Under the pieces are notes generated by a model. That model did no database searches, had not been told where the DNA came from, and worked only from the letters and a program-made list of their open reading frames with translations. Below, one piece after another: positions 1 through 64,000 of a DNA stretch of 64,000 nucleotides (its first letter is position 1; every line of letters begins with the position of its first letter). The DNA is from an uncultured Chloroflexia bacterium (lineage in GTDB: Bacteria > Chloroflexota > UBA6077 > JACCZL01), in assembly GCA_963765765.1 (NCBI GenBank), contig CAVXYC010000015.1, positions 704,001 through 768,000 on the forward strand, written 5' to 3'. Made by a program: the position numbers and the translations under genes.

Positions 1-2
1 AC

Positions 3-668
3 TACACGCTTCTGTGTGTGAGCTGTCACGGCGTGGACGGTCTGGGGGCTGTCGTGCCGGGCACGGATCCGGTCCGGGTGGCTCCTCAGCTCAATCGGGC
101 GGACTTCCGACCGACTGATCCAGATGAGATCAAGAAGCAGTATGACCTTATCTATAAGACGATCCAGCGTGGTCGGCCCGGTACACCGATGCCGGCGTGG
201 GGACAGTCGGACGGTGGAACGCTGATTCCTGAACATATTCACGAGCTCGTGACGCTCATCATGCGCGGCGATAAGCAGATCCACGGTCGAACACCCTGGC
301 AGCTCGTGGAGCATGAGGCAGAGAACCACATCGCCGAAGGCACACTGAAGCGTCCGGAGGAGCTTCCTGAAGATCCCAATGCACCTCCAGGTCAGCGCGT
401 CTTCGTCGCCAGTGGTTGCGGGGCGTGCCACACGCTCGAAGGCATTCCTGGCGCTGCTGGCGTCGTTGGTCCGCCACTCACCAACATCGGCAACGTTGGT
501 GCGACTCGGAAACCCGGCACATCGGCTGAGGACTATATTCGCGAGTCGATCGTGAACTCCAACGCGTTCTTGGTTCCCGGATTCCCCCCCGTGATGCCCT
601 CCGGACTTGTCTCGAACCCAACCGATCTCAACAATCTCGTGGAATTCCTCGCGAGCAGGAAGCAGTAG
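3..668 (+). CDS. Di-heme c-type cytochrome (5' partial)
   Basis: The frame from nt 3 reads YTLLCVSCHG (CxxCH). A second CGACH follows, with GPPL and YIRESI..P..M motifs typical of cytochrome c domains. Confidence 0.85.
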   Translation, partial: YTLLCVSCHGVDGLGAVVPGTDPVRVAPQLNRADFRPTDPDEIKKQYDLIYKTIQRGRPGTPMPAWGQSDGGTLIPEHIHELVTLIMRGDKQIHGRTPWQLVEHEAENHIAEGTLKRPEELPEDPNAPPGQRVFVASGCGACHTLEGIPGAAGVVGPPLTNIGNVGATRKPGTSAEDYIRESIVNSNAFLVPGFPPVMPSGLVSNPTDLNNLVEFLASRKQ

Positions 669-689
669 CTGTCCTAATCTGACGACGCC

Positions 690-727
690 AAAAGGCGGTG
701 CGGGCATTTGCCCGCACCGCCTTTTTT
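690..727 (+). terminator. Rho-independent terminator
   Basis: GGCGGTGCGGGC-ATTT-GCCCGCACCGCC stem followed by a T-run and preceded by an A-run. Confidence 0.85.
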
Positions 728-973
728 GTTGTCCTGAGATCTCCCAGCACCATGCGTCCCTTGGGCCCCGCGAGTGCCTAAGGGGAGGGCGCCTACCGGC
801 TCTGTGGAACCAATTACATTGACGGTCGTATGCTTGCCGATCGTGACTTTAAAAATTATGAGAAGGTCTGTGACGCGCCTGTTACTTAGAAGTGCACCAG
901 ACGCGGCAGGTGATTGTTAATCTTGGGGCGCGGAAAACTTCCGCCCTGACAGACCGATCAAGGTGAAGGCGAA

Positions 974-1306
974 GTGTTCGAAGTAAGTGAGCTGATTGGC
1001 CAATCGAACGTCATTCGCGGCGTGGACTTCGGGCGCCGCCGACGCGTCACTGCACCGTTAACGGCCTGGCTTCTCGCCGGTCTCATCGCGGGCGCGTACC
1101 TTGTTCTTTCCGTCATGGCGCTGAAGAATCCGCTTCCCGACGCCTGGTCGCTTTTCTCTGGACCGACCACCTGGACGGGGCTTTCATCGATGACAGTGAT
1201 CGTGTTCGTGGTTGTGGGGGGCGCACTCACAGCCTCGCAGTGGACCATGGCGCGTGGAGGTAGGCGACGGTTTCGCAGCCATCATCGCCGCCTCCTCGAC
1301 GTCTAA
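974..1306 (+). CDS. Small hypothetical membrane protein (2 predicted TM segments)
   Basis: 110-aa ORF with two hydrophobic stretches flanked by Arg-rich segments. No family recognised. Confidence 0.5.
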
Positions 1307-1462
1307 CTCCCTCCCCTGGGCGCCATCGTTATCGGACGTCGCGGCCATGTCCGTGACACGGGCATCTCCCTGCCCACGCCTCCTGCCGATAACGGTGGCG
1401 CCTTGCCCCCTTACAGATAGGCTTGGCTTCTCATATGGTCTCGGGACGGCAACCGGTTTGGC

Positions 1463-1490
1463 TTGTCGCGTCCGGACCGTGTGCTATACT
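1463..1490 (+). promoter_or_regulatory. Putative sigma70 promoter of rpsO
   Basis: TTGTCG-N16-TATACT with an extended -10 (TGn), upstream of the AAGGAGG RBS at 1541. Confidence 0.55.
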
Positions 1491-1556
1491 TCTCGACGAG
1501 ATAGAAGACTGAACAGGTGCCAGCGTGCTGGCACGGTACGAAGGAGGGACGGGCGC

Positions 1557-1826
1557 GTGCCCCTCACGCGAGAGGCTAAGGCGGAAATCATAGAACGACA
1601 TCGAGTTAACGAAGCCGATACAGGCTCCGCCGATGTCCAGGTGGCCATCTTGACCAAGCGAATCGCTCAGGTCGCGGATCACCTCAAATCGAACAAGCAT
1701 GACTTCCACACCCGCCGAGGTCTACTTCAAATGGTCGGGCAACGGCGCCGGCTGCTGAAGTACCTCAGTCGGCGTAATCCTGAGCGGTATCAGGCTCTCA
1801 TCCAGAGTCTCGGACTCCGCCGTTAA
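1557..1826 (+). CDS. rpsO: 30S ribosomal protein S15
   Basis: GTG start after AAGGAGG; 89 aa with [31 protein letters not shown] and LGLRR; lies upstream of pnp. Confidence 0.97.
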
Positions 1827-1844
1827 TCGACGATGACGCGTCAA

Positions 1845-1867
1845 GCGCCCGCCTTTCGGCGGGCGCT
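1845..1867 (+). terminator. Hairpin after rpsO (terminator or processing stem)
   Basis: GCGCCCGCC-TTTC-GGCGGGCGC stem; weak U-tract. Confidence 0.5.
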
Positions 1868-1965
1868 GCATTTCAGAAGATTTCTGTCACGCAGTCACGT
1901 CTTTTCCAAAGAGGCGGCAACACCCGCCTCTTCAATGCTCCCGCATTGGTAGCTGAAGGAGAACT

Positions 1966-4524
1966 ATGCCCATAACAAAGTTGGAGACCGAGATCGGCGG
2001 TCGAGTCCTGTCAATCGAGCATGGACGCGTCGCGGGTCTCGCGGATGGTGCCGTGATGGTGCGATACGGGGACACAATTGTCCTGGCCACCGTTGTCACG
2101 TCCGAGGAGCCGCGCGAAGGAATCGACTTCTTCCCGCTTCAGGTTGAGTACGAGGAGAAGATGTACGCCGCGGGCAAGATCCCTGGCGGATTCATCAAGC
2201 GCGAAAGTCGGCCCACTGAGAATGCGATTCTTACCGCGCGTGTCACCGATCGACCGCTCCGACCGCTTTTCCCGAAGGACTATCGAAACGACGTTCAGGT
2301 TGTCCTGACGGTCATGTCGGTGGATCAGGTCAATGACCCGTCCATCTGTGCAATCATCGGCGCATCCGCCGCGGTCACCGTATCGAGCATTCCCTTCTAC
2401 GGTCCCGTTGGTGCAGTACGCGTTGGCTACAAGAATGGCGAGATCATCATTAATCCGCCGCTGGCTGACATGGCTGACTCCGACCTGGATCTGATGCTCG
2501 CCGGAACCTCCGACGCCGTTCTCATGGTTGAGGCTGGAGCCAATGAGCTCAGCGAAGACGAGATGCTGCGAGCGATCGAAGCGGGCCACAAAGCGTTCCA
2601 GCCGATCATCGATCTGCAGAACCAGCTCCGCGAGCAGGTTGGCAAGCCAAAGCTCGAGGTTCCGGACTCCAAGCCCGACGAGCAGCTCGTGGCAGACGTC
2701 AAGTCTCATTTAGGCGGCCGACTCGAAGAAGAGATCTTTAATCCTGACAAGGCGACTCGAGAAGACTCGACGCGTGAGCTCCGCAAAGAGACCGTCGCTG
2801 CACTTTCCGAGAAGTACGAGCCCAAGGCCATCTCCAAGGTCTTCGAGTCCATGGTGAAGTCGGCTGTTCGGAACAACATTCTCGAGAACGGACGGCGGCC
2901 TGATGGGCGGAAGCTGGATGAGGTCCGCCCCATCACCGTGGAAGTAGGAGTGCTTCCGCGTACGCACGGGTCAGCGCTCTTCACGCGGGGTCAAACCCAG
3001 GCGCTAACGATCTGTACACTCGGCACCGAGGCGGACGAGCAGCGCATCGACTCTATTGGATTGGATGCGCCGAAGCGATACATCCATCACTACAATTTCC
3101 CACCATACTCGGTCGGTGAGGCGCGCCCGATGCGCGGTCCTTCCCGTCGAGACATTGGCCACGGTGCCCTCGCCGAACGAGCTCTTTACGCCGTACTCCC
3201 ACCAAAGAGCGAGTTCCCATACACGATGCGGCTCGTCTCCGAGATCCTGTCTTCCAACGGCTCGACGTCCATGGCTAGCGTCTGCGGGAGCTCACTTTCG
3301 CTGATGGATGCGGGCGTGCCAATCAAGGCGCCGGTAGCTGGCGTGGCTATGGGGCTGATCACCGGCGACGGCGGCGATCTCAACAAGTACGCCGTTCTTA
3401 CCGACATCCAGGGTGTGGAAGACGCGCTGGGTGACATGGACTTTAAGGTCGCGGGAACCACCAAGGGGATTACCGCCCTACAGATGGACATCAAAGTCCG
3501 CGGCATCACGCCGCAGATCATGCGCGACGCGATGGCCCAGGCCCGCGAAGGTCGCATGTTCATCATGGGCAAGATGACGGAAGTCATCACCCAGGCGCGA
3601 GTGGAGCTTTCCCCGCATGCGCCGCGAGTGACCACCATTAAGATCAACCCCGATCGGATCCGAGATATCATCGGCCCCGGTGGTCGGATGATCCGGAAGA
3701 TCACTGACGAGACCAAGACGTCAATCGATATCCAGGATGACGGCACGGTACTGATCGGCTCCACAAACGTAGAAAATACACAGAAGGCGATCGACACCAT
3801 CACGGGCCTCACCAAGGACGTCTCCGCGGGCGACGTCTACACCGGTAAGGTCACGCGGGTCATGGCGTTCGGTGCGTTTGTCGAAGTGCTTCCCGGCAAG
3901 GAAGGCCTCGTTCACATTTCTGAGCTCTCTGATCGCCGAGTGGGCAAGGTTGAGGACGTGGTCAACATTGGCGATGAGGTCAAGGTGGTGGTCACCGAGA
4001 TCGATCGTCAGGGACGCATCAATCTTTCTCGCCGAGCCCTCCTGGAGGAGAGCGAAGTTCCAGAGGGCGAAGAGCCTCCGGCCGAGGAAGAGCGCGGATT
4101 CCGCTCCCGTCCACCACGTAGAGAAGACGGTGGACGGAACGGCTTCGGCGGTGGCGGTGGCGGTAGCCGTGGTGGTTTCGATGGTGGGCGCCCGCCCCGT
4201 CGGAGTGGCTACGGCGGTCGAGAAACGGAGGGTGGACCTTCCCGAGAGCGTGATGCCCGTCCGCCACGTGAGGTTGAAGATCGTCCGCGACCACCGCGAG
4301 AGGGCAACGACCGACCGCCACGACCGCAACGCGAGGGCGACGATCGACCGCCTCGTGATTATGGCAACCGGCCTGAGCGCGAGGAACGTCCGAGACCGTC
4401 TCGAGAAGGCGATTCCCGCCCTCCTCGTGATGGTGACGGACGGCCACCACGTGAAGGTGAGGGCGCCCGTCGTCCCGCCACGAATCCCGAGCGTGGTACT
4501 CCGCCCCGCGGGACGTGGTGGTAA
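1966..4524 (+). CDS. pnp: Polyribonucleotide nucleotidyltransferase (PNPase) with a long low-complexity C-terminal tail
   Basis: DFFPL..YEEK.YAAGKIPGGF.KRE, HGSALFTRGQTQ, SNGSTSMAS, EDALGDMDFKVAG, then KH and S1 domains. Confidence 0.98.
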   Translation: MPITKLETEIGGRVLSIEHGRVAGLADGAVMVRYGDTIVLATVVTSEEPREGIDFFPLQVEYEEKMYAAGKIPGGFIKRESRPTENAILTARVTDRPLRPLFPKDYRNDVQVVLTVMSVDQVNDPSICAIIGASAAVTVSSIPFYGPVGAVRVGYKNGEIIINPPLADMADSDLDLMLAGTSDAVLMVEAGANELSEDEMLRAIEAGHKAFQPIIDLQNQLREQVGKPKLEVPDSKPDEQLVADVKSHLGGRLEEEIFNPDKATREDSTRELRKETVAALSEKYEPKAISKVFESMVKSAVRNNILENGRRPDGRKLDEVRPITVEVGVLPRTHGSALFTRGQTQALTICTLGTEADEQRIDSIGLDAPKRYIHHYNFPPYSVGEARPMRGPSRRDIGHGALAERALYAVLPPKSEFPYTMRLVSEILSSNGSTSMASVCGSSLSLMDAGVPIKAPVAGVAMGLITGDGGDLNKYAVLTDIQGVEDALGDMDFKVAGTTKGITALQMDIKVRGITPQIMRDAMAQAREGRMFIMGKMTEVITQARVELSPHAPRVTTIKINPDRIRDIIGPGGRMIRKITDETKTSIDIQDDGTVLIGSTNVENTQKAIDTITGLTKDVSAGDVYTGKVTRVMAFGAFVEVLPGKEGLVHISELSDRRVGKVEDVVNIGDEVKVVVTEIDRQGRINLSRRALLEESEVPEGEEPPAEEERGFRSRPPRREDGGRNGFGGGGGGSRGGFDGGRPPRRSGYGGRETEGGPSRERDARPPREVEDRPRPPREGNDRPPRPQREGDDRPPRDYGNRPEREERPRPSREGDSRPPRDGDGRPPREGEGARRPATNPERGTPPRGTWW

Positions 4525-4537
4525 GCTCGTGTGAGAC

Positions 4538-4571
4538 GTATAGGGGAGATCCGCAAGGATCTCCCCTATAC
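4538..4571 (+). terminator. Hairpin after pnp
   Basis: Perfect 15-bp stem GTATAGGGGAGATCC/GGATCTCCCCTATAC with a GCAA (GNRA) tetraloop. Confidence 0.75.
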
Positions 4572-4612
4572 TATTCGGGTTAGCGTTCATCCTTTAAAAC
4601 AAGGCGGAGATT

Positions 4613-5425
4613 GTGGCGGAGCGGAAGCCTCTCATCAAGGTCATCGTTGCCGGGGCACTCGGAAGGGTCGGCAGCCAGATGATTACCGGTCTGGCCGCCG
4701 ACGATGAGCTTGACTTAGCTGGTGGCGCCGATCCCATTGCCGCCGAGGAATACCGGGAGCTGCCTGGTGGCGGCGGACTGATTCCAATCACCAAGTCTGT
4801 TGGGCCGCTGATCACCCGGGTTCGTCCGGATGTGATGGTGGACTTTACGCATCCGACTTCAGTGATGGAAAACGTCCATGTTGCTATTAGCCAGGGCGTG
4901 CGGCCCGTGGTTGGAACTACCGGATTGACTCCTCAACACGTTAGCGAGATCGCTGACGCGCTGCGGAAGGCGGGTATTGGTGGAGTCATTGCTCCTAACT
5001 TTGCCACTGGCGCCAATCTGCTCATGTACTTCGCCCGGGTGGCTTCGCGGTTCTTTCCGTCCGCCGAGATCATCGAGCTTCATCATGATGCGAAGGTGGA
5101 CGCACCATCAGGAACTGCCCTTGCCACTGCCAGGCTTATGCGTGATGCGCGCGACGAGCCCATGCAGGACGCCAGCACGGAGACCTTTACGCTCGATGGT
5201 GTGAGAGGCGGAGTTGAAGGTGGCATCAGAATCCATAGCGTCAGGTTGCCCGGACTCGTAGCTCATCAGGAAGTCATCCTTGGCGGACCGGGGCAGCTTC
5301 TGTCCATGCGCCACGATTCAATGAATCGCGAGTCGTTTGTGCCGGGCGTTGCTCTCGCAATCAAGGAAGTTATGAACCAGTCGGGACTCATCTATGGGCT
5401 CGACAAAATCATGGGGCTGGAGTAG
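4613..5425 (+). CDS. dapB: 4-hydroxy-tetrahydrodipicolinate reductase
   Basis: GALGRVG, DFT.P, VVGTTG, APNFA.G, EIIELHHDAKVDAPSGTA, HSVRLPGLVAHQEV. Confidence 0.96.
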   Translation: MAERKPLIKVIVAGALGRVGSQMITGLAADDELDLAGGADPIAAEEYRELPGGGGLIPITKSVGPLITRVRPDVMVDFTHPTSVMENVHVAISQGVRPVVGTTGLTPQHVSEIADALRKAGIGGVIAPNFATGANLLMYFARVASRFFPSAEIIELHHDAKVDAPSGTALATARLMRDARDEPMQDASTETFTLDGVRGGVEGGIRIHSVRLPGLVAHQEVILGGPGQLLSMRHDSMNRESFVPGVALAIKEVMNQSGLIYGLDKIMGLE

Positions 5426-5535
5426 CGAAGTCCGCTTCGCACCGGTCCCGGGCGCAACTCCAGGCCCCGAGCTTGACATCCGCCTTTGCAAGGCCGCCCG
5501 GCTTTTGACACTCGTTGACTCTTGCAGGAGGACCC

Positions 5536-6558
5536 ATGACTCCGCTTAACGTTGCCATCTTGGGAGCCACTGGACTGGTGGGCCAGGAGTTTCTACGAAT
5601 CCTCGAGGAGCGCAATTTCCCCGTTTGCTCGCTTAAGCTTCTTGCATCGGATCGGTCCGCCGGACGGACCATGCGGTTTCGGGACCAGTCGATCGTGGTT
5701 GAAGAGACGACCGAGCGTTCCTTCGAGGGTATTGACGTGGCGCTCTTCTCAGCCGGTGCAGACATCAGTAGGAAGTTCGCGCCGATAGCTGCCGCCGCCG
5801 GGGCCGTGGTGGTTGATAACAGCGCGGCGTGGCGCATGGAGCCGGATATTCCGCTGGTGGTACCCGAGGTCAACCCGGATGACGCATTCCGGCACAAGGG
5901 TATCATTGCCAATCCCAACTGCTCCACCATCCAGATGGTCGTGGCGCTGGCGCCGATTCACCGCGTGAATCCGATACGCCGAGTCATAGTGGACACATAT
6001 CAGTCGGTTTCCGGCACCGGTGGACCGGCGATCGATGAGCTCATGGAGCAGACTCGTGAGGTGTTGGACGGACAGGCTGCTCATCCGAGCGTCTACCCGC
6101 ATCAGATCGCCTTCAATGTCCTCCCACACATCGATGTTCTCATGGACGACGGCTACTACAAAGAAGAGTGGAAGATGATCCATGAGACGCGGAAGATCAT
6201 GAATATCCCGGAGCTTCCAGTCTCGGCCACGTGTGTCCGTGTACCCGTGCCCATCAGCCATTCTGAATCAGTGCATGCCGAGCTTTCGCGCCCCATGTCA
6301 GCCGACGAAGCACGAGCGATACTTTCCGAAGCGCCCGGCATTGTGGTGACGGACCGACCCGGTGATGCCGTGTATCCACTGCCGAACGACGCCGCCGGTA
6401 CGGACGACGTCTTCGTGGGACGGATTCGACAGGATGCTTCCCACCCCAATGGTATTGTGATGTGGGTTGTTGCGGATAACTTGCGCAAGGGCGCGGCACT
6501 GAATACGATCCAAATTGCGGAGCTCATCTTCTCGCAATCGACGGCGACGACCGCCTAA
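5536..6558 (+). CDS. asd: Aspartate-semialdehyde dehydrogenase
   Basis: GATGLVG, DNSAAWRM, IANPNCSTIQ, YQSVSGTG, CVRVPV..SHSE, DNLRKGAALN; AGGAGG RBS. Confidence 0.96.
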   Translation: MTPLNVAILGATGLVGQEFLRILEERNFPVCSLKLLASDRSAGRTMRFRDQSIVVEETTERSFEGIDVALFSAGADISRKFAPIAAAAGAVVVDNSAAWRMEPDIPLVVPEVNPDDAFRHKGIIANPNCSTIQMVVALAPIHRVNPIRRVIVDTYQSVSGTGGPAIDELMEQTREVLDGQAAHPSVYPHQIAFNVLPHIDVLMDDGYYKEEWKMIHETRKIMNIPELPVSATCVRVPVPISHSESVHAELSRPMSADEARAILSEAPGIVVTDRPGDAVYPLPNDAAGTDDVFVGRIRQDASHPNGIVMWVVADNLRKGAALNTIQIAELIFSQSTATTA

Positions 6559-6590
6559 GTTCCCGGCGGATGGGCCGAGGGAGAACATTC

Positions 6591-7496
6591 ATGGCAGTCG
6601 AGATTGGTCGTGTAGTCACCGCGATGGCAACGCCTTTCGATGAGGCCGGTGCCGTTGACTATCAGCGGGCGCGTCAGCTCGCGAGTGCGCTGGTTGCGTC
6701 TGGAAGTGACGCTCTGGTGGTGACAGGAACCACAGGCGAATCGCCGACGCTGACAATTGACGAGAAATTGACTCTTTATCGAGAGGTCCGCGCCGCGGTG
6801 GGGCCGAGTGTTCCGCTCATCGCTGGCTCTACAAACTACAACACGGCGGAAAGCATTGAGCTCAGCCGAGAAGCGGCGCATCTTGGCATGGACGCAATTC
6901 TCGGAACGGTCCCGTATTACAACAAGCCCCCCAGGCGGGCCTGTATCAGCACTTCAAGGCGCTGGCCGATGCCGTGCCTCTGCCCATCATGCTCTACAAC
7001 GTGCCCACTCGTACGGTAACGAACATGTCGATGGAGACGACGATCAGACTTAGCGAGATCGACAACATCATCGGGATCAAGGAAGCTTCGGGAAATCTCG
7101 ACGCGATCTCCAAAATCATTGCTGGCAGCCGACCCGGGTTTCGGGTGTGGAGCGGCGATGATCCTATGACTCTACCGATCCTGTCAATTGGCGGGTATGG
7201 AGTGGTGAGCGTTGCGAGTCATCTTGTGGGCAACCAGATCGGGGAAATGATCCAGCGCTTTCGTACGCGGCGAAAACGCGGACGCAGCGGCCTTGCACCG
7301 AAATCTGCTTCCGCTGGTGAACGCCCTCTTCGTGACCACGAGCCCGATCCCGCTCAAATACGCGCTGGGACGGGTCGGATTTCCCATCGGCATGTGCCGA
7401 CTACCGCTTGTGGAGATCGATCCTGCGTCTGCCGCGATCGTCGACGCTGAGCTGATGAAGGTTCAGATCGATTTGCCAGTGAGAGCCGTGGTTTAG
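6591..7496 (+). CDS. dapA: 4-hydroxy-tetrahydrodipicolinate synthase (split by frameshifts near 6930 and 7265, probably sequencing errors)
   Basis: TAMATPF, GTTGESPTL, PYYNKP, LYNVP.RT, IKEASG, SGDD and SPIPLK spread across three frames. Confidence 0.92.
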
Positions 7497-7541
7497 GTCA
7501 GCGGCCTAAAATCTGCCATTCCGCCGCTTAGAGTACAAGAT

Positions 7542-7587
7542 GAAAGCCGAAGAGCGACCTCCGCGCGGAGGTCGCTCTTCGGCTTTC
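7542..7587. terminator. Perfect 46-bp palindrome; probable bidirectional terminator between convergent genes
   Basis: GAAAGCCGAAGAGCGACCTCCGC is immediately followed by its exact reverse complement. Confidence 0.7.
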
Positions 7588-7608
7588 TAGCTGACACGGC
7601 CAGTCTGC

Positions 7609-7881
7609 TCAGACGCCCTCGATCTTGTCCATGATCTCGTCCACGATGTCCGGGTTGCACACTCGGATAAACAGCGTGATGGCGCCGCTCGCGATGGCAA
7701 TATCGTCAACGCCGCCAATGAATGGAATCCAGTCAGGAATGATGTCAATCGGCATCAGCACGTAGAGCAACGCCAGCGCGGGAATAAATTTTGCCAGCGT
7801 CGGCACGCGTGGGTCTCGGAAAAGATGCCAGGCTAGCTGTCCTTCCCGCATGAGTCTGGTAGCGATGTTCAGCGGATTCAT
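7609..7881 (-). CDS. DUF1232/YkvA-family small membrane protein
   Basis: DPRVP..AK, LLYVLMPIDIIPDWIPFIGGVDD signature. Confidence 0.88.
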   Translation of the reverse strand: MNPLNIATRLMREGQLAWHLFRDPRVPTLAKFIPALALLYVLMPIDIIPDWIPFIGGVDDIAIASGAITLFIRVCNPDIVDEIMDKIEGV

Positions 7882-8058
7882 ACAGTCAGTATAGTCATTG
7901 GCGTGGTCGCCGACCGTAGCGGTCGAAGACGAGACTGGCAGGGACGCCCAATAGGATTGAGTCGAGAGCAGAACGGAGATAGGCCCGTGGACAGCCAGAC
8001 GACTGTCCCACGGCCGTTCGAGCGATCGGGACGCCTGTCCCACGATCGAATAATAAGG

Positions 8059-8956
8059 TCAGGCTTTGACGAGCCCCATTGTGTTCGCTCGATCCAGCAG
8101 CCAGCGGGCCTTCACCGCGATCGGGTAGTCGATCATGCGGCCTTCCAGTTGAATTGCGGCATCTCCCCGGGCTTCCGCTTCGTCGAACGCGGCGACCACC
8201 TTTCTGGCAAACTCAAGCTCGTCATCTGACGGGGAGAACACTCGATTAATGATATCCACCTGCCCTGGGTAGATGGCAGACTTTCCCTGAAATCCCGGCC
8301 TCAGCGCATTGCGGGCATCGAGCTCCAGCCCCTCGTTGTCTCGTATATCGATCCAAACGGTATCCAATGGGGCGCTCAATGCCCGCGGCGCGCGAAGCAA
8401 GAACCAGGTGGGAGCGAGCATATTGAAGCTCCAATCCATCGGTCCCCCAGAGACTACCGCCGAAGCGGACGCTGACATCCCGGCAGAAGTCTGCGGCCCC
8501 AAAAGAGAGTCGCTTCACACGGGGCGAAGCACTGGCGACGGCTTGTGCGCCCAGCACTCCGCGGGCGGTCTCGATGGTGGGAATGAGGTCCGTTGTTCCC
8601 GAAGCCACACCCGACTGTAATTCCAATCGCGTCAGGATCTCGTCGACTTCCTGTACATCGGACGGCTGCTCCACCTTTGGGAGCTTGATCCCATCGACTT
8701 CGGGGCAATAGATGCCTTCGAGGTCTGCACGAGTTAGCCCAGTTTCGATGGCGTTCACGCGTACGTAGCGGAGCGGACCTGGGGCGAATTTCGGAAGCGC
8801 TTCGAGAACCATCGGTCGAGTGGACTCTTTCTCCGCGATTGGAACCGCGTCTTCGAGATCCAGAATGATGCCGTCGGCTCCAAAATCAGCCACGCGAGCG
8901 AGCTTGCGCGGCTGGTTGCCGGGCGCAAAGAGGAGACTGCGAAGTGGTCTGGTCAT
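8059..8956 (-). CDS. CitE/HpcH-family CoA ester lyase (frameshifted near 8370-8400)
   Basis: RSLLFAPGN, LDLEDAV, YVRVN, LPKVE, IETARG, FGAADF, GK.AI.P.QV and G.MID.P in two frames. Confidence 0.88.
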
Positions 8957-10462
8957 GTTGTGGTCCTCAAATAGCTTCTCGAATGGCTGAGGCTCTGGAC
9001 CCGCAAGTCAAACTCCATGACCCGCGGTTCAGAGATCGGCTCCATCGAAGGAGATGGAACTGCCTGGATATTCGGCTGTCGTAGATGCCATTCTGTGGCT
9101 CGCTCGTAGGCGTCGCAGAGACGGAGCACGGTCGGCTCTTCAAAGGCCCGGCCTGAGAGAAGCAATCCGATTGGCATGCCCTGATGATCAAAGCCGCATG
9201 GCACGGAAAGCGAGGGTTGGCCGGTGGCGTTGAAGACGCGGTTGAACTGCCCTCGTAATGGAGGTCGTGACTCCGCCTCTTCGTGAAATGTCGGCGCGGT
9301 GCGCACCATCGTTGGGGTGGCAATCACATCAACTCGAGTGAGCGCGTCTGACATCGACCGGCAAAACATCGTGCGTCCACGCTGAGCCTGAATGTACTCA
9401 GTGGCCGTATGGAAGAGCGCCGGTCGGATTCGTTCCCAGAATCCCCGCCCATAGAGCGCGCGCTTCGTTTGCAGCCATTGCTCGTGATACGCGACTGCTT
9501 CGGAAAGCATGATTGTGGATTGAATCGCCTCGGCGTGATCAATCCCCAGGGATCTCGATGTCCAAAACGTCTGCGCCAAGCTGAGTCAGCGTCTGCAGCG
9601 CTTCATTGAAGCTCTGCAGCACTGCCGACTCAAGCGACGGGGCTGATTCCACGAATCGCCGCGGCACGCCAACACGGAGGCCTCTTGCCGAACCGGAAAG
9701 CCCGGATGAGTAGTCAGGAATATCTACGTATGCGCTGGCAGCGTCCGCTGGATCATAGCCCGCGATTGCCTGAAGCATGATCGCCGTATCCGCAACGGTG
9801 CGCGTCATTGGACCGGCATGGTCAAGCGACCAGGACAGCGGCAGGACGCCGGCACGACTGACCAGGCCGTATGTGGGCTTCAATCCGACGATGCCACAGT
9901 AAGCGGCTGGACCGCGTATCGATCCACCAGTGTCACTACCCAACGCTCCGCCACACAGCCCGGCGGCAACGCTCGCTCCAGAGCCAGAGCTCGAACCACC
10001 CGGTACTCGATCCGTAGACCATGGGTTATGCGCGGGCGGAATCTCGTCGTCGAGGTAGGGGCTGCCAATGGCAAACTCATGCATCATGAGTTTGCCCAGC
10101 AAGATTGCGCCCGCGGCGGTGAGCTTGCTGGTTACCGTGGCGTCCTGTGAGGGCACGCGATCCCAGAGTACTCGCGAGCCCCCAGTCGTGCGAATACCCG
10201 CGGTGTCGAAGAGATCCTTCAAAGCGATCGGAATTCCGTGCATGGACCCGCGGGAGCGACCCTGGGCAAGCTCGCGGTCCGCTCGCTCAGCTTCAGTGCG
10301 TGCTCGATCGGCGGTGACCGTTAGGAAGCTCTTGAGCTTGCCGTCTAATGACTCGATACGGCCAAGATAGGCATCGGTGAGCTCTGCCGCGGTGATCTCG
10401 TGAGAGTGGAGCAGCTTGCTAAGGCGTGTGATTGGTAGCAGCGGCAGCTCGGAGGCGCTCAC
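8953..10462 (-). CDS. Amidase signature family enzyme (GatA/AtzE-like; frameshift near 9545)
   Basis: HGIPIALKDLF, PGGSSSGSG, GSDTGGSIRGPA..CG; C-terminal FNATGQPSLSVPCGF..GMPIG in the next frame. Confidence 0.9.
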
Positions 10463-10671
10463 GAATCCAGGCCGCCTGGCCGTGTCGAAAATACTGCTGA
10501 CGGCTCTTCAGAGCTTTCAATGTCCGCTCGCAACTTGCTCAGCCGGCCCCGCGCTGCGTCAATTGCGCCGGCCACAGCCTCGATATCAGCGTCGGAGATT
10601 GCGAAACCGGCGTAATCGGCGATCGTGCGTAGAGTCGCATGAAGTTGTTCGGGAGCATCCGGCATAGTCAT
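10459..10671 (-). CDS. Small GatC/AtzG-like amidase partner protein
   Basis: 70-aa acidic helical ORF with a GGAGG RBS, ending EEPSAVF and overlapping the amidase start by 4 nt. Confidence 0.6.
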   Translation of the reverse strand: MTMPDAPEQLHATLRTIADYAGFAISDADIEAVAGAIDAARGRLSKLRADIESSEEPSAVFSTRPGGLDS

Positions 10672-10744
10672 TGCCTCCGGCGTTGGTTCATCGCCAGCCA
10701 TTGTGCCAGCGATCGGAAAGAAGCACAATGGACGACCAACACCA

Positions 10745-11249
10745 ATGAACGAATCCACCTGGACATGTCCTATCTGCAGGCAAAAAGCAGATCAACCAGC
10801 CGCCCATATGCGTGAGGTTCACATCGGGAACCGCCCGAATGAGGATCGGCTGGGACTCAAAAAGGCATTAGATCCGCCGCCGCGCAAAGCGCGCGGGCCA
10901 TCCAGGCCGCGCTACCACGCGGGAGCCGCGAGAGCTGCCTCCGGGAGAGCCCAAGGTGGTGGTTCCCGAAGGGGGAGCTGTTCTCCGCATGTTTTGCGCT
11001 ACACCAATCGAGCGAGATTCTCTGGATCTACGCATGGCATTGATGGACCTGGCCGGTGTTCACGCGGTAGGGATCGATCTGGCCACGGGTATTGTCGATC
11101 TGGAGCTCGGGTCGGAAGTCACTGTGCCGAATCATGTACTTGGTCTTGCCTCCGCACGCTGCCGTCTGCCAGTGCTGAGCGCAGAGCTTCACGATCGAGT
11201 GAGCAGCGAAAAAGTCAGCGACGATACGCTGATTGCGATTCTGCGATAG
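10745..11249 (+). CDS. Hypothetical protein: C2H2-type zinc finger plus ferredoxin/HMA-like domain (frameshift near 10920)
   Basis: CPIC-x9-H-x4-H at the N-terminus; the second frame gives L..L.GV.AV.IDL.TG.V (HMA-like, no CxxC). Confidence 0.45.
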
Positions 11250-11270
11250 CCCAACACGTCTGAAGCTGAT

Positions 11271-11363
11271 GTAACACGGGGCCTAGGGCACTGAGCCTGG
11301 AACGCACCAATCGATTCCCGAGAGATCCAGGAACGAGGCACGTAGCACAAGGCCCCGTGCTAC
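11271..11363. repeat. REPIN/MITE-like palindromic element, family A, copy 1
   Basis: GTAACACGGGGCCTAGGGC ... GCACAAGGCCCCGTGCTAC; homologous to 58360-58444. Confidence 0.7.
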
Positions 11364-11390
11364 GTGCCTCTAATGAAGTCGGATCGACGT

Positions 11391-12349
11391 TTAGTCGGTC
11401 TGGCTCACGTCGCCCAGAAACCGAAGAGTCCGCTCAACAGAAGACGCTCGATTGTTTCCCGCGCCAACTACTGACAAAAGCACTTCATCAATTCCCGCCG
11501 CTGCGATCGTTCGCAGCCGTCGCTCCACGGCTTGCTCATCGCCAGCCAGGAGGATCGAATCTGCCATCGCAGGGCTCATCTTGCCTTCCGCGGCTTCCGG
11601 AAATCCCGCCTCGATAAACATGTTGCGATAGAAGGGCCTGCTTGGATAGTGAGCGAATTGCGCGAGCCCGGGCATCGCGTGCTTCCGTCAGATCATCGTG
11701 TACACACGCGATGGCGTGCATGACAACCTTCGCCCGCGGATGTCGCCCTGCGCGAGACGAGCCTGATTCGAGCGCGGGAATTGCCACTCGTTCAATGTGC
11801 GGCTGAGGTGAGACCCAGCTGATTCCTCCAGTCAGCGCATTCACCAGCCAGCTCGAATGCGTGCTGACGAAGCGCTGAGATCATAATGTCGAGCCGGACG
11901 GCCTCTCCCCAGTCCGCCTCAACTCGGAAGTATCTCCCTTCGTGCTTTATCGGACCTCCGCGGTGGAGTGCCGCGTCCAGCAGCTCGACATATTCGCGCA
12001 TATAGCGAAGCGGCGATTCAAATGTCAGGCCCCAGGAGCTTTCAACCGACTCCTTGTGACTCGGACCAATCCCGAGCCTGAATCGGCCAGGAGCGAGCTC
12101 CGCCACCACCTTCGCTTCCTGGGCTAGCGCCCATGGATGCCGTGGAAATATGGGGACAATAGACGTCCCGATCTTGATGCGCTCGGTTCGCAGCGCCGCC
12201 CCAACGCAGACGGCTGTTGGGTCTATTCGAACACCGCCGAGCGTCATCCAGGCCGCATCTATGCCAAGCTGCTCCGCATGAACGAATGCATCGATCGCCT
12301 CGCTCGATTCGCCCTGGGTAACCTGAATACCGATGGTCAAATTCTGCAT
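11391..12349 (-). CDS. LLM-class flavin-dependent oxidoreductase (frameshifted)
   Basis: AEQLGIDAAW, RTERIKIGTSIVP..PRHP..LAQ, GRF.LGIGPSH, MREY, G.DE spread across three frames. Confidence 0.85.
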
Positions 12350-12448
12350 GATAATCCTGTACAAGAAGCTGCGCTGGCGACGATTGTACTGAAGCCAGGC
12401 ACCTGGCATGCGTTTGTAAAACCACGTCAGGTAAGCTGGAGTAAGGAC

Positions 12449-12778
12449 ATGGACACACGAAACAGCATTGACGTTTCACTGGCTGTGCCAGTGGCCCCAG
12501 GTACTCGTCCGGCAAGTGAGTCGGACGAGCAGATTAACGTAGATGCTCTACGGCCGCGATCGGTGGTGCTACACAATGACGATGTCAATGAGATGACGCA
12601 CGTGGTGCAGTCTCTCCGTAGGTCCGTACCATCGCTCAGCACTCAGCAGGCGATCAACATCATGATGGAAGCCCACCAGAAGGGGAAAGCGGTTGTGATC
12701 CGTTGCCCGCTCGAGGAAGCTGAGCTCTACCGTGATCGCCTCGAATCGTGCGGGCTCACCGCGACGATCGAAAGCTAG
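12449..12778 (+). CDS. clpS: ATP-dependent Clp protease adaptor ClpS
   Basis: VVLHNDDVN.M.HVV..L, A..IM.EAH..G.AVV, EEAE.Y...L...GL.ATIE. Confidence 0.92.
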   Translation: MDTRNSIDVSLAVPVAPGTRPASESDEQINVDALRPRSVVLHNDDVNEMTHVVQSLRRSVPSLSTQQAINIMMEAHQKGKAVVIRCPLEEAELYRDRLESCGLTATIES

Positions 12779-12788
12779 CTCACGGGTC

Positions 12789-14015
12789 CTAAAGGATGCC
12801 CTGAGCCTTCAGCTCGTCGATCTCGGCATGTTGCAGCTGCATGAGACCGCCCCAGATCTCCGCGTTGTGCTCGCCAAACCCGGGACTGCCGCTATCGACG
12901 CGGCCGGGGGTCGTCTCGAGCTTCGGAACGACGCCCTGCATGCGAATCTCTTCGCCAATTTGCTTGTCTAGCACCGAAACGATCATGTCGCGAGCGGCGT
13001 AGTGTGGATCCGTGGCAATGTCTGCGGCGGTGAAAATCCGATTTGCGGGAATGCCGGCGCCATCAAGCTTTGCCAGGAGTGCCTCAACATCGAGCGTGGC
13101 TGTCCATGCTGAGATCAGGTTATCCAGGAGCTCCTGGTGTTGACCCCGTGCCACGTGAGAGTGAAATCTCTCATCCGTCTTCCAGGCCGGCTGACCCATA
13201 AGATCGCACAGGCGTCCGAACACCAGGTCCTGGTTCGCGCCCATGACGATCCATTCGCCGCCTCGGGTGGGATACACATTCGACGGGGCAATCCCTGGGA
13301 GCACTGGACCCACTGGCTGCCGCACTCGACCGAGCTTTTCGAACTCTGGCAGGATGTCCTCGAGCTGGGTCCAGATTGCCTCGTACATGCCCACGTCGAC
13401 TAACTGACCTCTACCCGTGCCACCGGCAGCGTCTCGCGCGTAGAGTGCCAGCATGGCTCCAATGACGCCGAACGTGCCAGCTAACGTGTCGCCCAGGGCT
13501 ACTCCGCTACGAACCGGACGTCGACCCGGTTCGCCGGTGAGGAAGCGAAGCCCGCTCACGGCCTCCCCGATGGCGCCGAAACCGGCTTTGTCTCTATATG
13601 GCCCCGTCTGCCCGTAGCCCGTTACCCGGACCATCACCAGGCGCGGGTTGACTTCCTGGAGCACGTCCCAGCCCAGCCCCCATTCCTCGAGCGTGCCTGG
13701 CCGGAAGTTCTCCACCAGCACATCGCTGCGGCGAATGAGGTCCTTGAACAGCTCCTGGCCTCTCGGTACGCGGAGATTGAGCGTGGCAGCTTTCTTACCG
13801 CGTGCAAGAATTGGCCAGTAGAGCCCGACGCCTTTGTACAAGGCGCCCCAAGTACGTATTGGATCGGGGCGGTCCGGTGCCTCGAGCTTGATGACCTCCG
13901 CGCCGAAATCGGCGAGCAGGTGGCCGGTGAATGGGCCCGCGATCATCTGTCCCGCTTCTATTACCCGTACACGATCGAGCGGGCGCTTCGCTGGCTGCTT
14001 GGTTGAATCTGGCAT
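12789..14015 (-). CDS. CaiB/BaiF family class III CoA-transferase
   Basis: PL..VRVIE.GQMIAGPF...LLADFGAEVIK.E, DVLVENFRPGT, TGYGQTGPY, APSNVYPT. Confidence 0.92.
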   Translation of the reverse strand: MPDSTKQPAKRPLDRVRVIEAGQMIAGPFTGHLLADFGAEVIKLEAPDRPDPIRTWGALYKGVGLYWPILARGKKAATLNLRVPRGQELFKDLIRRSDVLVENFRPGTLEEWGLGWDVLQEVNPRLVMVRVTGYGQTGPYRDKAGFGAIGEAVSGLRFLTGEPGRRPVRSGVALGDTLAGTFGVIGAMLALYARDAAGGTGRGQLVDVGMYEAIWTQLEDILPEFEKLGRVRQPVGPVLPGIAPSNVYPTRGGEWIVMGANQDLVFGRLCDLMGQPAWKTDERFHSHVARGQHQELLDNLISAWTATLDVEALLAKLDGAGIPANRIFTAADIATDPHYAARDMIVSVLDKQIGEEIRMQGVVPKLETTPGRVDSGSPGFGEHNAEIWGGLMQLQHAEIDELKAQGIL

Positions 14016-14170
14016 GAGTGTGAACGGGCCGATGCTATCAGGTACAGCCCCGGTGAGGCGAAGCGCGTTAGGGTGCGGCGAGGATCGCCGCTTTCTCGGC
14101 ATCCCATTCGGAGCCGAGGAGAACTAGAGTGCGGCGAGGCTTGTCGCATTCTAGAGCGCTTCACGCTACT

Positions 14171-15304
14171 CTAGCCCCAGATTCGCCGTGCAGCCTCAAC
14201 GACGAGCTCCAGCTTGCGGCGCTGTTCGTCCCAGGTGAGCAGATTGCCCGGGGCGGTGGAGGCGAAGCCGCACTGTGGTGAGATCGCCAGTCGCTCCAGC
14301 GGTACGTAGCGGGTTGCCTCATCCACTCGACGCTTGAGAAGGTCAATTGATTCCAGCGCCGGCTCCTTGGAGCTGATCAACCCCAACACAACCATCTTGT
14401 CCTCAGGTACGAAACGGAGTGGCTCGAAGCCGCCGGCGCGATCCGTGTCGTATTCCAGAAGGAAGCGATCCACATTGAGGCGGTTGAAGGCCTTCTCAGC
14501 GATGGGCTCGTAGCTGCCCTCTGCGTGCCAGGCGCTCCGATTGTTGCCGCGGCACATATGGAGGCCGACGGTCACTCGCGACCGATCGACAGCATCGAGC
14601 ACGCGATTATCGGTGTCGATCAGCGCGTCGAGGTAGGCATCGGGATCTTCTCCCGCGGCGACCATCTGGGCCCTGATTGTGGGATACGCGATGCGCTCGA
14701 CGTAATGAAGCGAATCGAGCTGAATGTAAGCGACACCTTCATTCTGGAGCGCGCGGATCTCATCCTGTTCGACGGTCGCGACATCATCAGCCAGGGCGTG
14801 GACGGATGGATAAACTTGATCCGTGATGCCGGGTGTGAAGATCTGGCCTGCTACGGACAGTGGTCCCGGCATGGTGATTTTCCACGGTCCCAGGGCGTGG
14901 GTGCTCAGGAACGCTGCATCTCGCTCCGTAAGCCGATGCCTGAGCTTGAGCTTGGCCCCAAGCGCCACCGATCGATTAGCAGCCATTGTCTGGGTGGCGA
15001 GCTCGCCATGGGGTCCTTGCCATGCTGCCAGGATCCGGCGAATAGGGTTCTCGCCAACGGGGACCATCCCTTCGGCCGTATCGCGAATGGCCATGCTCCA
15101 GCCGGATCGTCGGTACTCACCATCGCTGAGGATGGATATTCCGACCTCCCGTTGCATTTCAAGAGCACGGTTGATCGATGCGTCTTCGATCTCATGAAGC
15201 TGGGTCTCGGAGATCCGTCCTTCGGTGGAGTCCGTCCGAGCTTGTAACAGCTCAGGTGGGCGAAGCAGGCTGCCAACGTGATCGGACCGAAAAGTCTCTG
15301 GCAT
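14171..15304 (-). CDS. Cobalamin-independent methionine synthase II family protein (single-barrel MetE-like)
   Basis: DHVGSLLRP, DGEYRR, HMCRGN, LEYD..RAGGFEPL, SPQCGFAS zinc ligands. Confidence 0.9.
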   Translation of the reverse strand: MPETFRSDHVGSLLRPPELLQARTDSTEGRISETQLHEIEDASINRALEMQREVGISILSDGEYRRSGWSMAIRDTAEGMVPVGENPIRRILAAWQGPHGELATQTMAANRSVALGAKLKLRHRLTERDAAFLSTHALGPWKITMPGPLSVAGQIFTPGITDQVYPSVHALADDVATVEQDEIRALQNEGVAYIQLDSLHYVERIAYPTIRAQMVAAGEDPDAYLDALIDTDNRVLDAVDRSRVTVGLHMCRGNNRSAWHAEGSYEPIAEKAFNRLNVDRFLLEYDTDRAGGFEPLRFVPEDKMVVLGLISSKEPALESIDLLKRRVDEATRYVPLERLAISPQCGFASTAPGNLLTWDEQRRKLELVVEAARRIWG

Positions 15305-15445
15305 GGACGACTCCTATCTGCCTCGAGTGTCTGCGATTCCTGACTCTAGCTACGTTGATTTGGAGATGGGTGTGTGAAGTACCGTTCTCGATTCTAGCGG
15401 ACGAGTTTCGTGGCGATCTCAGCCATCAGGACATTCCGGGCCGTA

Positions 15446-15480
15446 AAAGAAAGAAGCCCCGAGTCGAATCTCGGGGCTTC
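15446..15480 (-). terminator. Rho-independent terminator of groESL
   Basis: GAAGCCCCGAG-N6-CTCGGGGCTTC with an A-rich flank on the + strand (U-tract on the - strand). Confidence 0.8.
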
Positions 15481-15503
15481 AGAAGCGATTGAGATCGCTT
15501 CGG

Positions 15504-17171
<1,668 letters not shown>

Positions 17172-17471
17172 TTAGTCTTGAAGAATTGCGAGAATATCGC
17201 GCTCATTGAGAATGAGCAGATCTGCGTCTTCCATCTTGAACTCAGTGCCGGAATACTTGGCGAAAATGATTTTGTCGCCGACGGTCACATCGAGCGAGAC
17301 GCGATCACCACTGTCGAGCATGCGGCCTGGACCCACTGCCACCACTTCGCCCTGTTGGGGCTTTTCCTTGGCGGTGTCCGGCAGCACGATTCCGCTCTTG
17401 GTCACTTCGTCTCGATCTAGCGGCTTCACCACCACGCGGTCGCCAAGTGGTTTGAGGCCGAGATTTGCCAT
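17172..17471 (-). CDS. groS: Co-chaperonin GroES
   Basis: [37 protein letters not shown]. Confidence 0.98.
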
Positions 17472-17531
17472 ATGCGGTCCTCCTGAAAAATGGACGGAGG
17501 CGCGCACAAACAGGCTCCTCCGCGAACTATC

Positions 17532-17558
17532 TTAGCAGTCGCCCTCGTCGACTGCTAA
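17532..17558. promoter_or_regulatory. CIRCE element (HrcA operator)
   Basis: TTAGCAGTC-N9-GACTGCTAA upstream of groES; the consensus is TTAGCACTC-N9-GAGTGCTAA. Confidence 0.9.
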
Positions 17559-17590
17559 GGGGATTTAGGCCACCCGGCGTAAGAGTTGTA

Positions 17591-18665
17591 TTAGAAGTAA
17601 TGAGAGTCTGCGCTAAAGCAGTCGCGACTCAGGAAAAGGGCCCAACTAGGCCGCGCGACGTGCCGAACGGAAGGACTATCAATCGGCCAGCTCGGCGTCG
17701 CGTCGATCGTCAACGGCGCAAAGTCTCCCGCTTGATAATGAAAATGGGCCGCCGCGGCGATCATGGCGCCGTTGTCGGTGCATAGTGAAATTGGCGGGAT
17801 GAGGACCGGAACGGGACTCAGCTCTTGCACTCGATGTCGAAGCGGTCCATTCGCGGCAACACCACCAGCGAGAGCGATCTGCTGAGCTCCATGCTCGCGC
17901 GCGGCATTGACCGTCTTCGTCGTTAAGACATCAACAAGGCTTTCCTGAAATGCCGCCGCGAGGTCGGCGACGGGAATGTCAGCGTCTCTGTTGCTCGACA
18001 ATGCGAAGCAACGCCGTTTTCACACCGCTGAAGCTAAAGTCGTAAGAATCGCGAAGCCAAGCGCGGGGGATTGGAAAGCGCTTCGCATTGCCCGATTCTG
18101 CCGCGCGTTGAATCAGCGGTCCGCCAGGGAATCCTAGGCCCAGCATGCGCGCCGCCTTATCGAACGCTTCACCGGCGGCGTCGTCGCGCGTCCGGCCGAG
18201 CCGCTGATACTGACCGTGATCAGTCATGAGAACAAGGTCGCTATGTCCGCCTGAGACAATGAGACATACAAGTGGAAAGCGAGGCTCGGCCTGCTCCACA
18301 AGCCAGTTCGCGTAAACGTGGCCCTCGAGGTGGTTCACCGCTATGAGCGGTAACTGGCGGGCGAAGCTCACGGCCTTGGCCGCGTTGACGCCGATGAGCA
18401 GTGCCCCGGCGAGACCCGGACCACGCGTGACGGCGACTGCGTCCAGATCCGGCCATTCAACGCCTGCTGTACTCATTGCGGAATCGATCACCGGCACCAT
18501 CACGGCAAGGTGAGCCCGGGAGGCGGCTTCTGGAACCACTCCACCGTACTTGGCGTGCATCTCTGTCTGCGTCGCAATGATGTTCGAGCGGAGAGTGCGC
18601 CCGTCTTCAACAACCGCGACGGCTGTCTCGTCGCACGATGTTTCGATGCCCAGAATTCGAGTCAC
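17591..18665 (-). CDS. tsaD: tRNA N6-threonylcarbamoyltransferase TsaD (frameshift near 17995; 3' end uncertain)
   Basis: [62 protein letters not shown]. Confidence 0.95.
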
Positions 18666-18773
18666 AACCGGAGTATAGCGTCCGGTTTCTCACGCACCTC
18701 GTGGCCAGCTGTTGCTACGTTCAGATACCTTCCGCAATACTGCCACCCTCGCCCTATTTGACCCGGAGGCTCA

Positions 18774-19565
18774 ATGTCAGACCAGGCGGACATACTGGTG
18801 CAGCGCCGCGGAGCGATAGCCACAATCGTGCTGCACCATCCGCGACGCCGTAACGCGATGACCGTCTCCATGTGGGATCGACTGGCAGGGGTTTCGCGCG
18901 AGCTCAATGAAGATCCCGCTGTCTCTGTGATCGTGCTCCGTGGCTCCGGTACGGATGCGTTCAGTGCCGGGGCCGATATTTCGGAATTCGAAGAGCATCG
19001 CTCGTCCCCAGAGAAGGCGCTGGCATACAGCGCGCGCGTTCACCTCGCGCTGGAGGGCCTGGTCAACTCCCCGAAACCTACAATCGCCATGGTGTACGGC
19101 TATTGCGTTGGTGGCGGATGCGAGATCGCGATCGCCATGGATATGCGCTTCGTCGCCGAGGGAGCCACGTTCGGAATCCCGGCCGCGAGGTTGGGAATAA
19201 GCATCACATACGAAGACATCAAGCGTCTGGTCGATCTCGTGGGGCCCGCGAATGCGAGCGAGATCCTTTATACGGGGCGACGGGTCTCAGCAGTGCGAGC
19301 ATTACAGATGGGGATGATCAATCAGGTAGTTCCCGCGGATGAGCTGGAGCAGCTGGTCAGCGAGATTGCGGAAGAGATCGCTAGCGCGGCTCCCACCTCC
19401 GTTCATTGGTCCAAGCAGGGCATCAAGCACGTTCTCCGCGATCCCTCGCTAGCGACCGCTCCTGATCGAGAGTCGCAGGCGGCGCAAGCGTTCGGGACGG
19501 ATGACTTCATCGAGGGCGTGCGAGCATTCATGGAAAAGCGCCCACCGCGTTTCACCAGAACGTGA
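18774..19565 (+). CDS. Enoyl-CoA hydratase/isomerase family protein
   Basis: RNAM, FSAGADI, KPTIAMV.G.CVGGG.EIA, DF.EG.RAF.EKRPP.F. Confidence 0.92.
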   Translation: MSDQADILVQRRGAIATIVLHHPRRRNAMTVSMWDRLAGVSRELNEDPAVSVIVLRGSGTDAFSAGADISEFEEHRSSPEKALAYSARVHLALEGLVNSPKPTIAMVYGYCVGGGCEIAIAMDMRFVAEGATFGIPAARLGISITYEDIKRLVDLVGPANASEILYTGRRVSAVRALQMGMINQVVPADELEQLVSEIAEEIASAAPTSVHWSKQGIKHVLRDPSLATAPDRESQAAQAFGTDDFIEGVRAFMEKRPPRFTRT

Positions 19566-19756
19566 AGAAGGACCCATCAGAATTCACGTTCTTGGAAGGG
19601 ACATCGCAGAAGGCCGAAATCGCCTGTGGAGGTTCGACCTGGTGCCTACGGCTGCCTATATGCTCTCCGAGCCTGAGCTGTGGGTGCCGCGTCCCGTCAG
19701 TGATTCACGCGGAAAATGGCACCACGTTGTATTCATCGCTCCCGGTCGGAAGCTGA

Positions 19757-21283
19757 TCAGCCGGGATCGATGCCCGGAATGCTTGCTGGGTCCGCGGGGA
19801 GATCTTCCTCACCAAATACACCAAGCGGCGGGATCGGCGCTCCGATGCGAGCCGATTCGGGGATTTCGCCCGGGAACAGTTTGCCCGGGTTCATAAGGCC
19901 TTTTGGATCCAGCGCATGTTTGATGGACTTCATGACGCCCATGGCGGGACCGTGCTCCATATCCATATACGGCGCGCGGGCCAATCCCACCCCATGCTCG
20001 CCAGTAACCGTGCCGCCCTGCCTTAATGCAAGCTCGTGGAATTCGTTGGCGCACGCCTGTACTCGCCGTATCTCTTCTTCGCTGAAGGGATTGATCAAGA
20101 GCGCCGGGTGGATGCCGCCACCGCCGATGTGGCCATACGTAGCCACGGGCAGCTCGTACTTCCTGGCGATATTGGCAATCTCGCGCAGTGTCTCCGGCAC
20201 TTTGACACTGGGTACACATATGTCCTCACCGATGTACGCCCTAAACGAGTTGGGACGCAGCATGCCGGCCGCGGCGCCAACAACGCTTCGTGCTTCCCAC
20301 AATGTATTGATGCGCTTGGGATCGTCGGCCCACTCTGTTGCCGTGGCTAGGTGGGCCACAGCATCGCAGATATCCTGCGCGTCTTTGACAACCGCGTCAT
20401 GGTTGCCGTCGACCTCGAAAAGCAACATCGCTTCGACCTCGGGCAGATTCATCCCTGGTCGGTAGAGGTTCACCGCACGAAGCGTGTTCTGATCGAGAAT
20501 CTCTGTGGCGGCCGGCATGATACCTGCCTGAAATGTAGCCACCACCGCCTCACCGGCATTCTCGAGACGATCGAAGAGTGCCAGCACGATCGCGCGTGAC
20601 TTCGGCAGTGGCATGATCTTAAGCCGCAGTTTGGTGATGATTCCCAGAAGCCCTTCGGCGCCCACAAAGAGCTTGGTGAGCTCCATGCCAGACGACGATT
20701 GTCGCGCCTTGGAGTTCATGGACCCAGTTGTAATCGTCTCCCCGGTCGGGAGCACTACATCCAGCCCTAGCACCCAGTGCGATGTAGGCCCGTACTTCAT
20801 TGCGCGCATGCCATGGGCATTGGTGGAAGCCATCCCTCCAACCGTGCACATGCGGGCGGATCCCGGGTCGGGCGGGAAGCTCAGCTTCTGCTTCGCGAGC
20901 TCAGCTTGAAGTCGCGAGCAGATGACGCCGGGCTCGGTCATGACCTGAAGATTGGGGCCGTCGATCTCCAGAATGCTGTTCATCGCGTTCATTGCGATGA
21001 CAATACCTCCGTGGACCGGAATAACCCCGCCCATCTGTCCCGATGCCGCGCCGCGAGCCGTAACCGGAATATCGTTCTCGTAGGCATATTTCACCGTTCG
21101 AGCGACATCCTCGGCGCATCGCGCAACCACCGCGACATCAGGAGATTTCGCGTGGAGGTGCGAATAAAATGAGGCGTCATAGGAGAAGTTCAGGAGCTCC
21201 GATTTCGCCTCGAACACCTGACTCTTTTCAAGCTGCGCACGTAGGTCCTGAGCAACTCGACTGGCATCGATAGTTGTGTTCAT
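19757..21283 (-). CDS. FAD-linked oxidase, GlcD/D-lactate dehydrogenase family
   Basis: RGAASG..GG, FPPDPGS...CTVGG...TNA.G...KYG, GAEG.LG.IT, GHIG.G..H, TGEHGVG, DP...MNPGK. Confidence 0.9.
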   Translation of the reverse strand: MNTTIDASRVAQDLRAQLEKSQVFEAKSELLNFSYDASFYSHLHAKSPDVAVVARCAEDVARTVKYAYENDIPVTARGAASGQMGGVIPVHGGIVIAMNAMNSILEIDGPNLQVMTEPGVICSRLQAELAKQKLSFPPDPGSARMCTVGGMASTNAHGMRAMKYGPTSHWVLGLDVVLPTGETITTGSMNSKARQSSSGMELTKLFVGAEGLLGIITKLRLKIMPLPKSRAIVLALFDRLENAGEAVVATFQAGIMPAATEILDQNTLRAVNLYRPGMNLPEVEAMLLFEVDGNHDAVVKDAQDICDAVAHLATATEWADDPKRINTLWEARSVVGAAAGMLRPNSFRAYIGEDICVPSVKVPETLREIANIARKYELPVATYGHIGGGGIHPALLINPFSEEEIRRVQACANEFHELALRQGGTVTGEHGVGLARAPYMDMEHGPAMGVMKSIKHALDPKGLMNPGKLFPGEIPESARIGAPIPPLGVFGEEDLPADPASIPGIDPG

Positions 21284-21417
21284 AAAGCTAAGGATACGGC
21301 CGATCATCGTAAGTGAGCCAAGCGCGCTCATAGCTCGTTTTCAAAGTGATGAATGCTGTGGATAGAACTCTTAATCGGGAGACGAAGACCATGGGCGGCT
21401 GGGGCTGGGGAAAATCG

Positions 21418-22353
21418 ATGCGCGGATTGACGGTCTGGACCGTTATGGCAGTTATCGCGAGTGCACTGAGCCTTCAGTTTGCGGTTCCCACCGCTCTGGC
21501 GCTCGATGCTGGCGCCTGGTTGCAAAACCACCGCGTGACAACGCTCTGGTCTGCGCCGGAGGAAGACGCCGAGGCCTACGGTACCCTGCGCCAGTTCAGC
21601 TACGTTCAGTCCGCCCGAAGTCCCGAGGGCGAACGGGTGTACGTATTCAACCCGCGCACCCAAAACTTCGCATACGTGGATCTCAAAGACTTTGGCCCCA
21701 GCGATGCGCCGCCGGCGAACTACTTTTCGCAGCCCTCAGAAAAGAAGGTTCTCAACATCCCCGCGCGCGTCGCGGGGCGAAGTCTCCTTCATGATGAGCC
21801 AAGCCAGGCAGAGGGGACGCCTACCTGGCCGCTGGACAACAACCACGCTGTCACCTTAGACGCTGAGGTCGTTGGGGACGACGGAGCTTCCTGGTATCGG
21901 CTGGAAGAGGGTGGCTATCTTAAAGAAGAAGATGTACGTGTCCCACGTGCCGTGAATCAGCGCCCCGGTAAATGGATCGATGCCGATCTTCGCCAGCCGG
22001 CACTTGTCACCGCCTATCAAAACGGAAAACCCGTCTACACCGCCATGGCGATTACGGGAACAGCTACGTGGCCCACGCCGGTCGGTGAATACGTCATCGG
22101 GCGACGCGTGGCGAATGAAACGATGAGCAGCGATACCATCGGCATCCCACGCAACAGTCCTGGCGGCTACCATCTAACAAATGTGCTCTTCACCCAGTAC
22201 TTCACCGGGTCTGGCCACTCGATTCATTACAACTATTGGGCAGGAAACTTCGGCTACTCGGGAAGTCACGGTTGTCTGGGGATGAACCTAGAGGACTCGC
22301 AATTCTTCTGGAATTGGGCCACGGTAGGTACGCCCCTGTCCATTCATTACTAG
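21418..22353 (+). CDS. Exported L,D-transpeptidase (YkuD domain)
   Basis: N-terminal signal-like segment; TG....TP.G.Y, H...W..NFG..GSHGC, W...GT..I; start uncertain (21346-21418). Confidence 0.85.
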   Translation: MRGLTVWTVMAVIASALSLQFAVPTALALDAGAWLQNHRVTTLWSAPEEDAEAYGTLRQFSYVQSARSPEGERVYVFNPRTQNFAYVDLKDFGPSDAPPANYFSQPSEKKVLNIPARVAGRSLLHDEPSQAEGTPTWPLDNNHAVTLDAEVVGDDGASWYRLEEGGYLKEEDVRVPRAVNQRPGKWIDADLRQPALVTAYQNGKPVYTAMAITGTATWPTPVGEYVIGRRVANETMSSDTIGIPRNSPGGYHLTNVLFTQYFTGSGHSIHYNYWAGNFGYSGSHGCLGMNLEDSQFFWNWATVGTPLSIHY

Positions 22354-22371
22354 TCGCGAGTGGAGGTGTCC

Positions 22372-22432
22372 GTGGGTAGTGACCAACGCCCACGGATATC
22401 GATTGTCACTCCGTCCCTCGATCAAGCGCGCA
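22372..22432 (+). pseudogene. N-terminal remnant of a GT2 glycosyltransferase
   Basis: GGAGGT RBS and GTG start reading GSDQRPRISIVTPSLDQA (cf. GT2 P.ISIVTPS.NQ); similarity then ends. Confidence 0.5.
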
Positions 22433-22624
22433 AGGGCGTGCCGGGCGATTTTGTGAGCACGCTGTTCGAGTGGCTTGGGTGGGCGGTGAAACGCTCGTCG
22501 AGACCGGGTGCGTCATGCCAATTCCACGCCGTTGCCCACCTGGTGGCCCAATTTGCCTCGAGGATTCACCGAGTAAGAGATTTCCGCTCGCGATCCCAGC
22601 ACGTCTATTCGGTGCCTTAGAATC

Positions 22625-24616
22625 ATGTCAATCATGTTGCAGGCGAGCGAAACGACGGATCGTGGGTACGACGTCATCGTTGTAGGAGCGGGCCATGCCG
22701 GTTGCGAGGCGGCCGTCGCCGCGGCGCGGATGGGTTTCCGGACGCTATTGGTCACCATGCAGCTTGACCACGTGGCGCTCATGCCTTGCAACCCGTCTGT
22801 GGGCGGCCCTGCCAAGGGCCATCTCGTGCGCGAGATCGATGCGCTGGGCGGCGTGATGGGTGAGATCACGGACGCCACGTTCATTCAGATTCGGATGCTC
22901 AACACCAGCAAAGGTCCCGCGGTGCGCGCATTGCGGGCCCAGTCTGACAAGCGGCGCTACGGACAAGCCATGCGTAGCTTGATTGAATCAGAGCCGCGCC
23001 TGGACTTGCTGGAGTCGATGGTGGACGACGTGCTCGTCACCGAGGCAGCCGGGCACAGGCGGCACGAGTCTATCGGGGAGCAACGCTGGGCGGTGAACGG
23101 CGTTCGGCTCGGGTCCGGGCGAGACGATCCGGGCGCCCGTGGTGATATTGACCACCGGGACCTCGCTGCGAGGAACCGTCCATGTGGGGGATGTGGCGAC
23201 CACTGCTGGACGGTCGGGAGAAGCCGCATCTCTGGAGCTGCCGCGGTCTCTGGATCAGCTCGGCTTCCGTCTAGGAAGGCTCAAGACTGGTACGCCGCCT
23301 CGCGTGCGGGCACGAACGATTGACTACGAGCGAACGTCGCTACAGCCGGGTAGCACTTCTGCCCTTGCACTTCAGTTACTGGAGCACAAGCGACGTTGAT
23401 CGCCAACCATTCCCTGATGCCTTGCCGGAGTACCCGGGTGTAGTGCGCGATGGGTGGCGTCCCACGATGCCGACGTATCTCGTCGCCACGAATGAGGAGA
23501 CTCACCGGATCATTCGAGCCAATCTCGATCGTGCGCCGATGTACAACGGGCAGATCGAGAGCAATGGCCCTCGCTACTGTCCGTCCATCGAGACAAAGAT
23601 CGTGCGCTTCGCGGACCGCACCTCGCATCAGATATTCCTGGAGCCGGAGGGCTGGGATACAGAGGAGGTCTACGTCCAGGGCATGAGCACCAGCCTGCCC
23701 GTGGAGGTGCAGGATGCCATGCTCCGGACCATCCCGGCCCTCGAGGACTGCGACATGATTCGCCCTGGCTATGCGATTGAGTACGACTTCCTGTTGCCCG
23801 GTCAGATCACGCCGTGGTTGGAAACGAGAAGTGTCAGCGGACTCTTCGCCGCGGGGCAGATCAATGGCACGACCGGATACGAGGAGGCCGCCGGGCAGGG
23901 CATCATCGCGGGGATCAATGCCGCGCTCTTCTTACGGGAGGAGCTTCCCTATGTACCTCGTCGCGACGAAGGCTATCTTGGCGTCATGCTGGATGATCTC
24001 ACCACTCAGCATCTGACCGAGCCTTACCGCATGTTCACGTCACGCGCGGAGTATCGACTACTTCTGCGCCATGACAACGCTGACGCGCGACTCAGCGCCT
24101 TCGGTCACCAGATCGGCTTGCTGAACGGCAGCTCGTTGGGAGAGCGTGCAGGCCCGAGCCAGTGCCATCGCGCGAGACGCATCAGACGTTGACTCGAACG
24201 ATGGTCGTTCCTGGAGGGAAAGTCGAGAGTCGCCTGACGAATAGTGAGCTGCCGCCAGTGAACCGTCCCACGCGAGGCATCGATTACTTACGACGTCCCG
24301 ACGTAAATGCTCAGGCAGTGCCGCTCATCCTCGATACGGAAGGTGAATGCGATGTCGCGGAGCGGGTTGAGATCGCGGCGAAATACGACGGTTATCTTGA
24401 CCGACAGCTTGCCGAGGCTGAACGGTTGCGTCGGCTGGAGGATCATAGCCTCCCCGCCGATATGGATTACGCAATCGGTTCCCGGCCTTCGCGCCGAAGC
24501 ACGCCTGAGGCTCTCGGAGCTGCGTCCCACAACGGTCGGTCAGGCATCCAGGATCTTTGGGGTCACGCCGGTCTGACGTCGGGATTCTTCTCGTTCAGGT
24601 CCGGGGTCGCGCCTAG
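22625..24616 (+). CDS. mnmG: tRNA uridine-5-carboxymethylaminomethyl(34) enzyme MnmG (several frameshifts)
   Basis: [75 protein letters not shown]. Confidence 0.95.
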
Positions 24617-25540
24617 GTGAGCCCGTCGATCGTCGTCGTTGGCGGGATCAATATGGACGTCACGGTCTGGGTTGAGCGACTGGCTCACCCGGGCGAGACC
24701 GTGCGCGGCGATCGTCTCATGTTTCACCCCGGAGGCAAAAGCGCGAATCAGGCTGTGGCAGCGGCTCGTGCGGGCGCCTCGGTCGCCCTCATTGGACGAG
24801 TTGGATCCGACGTCTTCGGCGATGAGCTACTCGCCGGGTTTCAGCGGGATGGAGTGGACGCTAGCTGCGTGACGCGCGACGATGAGGCACCCACGGGTGT
24901 CGCCCTGATCGGAGTCGATGCCGCGGGTCAGAACACGATCACGGTGGGAGCTGGCGCCAACGGGCGCGTCTCGTTCGACGACCTCGACCGTGCCAGTGAA
25001 TTGTTTGGAGGCGCGAAGTTCGGCCTCATCAATTTCGAGATCGCGATGCCGGTTGTCGTAGAAGCCGCGCGGCGATTCAGGGCCGCCGGTGCATGCGTGG
25101 TGCTCAATCTGTCTCCGATATACGCGTTATCCGCAGAGCTTCTGGAGCTCGTAGATCTGCTCATTGTCAATGAGATTGAAGCGGCTTCAGTTGTGGGCGA
25201 CTGCAATTCTTCGCTGGAGCAGCTGGAGCGCCTTTGCGCGCTTGGGATTCCGAAAGCCGTCATCACACTTGGACCGGATGGCGCGGTCTTTACTGACGGC
25301 GTCCGCAGTCGGGCTGTTGGTGGTTATTCAGTGACGTCAGTAGATCCCACCGCGGCCGGCGATGCGTTTCTCGGGACACTCGTGGCAAGTCTTGCATCGG
25401 GCGTGTCGATGTTCGACGGATGCTGCCGAGCCAATGCCGCCGGTGCATTGGCCGTGAGCCGCGCCGGTGCCCAGCCATCGATCCCCACACGAGCCGAGGT
25501 CGAGGCTGCGCTCGCGGAGTGGGGCGGCGTCAATGGCTGA
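24617..25540 (+). CDS. rbsK: Ribokinase (PfkB family)
   Basis: G.INMD, PGGKSANQAVAAAR.G, VNE.EA, DPTAAGDAF.G, GAQPSIP. Confidence 0.88.
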   Translation: MSPSIVVVGGINMDVTVWVERLAHPGETVRGDRLMFHPGGKSANQAVAAARAGASVALIGRVGSDVFGDELLAGFQRDGVDASCVTRDDEAPTGVALIGVDAAGQNTITVGAGANGRVSFDDLDRASELFGGAKFGLINFEIAMPVVVEAARRFRAAGACVVLNLSPIYALSAELLELVDLLIVNEIEAASVVGDCNSSLEQLERLCALGIPKAVITLGPDGAVFTDGVRSRAVGGYSVTSVDPTAAGDAFLGTLVASLASGVSMFDGCCRANAAGALAVSRAGAQPSIPTRAEVEAALAEWGGVNG

Positions 25541-26478
25541 GCGGATCATTATCGATACCGACCCAGGAGTCGACGATGCGCTCGCGATTCTCATGGCGCT
25601 TGGCTCCCCGGAGCTGGAGGTTGAGGCTCTCACAACGGTGTTCGGCAACGTGGACATTGTGAACACCACGCGAAACGCATCGATCATTCTGGAGGTTGCT
25701 GGAAATTCGCGGATTCCGGTCTACTCGGGCGCTGCGCAGCCCGTGACTCGTGACGGCGGAGCCTTCGCCGGGTACGTACATGGCAAGAGCGGCCTCGGAA
25801 ATGCGGCCTTTGACGACCCGAGAGGCACTACCCGAAAGCGAACAGGCGGCGGCGTTTCTTGCTCGCAGACTCGTGGAGCCTGGTGCCCCCAGCACACTCG
25901 TAACGCTTGGCCCATTAACCAACATCGCTCAAGCGCTCAGACTCAATCCGGGAGATTGCTGGAGCTGTGAAACGGGTGGTATGTATGGGGGGCGCGGTAT
26001 GGGTGCCGGGCAATGCCTCCGTCGTTGCTGAGTCCAACATTCTCAAAGATCCAGAGGCGGCGGATGAGGTCTTTGGCGTCCGGATTACCGATTGTCCTTG
26101 TTCCGCTCGATGTCACCATGCGAACGTTACTGCTGCGATCGCGTCTGGAAGAGACGGTGGAGCGGTCAGGCAGGCTGGGAGAGTTCATTCGAGCGATTAC
26201 CCCGACCGTATTTCGAGTGGTACCAGCGACGTTACGGACTCGAGGGATTTGCGCTCCACGATCCGTGTACCATCGCGTATCTGATCAATCCCACACTCTT
26301 TCAAAGTCAGTCGATGGCAATGGCAGTGGAAACGGGCGGCGTGTACTGCACCGGCCGAGTCGTGCCCGACCCGTTGGGCCGTCTGGGCCGAGCCGCCAAT
26401 GTCCAGGCTTGTCTCGATGTGGATGTCGAAGGACTGGTGGAGTGTGTATTGGAGAACCTAGCCCATGCCGGACGGTGA
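25533..26478 (+). CDS. Nucleoside hydrolase (IUNH family; frameshifted)
   Basis: IIDTDPGVDDA, TTVFGN, HG.SGLG, GPLTNIA, MGG, AE.N..DPEAA, LHDP across frames. Confidence 0.9.
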
Positions 26479-27096
26479 AGCCCCTTCGTTCATCGACTCC
26501 GTCGAGCGCGGGACGCTATTCGCGTTCGATCTGAGTCAGCCCGTTGAGCCGCTGCCCGTAGCGGACGGCGTGTTCATTCGCGCAGACGAAGAGCATCTCA
26601 ACCGGATCGAGCATGCGATGCACGCGTCCGGGGAGTATCCCCCAGGAGATCCGAAGCGACGGTGGCGACGCGGTCGAATCCCTTACGTGGCCATGGTCGG
26701 AACCGAAGTCGCTTCATACGGCTGGGTCACGTCCGAGCCCGAGCCAATGGACGATCTGGGTGTTTCTTTCACAGCGCCGCCCGGCGAAGTGCTGGCTCTA
26801 TGACTTCGCGACCGTTCCTGAATTTCGTGGGCGACGACTCTATCCTGGCTTGCTGCGATTCATCTTGAGCCAGCTCAAGGAGCAGGGAGTGAAGCGAGCC
26901 TGGATTGGAACCGAGCCAGGAAACGTGGCGTCTCAGCACGGCATCCAGCGCGCGGGATTCACGCTGGTCGTCGAATCTAAATTCGTCGGACGGCCTGGAC
27001 AGGGGCACTTCGAGGTGTATCCCTGCGAAGGTGTTCCAGATGAGCTCACTCAAGCAGCGGTCCGCACTGTGCACGGGCGGATCGTCGAGAGCGTAG
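26465..27096 (+). CDS. GNAT-family N-acetyltransferase (frameshift near 26790; 3' end uncertain)
   Basis: LYDFATVPEFRGRRLY and N.AS..GI.RAGF motifs. Confidence 0.7.
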
Positions 27097-27113
27097 TCGC
27101 CCTCGGAGCGCTA

Positions 27114-27988
27114 TCAGGCGCCGCCGTATTTCTCGGCTCGTGCAAGCATGTCCGGGAGACCCACGATCGCGTTCAGGCTCATCAGGTCTTCCATCTGATT
27201 TGTGAGCGCCGCGGTGGAGCCATCACGCTTCAAGACCTGGAGCGCGTCGGCCGCGGCGCGAGCGATAACACGCGTGAGAGCATTTGCGTAGATGGCTACG
27301 CGATAGCCAATCTCCTCGAGCTCATTTGCGGGCAGGATGGGCGTCTTGCCGCCTTCAACAAGGTTTGCCAGGCACGGCTTACCGATTGCACGGTTGACCT
27401 TTCGCATTTCGTCCACGGTGCGCGGGTGCTTCCACGAAGATGATGTCCGCGCCCGCCTCGGCGTACCGCTGGCCGCGCTCGATGGCTTCGTCGATTCCGA
27501 AGATTGCGCGCAGCATCGGTCCGCGCCACGATTGCCATGTCCGGGTCGGTCCGAGCGTCTACCGCGGCGTGCAGCTTGCCCAGCATCTCCTCGGCGCTGG
27601 TTACGTCCTTGCCGTCCAGGTGGCCGCAGCGTTCGGGAACGTCTGGTCCTCGAGCTGAATGGCGGAGACACCCGGCACGCTCATAGGCGCGAACGGTGCG
27701 CTGAACGTTGAGGGCATTGCCGTAGCCGGTATCGGCGTCGGCGATGATCGGTATCGAGACGACGTCGGCCAGATACGCAACCTTGTCGGCCATCTCCTTC
27801 ATCGAGACCAGGCCCAGATCTGGCTCGCCCAGCAGCGTATGGGCCACGCCCGAGCCGGTCATGTAGATCGACGGAAAGCCGGCCCGCTCGATGATACGCG
27901 CCAGCAGTGCGTCGTACGCGCCGGGCGCCATGATGATGCGCTCTCCCGCTAGAAGCTTGCGGAGCTGTTTCCGTGGTGCGAGGGTCAT
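27114..27988 (-). CDS. Isocitrate lyase/PEP mutase family protein (multiple frameshifts)
   Basis: [39 protein letters not shown]. Confidence 0.85.
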
Positions 27989-28038
27989 GGTGCCTCCAGC
28001 TGGGTGGTAAACGAACAATACATCGAGACCGCGCCCTG

Positions 28039-28250
28039 CTAGGCCATGTCTGTCCCGCCGTTCACGGCGATGAGCTGGCCGGTGATGCACTCGGCGGCGA
28101 CTGAACACAGGAATGCAATCGCACCGGCGATGTCCACCGGCTGAGCGATGCGCCCCAGCGGGACTCGGCTGGCGCGTGCATACAGCTCCTCCTCGGTCAT
28201 GCCCTGACCGCGTTCGCGGTGATGCCCAGGGGCGCGAGCGAGCATACCGC
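28039..28250 (-). pseudogene. C-terminal remnant of an SDR oxidoreductase
   Basis: VPLGRIAQP.DIA.A..FL.S..A..ITGQ.I.VNGG; no Rossmann N-terminus upstream. Confidence 0.65.
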
Positions 28251-28393
28251 GGTAAGAGTCCCAGTCTAACGAGACCAGTTCTCCGTGCGACATGTGGTCG
28301 TTCGGGATGATCAACTTCCCCAATCGCGTGCCAGATCGATCCAAAGCGGATTCAATTCCTGGATCAGGGCTACTTTCTTCGATCTAGGCCGCC

Positions 28394-28573
28394 CTACAGT
28401 GCCTTTTCGCGCTGCAGGGCGGCCCAGACATCATTCGTGTCCTCGTAATACACCAGCCGCGTGATGTTGTAGCGAGCGGTGAAGCCAGGCGTCTTCCGCA
28501 CCTTATGCCCCGCGACGCGACGCTCAAGATTGTTTGTCACTCCTATGTACAGGTACCGGATCGATTGGCCATG
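28394..28573 (-). pseudogene. Truncated small GIY-YIG nuclease
   Basis: YLYIGVTNNLERRV..H.....GFTARY.ITRLVYYE......A.QREK; lacks the first Y-x-Y strand and the C-terminal W.R.KK part. Confidence 0.8.
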
Positions 28574-28657
28574 ATCTAGACGAAGTAGGCGCGATCTGGC
28601 ATGCCTCAGGCGCTGCCCCCTATTGTCGCATGTGCTCAACGGTATACCCATTAGCTG

Positions 28658-28783
28658 CCCTGTCATGCTGAGGAACGAAGCATCTTCCGGACGTGACGAT
28701 CAAGTGAATAGAAACACCCTCCGGGGCCACCCCTTCTGGTTTGTCACGTCCGGGAGATGCTTCGTTCCTCGAGCATGACAGGG
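28658..28783. repeat. ~42-bp inverted repeat (TGTCATGCT..GAAGCATCT type) upstream of the GIY-YIG gene
   Basis: CCCTGTCATGCTGAGGAACGAAGCATCTTCCGGACGTGACGA and its reverse complement with 1 indel and 2 mismatches; ~41-nt spacer. Confidence 0.85.
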
Positions 28784-28968
28784 AGCAGCGCGGGAACACG
28801 AGAGTTCGGGGCCAGGCGTCCTGTATCTTGACGCCTGTCCCACCGGCAATGTCCAGGCCCGCGTTGCCAGAGTTCGGGCTACACCCCCCGACAGCTTGGA
28901 TTCGTTGACACTGGTTTGCACCGGGTTCAGAATGGTGACCGTCCATCCGGCTTTGGAGGTGCGCTCCG

Positions 28969-30210
28969 ATGCGCCTGGTCGTTTCTCTCTGGCTGCTCGG
29001 TTGTCTCTTGTTGATGGCGTGTCAACCTGCCGCGCCGTCACCTACACCGAAGCCGCGCTGACGCCGGCGCGGCGCCGGCCAAGCCGGCTCTAGTCGCCGG
29101 CAGCCAAGCCGGCCGGATCTCCTGACGCCAAGCCCGCCGCCAGCCCCGCAGCGTCTCCCGGCCGCGCGCGGCTCCGCCGGCTGAGGCGGCCGCCGCCGGT
29201 TGTCAGTGTGGACGTCGAAGACGCCGCGCGCTACTTCAACGGCAAGACCATTACCGTCACCGTCGGATTTGCGCCCGGTGGGGGCTATGACACGTTTGCT
29301 CGGATCATGTCCGCTTACTGGCCGAACCACATTCCCGGGTAACCCCAAGATGGTAGTTACAAACCTGCCCGGTGCAGGCTCCCTCACTGCCTGGCAGAAC
29401 GTAATGCACAAAGCCCCTGGGACCGGGCTTGATATCGCGGTGTTCAGCGGGGGGCTGCTGACCCAGGCAGTCCTCGGGGAGAAGCTCGAAGCGTTCGATC
29501 CGGAGCTACCGATCTACCTCGGCGCGCCCGATTTTGCGCTACGCCGATCTACTCTGTGCGTCCGAACCGACACGGCCAACAGCCTGGATTCCTTCTTGAA
29601 GCTCAACAAGAAGACGCGAATCGCGGAGGCTTCTCCAGGCGACTGGGCCGGGCGCTTTCAAGAAGTGGCTGGAGCTTATCGGGCTACCTGTCCAGGCGGT
29701 CTACGGTTACGGTGGCACCTCCGACTCAATGCGGCGTTCGACAAAGGCGAGCTCGATCTCACTGACCGCTGTGACGACGCGAATCTCGCCACCTTCCCCG
29801 CACTGGATCTCGCAGAACATGGCCACGCCACTTTTCTATCTGGAGCGGCGGACCGGACTTCATCGCGCCGTTCCTGGCACAGGGGAAGTATCCCTGGTAT
29901 GGCTACATTTTCGACGTCATCCAGTGTAACCCTGGATCAGCGCATGGCGTTTGATATGAACAACCGCCTGTCCACAGGCGAGCGGCTCTTTGCGCTGCCT
30001 CCGAAGACGCCTGATAACGTCGCCAACGCCCTGACCAAGAGCTTTTACGACACCGTCGCTGATCCTGAGTTCAGGAATGCGGCCGTGGCACGCAACTACG
30101 ATGTGGGCCTGAAGACAGGCGAGACCCTCCGCCAGCTCATTGCGGAGGTGAACACGCTCAATCCTGAAGTGCAGTCACTGCTGCAGCAGATGTACGCGAT
30201 CAATAAGTGA
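28969..30210 (+). CDS. Tripartite tricarboxylate transporter substrate-binding (Bug/TctC-like) lipoprotein, heavily frameshifted
   Basis: GGAGGT RBS; MRLVVSLWLLGCLLLMAC lipobox; Pro/Ala linker; YF.GKTI...VGFAPGGGYD..AR, IPGNP..VV.N.PGAG, PP.TP, DPEF. Confidence 0.75.
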
Positions 30211-30247
30211 CGCACGGCGACGTGATTCGACCAGGTCGGGGCACCAG

Positions 30248-30758
30248 ATGAACCTCGAGAATCAGCGTCATCCATTCTGGCCCATGCCAGAAAGGCCGCC
30301 CATTCGCTGGCCGAATGACGGTCCGGATCGCGCTGTGGGATCATTCCGAACATTGAGCACTTCCGATTTGGACTTCCGTTTGCTGGCGCGCCCGTTGCTG
30401 CCCGATATTCCGGGTTTCGCGGGTCGCGACTACGGTCCACGGGCGGACATCTGGCGGATGATGGAGATCCTGGACAAGTACGAAATTCGACCCACGGTGG
30501 CCCTGAACTCTGACGTTTGCCGCTTCTACCCCGATATCATCCGTGCTGCCCAGAGCGCGATGGGAATGGATGGGACATGGTGCCGAGTCATTGGCGATCG
30601 CGCTGCATCCCTACCTTACGGGGCATCCGTTCCAAGCTCGATGGCTGGATCGGACGCTCGACTACATCAGCGGCCATCCGCACGTCTAGCATGCCACGGG
30701 CAGCGAGATTGCTGATTGGTATTACGCGCACTACTATGAAGGTGCTCAAGCGGAATAG
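30248..30758 (+). pseudogene. Polysaccharide deacetylase (PuuE-like) pseudogene
   Basis: RP...WPN, DYGPR..IWR...LD, TVALNS..C..YP, then a jump to IALHPYLTGHPF. The middle is deleted and there is an in-frame TAG where a conserved W is expected (~30688). Confidence 0.7.
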
Positions 30759-30790
30759 TGATTTACCCGATGCTCTTGGAGGTGACGGCC

Positions 30791-32118
30791 ATGCTGAGTA
30801 GGGAAAACAACGAGACCCTCTGCCGCGTTGGGCCCGGCACCCCGATGGGCGCGTTGCTGCGCCGTTACTGGCTGCCGCTGCTGCTTTCATCGGAGCTGCC
30901 TGAACGCGGATGGCCCGCCCTTGCGGGTACGCCATCTAAGCGAATCGCTCATCGCGTTTCGAGACAGTGATGGGCAAGTCGGTCTAGTAAGCGAGAACTG
31001 CCCGCATCGTGGCGCCTCGATGTTCTTTGGCCGCAATGAGGAATCAGGCCTCCGTTGCGTGTATCACGGTTGGAAGTTCGATACGTCGGGCGCGTGCGTG
31101 GATATGCCGAATGAGCCGCCGGAGAGCAATTTCAAGCACAAGGTCAGAATAAACGCGTATTTGTGCAAAGAGCGGAACGGCATCATCTGGGCGTATCTTG
31201 GGCCTGCTGGCGAAGAGCCGCCGCTTCCCGAGATCGAATGGGCGGTGCTACCTGAGAGCCAACGGTACATCTCCAAGCGGGTCCAGGAGTGCAACTGGGT
31301 CCAGGGTTTTGAAGGCGGCATCGATTCGAGCCATTCCGCCTTTCTGCATGCGCGCCTCGACACGTTGGCCATTAGCGGCGTTCGCCGTCCCACACAGGGG
31401 CCCGGAATACGAGCCAGAGACAAGCATCCGCGTTTCGAGACGGTGGACACCGAAGCGGGAGTGTTGATCGCGGCGCGGCGCAATGCCGATGAGGACCAGT
31501 ATTACTGGCGAATCACGCCGTTCCTTCTGCCCTGCTACAACATCATCCCGCCATATGGAGAAAGTCCAACGGTCGGCGGTCTTGGCTGGGTGCCCATGGA
31601 TGATGAGACCACAATGGTCTGGAGCTTCACCTGGCATCCCACTCGGGATCTCACGGAGGCGGAGCTGGATCAGATGCGGTCCTATCCTGGAGGAGGGATC
31701 CACGTTGGTCGAGAAGGCCTTTTGCCTGCGACCACCGCGCCGGGCGGCAACTGGCGAACACGGGCGAATCGACATAACAACTACGAGATCGATTACGGGG
31801 CGCAGCGCTCCACGCACTTCTTTGGGGTGTTGAACCTTTCGCTTCAGGACCAGGCAGTCCAGGAGAGCATGGGGCGAGTGCTCGATCGTCGTCGCGAGCA
31901 TCTGGGAACCAGCGACACCGGCATCATTGCCGTACGTCGTCGCTTACTGCGGGCAGTCAAGGAGCTCCAGGAAGGAACATCCACGTGCAATTGGCCTGAC
32001 GCCTGAACAGCAGCGCGTACGGTCCGCTGCGATGGTGCTGCCCAAGTCAGAATCGTGGATGCGAGCCCTGCGCGAGCATCTGACAGTGCGCGAGGGAGTC
32101 GACTACACGGCCGTGTAA
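30791..32118 (+). CDS. Rieske non-heme iron oxygenase, phthalate 4,5-dioxygenase-like (frameshifts near 30910 and 31985)
   Basis: L.RVGPGTPMG.LLRRYW.P, CPHRGAS..FGRNEE.GLRC.YHGWKFD, EGGIDSSH..FLH, QD.AVQESMG, EHLG.SD. Confidence 0.9.
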
Positions 32119-32206
32119 GTCAGACTCGGCCGCACGCGAAGCGTTTCCGTCATTCCCTGGTGGCGTTGGGCTACACTGAACTAGAGAGTGTCATCAGGGA
32201 GACGGC

Positions 32207-33127
32207 ATGTCGTCGCTTCAATACGTTAGTCGGCCGGAGCTGCGTCAGCCATCGATGGTCGTCGCATTTAGCGGCTGGCCGGATGCCGGGGAAGCGTCAT
32301 CGATTGCGATGCGAGCGCTGGTGAGCGCGCTGGATGCGGAAAAGGTCGCCGAGATCGATTGCGATCCGTTTTACGTATTCACCGAGGCGAGACCGGTCAC
32401 CAGTCAGCCGGAACCCGGCGAACGCGTGCTCATCTGGCCGACCAGCGAGTTCTATACCTGGCGGGATCCTGACGAAGAGCGAGATCTGGTTCTGCTTCAA
32501 GCGCGTGAGCCAAACATTCGCTGGAAGGAATATGTCGATCTGGTTCTGCAGGTGGCGCAGGATTTCAGCGTCACTCGCATGATCGGCCTGGGAAGCAATT
32601 ACGATGCAGTCTCGCACCGTCGCCCGGTGAAGCTCAGCGGCCGTGGAACAACTCCGGAGATCTCCGAGGCGCTCTCATCGATCGGGGTGAAAGAGACCAG
32701 TTATCAAGGACCCAGCAGCATTCAATCCGCGTTGCTCGACGCCTGCCGACTCCGCGGGTTACCCGCCGGAACGATGTTTGGTCACGCGCCTCACTACGTG
32801 CAATCACTGCCCAATGTGCAGGTCAGCTACAGCATGCTACGTAAGCTGGGAGCGCTTCTGGGCATCCGCTTTGAGCTGGATGATCTAAGTCACGCTGCTA
32901 CCGAGCTCCAGAGTCGGATCGAAGCGGCCGTGGCAGAGAACGACGAGCTGGTAACTTATCTGCAACAGCTCGAGTCGACAAGCAGTGAGCTAGAGAGCGC
33001 TGAAGCCGAAGTAGAAGACCAGGCGCCGGTAGGCGATCCCCCGAACGCCGCGGCTGTGCTCGAGGAGCTCGAGGAGTTCCTGCGTGACTATCAGGAACGC
33101 CAGCGCCAGGACGATAAGGACCGGTAG
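32207..33127 (+). CDS. PAC2 (proteasome assembly chaperone) family protein
   Basis: AFSGW.DAGEA, Y.F...RP, EP...W, H.RP, Y.GP, PHY, Y...LE, E.E.FLR. Confidence 0.85.
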   Translation: MSSLQYVSRPELRQPSMVVAFSGWPDAGEASSIAMRALVSALDAEKVAEIDCDPFYVFTEARPVTSQPEPGERVLIWPTSEFYTWRDPDEERDLVLLQAREPNIRWKEYVDLVLQVAQDFSVTRMIGLGSNYDAVSHRRPVKLSGRGTTPEISEALSSIGVKETSYQGPSSIQSALLDACRLRGLPAGTMFGHAPHYVQSLPNVQVSYSMLRKLGALLGIRFELDDLSHAATELQSRIEAAVAENDELVTYLQQLESTSSELESAEAEVEDQAPVGDPPNAAAVLEELEEFLRDYQERQRQDDKDR

Positions 33128-33170
33128 AGACCTGTACCGCGTCAGGGTATTAGGGTGCTAGCCCGACCAC

Positions 33171-33343
33171 TTAGTGAGCGCTTTCTCGCGATCTGGCCCG
33201 GCGTAAGCCGAGCGATGCGGCTGGGGAATGCTCACTGAGACTCAGGCAATGCTCGGGATCTTCGTTGCAACGACGAGCTCTTGGGCCGCATCGCTCCGCT
33301 CGCTCAGAGCGACTCGCCGAAAAAGCGCTGAAGCACTCACTAC
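33171..33343. repeat. REPIN-like element, family B (GTAGTGAGYGCTT), between convergent genes
   Basis: TTAGTGAGCGCTTT ... AAAGCGCTGAAGCACTCACTAC with an internal 12-bp IR (33210-33221/33285-33296); a related half lies at 46021-46039. Confidence 0.55.
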
Positions 33344-33370
33344 GTGCCTGGGCACTCCGACAGCGAGCGA

Positions 33371-34248
33371 TCAACCGCCACCGGCGGTTTCAGCGACGAG
33401 ACGCACGAGCGGCGCCATCTTCGGAATGCCGCGGCGCCATCTTCGGGATGCCGGGCTGAATGATTCCCGTCGGGGGGCCTCACCTGGCGCGCTTCCAGCG
33501 CCGCCGCGCACACTGGTCCAACGGCGGCGACCATCGGAGCCTTGTTAAGGCCTGACCGAAGCTCGTCGACCATCCCGATACTCTCAGCCACGAGAAAAAG
33601 GTTCTCCACTTGCGACGCGCTGGTGAACATCAAGATATCCACATCGCCTGACACGATCGAGCGGACGAGGTCTGCGAGGGGCGACGCGTGTTCGGGCATC
33701 TCCCAGTGGTAGACCTCGAGCTCCAGCGCGGTTGCGCCACGGTGATCGAGATACGCCAGGAGCTCCGCGTTGGGTCCGCCGTGACGGATCACGAGCACGG
33801 TTGTGTGCTCGAGTGAGAGTAAGTCCAGCTCACCCATGACTTCGTGCGTGGTGTACGGACTCGGCACGGAACGATCGATCCGGATACCGTGCTGCCTGAG
33901 CGCATTTGTTGGCTTCGGCCCGCGGGCAATCACCACGGTCCTGTCGACAATCGCCCTAAAGCGAGCTTCTGCATCGGGAGCGAGATCGATGAGGCCGTGA
34001 AACAGATACTCCACGCCGACGCCTGTTTGGAATACCACCGCCGTCGGCGGGCTCAATTCGAGCCTCTTCAAGACCGCCGCAAGCTGATCCGAATCAACAG
34101 AGTCGACCTCTCGAAGTGCCGGGACGACACTCGGCTCGCCGCCATAGCGTCGAACCAGCGCGGCCATCTCTGAGCTTCGGCGTGTCTCGAGGAGCGTCAC
34201 AGTCCGGCCCGCCAGCGCCGCCGTAGCCGAGCCAGACTGCTGACTCAC
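33371..34248 (-). CDS. hemD: Uroporphyrinogen-III synthase (3' end disturbed by a frameshift and a 22-bp duplication)
   Basis: L.ETRR..E...L.RRYGG, F.TGVG, ARGPKP, VY.W..P, FTSA.QV, VGPV...AL. Confidence 0.8.
33409..33452. repeat. 22-bp tandem duplication
   Basis: GCGGCGCCATCTTCGGAATGCC / GCGGCGCCATCTTCGGGATGCC (1 mismatch). Confidence 0.85.
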
Positions 34249-35811
34249 GCCACGATCTCAGCCGCCCCAAGTGTCACTGCCTGGCCGCGCTCGGCGGCAA
34301 TCTCGCGGCCCACGGCGACGACGTCGTGCCCGCCGGCATGCGCCAGGGCGAGTCGTTCGATGACCGTGTGTATCTCCGCCGCTGGCACGTTGTCCACCAC
34401 CGGCTGCGATTGCCGCGCCATCGGGACCCGATTGCCCACCGGCAAATACTTGATACACCTCGCTCACCTCACCGTTCACCCGTGATTTTCCACCCTGGAG
34501 GCCTATGGTGGCGAGGTGATGATTGCCACACGAAGCCGGGCAGCCCGACCAGTTGATCGAAATCGGACGCTTGAGTGTGGGCAGCATCTCCAGATGACGC
34601 GCCACGTCCAGCGCATGCCCTTTGGTATCTGTTAGCGCAAGGTCGCACAGGTTCGTCCCAATGCAGCTGACCGTACCGCGTATAGACGGAGAAGGATCTG
34701 GGCGCAGCTCTTCGAGAAGCGGTTCTGACAGTAGAGCCGGGAGTAGGCGATCCGGGACGTTGGGAATGATCATGTTCTGGCCGGGCGTGATGCGAATCTC
34801 GCTGGTGCCAAATCGTTCTGCGAGATCGGCGAGCCCATCGACCTGCTCCGCGGTAATGCGTCCAACGGGAACGGCAAGTCCTACGGCGTAGCGACCAAGC
34901 TGTGCCTGGGGTGTCACACCAAGATGGTCACTCTGGTGCGTTGATTGGACACCTTGCCCTGCATGCTCCAGCTCCATACCCATGCGCTCTTCTAGAGCAG
35001 ATCGGAACGCTTCCACGCCCCACTCGTCAATGAGGAAGGCGAGTCGAGCGCGAGCGCGAGATTCACGTGAGCCATGGTCACGAAACAAGAGGGTGATCTG
35101 CGCGGCCAATCTGGCAGCAAGCTCCGGCCCAACGAAGACATCAATGGATCGTGCCGCCACAAAGCCGCCTGAGCCTTGCTTTCCTCCGACCCACACGTTG
35201 AAGCCCTTGACTGTTTCTCCGTCGCGATGCTTCACCGCCGGGCTCATCGAAACATCCTGCGTCTCTAACTGCAGACAATGGTCCTGGCAGGCCGTGATTG
35301 CTACATTGAATTTGCGGGGGAGATTGGTGAACTCCCGGTTGCCTACGAAGATTTCCGAGTACGCGCGTGCCTGGGGTGAGGCATCGAACAGCTCGTGCGG
35401 TGTCAGACCGGCTAGTGGGCATGTCATTACGTTTCGAATGTTGTCCATTCCCGTCTGCAAGCTCGCCAGTCCTACGGATTGGAGACGGCTAAAGATCACA
35501 GGTACGTCCTGGATGCCGAACCAGCGGACCTGCATCTGCTGACGGGTGGTGACATCCAGATCGCCGCGGCCGAACTCGGTGGCAATTCTCGCGATCGTTC
35601 GGAGCTGCTCGCTTGTAGCAATTCCAGCAGGAATACGAATGCGCATCATGAACTGGCCGGGTGTGTGCTTCCTAAAGAAGACGCCGTACCACTTCATCCG
35701 GACCTTGTCGTCGTCGGTGATCGTTTCCCAGCCATCGCGAGCGTATCGCTCGATGTCCGGCAGCACATCCAGGCCATCTTTCGCTGACTTGATCTCCTCG
35801 AACTTATTCAT
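34245..35811 (-). CDS. nirA: Ferredoxin-nitrite reductase (frameshift near 34430)
   Basis: MNKFE.IK..KDGL, KWYG.F.R..TPG.FM.R.R, TTRQ, GMDN.RN, NLPRKFN, C.G...C and SGCP.SCG siroheme/4Fe-4S ligands. Confidence 0.92.
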
Positions 35812-38042
35812 GCTGCTGCTCCCTCCTCGGTGGCTGTGGTTTCAGAGCTGTCACAGGTCTGGTTGTCGGGTTTCAGCGGGATAACCGCTGCTCCAGCTAC
35901 GGGCCGGACCTGAACGATTCGGTACTTCAAAGCTGGCTGTTTTGAGACGGGGTCAAACGCGGAATCCGTCGCGGTGTTGAGAGATCCCCCGTCATTGCGC
36001 AGCGTGCCCCAATGAAAGGGCGCGAACACGGTGCCCGGCGGAACGTCCCTGGTGATCCGAGCCTGGAAGCGTGCGGCCTCACCCACGGGCGCTTGAACCT
36101 CAACCCAGACGCCTTCCTCGATTCCAAGCGGCCGGGCATCGTCTGGATTGATGGCCAGGTATGGTTCCGGGCAGCTCTTCATAAGCTGTGGCACATTTCC
36201 GGTCCTGGTCATGGTGTGCCATTGATCGCGCTCACGCCCGGTTGTCAGGATCAGTCCGTGTTTCCTGGTTGGCTGCTCCTGTGGACGCCAGACGGGCGCG
36301 TGAAAACGGGCACGTCCATCCGCGGTCCCGAACCAGAGGTCGCTGTAGAGGCGTGGCGTTCCTGGACTGTCATCCGATGGGCAAGGCCACTGGAGTCCAC
36401 CTTTGGTCTGAAGCCGAGCGTACGAGACGCCCGTAATATCCATATCCGTTCCTCGAGTGCACTCGCGATACTCGTTGAAGACGGATTCGGCATTCGGGAA
36501 ATTGAAATCAACGCCATAGCCGAGCCGCTGGCCCAGCTCAGCGAAGATTGCCCAGTCCGACCGCGCATGGCCCGGTGGGTCAACGAGCGTCGGCATGTAC
36601 GAAATTCGGCGCTCGGATGACGTGCTGGTCCCGTCTTTTTCCGACCATTGCGCCGCCGGAAGCGTCAGGTGAGCCATTTCAGACGTCTCGGTGGGGAAAT
36701 ACGCGTCCTGTACTACGACGAGCTCGGCTCGCTGCAGCCCAGCGCGCACGGTCTGCAGATCTGGCATGGAGACCATTGGATTGGTGGCCGCGATCCAGAT
36801 TGCCTTCATGGCCCCTGACGCCAACGCCTCGAACATCTCCACGGCAGTCAGTCCCGGCTTCGGCTGAATCCGTTCTTGCGGAGCTCGCCAATGCTCAGCC
36901 ATCTCACGGCGGTGTTCTTCGTTCACTACAAGGCGATGGCCAGGGAGTAACGCAGCCAGTCCGCCCACTTCGCGCCCGCCCATGGCATTCGGCTGTCCCG
37001 TGAGCGAGAACGGTCCGGCTCCGGGGCGTCCGATCTGTCCAGTTGCCAGATGCAGATTGATGAGAGCCAGGGAGCGATCGACTCCATCGGTGTTTTGATT
37101 CACGCCCATGGCCCAGAATGAGAGTGCTGCACGGGCACCGCCGAACGCCCGGGCCGCGGCCTCGATAAGGTGTGCTTCGATCCCGGTTGCTTCGGCGGTT
37201 CGCTCCAGATCCCAGGTTTCCGCGGACGCGGCGGTGGCCTCCCATCCGGAGGTGTGCTGGGTGACGAAGTCCTGATTCACCAGGCCATCGCGCATGGCGA
37301 CGTGAAGCAAGCCGTAGAGAAGAGGCAGATCGGCACCAGGCTTCACTTGCAGGTGAATGTCCGCGTCCCGCGTGGTTGCTGTCTTGCGCGGGTCGATCAC
37401 GATCATGGTCGCGCCGTTACAAGCCGCTCTTCGCGTGAGCGCTCGTTTGAAGAGAACGGGGTGACAATCCGCCGCGTTTGAGCCGATGAGCAAGAAGCAG
37501 TCAGCCTGATCGATGTCTTCGTATGAGCAGGGCGGACCATCTTTACCGAGCGCAAGCTGGTACGCGGACACGGCGCTGGACATGCATAGACGTGAATTCG
37601 AATCGACGTTGTTGGTCCCGATGAAGCCTTTGGCTAGCTTGTTGACGACGTAGTAGTCCTCGGTGAGAAGTTGGCCGGAGATGTAGAAGCCGACGCTATC
37701 TGGGCCGTGCTCCTGGATGATTCGACTGAATCGATCAGAAGCCCAGCCCATCGCCATCTCCCAGCTCACGCGACTGAACGGACGATGGCGGCCTTCGCGA
37801 AACCAGGGGTAGGCCAGACGGTCCTGTGCATTGACTGCCTGAGGCAAGTAGACCGCCTTACGGCAGAGCATGCCCTTTGTGCCGCGATGCTGAGCATCGC
37901 CACGGACTCGGCTTACGGCTCCGTCCACGACCTCGACTGAAAGGCCACACCCGACGCCGCAATAGGGGCAAATCGTTGTCCCCACGGCCAGCGTGTCCCT
38001 TGCCTTGTGCGAGTCGCTCGGCAACATCTCGAGTGGCGTCAT
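35808..38042 (-). CDS. narB: Assimilatory nitrate reductase, molybdopterin catalytic subunit (NarB/NasA-type)
   Basis: CPYCGVGC..C.K, SGQLLTEDYY..NKL.KG..GTNN.D.NSRLCMSSA, FSLTGQPNAMGGREVG, TTGR.RDQWHTMTRTG, DP.SKQP..K. Confidence 0.92.
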   Translation of the reverse strand: MTPLEMLPSDSHKARDTLAVGTTICPYCGVGCGLSVEVVDGAVSRVRGDAQHRGTKGMLCRKAVYLPQAVNAQDRLAYPWFREGRHRPFSRVSWEMAMGWASDRFSRIIQEHGPDSVGFYISGQLLTEDYYVVNKLAKGFIGTNNVDSNSRLCMSSAVSAYQLALGKDGPPCSYEDIDQADCFLLIGSNAADCHPVLFKRALTRRAACNGATMIVIDPRKTATTRDADIHLQVKPGADLPLLYGLLHVAMRDGLVNQDFVTQHTSGWEATAASAETWDLERTAEATGIEAHLIEAAARAFGGARAALSFWAMGVNQNTDGVDRSLALINLHLATGQIGRPGAGPFSLTGQPNAMGGREVGGLAALLPGHRLVVNEEHRREMAEHWRAPQERIQPKPGLTAVEMFEALASGAMKAIWIAATNPMVSMPDLQTVRAGLQRAELVVVQDAYFPTETSEMAHLTLPAAQWSEKDGTSTSSERRISYMPTLVDPPGHARSDWAIFAELGQRLGYGVDFNFPNAESVFNEYRECTRGTDMDITGVSYARLQTKGGLQWPCPSDDSPGTPRLYSDLWFGTADGRARFHAPVWRPQEQPTRKHGLILTTGRERDQWHTMTRTGNVPQLMKSCPEPYLAINPDDARPLGIEEGVWVEVQAPVGEAARFQARITRDVPPGTVFAPFHWGTLRNDGGSLNTATDSAFDPVSKQPALKYRIVQVRPVAGAAVIPLKPDNQTCDSSETTATEEGAAA

Positions 38043-39296
38043 TCAGGCATGCTCCACCGAGAATGCCGCGTTGGGTCGAGCGTTCCAGCCAGCTCGCCAG
38101 CCATGCTCCAGCGCAACGAGGGCTCTCAGCGCCACTACCGCGATCGCAGCGAACGTCGCCAGAATGACGAACCCGGTGGCAAAAGAACCGCTTGACTCCT
38201 TGACACTGCCCAAGAGGATTGGAAGGAAGAAGCCACCCAGCCCGCCGATAGCTCCGACCGTGCCCGTTGCGATGCCTATCTGCGAGCTGAAGCGTTGCGG
38301 CACAAGCTGGAACACGGAGCCGTTGCCGACGCCAAAGCAAGCCATGCCCGCGATCAGAAGCACCGAGGCAACCTGCACTGGCGGCAAGGCGCTCACGCAG
38401 GCATACGTAAGGGCGATGCCCACCAGAACGATGGAGAGGAGTCGGACTCCGCCAACCTTGTCAGCCAGATACCCGCCGATCGGGCGGATGCCACTGCCTA
38501 CGAAAGCTGCCAGGGCCGTGATGCTGCCCGCGCTCACTGGATCGAGCGAGTACTGGTCACGCAAAAAGAGAGGTAGGTAGCTACTCAGGCCAACGTAGCC
38601 TCCAAAGGTCACGCTGTAGAGCAGGCAGAACCACCACATGTCTCCATGTGCCAGTGCCTGTAGATGGCTGGAAAGCGGCGGGTTCGTCGCCGACCTGGGG
38701 CTGTCCTCGGCCAGGAGGATGAACGCCACCAGGGCAACGGCCAATGGAACCATGGCCATCCCAAGCACGTTGTGCCATCCGACAGACTCGGCCATACGCG
38801 GAGCAAGTAGATTGGCGATGACGGTGCCGCTGTTTCCCGCCGCAGCAATGCCCATGGCCAGGCCTTGACGATGCGGCGGATACCACTTGCTGGCCAGCGG
38901 TAACGCCACCGCGAACGAGGCGCCCGCGCTTCCCAGCATGAGCCCGATCGCGAGCAGCGCCGGTAGTCCATCGCCTATCAGCCAGCCCATGGTCAGCGGA
39001 ACGAACAGAAAGGCCAGCATTCCAACACCAACCCGCTTGCCGCCCAGACGGTCTCCGAGAATACCGAGTGGGATGCGCAAGAGCGATCCGGTAAAGATTG
39101 GCACCGCGACCATCAAGCCTTTTTCGCTAGGGCTCAGCCCCGCCGATTCCGCGATTGAGATGCCCAACGCGCCCAAAAGCACCCAGAGCATGAAGCTGAT
39201 ATCGAAGTGCAGGAAGCTGGCAACGAGCGTCGGTGTGTGCCCGCCGCGGGCGAACTCCTCGGCTGAATGGCGCTGAGTCGTCGTGATTGGCGACAT
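38043..39296 (-). CDS. narK: Nitrate/nitrite MFS transporter (NarK/NasA family)
   Basis: GH.PTL..SFL.FD.SFM.W, GASFAVALPLAS.WYPP..QG.A.GIA.AGNSGT, Y..TFGG.VG, G.GNG.VFQLVPQRF, GG.GGF. Confidence 0.9.
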   Translation of the reverse strand: MSPITTTQRHSAEEFARGGHTPTLVASFLHFDISFMLWVLLGALGISIAESAGLSPSEKGLMVAVPIFTGSLLRIPLGILGDRLGGKRVGVGMLAFLFVPLTMGWLIGDGLPALLAIGLMLGSAGASFAVALPLASKWYPPHRQGLAMGIAAAGNSGTVIANLLAPRMAESVGWHNVLGMAMVPLAVALVAFILLAEDSPRSATNPPLSSHLQALAHGDMWWFCLLYSVTFGGYVGLSSYLPLFLRDQYSLDPVSAGSITALAAFVGSGIRPIGGYLADKVGGVRLLSIVLVGIALTYACVSALPPVQVASVLLIAGMACFGVGNGSVFQLVPQRFSSQIGIATGTVGAIGGLGGFFLPILLGSVKESSGSFATGFVILATFAAIAVVALRALVALEHGWRAGWNARPNAAFSVEHA

Positions 39297-39499
39297 GACG
39301 GACGAACCCCTCCCGGACCCATCAATGAATCAAGTCGATTCAGAGATGACTGAGTAGAAGCGTAGGGAGATTCACGGGGCAGTGACTTCCCCGGCGACGC
39401 ACAAAGAGAGGGGGCCAAATTCTGTGCGCGGCGTACAACGCGTGAGAACTGGCCCTCACTTCTTGTCGAGAATGACGCTGATGACGCGTCCGCGAAGGT

Positions 39500-40345
39500 C
39501 TACTCCGTGGCTTCGTGGCCTCGGTAGGCCTCCGTGAGCAGGAATAGAAGTCGATCGCGAGCGGATGTGTATGCCTCGTGGTGAATCATCGAGCGACGGT
39601 CGCGTGGACGTGGGATGTCGATCGAGACGATCTCACCCACGGTGGCGGCGGGGCCGTTGGTCATGACGACCACTCGATCGGACAGATAGATGGCTTCATC
39701 AATGTCGTGCGTCACCATGAGCACCGTCTCAGTCTTCCGATCCATGCTCCACATCGTTACCAGCTCTTCGTGCAACGCGGACTTGGTCAGGGCGTCGAGC
39801 GCGCCGAACGGCTCGTCCAGGAGTAGCACCTTTGGGTGGACCGAGAACGCTCGCGCAATGGCCACGCGCTGCTTCATTCCACCGGAGAGCTGGTGCGGCT
39901 TCTTAGAGGCTGCCGCGGCTAGCCCGACCATCTCCAGAAAGCGATCTGTCTGCGCTTCTTTGTCCGCGCGGGAAACATCATTGAAGGCTGAATCCACGGC
40001 TTCGTAGACGTTCTCGCGAACGGTCAGCCAGGGAAGGAGACTGTAGTTCTGAAACACCATGGACCGATCGGACCCGGGTGAGGTGATTTCATTCCCATCG
40101 AGAATGATCGATCCTCCACTTGGCTCGGAAAGGCCAGCCACCATGTTCAAGAGTGTGCTCTTGCCGCATCCGGAGTGGCCAATGAGCGAGATGAACTCGC
40201 CGCGGCCGATCTCCAGGGTGACGTCGCGAACGGCCACGTAGGGCCCGCTCGATGTAGGAAACGACTTCGTTACGCATTGAAATGCGAGCACCGTTCCCGG
40301 CGCAGAGCTGCTGGAGACTTCTTCGTTCGTAAGTATTTGTGTCAC
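39500..40345 (-). CDS. nrtD: Nitrate ABC transporter ATP-binding protein (NrtC/D)
   Basis: [55 protein letters not shown]. Confidence 0.88.
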
Positions 40346-40351
40346 TGCCAG

Positions 40352-41194
40352 TTACGCCTCGTACGCTGCTTTGTGCGCTGCGAAATCGAACACACGATCC
40401 AGAATCAGGCCCACGAGGCCGATCAGCAGAATGGCGCTGATGATCCGATCGACCTTCAAGGCGTTCCAGCTATCCCATACGAAGAAACCAAGCCCAACAC
40501 CGCCAGCGAGCATCTCCGCCGCGACGATGACCATCCAGGCGATGCCCATGCTGAGGCGGAGGCCTGTCAGGATATGCGGCAGGCTGTAGGGCAGCACGAC
40601 CTTACGGATGTACTTCCAGCGGGAGAAGCAAAAGACGCGGGCGACGTTCTTATGATCGTTGGGAATGCTGGCCACGCCGAAGGCCGTGTTGATGATCGTT
40701 GGCCAGAGTGCGGTCATAAAGATGACGAACACGGTTGCCGGCTGGGCCGAGTGGAGCGTCGCCAGGCCAATCGGGAACCAGGCCAGGGGTGATACTGGGC
40801 GCAGGACCTGAACGAGCGGATTCACCACGCGATACACCCCGGGGGTAATGCCCATGGCGATTCCAAGTGGAATGGCGACGAGTGACGCGAGTCCAAAGCC
40901 CGTGGCTACGCGGCCGAGCGAGGCGTAGAGCTGGATTCCGATGCCTTTATCGTTTGGGCCTTTGTCATAGAAGGGATTGGCGATCAGCCCCCAGAAGGTG
41001 ACGAGGGTTTGCCCGGGACCGGGCAGATCGTTACCCGCGACCCAGGCCGCCATACTCCAGATTCCAAGGATGAGTGCAAGCGCGGCGCCGGCGGTGACGA
41101 GCGACTTTATCGCCCGTCGTCCAAGATCACCGAGAATGCCGAGTGCGGGTGTAGGGAACGATGACGCTGGTTGTCTCATGCTGATCTGTCTCAT
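40352..41194 (-). CDS. nrtB: Nitrate ABC transporter permease
   Basis: PFY..GPNDKGIG, LRPVSPLAW.PI, WPT.INT..GV, TGLRLS.GIAW.VIVAAEML.GG.G.GF..WD. Confidence 0.9.
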   Translation of the reverse strand: MRQISMRQPASSFPTPALGILGDLGRRAIKSLVTAGAALALILGIWSMAAWVAGNDLPGPGQTLVTFWGLIANPFYDKGPNDKGIGIQLYASLGRVATGFGLASLVAIPLGIAMGITPGVYRVVNPLVQVLRPVSPLAWFPIGLATLHSAQPATVFVIFMTALWPTIINTAFGVASIPNDHKNVARVFCFSRWKYIRKVVLPYSLPHILTGLRLSMGIAWMVIVAAEMLAGGVGLGFFVWDSWNALKVDRIISAILLIGLVGLILDRVFDFAAHKAAYEA

Positions 41195-41252
41195 GACGAC
41201 CCTCCTCCTGAACGTGGTGCGCGATCGCGCGATTCAAATCGTCGTTGCATGA

Positions 41253-42629
41253 CTAAGCCGCAACTACTGGATAGCGAGCCAGTGAACCGGTCGGGTCCTT
41301 CGGATCGAATGCGATGCCGTCCACCTGTGGAGTGATCGTGTTCATGTCATCGTCGGGAACGGGGATGCTCATTTCCCTGGCAATCTCTTGGTAAACATCC
41401 TGGAGAATCAGCCGATCCGCGATTTTGGTGTATTCCGGATGTGACTGGAGATACCCAAAGCGGACGTACTGAGCCATGAACCAGATGGCGTGGCCTTTAC
41501 GCGGGAAGTTCACATCTCCCTTGTTGCTGAAAAGCATGGAATCGTCGGTGTAAGTCTTTTCTCCGAGACCTGCACCCAGGTCGTACTTACCGGCGAGTCT
41601 GGCGTCGATCACGTCCGCGGATGCGTTGACGTAGGATTGACTCCCGACTGTTGCCGCGGCTTTTGCACGATTGTCTGGCACATCGAGCCAGGCCGAGGCT
41701 TCGAGAACCGCACGCATGACGGCTTTCATATCGTTCGTTCGCGTCTCAGCAAATGTCTTGTTGACGACGAGCGCTTTCTCCGTATGGTGCTTCCACATAT
41801 CCTGAGTGGCGATCTGTGTGAACCCGATACCTTCCTTCGCGGCGACGCCACCCCAGGGCTCACCCACGCAGTACCCGTCCATGTTGCCAACCTTCATGTT
41901 GGCAACCATCTGCGGCGGTGGAATCGTGATGATCTTCACGGTTTCCTGTGGGACACCTGCCGCGGCCAGCCAATACCGCAACCAGAGATCGTGGGTCCCG
42001 CCGGGGAAGGTCATGGCAAAGGTTAGCTCACGTCCGCCTTTGCGAATGTCCGCGACCGCCGGGCCGACCTTCTTGACCTCAGGCACGCCGTGGCCCACGA
42101 GTCCACCAAAGAGATCCTTGCTGAGGGTAATGGCCTGACCGTTGGTATTGAGCACCATGGCCACGAACATCTCGCGCCCGGCTGGTCCGCCGACCCCCGT
42201 GTTCACGGAGAAGGGCATACCAAAGAGGCAGTGCGCGCCCTCTAGATCTCCACTCAGAAGCTTGTCGCGAACGTTCGCCCAGGATGCTTCCTTGACCACT
42301 TCAACGTTGACGCCATGTTTCCTGTAGAGGCCTAGCTCAGACGCCATGGCAACCGACGCACAGTCCGTGAGGGGAATGAATCCCAGACGGATCGGCTGCG
42401 ATTTGGCGACGGCCGCGTCCGCTCCTCCCGATGGAGCCGTTTGGGCGGTTGAAGCGGTGGGGCTGGCGGACGGGGCCGATCCACATGCTTGGAGAAGGCT
42501 GCCTGAGGCGGCCAGCGCCGCGAATCCCGCGACACGATGGAGAAACACTCGTCGTGTCGCTCGCGATGGGTGACGTGGCGTCGGGACTGTCTCAGCGACG
42601 GGCGCGTCGGCTTCACGCGATTGGCTCAT
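41253..42629 (-). CDS. nrtA: NrtA/CmpA-family substrate-binding lipoprotein (Tat-like signal)
   Basis: TRRVFL..LLQAC signal; LGFIPLTDCA, SWA..RD, NGQAITL, AMTFPGGTHD.W.RYWLAA.G, PPPQMVANM, CVGEPW, H.EK. Confidence 0.9.
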   Translation of the reverse strand: MSQSREADAPVAETVPTPRHPSRATRRVFLHRVAGFAALAASGSLLQACGSAPSASPTASTAQTAPSGGADAAVAKSQPIRLGFIPLTDCASVAMASELGLYRKHGVNVEVVKEASWANVRDKLLSGDLEGAHCLFGMPFSVNTGVGGPAGREMFVAMVLNTNGQAITLSKDLFGGLVGHGVPEVKKVGPAVADIRKGGRELTFAMTFPGGTHDLWLRYWLAAAGVPQETVKIITIPPPQMVANMKVGNMDGYCVGEPWGGVAAKEGIGFTQIATQDMWKHHTEKALVVNKTFAETRTNDMKAVMRAVLEASAWLDVPDNRAKAAATVGSQSYVNASADVIDARLAGKYDLGAGLGEKTYTDDSMLFSNKGDVNFPRKGHAIWFMAQYVRFGYLQSHPEYTKIADRLILQDVYQEIAREMSIPVPDDDMNTITPQVDGIAFDPKDPTGSLARYPVVAA

Positions 42630-42920
42630 GGTCTGGCAATGACCCCCAGGCACAATTTCGCAGCCACATACGCTGGCTACGGACTTCAGAAGCCTATAGG
42701 CCCCTGATACGGGAATTTGACGTACGCCCGGTACAAATCCAAGCTCGTTATTTTGGACGGGCGATCCGAGACGCGTGAATCGAACAGGCGTTCGTAGAGC
42801 GGAATGCGAAAAAGTTTCCGAATGCACGCTTGAAAAGCCGCGGCAAATAAATGCTCGCCGGGCAGGGAGTCGCGTTTTGCGGGCTTGACTCGTTTAGCGC
42901 TTGCGCGGAGCGGTGAGGGC

Positions 42921-44564
42921 CTACTCGCTCTGCATCGCGGCGATCTGGCGAGCCTGACCGATTCTCAAGGCCAAATGCAGCATCAGTCGTGCTTCGGGAT
43001 CGCGCAGGTCGAGTCCCGCCACGGCCTCTATGCGGGTCAAGCGATAGAGCAACGTGTTGCGATGCACGTGTAAGCGCTCAGCCGTGGCCAGCGGGGCGCC
43101 GAGCGTGGCCAAAAAAGCCTCCAGGGTCGGCACTAGCTCGCTGCCGCGCTCGCGATCATAGGTTAGAAGCTTGCCTAACGTGGTTTCGTGGAACGCATCT
43201 AATTCGATCTGCAGCGCCGGGTCACGCGTTGCTGCCAGCAGCAGCCTGAAGAGCCCCAGGTCGGCGTAGGCGTGGATCGAGTCCGAGGATATCTGCTCGC
43301 CCAGCTTGAGCGCTTGTTCCGCTTGACTCATAGAGGCACGGACCGCTTCCACTCCCGATCCGGACATTCCCAGGCCGAATCGAACGGTCTCGTCATCGGC
43401 CTGCATTGTGACCCGCGGAGCCAACTGTTCGAGAAGCTCGCGGGCATGCTTGTCAGATTGGTCGGTAGCGCCAACGGGCACGAGGGCGAGCACATGCGAG
43501 TCACGGACTCGCACCAGGGCCTCGACGTTTGCCTCTCGGAATGTCTGCTCGATGATCGCCGTCAACCCTTCGACCGGCGTTTTCGCCTCGCTCCTTGCCG
43601 CCACCGCGAAGTAGCTCTTGGCGAGGTCCACTCCAAGTCTCTTGGCGCGCGAAAGAATGGTGACATCGTCCTCCGTCGTCGAAGAAAGGATGTTCTCGAC
43701 GATATCGCCTTCGGCAGAGTCGAGCGCCGACCGATGCGCATCTTGTCGTGCGAGCTCGATCGCGCAGGCGTGAGCCGCCGCCGCCAGGGCATTACGGTCA
43801 GCCTCGTTAACTGTGCGCGGAGGAGCGATGATCGACAGCGCACCCACCGGACCTCGTCCGTCGCGCACCGGCACGACGTAGCGGTCGAGCTCGTGATCGG
43901 GAGTGGAGAATCGGCCAAGATCTGAATCGTCCGGACGTGACGAGATGTCACGGAGCCACGACGTCACGTGCGGGTCGGTGACTGCCAGGGCACGTTGAAC
44001 GGATGCCGCGTCGGCCAGACCGTAACGCGTGGCCCGTACAATCGGCTCGATATCAGGCGCTTGTAACACCACCGGCTTTCCGGTACGTCGCGCCAGAGTC
44101 TGTACGAGTACGTCGAAGCCATGACCGGAGAGAGCCAGATTTGAAAACTCACGCTCCAGCTCCCGTGCCCGCTGGTTTGAAACCTGGCGGGAATCGAGCA
44201 AAGCGCGCTGAATCGAGCGCTCGAGTGACTCCAGATCCGTGTTGGACGGAAGCTGTAAGAGCGGCTGCCCAAGCGCCTCGGCCCGCTCTGACGCGGCCCG
44301 ATCCACTTCTCCGAGTACCGCGATGGCACTTACTAATGGCTGCAGCTGCTCAACTGCGCGCGCCAGGGTCAATGATGTATCAAGCGCACGGAGGACGCCG
44401 AGGGAAAGAAGGACGATCTCCCGACCGCGTAAACTTCCGAGTCCTGGAGCCCTCGCTCGCAAGGCCGTGGCCCACGAGACTTCTCGGCCAAGATAGTCGG
44501 CTCCGGCCAGAACGGCAGTGCCGTCGGGGAGCTCAGTCTGGAGCAGGTCCGTAATCGTCAGCAC
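42921..44564 (-). CDS. PucR-family transcriptional regulator
   Basis: N-terminal LAG...L.R.V.W PucR domain, central GAF-like and GGDEF-like regions, YD......L..TL..FL, TAERLHVHRNTL.YRL.RI HTH. Confidence 0.9.
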   Translation of the reverse strand: MLTITDLLQTELPDGTAVLAGADYLGREVSWATALRARAPGLGSLRGREIVLLSLGVLRALDTSLTLARAVEQLQPLVSAIAVLGEVDRAASERAEALGQPLLQLPSNTDLESLERSIQRALLDSRQVSNQRARELEREFSNLALSGHGFDVLVQTLARRTGKPVVLQAPDIEPIVRATRYGLADAASVQRALAVTDPHVTSWLRDISSRPDDSDLGRFSTPDHELDRYVVPVRDGRGPVGALSIIAPPRTVNEADRNALAAAAHACAIELARQDAHRSALDSAEGDIVENILSSTTEDDVTILSRAKRLGVDLAKSYFAVAARSEAKTPVEGLTAIIEQTFREANVEALVRVRDSHVLALVPVGATDQSDKHARELLEQLAPRVTMQADDETVRFGLGMSGSGVEAVRASMSQAEQALKLGEQISSDSIHAYADLGLFRLLLAATRDPALQIELDAFHETTLGKLLTYDRERGSELVPTLEAFLATLGAPLATAERLHVHRNTLLYRLTRIEAVAGLDLRDPEARLMLHLALRIGQARQIAAMQSE

Positions 44565-44705
44565 GGCGGGCGGCCTGATCTATGCAGTTCGACCACAGGG
44601 AAAAATTGACTCCTCTTTTCCATGCGCCGTTGCAGGTGAACCAAGCATAAAGCACGAAGCGGGACGGTTCTGAGGTCGAAATCAACGGAAGTCCTCGGGG
44701 ACTGT

Positions 44706-44720
44706 TGTGCAGAGTGCACA
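44706..44720. promoter_or_regulatory. Palindromic operator candidate
   Basis: TGTGCA-GAG-TGCACA in the divergent pucR/dcd intergenic region. Confidence 0.5.
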
Positions 44721-44831
44721 GTTTCAATTGGACGATTGGCCCGTCTAAAACCGCTGTCCGGGCGCATCCTCTGTATCATGGCTCTGAACTGATTCGACCC
44801 TACTTGGATGGAAGGAACGGGCTAAGGACTG

Positions 44832-45989
44832 ATGGGCGCGCAGAGCTTTTCGCTCTTTCCGGAGCTGGAACGCGACATCCAGCACTTCCACACCACCGGG
44901 ATCGTGCCGTATCAGGGACTCAGGGACTTGATCGAACGCGGTGTTATCCGTGCTGCTGAGCCCATCACAGAAGTCCAGCTCCAGCCAGCAAGTCTCGATT
45001 TGCGGCTTGGCCCCGTCGGCTACCAGGTCAGGGCGAGCTTCTTGCCAACCGAGGCTTCCACCGTGGCCAGTCGCGTGGAACAGCTCAAGGTAGCGGAGCT
45101 GGATCTCACTGAGCCCACAATCCTCGAGCGGGGCAAGGTTTACATCATCCCGCTCATGGAAGAGTTGGCACTTCCGCCGGGAATGATCGGCAAGACGAAT
45201 CCTAAGAGCACGATCGGCCGTCTGGATGCATTCACGCGCCTGCTCACCGATTATGCCGGCGAGTTCGAGCGCGTGCCGCGTGGCTACAAGGGAAAGCTCT
45301 ACGTGGAGGTCGCGCCGCGTGCCTTCAGCGTGATCGTTCACCAGGGCTCGCGGCTGAACCAGCTACGAATCATGCGCGGGAATCCGCCACCTTCCGATAC
45401 CGCCCTCAACGCGCTCAACGACGCGGAGACTCTCGTTTATCTCGGAGACGACGAACCGGGCCAGGCAGTCATCTCGCGCGGGCTCTGGATCTCCGTGAAT
45501 CTGCTGCCGACCGATGAAAACGAGATTGTGGGCTACATGGCTCGCCACGGCACACCGCCAGTTGACCTCGACCTGGTAGGGGCGTATGACGCCGCGGAGT
45601 TCTGGGAGCCAGTGCGCAAACCCGATCGCGGGGAGATCATCCTTGAGCCCGGGGACTTCTATATCCTGGCGTCTGTTGAACGGATCCGCGTTCCCCCAAG
45701 CTTTGCTGCCGAGATGGTGGGGTACGACCCATCGGTCGGCGAGTTCCGACTCCACTACGCCGGCTTCTTCGATCCTGGATTCGGATATGGCGAGGACGAC
45801 GTCAAGGGGACGCGAGCGGTGCTCGAAGTGAGATCGCACGAGGTTCCTTTTCTCATGCGGCACGGGCAGAGAGTTGGGCGTCTCATTTACGAGCGACTCA
45901 CGGCCGTGCCAGAGAAGATCTACGGACTCTCAATCGGGTCGTCCTACCAGCGCCAGGAGCTTGCGCTGAGCAAGCAATTCAAGCGCTGA
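44832..45989 (+). CDS. dcd: 2'-deoxycytidine 5'-triphosphate deaminase (long two-domain form)
   Basis: QPASLDLRLG...RASFLP, NPKS..GRLD.FTR, FYILAS.E, GEFR.HYAGFFDPGFG, VLEVR.HEVPF, S.YQ.Q.L.LSK.F. Confidence 0.9.
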   Translation: MGAQSFSLFPELERDIQHFHTTGIVPYQGLRDLIERGVIRAAEPITEVQLQPASLDLRLGPVGYQVRASFLPTEASTVASRVEQLKVAELDLTEPTILERGKVYIIPLMEELALPPGMIGKTNPKSTIGRLDAFTRLLTDYAGEFERVPRGYKGKLYVEVAPRAFSVIVHQGSRLNQLRIMRGNPPPSDTALNALNDAETLVYLGDDEPGQAVISRGLWISVNLLPTDENEIVGYMARHGTPPVDLDLVGAYDAAEFWEPVRKPDRGEIILEPGDFYILASVERIRVPPSFAAEMVGYDPSVGEFRLHYAGFFDPGFGYGEDDVKGTRAVLEVRSHEVPFLMRHGQRVGRLIYERLTAVPEKIYGLSIGSSYQRQELALSKQFKR

Positions 45990-46090
45990 CTGTCTCGACT
46001 CGCATCGTACCCTTCCACTTGGACTAAAGCACTCACTACATGCCTTGAATTGCCACGCTCATATGAGATTGCTGGTGATGGACTTGGATC

Positions 46091-46747
46091 TTATTTGAAC
46101 CCAAGCCGCTCAAGACGGATGTCTTCGAGTGATTCAACGATCATCGTCGCGTTTCCCAGCGGTAGGTGCTTCGTGTATGGAGTACGAACGGCGATAACGT
46201 CCATGCCCGCCGCGCGGCCGGACGCAATGCCATTGGGCGAGTCCTCGATGACCAGGCAACGCCCAGGCACCATGCCGAGCTGAGTCGCAGTTAGAAGAAA
46301 TATGTCCGGTGCGGGTTTTCCGTGGGAAACGTCCTCCCCCGAAACGATGATGGGGAAAAACTCACGCACCCCGAGTGCTCGAAGTGTTGCATCGATCCAC
46401 AGCCGTTTGGAAGATGAAGCCAGGGCAAGGGGCGTTGCTCGGGCGCGGAAACTCTCGAGCAGCTCTAGCGATCCTGGGGCAGGAGTAAGCGGCTCGGCCA
46501 GGATGCTCAGGACAGCCTCGTCATACGCTGGCGCATACAGCTCGATGTTATCTTGCAGATTAAATCGCTTGATGAGATACGCCCAGGTCGCCTGGAAGGT
46601 GGTGCCGAGTAACTGCTCGTTCTCTTCTTCGGAAATCTCGAACCCACTTTGAGCAAGTACCTGGTTCAGGGCACGTAAGTGGAGCGGCTCGGTGTCTACC
46701 AGAACACCGTCCATATCGAAGATGACCGCGTGATAAGGGGATGGCAA
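46091..46747 (-). CDS. HAD-family phosphatase (beta-PGM/CbbY-like)
   Basis: FDMDGVLVDTE, ASSS, KPAPDIFL, EDSPNG. Confidence 0.9.
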   Translation of the reverse strand: MPSPYHAVIFDMDGVLVDTEPLHLRALNQVLAQSGFEISEEENEQLLGTTFQATWAYLIKRFNLQDNIELYAPAYDEAVLSILAEPLTPAPGSLELLESFRARATPLALASSSKRLWIDATLRALGVREFFPIIVSGEDVSHGKPAPDIFLLTATQLGMVPGRCLVIEDSPNGIASGRAAGMDVIAVRTPYTKHLPLGNATMIVESLEDIRLERLGFK

Positions 46748-46867
46748 GCGTACGAATCCTCCGAATTGCGATTCGATCCATCAATCAATCTATCTCACCT
46801 TCCCCGACCGATAGAAGCCACATCAGCACCGTGGCCCGGATTTGTCGCGCCAGCTTGCGGTGACAAC

Positions 46868-46895
46868 AAAAAGGGGCTGGCAGCGAGCCAGCCCC
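46868..46895 (-). terminator. Rho-independent terminator (minus strand)
   Basis: Minus strand: GGGGCTGGC-TCGCT-GCCAGCCCC-TTTTT. Confidence 0.8.
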
Positions 46896-47015
46896 GGTGT
46901 TCCTGCGAATGTACCTGGTAGTCAGCGCCTCAATCGCACGTCCGGACGACTCCACTGCCTCGAGAGCAGCGGTCGCCTCCTGGAGTTTCGCTGTGCGCGC
47001 GACGTGACCACGGGC
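46868..47015 (-). ncRNA. Candidate structured small RNA or leader (unassigned)
   Basis: Extended -10-like TGCTACAGT at ~47017-47025, long self-complementary rod, intrinsic terminator, no credible ORF. Confidence 0.3.
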
Positions 47016-47041
47016 GCACTGTAGCAGATAATCCTTGTCCT

Positions 47042-47140
47042 TTGGACCGCGGCGGTCTTCGTCGCTCTCCCACGAGGCTGTAGGCCGGCCTGCGTGTCGC
47101 TCCACTCGGGAGGAAAGCGGTGAAGACCGCCGCGGTCCAA
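47042..47140. repeat. REPIN-like 19-bp perfect inverted repeat
   Basis: TTGGACCGCGGCGGTCTTC ... GAAGACCGCCGCGGTCCAA. Confidence 0.75.
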
Positions 47141-47146
47141 GTCAGT

Positions 47147-48543
47147 CTAGTTTCCGCGCACCGGCGGGGCACCGGCAATCGGCCCAACGCCTCTTCGCAC
47201 CATGCGCCGACCCGCATGAGATCGTAGTCGGCCATCGAAGGCGCCACGAGCTGCAGGCCTAGCGGAAGCCCGTCGGCCGATAAGCCACCGTTTACCGTGA
47301 TTGCGGGGTATCCCAAACAGCTCCAGGGTATGAGAAGCGTGGCCTCTCCAGTCGAAGACGTGCCGCGAGGCGCGGGGGCAGGTGCGACCGCCATGAGTAG
47401 TGCATCCACATCGGCGAATGCCATGTGCGCGCTGTTCCATAGATGCTGTCGGATGCGTTGCGCCTGCAAGTAGTAGCTCGCCGGCACGAGACTGGCGGCG
47501 ATATCGCGACCGGTCTCTGGGCCAGAACCGGACTCCGCCATCTTGCGACTTCGAAACGTCAGACCCTCGGCGTTTCCAACCAGCCGGTGCACCATCCAAA
47601 CCATGTCAAAGTCATCCGGCAGCGTCACATCGACGATAGTCGCTCCGGCATCTTTCAGCCGCATCGCCGACTGGTCGATTGCCTCCAGCATGACGCCCTG
47701 CGTCCGCTCGGGAAAGAAATTTCGCACGCGCCCAATACGTGGACGGGGCAGGCTATCGAGCTTCAGATCAGCCGGTGGCGCAGGCTCACTTCGCGAGGTC
47801 GGATCGCGTTGATCGGGTCCACTGAGGAGCGAAAAAACAAGGGCGATGTCATGCATCGTGAGTCCGATGATCCCGACGTGATCGTGTGACCAGGCGAACG
47901 GGTACATCCCGAATCGGCCGATCCGCCCATACGTTGGCTTGAGCGCATCTACACCGCAGAAAGCCGCGGGCCGAAGATTGGATCCGGCTGTTTGCTCTCC
48001 CAGCGCGGCTGGAACCATCCGTGCCCCCACGGCCGCGCCGGATCCGCTACTGGTGCCGCCGGCGCTGTGCTCGAAATTCCACGGATTCCGTGTCGGAGGC
48101 ATCACGCCGTCGATCGGCATATGAGTTTTCCCCATGATGATCGCACCTGCGGCGCGCAGCTTGGCTACGGCCGTGGCGTCAACTGGTCGGGGCGGATCAT
48201 CCGACGCGGCCATATACGTCGGCATTCCAGCGACGTGGAATTCGTCCTTGATGCCAATTGGAATACCGTGGAGGGGTCCAAGAAACTGCCCAGCTTGGGC
48301 CGATCTCGTGAGGTCGGCAGCCTGTCTCAGGACCGTCTCTCGATCGAGGTAGCACCAGGCCTGGATTTCTGATTCGTAACGATCGATCTGGGCAAGACTC
48401 GCCTCGACGAGGTCCATGGGCGTGATCTCGTGATTCGCTATGAGTGTGGACAGCTCCATGAGTGTCAGGGTGTGGAGTGCCTGCGAGGCTGTGCTCATCT
48501 CAGTACTCAATCCTCGGTGAGTGTTGGCCGCATCGTTCGTCAC
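47147..48543 (-). CDS. Amidase signature family enzyme (true stop probably near 47147 after a 1-bp error)
   Basis: GPLHGIPIGIKD, TRNPW...AGGTSSGS, G.QTAGS..RPA.FCG, LKPTYG, GLPLGLQL. Confidence 0.85.
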
Positions 48544-48722
48544 GGAAACCTTGGCTCCAGTTCATCGGGAAGTACCGTTCGACTGATTGCTGCCATGGCC
48601 TGAGCGGTTGTGGCGAGCGCCTCATCTAGATCGTCTGGCTTGGACGCCAGCTGAAGGTCATCCACCTGACGCTCCAGCCAGGCAAGCGCTTCGTCGCTAC
48701 TAATTGCGGGGTGCAATCGCAT
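48540..48722 (-). CDS. Small GatC/AtzG-like amidase partner protein
   Basis: 60 aa, AAGGAG RBS, acidic helical, ends LPDELEPRFP, overlaps the amidase start by 4 nt. Confidence 0.55.
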   Translation of the reverse strand: MRLHPAISSDEALAWLERQVDDLQLASKPDDLDEALATTAQAMAAISRTVLPDELEPRFP

Positions 48723-48996
48723 GGGCTGCTCCTTCGTTTGAATTTGCCGAATTTGTGAGCCCAGTGTAGGGCCTTCGGCTTTGCGCTGCGCACGGATTGC
48801 GACACCGAATTCTGACACCTCGCGGTTGTGCACGCAGCGCGTGGTACCGCTGGGTGTGTGCGTTCGATTTGTTGACCGCACGGCCCAGAGCTATTCAGGC
48901 CTGGCAACCGCACCATATGCGACAATGCGACGTTCGCCCGTCGTGGTCAACTCCGTCCGCGGCATGCAAACAGGGACAACCCGTACGGGTGTGTTG

Positions 48997-50510
48997 ATGA
49001 GTGAAGAACAGTCGGGTGGTCCACCGCCGGCCGAAGTGCACCCCCGCACCCAGGTAATTCGAGGCCGGCTGCCGGGCGACCGCGTGGTACGCAAGCCTAG
49101 GCGGCGGATTCAGCGACTCCGCCGGGCTCTTGGCGTGGCGGCGCTTTTTCGACCGGCTACGGCAACGTCGGCTCATCGATCTACTACGCGCTCGGCGTGA
49201 CCACCCTCTATGCCCTTGGGGCGGCGCCGTTCGCGCTTATGGCCGCGGGCATCTTTTTTATCTTGACGGTATTGAGCTACACGGAAGCCACAGTGGCAGT
49301 GCCTGAGGCCGGCGGCGCCTCCAGCTTTGCCCGACGAGGATTCAATGAGCTCATGAGCTTCTTCGCCGGGTGGGCGACCTTGCTCTCCTACGTCGTCACG
49401 ATCTCGATCTCCGCCTACTCCGCGGTGGGCTACCTGGCGGTGTTCTTCCCGCTCTTTCGTCAGGAAATCTGGGTCACCGGCGGAGCAGTGGTGGCCATTG
49501 CCTTGCTCACCATCCTCAATCTCGTAGGAGTACGAGAAGCCGCCAGATTGAGCGTCATCTTTGCCGTGATCGACCTGCTCGTACAGGTTGCGCTGGTCAT
49601 CGTTGGAAGCGTGCTGGTAGTCAATCTGCCCGATCTACTGAGCCGAATTCAGTGGGGCACCGCTCCAACGTGGTCAGGCTTTATTTACGGCATTAGCGTC
49701 GCTATGGTGGCCTACACCGGTATTGAGACTATCTCCAACATGGCCGAGGAAGCGCGGAATCCGTCACGCAATGTGCCCCGCTCGTACTACCTGCTCATCG
49801 GGGCCGTCCTGGTCCTGTTCTTCGGCATTTCCGTGGTGGCGCTGGGAGCCATGCCTGTCACCTGCGTGAATGGTGAGTGCACGTCGCAGCTCACGTCGAT
49901 GTACCTTGAAGACCCCGTGGCGGGTATCGCCGAGAATTTGCCCGAGCCGTTCAACCATATCTTCGCTCCTATCGTCGGCATTCTAGCCTTCACCATCTTG
50001 CTCATCGCTGCCAATGCCGGTGTCCTGGGCGCGTCACGACTGTCGTTTTCGATGGGGGCGCATCGCCAGATTCCGCCCTTCTTCTACCGAATCCATCCGA
50101 CGCTGCACACGCCATACGTCTCGATTCTGTTCTTTGGAATCGTGGCCGTGCTCCTGGTGATTCCGGGAGATGTGCCCCAGCTAGCCGACGTGTACATCGT
50201 GGGCGCCATGCTGACGTTCACCATGGCGCACCTGGCAGTCGTTGGCATGCGCATCCGCGAGCCGAACCTTGAGCGCCCCTTCAAGCTGCCCTTCAACATC
50301 TGGGTACGTGGGTACGAGATCCCTGTGACACCGTTGATCGGCGGCCTTGCCACGGCCATCGTGTTCATGATGGTGTTTGTCACCCGCGATTTTGGTCGAA
50401 ATGTCGGCCTTGCCTGGATGGTGCTCGGTATCGGCCTCTACATCTGGTACCGTCGAAAGGAGGGCTTGTCCATCTGGCATCCAGCGGAGCGGCTCACTCA
50501 ACACACGTAA
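48997..50510 (+). CDS. APC-superfamily permease (frameshift near 49150)
   Basis: L.R.LG...LFS.GYGNVGSSIYYALG, SY.E.....PEAGG, AY.GIE..S.MAEE...P, SRL..SM, H....TP, RPF..P; about 12 TM segments. Confidence 0.88.
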
Positions 50511-50615
50511 CCCTCACCGTCGCCGTCTCCCAAACCTTGCCCCGCGGGGCATAGGGCCATGTGCGGCATCGACGTCGGTACAAGAGCAAGTATCGGGAGC
50601 GACTGGAAGGGCCCA

Positions 50616-52222
50616 ATGACGGCTCCAGCACGCCATCCAGACTCCTGGCGATTTTAGCCGAGACCGCCTTTACTCCCTGAATCAAGCAGCGGCGGGCGCA
50701 ATCGCTGCCGTCGCGGTCACAACGCTTCTTGTTGCCTGGCTGCGGAGTCAAACCGACGTCGTGGATGTCAGCTCCGTTTACGTCCTGGCGGTGCTTGCGG
50801 TTGGAAGTGTGGCCGGGCGCCTGTCAGCTTTCCTGGCCGCGATTCTCTCGTTTCTCGCCGTGAATTACTTTTTCGTTGAGCCGATTCTCACCCTGCACGT
50901 CGCAAATCCGAGGGAATGGCTCACGCTGACGATCCTGCTCGTCACGGCCGGCATATCTGGTCAGTTGACGGCGACCTTGCGTGATCGCGCACGGGAGGCC
51001 GAGCGGCGACGCGCTGAAGTCTCCTTTCTCTATGAGCTCGGTCAGCTCCTCGGGAGAGAAGGTCCATTGGAGACCGAATTGCCGAAGGCGTTGCGTGCCT
51101 GGCGGAGATGAGCAAACTACCGCGGGAACAAGTGCAGTCATGTTGGATGACGAACATACAGGGGAGCACGAAGCCGACTGGAGCCGTAGAGCCAGTTTCC
51201 AGCTGAGCTGAGCGCCCTTCAGCTTAAAGCGCTCGAGCAGGGTCGACTGGTAAGCACTGGTTGGCAGCTGAACAATGACAGTTGGACGTTGCTGATTCCG
51301 CTCAGATATCGACGGTGTGCCACACGAAGGCCGGCTCTGGGTGCCATTGTTGGTGGGGCGTACACGCGTTGGGATGCTCGTTCTGGATAACTTCCCCCTC
51401 CACGATGCACTCAGGCCGGATGGGCGCAGCCTTATTCAGGCTGCCGCGACGCTGTTTGCTCAGACTATCGAACGTGACCGCCTCTCACAGATTGCAACCG
51501 AAGCTGAGGTGCTGCGGCGAGCCGATGCACTGAAGAGCGCTCTTCTCTCGTCAGTCTCTCACGATCTTCGCACCCCAATCGCCTCAATAAAGGCCTCGGT
51601 AAGCGCGCTCCTGGATTCGGGGAGCCGCCTTGAAAATGAGGATCGTATTGAGCTCCTGGTAGGTGTGAGCGAAGAAACTGATCGACTTACTCGCTTCGTG
51701 ACGCATCTTCTCCAACTTTCGCGGTTGGAATCTGGTGCCCTGGCTCCGCAAGCCGAATGGTATGAGATCAGTGAGATCATCTGGGAGGTTATTGATGCAC
51801 TTGATCCTTCGGAGGCCTCGCTTCGCCTGCAAATTCCGCCCAATTTCGGGCTCGTGCATGTGGACTACGTCATGGTGGTGCAGATTCTCACTAATCTTGT
51901 GGAGAATGCTTTGCGCTATTCCCACGAACAGAGCCCAGTGGACGTCATTGTTGAGTCAGAGCCAGACAGTTGGCGCGTGCTTGTCATGGACCGCGGCCCG
52001 GGCGTGCCCGAAGTCGATCGGGAGCATATCTTCGAGAAATTCTTCCGATCCCCGTCAGTTGCTCCGGGAGGCACTGGGGTGGGGCTGGCAGTGGCCCAAG
52101 GACTTGCGCGGGCACACAAGGGTGACGTTCGATATGAGCCACGAATGGGTGATGGAGGATGCTTCGTCCTCGAGCTCCCACTAACTACCCGCCCAACGAG
52201 TCCATTGACTGATGGCCGGTGA
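50616..52222 (+). CDS. KdpD-like sensor histidine kinase lacking the N-terminal KdpD and USP domains (frameshifted)
   Basis: DUF4118-type TM region (YVLAV...S.LA.NYFF.EP..TL), GAF-like region, ALLSSVSHDLRTP, NL.ENA.RYS, D.GPG, IF.KF.R, GTG.GLA. Confidence 0.85.
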
Positions 52223-52904
52223 GCGAATCCTCATCGTCGACGACGAGCCTCGGATCTGCCGGGCGTTGCGAGCCGGCCTGAGCGGGCGAGACTACGTCGT
52301 TGACGTTGCCACAACCGGCGGCGAGGCGCTTGACATGATTGCGATTCGTTCACCTGACCTTGTCATCCTTGACTTGATGCTTCCGGACATGAGCGGGCTC
52401 GAGGTATGTAGCGAGATTCGTTCCTGGGGTCACCTTCCTATCATCGTGCTCTCGGCGAAGGGAGCTGAGGGTGACAAGGTCGATGCGCTAGATCTGGGCG
52501 CAAACGATTACCTGACCAAGCCATTCGGTATGGAAGAGCTCCTGGCCAGAGTGCGAGTGGCGTTGCGCCTAACAGCCGGACCACCGCCCCCCTCCGTTAT
52601 CCAGATTGGCGACCTCGTGCTCGATCAGCCGCGCCACCAGGTCGCCAGAGCTGGTGAACCGGTCCACTTAACGCCAACCGAGTATGAGCTCCTACGCTAT
52701 CTAATGTTGAACGCGGGAAAGGTCGTCACTCACCGCGCGCTCCTTCAAGCGGTGTGGGGCGAGGCGTGGGCGGAGGCATCGCCCACGCTAAGGGTCTTTG
52801 TGGCTCAGGTTCGGCGCAAGATCGAGCCCGACCGGGCCCGACCGGTCTACATTCGCACGGAATCAGGAATAGGCTATCGTTTCAAGCTCCCTGACGGTTC
52901 CTAA
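52212..52904 (+). CDS. KdpE-like OmpR-family response regulator
   Basis: VDDEP.I, DL.LPD, PII.LSA...E..KV.ALD.GA.DY.TKPFG..EL.AR.R, HLTPTEY.LL, GKV.TH..LL..VWG, RRKIE.D..RP..I.TE.G.GYR. Confidence 0.9.
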   Translation: MAGERILIVDDEPRICRALRAGLSGRDYVVDVATTGGEALDMIAIRSPDLVILDLMLPDMSGLEVCSEIRSWGHLPIIVLSAKGAEGDKVDALDLGANDYLTKPFGMEELLARVRVALRLTAGPPPPSVIQIGDLVLDQPRHQVARAGEPVHLTPTEYELLRYLMLNAGKVVTHRALLQAVWGEAWAEASPTLRVFVAQVRRKIEPDRARPVYIRTESGIGYRFKLPDGS

Positions 52905-52948
52905 CAACATCCAAACGTACCATAGGCTGACCCTTACAAATTCCAAAG
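52890..52948 (+). promoter_or_regulatory. Phased direct repeats; candidate response-regulator binding site
   Basis: CCTGAC(52890), CCTAAC(52900), CCAAAC(52911), CCATAG(52920), CCTTAC(52932), CCAAAG(52943); 9-12 bp period. Confidence 0.45.
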
Positions 52949-52963
52949 CATGACCTTCCTAGC

Positions 52964-53403
52964 ATGAGGTATGCGAAACAGGGAATCCATCCAGCACCCC
53001 GGGGAACAGATCGCAAGTCCATCGCGACTGGTCGGACGGATCGCGGCCGGGGGCGGTGGTCGCGCCTCCAGCGTGTGCTGGTCGAATTGGACAGCTCATC
53101 GTCCCTCTTCGATGCATGGGCTCGATTCGGGCTCATGGTTGGCATTGTTGGAGTGGCCGCGGTGATCGGAGTTTGGTAGGCGCTGGGGTCGCAGCACTTG
53201 GAGTCTGGACCGAGCTCGATCGGCCGTACGTTCGCGGCGCGGGCGGCGTTATTGGCTTTGGGCTTGGCTGGCTGATGTACGCGCGCGTCGTTCGAATGTG
53301 GGCGGATGATCATTTAGGGTGGGATACTTACAGCCATCGGGTTCGCGTTGCTCGATTTGGCGGAACGACATTGGAAGTAGGACGCGCCCCGCATGAAGAC
53401 TGA
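52964..53403 (+). CDS. Small hypothetical membrane protein (frameshift near 53170)
   Basis: Hydrophobic Gly-rich segments in two consecutive frames; overlaps the start of the downstream permease. Confidence 0.45.
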
Positions 53404-55453
53404 GTCACCAGGAAATGAGCAGGAGGCTCATCCAACCAGCCGTAGTGTCCAGATGGGATCTGACCTCATCGTCCATGAGGTGGTTAAGGGGTCAAAGCCC
53501 GGCGAGCGCTACGTGCGCGTCGTGCGCCCGCAAAACCGCGTGTTCCGACGCGTAGCGCCGGGGCATCTCGAGACGCGTGATGAGGCGCACAAGGCTCGGA
53601 CCGGCTTCGGCCGCGGGATGCAGCGCGTCCGACGCGTCCTATTCGGACGTCCAATCGCCAGCGCGCGGCAAGAGCATGAGCGTCTCACTAAGGTCAAGGC
53701 GCTAGCGGTACTTTCGTCCGACGCACTCTCCTCGTCGGCTTACGCCACCGAGGAGATCATCCGCGTGCTGGTCGTCGCCGGGATCGCGGCGATCTCGCTG
53801 ACGATGCCCATCGCTATTGCCATTACGCTACTGCTGGTGATCGTTTCCACATCGTACATGCAGACGATCAAGGCCTACCCGCAGGGCGGCGGCTCGTACA
53901 TCGTCACCAAAGATAATCTCGGAACATTGCCGTCGCTGGTGGCGGGATCCGCATTGATGATCGACTACGTACTCACCGTGGCTGTGTCGATCTCCGCCGG
54001 CGTTGCTGCCGTGACCTCAGCCATCTCGGGTCTGAAGCCGTTTGCCGTTGAGATCGGCGTGTTCTTCATCGTCCTGATCACAATCGGTAATCTCCGAGGC
54101 ATCCGTGAGAGCGGCTCAATCTTTGCCGCACCCACGTACTTATTCGTCCTTCTCGCGTTGGCTATGATTGGCATTGGCGCGTTCCGTGTAATCGGGGGCG
54201 ATATTCCGCCGCCATCGGTAGTAGAGCCAATTCCCGCGGAGCCGTTCGAAGTCTTGTCGATTTTCATTGTTCTCAAGGCGTTCGCGTCAGGAAACGCTGC
54301 ACTCACAGGCCTCGAGGCGATCTCCGATGGCGTGCCCAGCATTTGAGAAGCCAGAGTGGAAGAACGCGCGCACCACACTGGTCTGGATGGCCGCCATCCT
54401 GGCGGTACTTTTTCTGGGCATCAGCTTCCTGGCAGTGCAGTTCACCATCGTGCCGAGCGAGGCAGAGACGGTCATCTCGCAGCTTGGTCGTATCGCATTC
54501 GGCACCGAAACCCCAATCTACTTCCTGTTCCAGGCAGCCACGATGATGATCCTCGTGCTGGCGGCGAACACGGCCTTCTCCGATTTTCCGAGGCTGTGCT
54601 ATTTCCTGGCTCGCGATCGATTCATGCCCAGCCTCTTCCAATATCGTGGTGAGCGCCTAGCGTTCACCACGGGGATCGTGGCCCTCGCATTTGTGGCTGG
54701 TCTGCTAGTGATCGCGTTCCAGGCCGACACGCACGCGCTTATTCCGCTCTATGCTGTTGGCGTGTTCCTCTCTTTCACGCTGTCCCAGATGGGCATGGTG
54801 ATGCGCTGGTGGCGCAAGCGCGAACCGGGCTGGAAAATCTAGCATGCCGATTAATGCGTTCGGGGCATTGTGCCACCGGCGTCGTTACCATCGTGGTGGC
54901 TACAGAGAAATTCATGGCTGGCGCCTGGATGGTGATTCTGCTGATCCCGATCCTGGTGTATTTACTACGCGCAATCAACGCGCATTATGTGGCCGTGGCC
55001 GACGAGATGGCCATTGAAGATCTGTCGCGCTCTGCGCCAGAAGAGCTTGGTCCGCCCCTGGTGCTAGTGCCAGTCCCAAACATCAATCGCGCCAGTGTTC
55101 GGACGCTCTCGTTCGCGCGCTCGATCTCTGATGACGTCACGGCGCTTTACGTGACTGACGATATGTCATCGGTTGAAATGCTCAGGAAGCGCTGGACGCA
55201 GTGGGAAGGTGATATGCCGCTGGTGGTGCTGGAATCACCGTACCGCTCTCTCACGGCGCCGATTCTGGCGTACGTAGATGCTCAGCGGGCACAGCATCCC
55301 AACCGCACGATCATGGTGGTGCTGGGCGAATTCGTACCGCGGCGCTGGTGGGAATGGCTGCTTCACGGACAAGCAGCCCTACGTTTGAAAGCCGCGTTGT
55401 TCTTCCGTCCGAACGTCGTGGTCGCGGATGTGGCGTACCACCTGACGAAGTAA
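53393..55453 (+). CDS. KimA/YdaO-like APC-family K+ transporter (frameshifts near 54340 and 54838)
   Basis: G.PI......ERL.K..ALAVLSSDALSS.AYA.EEI, SY.QTI.AYP.GGG.Y.V..NLG, DY.LTVAVS, ALTG.EAIS.GVP, AANTAF..FP, LIPLYAVGVF.SFTLSQ.GM, SPYR....P, WW..LLH.Q cytoplasmic domain. Confidence 0.88.
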
Positions 55454-55527
55454 GAGCGGGCAGCCTTCGACGCGTCGTAGCCGGTCCGTCGATTGCGAAG
55501 GGCCGATGTGTGTACGCCCTTGAATCG

Positions 55528-56876
55528 ATGGATGACCAGCGGAGCGTTGGCCCGCCACATCGCGGCGTGGGCGCATCTCAACGTCGGGAATCCAGGTCAT
55601 CGACGCCGAGCCTCGATGGTTTGAGCCGGGAGAACGTTAAACAGCGCGTTCTCGACCCTCTTCCAGACGAACTTCCGCACGGGCTACTCCAACTGGCTGC
55701 AGGCGCCCTTATGCCTACATAGCCCCTGCGAAGCATGGCTACCCGCATCAATGGCTGTGGGACACGGCATTCCAGTCCATTGTCTTGAGTCACATCGATC
55801 CGCCCTGGGCGGAGAGAGAGATCGAGAACTTTCTCCAGGTCCAGGGGCCAAACGGATTCTTGCCGCATGTCATCTTCTGGGACGAGCGTCACGTTCCGTT
55901 CTGGGGCCGACTGCTCAGTGATGACAGCCTCCACCCACACTACACATCTATTACGCAGCCCCCTGTCCTGGCTCTTGCAGTGGAGGCCATCTACGCAAAA
56001 TCAAATAATAGGCAGTTCCTGGCACGGGTAGTGCCTAAGGTGAACGCCTACCACCATTGGCTCGCGCGCACTCGCGACCCGTATCAGTCGGGACTGCTGT
56101 CCATTATCTCCGCCGATGAATCAGGGATGGATGAGCTGCCGATCTTTCAATACGCGGGAGGGCTCAAGCACAACAACTTCTGGGTATTCCATTACTTCAA
56201 TCGAAAAGCCGACGTGCAGAACAAACTGTACGGCTACGACCTTCAGCGCATCTTTACGGCGGACTACTTCACCATCAAAGAGATCATTTTCAATTGCATC
56301 TACATCGAAGCCAACAGGGCACTGGCCCGACTCCACCATATTCTTGACGATTCGGCGTCGGCTGTCGTCGCCAATCAGAGAGCCAGCGTATGCACTGATG
56401 CGCTCATGAATCTTTGTTGGCACGATAAGGATCAAATTTTTTATCCCGTGTACTCCAGGAGAAACAAGACTATTCCGGTGAAGAGTGTCACCAGTCTCGT
56501 CCCGCTATTCCTGACCGATCTCGACGCTGCTTATGCAGAGCGACTCATCAAGATGCACCTGCTCAATCCCAATGAGTTCAATCTTCCGTATCCGATCCCA
56601 TCAGTGGCGAAATGCGAGGTGTTCTTCCATCCTGAAACGCTGCCCTTCTACTGGATCAAGGCTCTCTGGCGAGGGCCCACGTGGTTCAGTACCAACTGGC
56701 TGGTGGTCAAAGGGCTCTTGAAGCACGGTTACGACGATATCGCGAGCGGAATTATTGCTCGCATGGGCGAGATGGTTGAGCGCGGCGGATTCCGCGAATA
56801 TTTCAACCCGCTAACGGGCAAAGGCTACGGGAAGCACAATTTTGGTTGGTCTACCTTGCTCCTGGACCTCATTTGA
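55528..56876 (+). CDS. GH63/MGH1-like (alpha/alpha)6 glycoside hydrolase (N-terminal frameshifts; start uncertain)
   Basis: YPHQWLWD, Q..NGF.PH, S.TQPP, ESGMD, WRGP.W...NWL, GFREYFNP.TG.G.G...F.WS. Confidence 0.8.
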
Positions 56877-56930
56877 CGGTGTCCGCAATGGAAATTGGTC
56901 ATTTCATGCTGGCCGCGAGATGAGATAGCC

Positions 56931-58320
56931 ATGCCAATGATCTCGCAGTATGACTCCGCCGCATTCATGCATCGGGCAACCGCTCATTTTCTCCGGGGCA
57001 AGGACTTCGACATCAGGAAGAACGTACCTCGCGGCGTTCCCAAACCGGTCTTCATGGGCCTGATTCGCTCGTTGAACGAGCTTGCCGGAACGGCTGAAAA
57101 TTGAACTCTCCGTTGCCACAAGTCAGACTCAGGCTGTGAGTGCCCGGGACGTCGTGGAGGTGAACGAAGAGCGCATCGCGCACGACCTGGTGGCGCAGTA
57201 CCCCAGACGGAAGTACCCGGCGATCGCCATCGGATCGTCCAATGGAGCGCTTGTTCACCTCTTTGCGGCGCTCGGCATTCCGTGGCTTCCGCAGACCAAC
57301 CTCATGCTTGTAAACCGCGATGAGCCTATTGAGCCCGACGATATGGCGCAGGATGCTGAGTGGGGAAAATCGTTCGCTCGGCCCATGCTCGACCGCAATC
57401 CCAACCTGAAGCTGCATCAGATGAACGATCCGGCCCAGGACCGGTACATGGCCATCAAGATGACCTACTTCAGGCTCAAGTTCCTGAATCTTCCGCAAGC
57501 ATATCGACGTTTCATTGAAGAGTGCCTGGAGCCGGGCGGAGTGATCCTGGTGATCAACTGCCAGAATCGATGGCCGGCGACGAAGATTACCGATCGTCAC
57601 TATTTCCAGGTGGGTGGGTACGGCGGGATTACGCTGGACGAGTACCTCCATGGTGGCCCGCGCGTCAAAGAGTTCCTGCAGCGGAACGGGTCCAAGCGGG
57701 ACCATTTCCTGCTTCCCGAGATTACTGGTGACTATCTCGAAGCGGAATGGGGCTTTGAAGAGTCGATGCTCGAAAGCATTGACTCGCTTGCCAGGGAGCG
57801 TGACTACGAGGTGAAGCAGCTTTATTTCGGGGACCCTCAGGACCCCGTGCGTCCCATCGCCGATTTCTATTGCGATTGGTACGACTCGATCGGTCGACCG
57901 ACCGACAAGCTGCTCATCGAATCTTTCATGCTGCTCGAACCGTACTGGTGCCTGCGCACCGGCAGCATCCCGTATTGGGCGGTCTTCACCGGCCAGCCGT
58001 CGTTCGACGACATTACCGGCTATGTGAGTCAGCACGATTTCAACTACATCTATCTGACGCTGTTCTCCAATATCGTGCGCTCGATCGGAGTGCCGGAAGG
58101 CCGGGAATGGGAGCGGATCATCGAAAAGGCTCGCGCGGGACATGCACTCCTTGGCGTGGACCCCGAGAAGTTTCCCTTCGATTTAACCAGTGCGTTCCAA
58201 TTCTTCGACGATGTGAAGACGAAGATACCCTTCCGATATGAGCTGCCCGAGCCCGTGCCGCTGCAGACATTCGAACACTTCCTGTCAGCGCATCCAGATT
58301 ACTCACTCCAGATGCGCTGA
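56931..58320 (+). CDS. Hypothetical protein, ~460 aa (frameshift near 57085)
   Basis: Long ORF with protein-like composition and motif-like segments (YDSA..M.RA...FL.G.DF, GSSNGALVHL.AALG.PWLPQT, HQMNDP.QD, EAEWGF). Confidence 0.7.
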
Positions 58321-58359
58321 GGTGCTGCTCCAATCGCGGCGCCGTCCCGAGAATCCAAC

Positions 58360-58444
58360 GTAGCACGGGTCCTTGTGTCCTGCGCCTAGAACTCCCAATC
58401 GCTGACTGGGATTCTCAGGCACAGGGTACAAGGACCCGTGCCAC
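58360..58444. repeat. REPIN/MITE-like palindromic element, family A, copy 2
   Basis: GTAGCACGGGTCCTTGTGTCCTGCGCCT ... AGGCACAGGGTACAAGGACCCGTGCCAC; ~28-bp imperfect IR. Confidence 0.75.
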
Positions 58445-58497
58445 ATTTCAGTCAGCCATTCGGCGATAATGGCGAATCATTGCTTGACGACGAGCTG

Positions 58498-59046
58498 TTC
58501 GGCCGCCTCGGTGCACCGTTCGCGGCGACCCGCTTCAATGTGACGCCGGACCTGATGACCGTCGCCAAGGGCATCACCAACGGCGCCGTGCCGATGGGTG
58601 CGGTGTTCGCGAAGTCGATGATCCACGACGTCTTCATGAACGGGCCGGAGCACGTGATCGAGTTCCCGCACGGCTACACCTACTCGGGCCACCCGCTGGC
58701 CTGCGCCGCGTCGCTCGGCACGCTCGACACCTATGCCGAGGAAGGCCTGCTGACGCGGGCCCAGCAGATGGAGCCGGTGCTGGAGCAGGCGCTGCACACG
58801 CTGCGCGAGGCGCCGCACGTCATCGACCTGCGCAACATCGGCCTGGTCGGCGCGATCGAGCTGGCGCCGCGCGCCGGCGAGCCGGGCAAGCGCGGCTTCG
58901 AGGCGATGCTCGCCGCCTGGGAGCGCGGCCTGCTGATCCGCACCACCGGCGACACGATCGCGCTGTCGCCGCCGCTGATCGTCGAGAAGTCGCACATCGA
59001 TCAGATCGTCGGCACGCTCGCCGACGTGTTGAAGACGATCGCCTGA
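58498..59046 (+). CDS. C-terminal part of a class III omega-amino acid:pyruvate aminotransferase (5' truncated at the junction)
   Basis: FGRLGAPFA, PDL.T.AKGITNG..PMGAV, HGYTYSGHP.A.AA, L.R.TGD.IALSPPLI; the DEVITG and upstream parts are missing. Confidence 0.85.
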   Translation, partial: FGRLGAPFAATRFNVTPDLMTVAKGITNGAVPMGAVFAKSMIHDVFMNGPEHVIEFPHGYTYSGHPLACAASLGTLDTYAEEGLLTRAQQMEPVLEQALHTLREAPHVIDLRNIGLVGAIELAPRAGEPGKRGFEAMLAAWERGLLIRTTGDTIALSPPLIVEKSHIDQIVGTLADVLKTIA

Positions 59047-59188
59047 GGGAGATCTGATCCGCTGCACCCGGCCGCGCAGGCGGCCGGGTGTGGACGGTTG
59101 ACGACGCCTTCGGCCTGGCGACTCCGCCGCGGGTTGTCGGCTGCGCGAGGCCATGGACAATGGCGGGCTTTGCGCCCTCCTCGACCCG

Positions 59189-60301
59189 ATGCAGCCCGCG
59201 CCGTTTCTCCAGATCCAGGACATCGTCAAGGACTTCGACGGCCATCGCGCCGTCGACCACGTCAGCATCGACATCGCCAAGGGCGAGGTGTTCGCGCTGC
59301 TCGGCTCGTCGGGCTGCGGCAAGACGACGCTGCTGCGGATGCTGGCCGGCTTCGAGACGCCGACCTCCGGCACGATCACGCTCGACGGCCACGACCTCGC
59401 CGGCCTGCCGCCGTACGAGCGGCCGCTCAACATGATGTTCCAGAGCTATGCGCTGTTCCCGCACCTGACGGTCTGGGACAACATCGCGTTCGGCCTGCGC
59501 CGCGACGCGCATGCCGGCCGACGAGATGGCGCAGCGCGTCGACGCGATGCTGAAGCTGGTGCAGCTCGACGGCGTTCGCGAAGCGGAAGCCGCACCAGCT
59601 GTCGGGCGGCCAGCAGCAGCGCGTCGCGCTGGCGCGCAGCCTGGCCAAGAAGCCGCAGCTGCTGCTGCTCGACGAGCCGCTCGGCGCGCTCGACAAGAAG
59701 CTGCGCGAGGAGACGCAGATCGAGCTCGCCAACATCATCGAGGACGTCGGCGTGACCTGCGTGATGGTCACGCACGACCAGGAAGAGGCGATGACGATGG
59801 CCTCGCGCATCGCGGTGATGAGCGAAGGCCGCTTCCTGCAGGTCGGCGCGCCGGGCGAGATCTACGAGACGCCGGCGAATCGCTTCGTCGCCGACTTCAT
59901 CGGCAACGTCAACCTGATGGACGGCACGCTGGTCGAGGACGAGCCCGGCCACGTGGTCGTCGAGTGCGCCGACTGCCGCCACTACGTCGGCCACGGCATC
60001 ACCGGGACCACGTGGAATGCCGGTCACGGTGGCGCTGCGGCCCGAGAAGATCCGCATCGGCCGCGCCGCGCCGGACGCGCGGCGACGGCCTGCCGGCCGC
60101 GCTTCAACCGCGTCCGCGGCACGCGTCAAGCGACATGGCCTATTTCGGCAGCTTCACGGTCTACCACCTGGCGCTGCCGAGCGGCGCCGTGCTCAAGGTC
60201 AGCCAGAGCAACACCGAGCGCGAGCGCGGCGGCCGCTGACCTGGGGCGACGAGGCGTGGGCGAGCTGGTCGACCCTCGCGCCGGTGGTGCTGACGTCATG
60301 A
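59189..60301 (+). CDS. potG: Putrescine/polyamine ABC transporter ATP-binding protein (frameshifted)
   Basis: [67 protein letters not shown]. Confidence 0.88.
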
Positions 60302-61230
60302 CGAGCCGCGCGTTGCGCGGGCGCCGCGCGCGGGCGCGCCGCGGTGATCGGCGATCCCTACCTCTGGCTGCTGGTGTTCTTCCTGCTGCCGTTCCTGGTG
60401 GTGCTGAAGATCAGCGTCTCCGAGATGGAGGGCGCGACGTTCCAGCGACCTCGTCGCCTGGCAGGACGGCGCGGTCGCCTTCAACCTGAAGCTCGCCAAC
60501 TACCTGCTGCTGGTCCAGGACGACCTGTACTTCGCGACCTACCTGTCGAGCCTCAAGTACGCCGCCGTCGACGACGCTGCCTGCCTGGCGCATCGGCTAT
60601 CCGTTCGCCTACTTCATGGCGCGCGCCCGGCGCGACGCTTGCAGCCGGCGCTGCTGATGCTGGTGATGCTGCCGTTCTGGACCTCGTTCCTGCTGCGGGT
60701 CTACGCCTGGAAGGGCCTGCTGACCGAGAACGGCTGGGCCGCCGACGCGATCGAGGCGCTCGGTCTCGACCAGGTGCTCGCCGCGCTCGGCCTGATTCCC
60801 GGCCCCGGGCAGCTGATGAACACGCCGTTCTCGCTCGTGCTCGGCATGACCTACACCTACCTGCCGTTCATGATCCTGCCGCTCTATTCGAACCTCTCGA
60901 AGATGGATCTGCGCCTGCTCGAGGCGGCCGCCGACCTCGGCGCGAACGCCTGGGTCGGCGTTCTGGAACATCACCGTGCCGCTGTCGCGCGCCGGCATCA
61001 TCGCCGGCTCGATGCTGGTCTTCATCCCGTGCGTCGGCGAGTACGTGATCCCCGAGCTGCTCGGCGGGCCGCAGACGCAGATGATCGGCCGCACGCTGTG
61101 GGACGAGTTCTTCAGCAACAACGACTGGCCGATGGCCTGCGCCGTCGCCGTCGCGATGGTGCTGCTGATCATCGTGCCGCTGGCGGTCTTCAGCCGCTAC
61201 CAGGCCGAGGCGACGGAGCGCCGGTCGTGA
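60298..61230 (+). CDS. potH: Putrescine ABC transporter permease (frameshifted)
   Basis: [68 protein letters not shown]. Confidence 0.85.
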
Positions 61231-61241
61231 GGCGCGCGGCC

Positions 61242-62090
61242 ATGACCGGGCGGCCGCGCCTCAACCGCGCTGGTTCGGCGCGCGGCTGGCTCGGCGCCGG
61301 CTACCTGTTCCTCTACATCCCGATCGTCGCGCTGGTGCTCTACTCGTTCAACGACTCGCCGGTGCCGAACGTCTGGCAGGGCTTCACCGTCAAGTGGTAC
61401 CGCGCGCTCGCCTCCGACCGCGAGCTGCTCGACGGCCTGTGGCTGTCGCTGAAGATCGCCTTCGTCACCGCGACGTCGTCGGTCGTGCTCGGCACGCTGG
61501 CGGCGTTCGCGCTGGTCCGTATCGGCGCTTCGACGGCCGCACGCTGTTCGCCGGCATGGTCGCCGCGCCGCTGGTGATGCCCGAGGTGATCATCGGCCTG
61601 TCGCTGCTGCTGATGCTGGTGCTGCGCGTGCAGCAGCGCGCTCGGCTTTCCCGAGCGCGGCATGGCGACGATCTGGCTCGGCCACCTGCTGCTCGGCATG
61701 GCCTACGCGACCGTCGTCGTGCAGGCGCGCCTGCAGACCTCAACGCGCAGCTCGAGGAGGCCGCGATGGACCTGGGTGCGCGACCGTGGGAGGTCTTCCA
61801 CCTCGTCACCCTGCCGATGATCGCGCAGGCGCTGCTGTCGGCCTGGCTGCTGACCTTCACGCTGTCGCTCGACGACGTGGTGCTGTCGGCCTTCCTGTCC
61901 GGGCCCGGTGCGACGACGATGCCGCTGGTCATCTTCTCGCGCGCCCGGCTCGGCCTCAACCCGAGCGTCAACGCGGTCGCCACGCTGATCGTGCTGGTCG
62001 TCTCGATCGGCGTGATCGTCGCGAGCTGGCTGATCGCGCGGCAGGAGCGCCAGCGCGCTGCCAGGACGTCGCGGCGGCCGCGCCACGTGA
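61242..62090 (+). CDS. potI: Putrescine ABC transporter permease (frameshifted)
   Basis: FLY.PI..L..YSFN.S....W.GF..KWY, PLVMPEVI.GLSLLL, EEAA.DLGA.P, FTLSLDD, GPG.TT.P, LG..P..NA.AT. Confidence 0.85.
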
Positions 62091-62125
62091 CCGCTGGCGC
62101 GCGCCGGGCTCGCGACGGGACCGGC

Positions 62126-63100
62126 ATGACGGCGCGTCCGGTCCGCTGGCGTGCCCGCTGGACGGCGTACTCTGCCTGGCCGCCAGCATGGCGATCGTCG
62201 GCGCCTACGTCGGGCTGTCGAAGGTCCTGGTCGCGGTGTTCCCGGTCTTCCTGCTGGCCTGGCTGCGCTTCGGGATCGCCGCCGTCGCGATGGTCGGCTG
62301 GATGCGCACGCCGGCCGACGAAGGCCGGCGCTGACGCCGCGCGACGCGCCGGCTGCTGTTCATCGAGTCGTTCTTCGGCAACTTCCTGTTCTCGATCTGC
62401 ATGCTGTTCGGCGTCGCGATGAGCTCGGCGCTCGCGGCCGGCGTGATCATGGCGGCGCTCCCGGCGGTCGGTCGCGATCCTGTCGCGCGTCTTCCTGCGC
62501 GAGCGGATCGGCACGCGCGTCGCGCTGCGGCATCGCCTGCGCGGTCGGCGGCATCGCGCTGGTCGCGCTGACCCGCCACGCCGGCGAGCGGGCTCGCAGC
62601 TCGGTCCTCGGCAACGCGCTGCTGTTCTGCGCGGTCTGCTGCGAGGCGACTCTATGTCGTCGTCGGCAAGCTGCTGACCGGCGCGGCTCGGGCCGAAGCG
62701 CATCAGCGCGCTGATCAACCTGTGGGGCTTCGCGCTCGTGATGCCGTTCGGCGTCTGGCAGGCGCGGCTTCGTTCGACTTTTCGTCGCGGCGCCACGTCG
62801 TGGGTCTTGCTCGACCGGCTACTCGATCGCGGCCAGCATGTTGACGGTCTGGCTCTGGATGACCGGCCTGAGCACGTCGATGCGGCGTCGGCCGGCACCT
62901 TCACCGTGCTCCTGCCGATCAGCGCCGGCGCTGGTCGGCGTCGTGTTCTTCGGCGAGCGCATCGGCACGATGCAGGCCGCTCGCCTTCGCGCTCGCGCTG
63001 GCCGGCATCGTGCTGGCGACCTGGCCGTGCGCGTCCGCGCCACCCGCGACCTCGACGGCCGGCAATCAGCGTCAGCCGGCACGGCCGCTGCCGGCGAGTT
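62126..63100 (+). CDS. DMT/EamA-family transporter (frameshifted; ends approximate)
   Basis: CLA.SM..VG.YV.LSK.LV..FPVFLLAWLRF.IA, ESF.GNFLFSICML.G, CEA.YVV.GK, WLWM.GL. Confidence 0.75.
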
Positions 63101-63761
63101 CAGCGCTTGCGCGCCAGCGTCAGGCCGTCGCCGACCGGCAGCATCGCGATGTCGATGCGCTCGTCGCTGTGCAGCTTGTCGTTGAGGGCCTGCAGGGCCC
63201 GCGTGTCCGCATCGGTCGCCGGCCGAGCGACGCTGCCGCCCCAGAGCACGTTGTCGATCGCGATCAGGCCGCCCGGCCGCAGCAGCTGCAGGCAGCGCTC
63301 GTAGTAGGCGTCATAGCTCGCCTTGTCGGCATCGATGAACGCGAAGTCGTAGCGCCCGGCCTCGCCGGCCGCGAGGCAGGCGTCGAGGGTGTCGAGCGCC
63401 GGCTCCGAGCCGCAGGTCGATCTTGCCGGCGACGCCGGCCGCCTCCCAGAACGGCCGTCCGACGCGCGTGTACGTCGTCGCTGACGTCGCAGGCCAGGAT
63501 GTAGCCGTCGGCCGGCAGCGCGAGCGCCACGGTCAGCGCGCTGTAGCCGGTGAACACGCCCACCTCGATGCAGCGGCGCGCACCGATCAGCCGGACCAGC
63601 AGCGCCATCAGCTGGCCCTGCTCCGGACCGATCTGCATGCCGGCGTGCGGATGCGTGCGGGTCGCTTCGCGCAGCTCGGTCTGCGCCGGGATCTCGCGAA
63701 CCGAATGGGCAACGAGATAGGACTGCAGCGTGTCGTCGAGCGTCAAGGTGCGATTGGCCAT
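63100..63761 (-). CDS. Class I SAM-dependent O-methyltransferase (caffeoyl-CoA OMT-like; frameshifted)
   Basis: MQI.PEQGQ, E.GVFTGYS.L, ACD, FIDADK..Y..YYE, GGLI.IDNVLW.G, D.R.D. Confidence 0.88.
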
Positions 63762-63807
63762 CGAAGTCTCTCGGGTCGGTTGAAGAAGGGCGCGACCGGT
63801 GTCGCGG

Positions 63808-64000
63808 TCACGTACCGAGCTCGGCGGGCTCGCGCGACGACGACCGCGGCAGCAGTCCGGCGCGCGGCGGGAGACCTCGCGCGGACCCAGCGCCCTGATG
63901 GCAGGATCTGACCAGACCTGCCGCCAGCGCCGGGCCCCGGCCTCGCCGTGGCGCAGGCCGAGGATGTGGCGCGACACATGCGTCCACGGCTCGCCGGTGC
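63808..64000 (-). CDS. dusA: 3' end of tRNA-dihydrouridine synthase A (partial)
   Basis: SRHILGL.HG..GARRWRQ..SD is the DusA C-terminal signature; the ORF runs off the window end. Confidence 0.65.
   Translation of the reverse strand, partial: HRRAVDACVAPHPRPAPRRGRGPALAAGLVRSCHQGAGSARGLPPRAGLLPRSSSREPAELGT

Follow-up and report, generated by a model that had tools for sequence, protein, structure and literature searches.

KdpD, a histidine kinase, and KdpE, a response regulator, are the textbook regulators of one operon, kdpFABC, and what is known so far of the expression of the potassium importer KimA is that it is governed by a c-di-AMP riboswitch in Bacillus. The window analysed here, a stretch of 64,000 nucleotides from an uncultured Chloroflexia bacterium, raises the question of what a KdpDE-like pair does directly in front of a KimA-type importer in a genome without the Kdp pump. 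The lack of kdpFABC, noticed at first in the window only, extends to the whole assembly (6.49 Mb, 92% complete), where neither KdpA nor KdpC is found and KdpB has no match over the cut-off, so that no distant kdp operon is found there as another target for the regulator. Control of kdpFABC is what membership of KdpE would entail, and here there is no kdpA or kdpC to be controlled. The other potassium uptake genes of this genome amount to one TrkH, with no Kup, and it has one diadenylate cyclase gene.

Our preferred answer, to which we give a probability of about two in three, is that the locus is a potassium-limitation switch in which the KdpDE-like pair drives the KimA-type importer, that the permease gene upstream is not part of it, and that the frame breaks in its genes are assembly errors. 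On this view, a membrane kinase made of the TM, GAF-like and DHp-CA half of a KdpD-type sensor would respond to low K+ by phosphorylating the KdpE-like regulator. The regulator in turn would bind to the four phased half-sites that follow immediately on its gene, and so switch on the downstream KimA-type K+/H+ importer, which would fill the role of the classical system's KdpFABC pump. The target of the serine-kinase (KdpD/Usp) half, on the other hand, is the pump; in this phylum that half is encoded by a separate gene travelling with kdpFABC, and it is missing from the present genome, as the pump is. The link between kinase, regulator and KimA is well supported by what follows: the identities of the genes, the lack of kdp, the repeated occurrence of the gene neighbourhood and the conserved type of operator before KimA and kdp genes are observed, whereas we infer that potassium is the signal, that the regulator binds the repeats, that it activates KimA and that KimA transports K+.

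Kinase, regulator and importer, and the breaks in their frames

The kinase gene (50616–52222, forward strand) corresponds to the C-terminal half of a KdpD-type histidine kinase in both Pfam and NCBIfam, with a four-helix DUF4118 membrane region at 50620–51111 (PF13493, E=1.5e-23) and HisKA and HATPase domains (PF00512, PF02518) at 51296–52222. Its best NCBIfam match is the KdpD model (NF007793), positions 401–887 of 895, at scores of 63 and 155 bits for the window pieces and 242 bits for an intact orthologue, all under the equivalog cut-off of 1123. Its translation shows the H-box and the N, G1, F and G2 motifs, and the gene matches the kinase of a related genome (G003) in frame 1 (50719–51096) and in frame 2 (51335–52189). 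It is the only DUF4118 kinase of the genome, and presumably starts at the ATG at 50616; no in-frame start codon precedes its first membrane helix. The TM and histidine-kinase parts named in the initial annotation are there, but its GAF part has no Pfam match in the window pieces, where the linker region is split over frames, and in the G003 orthologue a GAF_3 match (E=4e-4) stays below the cut-off.

The same annotation had called the kinase truncated. The KdpD N-terminal domain (PF02702) and Usp are indeed absent from the gene, and the N-domain from the whole genome, but the gene is better read as one half of an architecture described in passages of Silberberg et al. 2024 (PMC11018627), in which KdpD is split into a KdpD/Usp serine kinase chain and a TM/GAF/DHpCA histidine kinase chain. 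The survey in those passages is limited to species with an annotated Kdp pump. Our kinase corresponds to the TM/GAF/DHpCA chain, and relatives carry the KdpD/Usp chain as a separate frame of ~370–450 aa at kdp operons (a separate KdpD/Usp ORF scores over the cut-off in 13 of 41 relatives); the present genome, however, has neither pump nor KdpD/Usp partner, and has kept the kinase chain and KdpE beside KimA.

The regulator (52212–52904, forward strand) is KdpE-like, as had been claimed, and intact. It belongs to the OmpR family (PF00072 and PF00486). Among PDB entries it scores best against E. coli KdpE (4KNY, 3.3e-58; 200 bits, the next family reaching 156), and its best NCBIfam match is KdpE (NF007820), with 218 bits, below the equivalog cut-off of 325. 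Its first 11 nt overlap the end of the kinase gene, so that both the order of the two genes and their stop/start overlap are those of E. coli KdpDE. The pair nevertheless departs from that system in the lack of the KdpD/Usp half, in scores under the equivalog cut-offs, and in having a KimA-type secondary transporter as its adjacent candidate target, with no kdpFABC in the genome.

The transporter (53393–55453, forward strand; frame pieces 53393–54346, 54267–54842 and 54809–55453), described earlier as KimA-like, is a true KimA homologue. Residues 98–702 of its intact orthologue align with residues 3–605 of B. subtilis KimA (YdaO; PDB 6S3K, also 8B70 and 8B71) in full length (E=8e-158), through the 12-TM APC core as well as the C-terminal cytoplasmic domain. 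The window pieces span residues 32–704 of that orthologue. The K+-coordinating residues of KimA given in passages of a preprint (D36, Y43, D117, T121, S125, T230, E233 and Y377; bioRxiv 10.1101/2023.07.05.547876) are all eight present in the pieces. The protein differs from the B. subtilis protein in an N-terminal extension (~75 aa, and ~95 aa in the intact orthologue), and in having upstream a two-component system and an operator instead of the ydaO/c-di-AMP riboswitch.

Permease, kinase, regulator and KimA are thus present as originally described, except that all but the regulator are broken in frame, which had been overlooked. The permease has its N-terminus in frame 1 and its body in frame 3, with a single 1-base gap at 49145 compared to a genome of the same genus (G001, 92% complete), whose intact gene codes for 530 aa; compared to the same genome, KimA carries one extra base each at 54338, 54838 and 54870. 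The kinase has at least four breaks, counting the missing start codon 5′ of the first membrane helix together with three or more changes of frame within 51000–51390. Most likely these are assembly or sequencing errors, at ~1 indel per kb. We read them so because rpoB (split over three frames) and two of the three long class-I tRNA synthetases (each split over two) are broken as well, and because metagenome contigs of other origin put the frame right in three places: one, ~95% identical, carries an extra T behind 49144, one lacks base 51003, which gives the change from frame 1 to frame 2 in the kinase, and one, 98.7% identical, lacks base 54338. In this comparison the uncovered stretches carry no information. 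Elsewhere in the kinase gene, one contig (X1) shows a 1-base gap at 50777 and a second one at 50869, and another (X5) runs across the same place without them.

If the breaks were real, be it only in the kinase, the switch would be a dead remnant left after the loss of kdpFABC, with KimA expressed on its own, as has to be the case in the same-genus genome. A real pseudogene has to be reckoned with, since breaks are denser in the kinase (at least four in 1.6 kb) than in its neighbours (~1 per kb), and the same-genus genome, without any such kinase, retains both permease and KimA; in addition, the best sequencing run contained only 11% of the sampled words. We nonetheless hold this unlikely, though it is the strongest of the alternatives. 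As said, rpoB and the tRNA synthetases are split as well, an amidase, a second amidase and a DHDPS gene in the window are fragmented too, the foreign contigs restore the frame exactly at 49144, 51003 and 54338, the regulator is intact and the catalytic motifs of the kinase are kept. In an assembly with ~1 indel per kb, 'pseudogenes' are to be treated with caution.

Recurrence of the pair beside KimA

A survey of kinase neighbourhoods shows that the adjacency of kinase, regulator and KimA recurs widely. In 41 related genomes, 21 of the 71 KimA-like genes have a DUF4118 kinase within 6 kb, the other 50 having none within that distance, on contigs many of which are short; counted from the side of the kinases, 20 of 86 are near KimA as against 10 near KdpA. 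KdpA is lacking in 12 of the 18 genomes with kinase-KimA adjacency, four of these 12 being 97–100% complete. Kinase loci from public genomes, scanned for with an alignment of four intact kinases from which the window pieces were excluded, have KimA in 31 of 79 cases, kdpA/B in 22 and both in three. When 66 kinase-regulator pairs were sorted by what lies within 2.6 kb, 28 had KimA only, 15 Kdp only, five both and nine neither, the remaining nine running into contig ends. KimA-adjacent and Kdp-adjacent regulators are interspersed on a quick tree, which speaks for a single type of regulator, and some pairs have unrelated neighbour genes.

The arrangement is not obligatory for the importer. In the same-genus genome the permease is followed by KimA with neither kinase nor regulator between them, and there is no DUF4118 kinase anywhere in that genome; KimA can therefore exist without the switch.

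Repeats behind the regulator gene

The direct repeats that had been reported are there, immediately 3′ of the regulator stop codon, as 16-nt copies at 52900 and 52932. They contain a putative operator (52899–52948, forward strand) of four half-sites, TCCTAAC at 52899, TCCAAAC at 52910, CCCTTAC at 52931 and TCCAAAG at 52942 (offsets 0/11/32/43), which form two dyads 32 nt apart, the second one weak (three mismatches); a fifth TCCTAGC follows at 52957. E. coli KdpE, according to PMC3264566, binds two 6-bp AT-rich direct repeats. Our repeats are likewise short and 11 nt apart, and the presumed signal is likewise potassium limitation, but they make four TCCTAAC-like half-sites rather than two AT-rich hexamers. 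They look like the regulator's operator, to which it would bind.

The dyad TCCTAAC-N4-TCCTAAC, with up to two mismatches, has ten matches in 2.76 Mb of other loci, and six of them fall within 700 nt upstream of KimA (four) or kdpA (two), a space taking up 2.6% of the positions (binomial 6e-8, a value that is indicative only, as are all P values here, since half-site motifs were picked after inspecting the loci and the relatives are not independent). Double dyads 31–33 nt apart occur in 37 locus-motif cases among 105 loci and never in five shuffles of each. Upstream of KimA genes adjacent to a kinase, phased 7-mer repeats reach a mean of 2.66 against 0.61 in shuffled sequence (n=50), whereas upstream of non-adjacent KimA genes the mean is 0.73 against 0.57 (n=22). 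The same dyad, and also its doubling at a spacing of 31–33 nt, thus precedes both KimA genes and kdp operons in other genomes.

On the other hand, the pair and KimA could be mere neighbours that share a 'potassium island', the regulator acting on its own operon or on other genes and the repeats serving autoregulation or being there by chance. In many loci the operator does sit at the very end of the regulator gene, whatever comes next; in the window it is distant from the KimA start (~445–495 nt upstream, much farther than at most other loci), and the statistics of the window alone are weak, with five matches at up to three mismatches where 2.24 are expected, which is within chance. Against this, three divergent loci (L111, L113 and L028) have their dyads between kinase and KimA, pointing to KimA, and a further locus (L027) has them before a KimA gene around which, within the stretch covered, neither kinase nor regulator was found; dyads also precede kdp operons, whereas two loci in which unrelated genes come after the pair (L048 and L075) gave no double dyad. 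Moreover, the operator dyad is the only one with at most one mismatch in the 6.49-Mb genome, and a genome-wide scan for further targets found none (11 matches at up to two mismatches, ~23 being expected from composition). We therefore regard the absence of wiring as improbable, even more so than a decayed switch. A dyad-like pair at 8341–8369 was considered as a second operator, but lies inside an HpcH/HpaI aldolase gene and was taken as chance.

It seems somewhat likelier than even odds that the histidine-kinase half of KdpD and KdpE form a general, portable low-K+ switch, whose four-half-site operator has moved between the KdpFABC pump and the unrelated KimA symporter across the Chloroflexota, the serine-kinase half staying with the pump only. 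If so, nature would have performed a domain-separation experiment, in which the TM/GAF/DHp-CA half alone is enough for K+ sensing in transcription, giving independent genetic support to a division of KdpD into a serine kinase directed at the pump and a histidine kinase directed at transcription. Many soil bacteria without the c-di-AMP riboswitch route would have in KimA a high-affinity importer under regulation, and its rewiring to KdpDE, with a recognisable operator, would offer a testable model of the response to K+ scarcity in uncultured soil bacteria that lack the Kdp pump. Literature searches, which included passages of PMC10117811 and had subscription journals outside their coverage, found no paper that connects kimA with a KdpDE-like system.

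The operator is separated from the KimA start by a leader of ~440 nt (52949–53392, forward strand), conserved in the same-genus genome for its last ~100 nt only. No Rfam family matches at E≤1 in 48000–56500, which bears out the earlier remark that no ydaO riboswitch is evident, and a structured leader was rejected (fold z-score −0.29, no Rfam match). No sigma-70-like promoter was found on the forward strand in 48500–55900. The small membrane ORF at 53056–53403, previously listed as a member of the locus, is not supported as a gene: it has no Pfam or NCBIfam match, its GC at the three codon positions (0.72/0.58/0.53) is unlike that of genuine genes there, and no homologue is found in the same-genus genome or among 38 gap regions between RR/HK and KimA/KdpA genes at other loci. 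An ORF on the opposite strand (52882–53313) and another at 52964–53179 have no family match either.

The permease upstream

The APC-superfamily permease reported on the forward strand is confirmed at 48997–50510 (PF13520, E=2e-39; PF00324), with its one frame break near 49145. The initial annotation had made it a co-sensor, or trigger transporter, passing information on K+ or substrate to the kinase, and three observations agree with such a role: it is co-directional with the kinase (gap 106 nt), one locus (L038) has, among its kinase-regulator genes, a double dyad followed by an APC permease of distant kinship (35% identity), and in one genome (G024) another such permease is 3.3 kb from a DUF4118 kinase. 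We consider the role very improbable all the same: a close orthologue stands beside the kinase in 0 of 79 kinase loci; outside the genus, orthologues (58–62% identity) occur in only four relatives (G012, G029, G031 and G033), none of them adjoining KimA or such a kinase; the same-genus genome keeps the permease without the kinase; and phased repeats at six or more of seven positions are found neither upstream of the permease nor in the gap between it and the kinase. A co-sensor is also unnecessary, because the proposed K+-sensing sites of KdpD, in passages of PMC11018627, are placed in the TM/GAF part, within the half of KdpD to which the kinase corresponds.

The permease is thus most likely a neighbour outside the potassium-limitation switch. 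Three of the eight residues of the KimA K+ site are missing in it (D36, Y43 and D117, both aspartates among them), and its closest solved structures are amino-acid transporters (E ~1e-20 to 1e-23). It scores far under every NCBIfam cut-off, so that family matches give it no substrate. With APC amino-acid/polyamine permeases (such as GkApcT, 5OQT/6F34; xCT; b0,+AT) it shares the 12-TM APC core and the glycine-rich TM1 motif, and it differs from them in an N-terminal tail of ~60 aa.

Gene content of the locus and of its genome

Translation and Pfam search place four genes on the + strand at 48997-55453: an APC-superfamily permease (48997-50510; PF13520, E=2e-39), a histidine kinase with DUF4118, HisKA and HATPase domains (50616-52222), an intact OmpR-type response regulator recognised by its Pfam domains (52212-52904), and an APC-type protein read in three pieces, in frames 2, then 3, then 2 (53393-55453). 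The permease, KdpD-like kinase, KdpE-like regulator and KimA-like gene of the initial annotation were all recovered on this strand by domain or structure matches. Its division of the kinase into membrane, GAF and histidine kinase parts holds for the DUF4118, HisKA and HATPase domains only, as a GAF domain gives no Pfam match in the window's pieces and a sub-threshold one in the intact orthologue.

On sequence grounds, the last gene is a true KimA. Its intact orthologue, with which it shares 66% identity across the first 317-aa piece, covers residues 3 to 605 of the 607 of B. subtilis KimA (PDB 6S3K, E=8e-158), and all eight K+-coordinating residues listed for KimA (bioRxiv 10.1101/2023.07.05.547876) are found in the window's own pieces. 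The upstream permease is a generic APC member, with amino-acid carriers as its closest solved structures, NCBIfam matches all far under cut-off and only five of those eight residues. The regulator finds its top solved-structure match in E. coli KdpE (200 bits, the next family reaching 156) and its top NCBIfam model in KdpE, at 218 bits under a cut-off of 325. The kinase aligns to positions 401-887 of the 895 of the NCBIfam KdpD model, and an intact orthologue has its best match in the KdpD kinase core 6LGQ.

The lack of kdpFABC noticed in the window extends to the genome (91.8% complete, 6.9% contamination), where a whole-genome search recovered neither KdpA nor KdpC, no N-domain of KdpD, and nothing above cut-off for KdpB. 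Kup was likewise not found there, and a TrkH-type gene, a diadenylate cyclase, KimA and a DUF4118 kinase each occur once. Against Rfam, 48000-56500 gives no match at E<=1, either to ydaO or to any other family, confirming the reported lack of that riboswitch. On its 3' side KimA is followed, at 55785-56876, by an MGH1-like glycoside hydrolase (PF22422, E=2e-65, matching from profile position 17), probably unrelated to the regulation discussed here. Further on, at 58001-64000, G+C climbs from about 0.60 to 0.66-0.72, AT skew is strongly negative and numerous long ORFs overlap on both strands.

Broken reading frames and assembly quality

A three-frame reading shows the genes of the locus to be interrupted by frame changes, which were absent from the initial description. 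Near 49145 the permease shifts out of frame 1 into frame 3, whilst the kinase lacks a start codon 5' of the first membrane helix and can be read through 51000-51390 only with three or more frame changes. Alignment to a same-genus genome (G001) places single-base indels at 49145 in the permease, at 54338, 54838 and 54870 in KimA, and at 47168 in a neighbouring amidase, genes that are intact in G001. The damage is not confined to this locus: two further window genes, another amidase and a DHDPS gene, are in fragments (damaged places 8953-10462 and 6974-7450), rpoB (C20:326017-329370) is scattered across three frames, and two of the three long class-I tRNA synthetases are split across two. At most 11% of the sampled words turned up in any one public sequencing run; soil-metagenome contigs from other samples, however, span three of the break sites and restore the frame at each, one (~95% identity) with an additional T after 49144, one (98.7% identity) with base 54338 missing, and another with base 51003 missing.

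Since essential genes are damaged too and metagenome contigs restore the frame, the breaks are best read as assembly indels. In our reading the assembly is of a long-read type and carries a single-base indel roughly every kb; its apparent pseudogenes are unreliable, and the genes of the locus are most likely intact in the organism. A kinase that has truly decayed would fit the greater number of breaks in it than in the adjoining genes, but this is improbable given the same damage in rpoB and the restored frame at 51003.

Recurrence of the kinase-regulator pair beside KimA

KimA-like genes are present in 38 of 41 genomes of the order and class, DUF4118 kinases in 34, the KdpD N-domain in 14 and KdpA in 12 (tallies that take in the unpublished G006, on which no particular result depends). 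A wider sample of the phylum has KimA-like genes in 112 of its 201 genomes, G075 and G199, both unpublished, being counted among them. The N-domain nearly always forms its own open frame of ~370-450 aa, adjoining kdp genes and carrying KdpD and Usp domains, which is the split KdpD architecture described by Silberberg et al. 2024 (PMC11018627). Among the 41 genomes, 21 of 71 strong KimA matches have a DUF4118 kinase within 6 kb, and 20 of 86 such kinases are near KimA versus 10 near KdpA. Kinase-KimA adjacency recurs in 18 of the 41 genomes, 12 of them lacking KdpA (G005, G015, G018 and G029, 97-100% complete, among these). Of the gene order that was to be checked, the kinase and KimA part thus recurs; close orthologues of the permease outside the genus, found in four relatives only, are in no case near KimA or a kinase. 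As no phased repeats precede the permease gene either, the suggestion that this protein acts as co-sensor for the kinase is left with no comparative support.

A scan of public genomes, one per species, with an alignment of four intact kinases as query, returned 79 loci; most belong to Chloroflexota, and Gemmatimonadota and Actinomycetota contribute a few. KimA-like genes occur in 31 of these, kdpA/B in 22 (usually with a separate KdpD/Usp gene) and both in three, the remainder being mostly short contigs. Within 2.6 kb of 66 kinase-regulator pairs, a set in which at least one place is counted twice (L026 = L079), there are KimA only in 28 cases, Kdp only in 15, both in five, neither in nine and contig ends in nine. 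When the regulators are placed on a quick maximum-likelihood tree, KimA and Kdp labels are intermixed (the KimA label, carried by 28 rows, changes 20 times; the mean after shuffling is 21.5), which points to a single regulator type with interchangeable neighbours. The window regulator groups with that of G003 (aLRT 83), where the order is KimA, kinase, regulator.

Two side observations concern the spacers of such loci. In ten Kdp-type Chloroflexota loci (L037, L040, L051, L060, L069, L081, L085, L092, L093 and L108) the regulator-kdpA gap of ~1 kb holds a conserved stand-alone receiver domain gene (~130 aa), accompanied in at least two by a KdpF-like peptide. In three Anaerolineae loci (L053, L067, L077) a conserved ORF of ~240 aa, with no assigned family, separates the KdpE-like regulator from KimA.

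A putative operator and the switch it suggests

The 16-nt repeat with copies at 52900 and 52932 breaks down into four half-sites, TCCTAAC (52899), TCCAAAC (52910), CCCTTAC (52931) and TCCAAAG (52942), forming two dyads of 11-nt internal spacing, 32 nt apart, the first beginning on the regulator stop codon. For E. coli KdpE, the reported binding site consists of two AT-rich direct repeats of 6 bp (PMC3264566), a layout of the same kind that is doubled in the window. Taken alone, the window gives weak evidence, with five dyad matches at <=3 mismatches versus 2.24 expected, two of the five adjoining each other; it is other genomes that lend support. Across 2.76 Mb of other loci the same dyad (<=2/14 mismatches) occurs ten times, six of these within 700 nt upstream of KimA (G005, G017, G032 and a Chloroflexales MAG) or kdpA (two MAGs), where only 2.6% of positions qualify. 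A weaker copy lies upstream of KimA in G009, and other lineages have the same layout with half-sites GTTGAGC or CTTTACG. Double dyads 31-33 nt apart, typically just 3' of the regulator gene with KimA or the kdp operon following, amount to 37 locus-motif cases in 105 loci and none in five shuffles of each. Since the motifs were chosen after inspection of the loci and related genomes do not count as independent, operator P values are indicative only. Upstream of KimA genes that adjoin a kinase, phased 7-mer repeats are enriched (2.66 vs 0.61 shuffled, n=50); upstream of the other KimA genes they show no enrichment (0.73 vs 0.57, n=22). Genome-wide, the source genome has the dyad with <=1 mismatch at this site only.

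We put at roughly two in three the probability that these elements form a K+-limitation switch. The kinase half would detect a shortage of K+ with its membrane and GAF-like part, where the proposed K+-sensing sites of KdpD are placed (PMC11018627), and phosphorylate the KdpE-like regulator; the latter would occupy the four half-sites and activate transcription of the KimA importer, providing inducible K+ uptake alongside a Trk/Ktr-type system. The presence of the cyclase gene makes it possible that KimA activity is also controlled directly by c-di-AMP here, as described in Bacillus (bioRxiv 10.1101/2023.07.05.547876; PMC10117811). The putative operator stands ~445-495 nt ahead of the start codon of KimA, a codon shared with G001, and the GC-rich stretch of ~440 nt between them (52949-53392) has no protein family, Rfam match, recognisable gene or unusual fold. 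In G001 (L013, G001:C608, 8915-11569) the permease is followed by KimA after a 364-nt spacer with no kinase or regulator, and no DUF4118 kinase was found anywhere in this 92%-complete genome; the switch is therefore dispensable in a close relative, and the kinase-regulator module was either lost in G001 or inserted in the source genome.

Split KdpD, the KimA family and the KdpE operator type are already known; what appears to be new, from genome comparison, is that the kinase-regulator pair is joined to KimA in genomes that lack the Kdp pump. A full-text literature search found no paper on such a pairing, and the consulted portions of a Streptomyces review (PMC10117811) list KimA-like genes and KdpDE separately. 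This work also adds phylum-level counts for Chloroflexota, one operator type common to KimA and kdp promoters, and a warning on assembly indels.

Double dyads also precede other genes. In another MAG (L038:8616-10199) a distant APC permease without the KimA tail (35% identity to the window permease) lies directly 3' of a GTTGAGC double dyad, between two kinase-regulator sets, and is a possible further regulon member, offered as a lead only. In Limnocylindria-type loci (L090:11234-11695; L098, L097, L094) the ORF that immediately follows the double dyad (~150 aa) is free-standing and homologous to the C-terminal cytoplasmic domain of KimA, with full-length KimA genes further along on the opposite strand.
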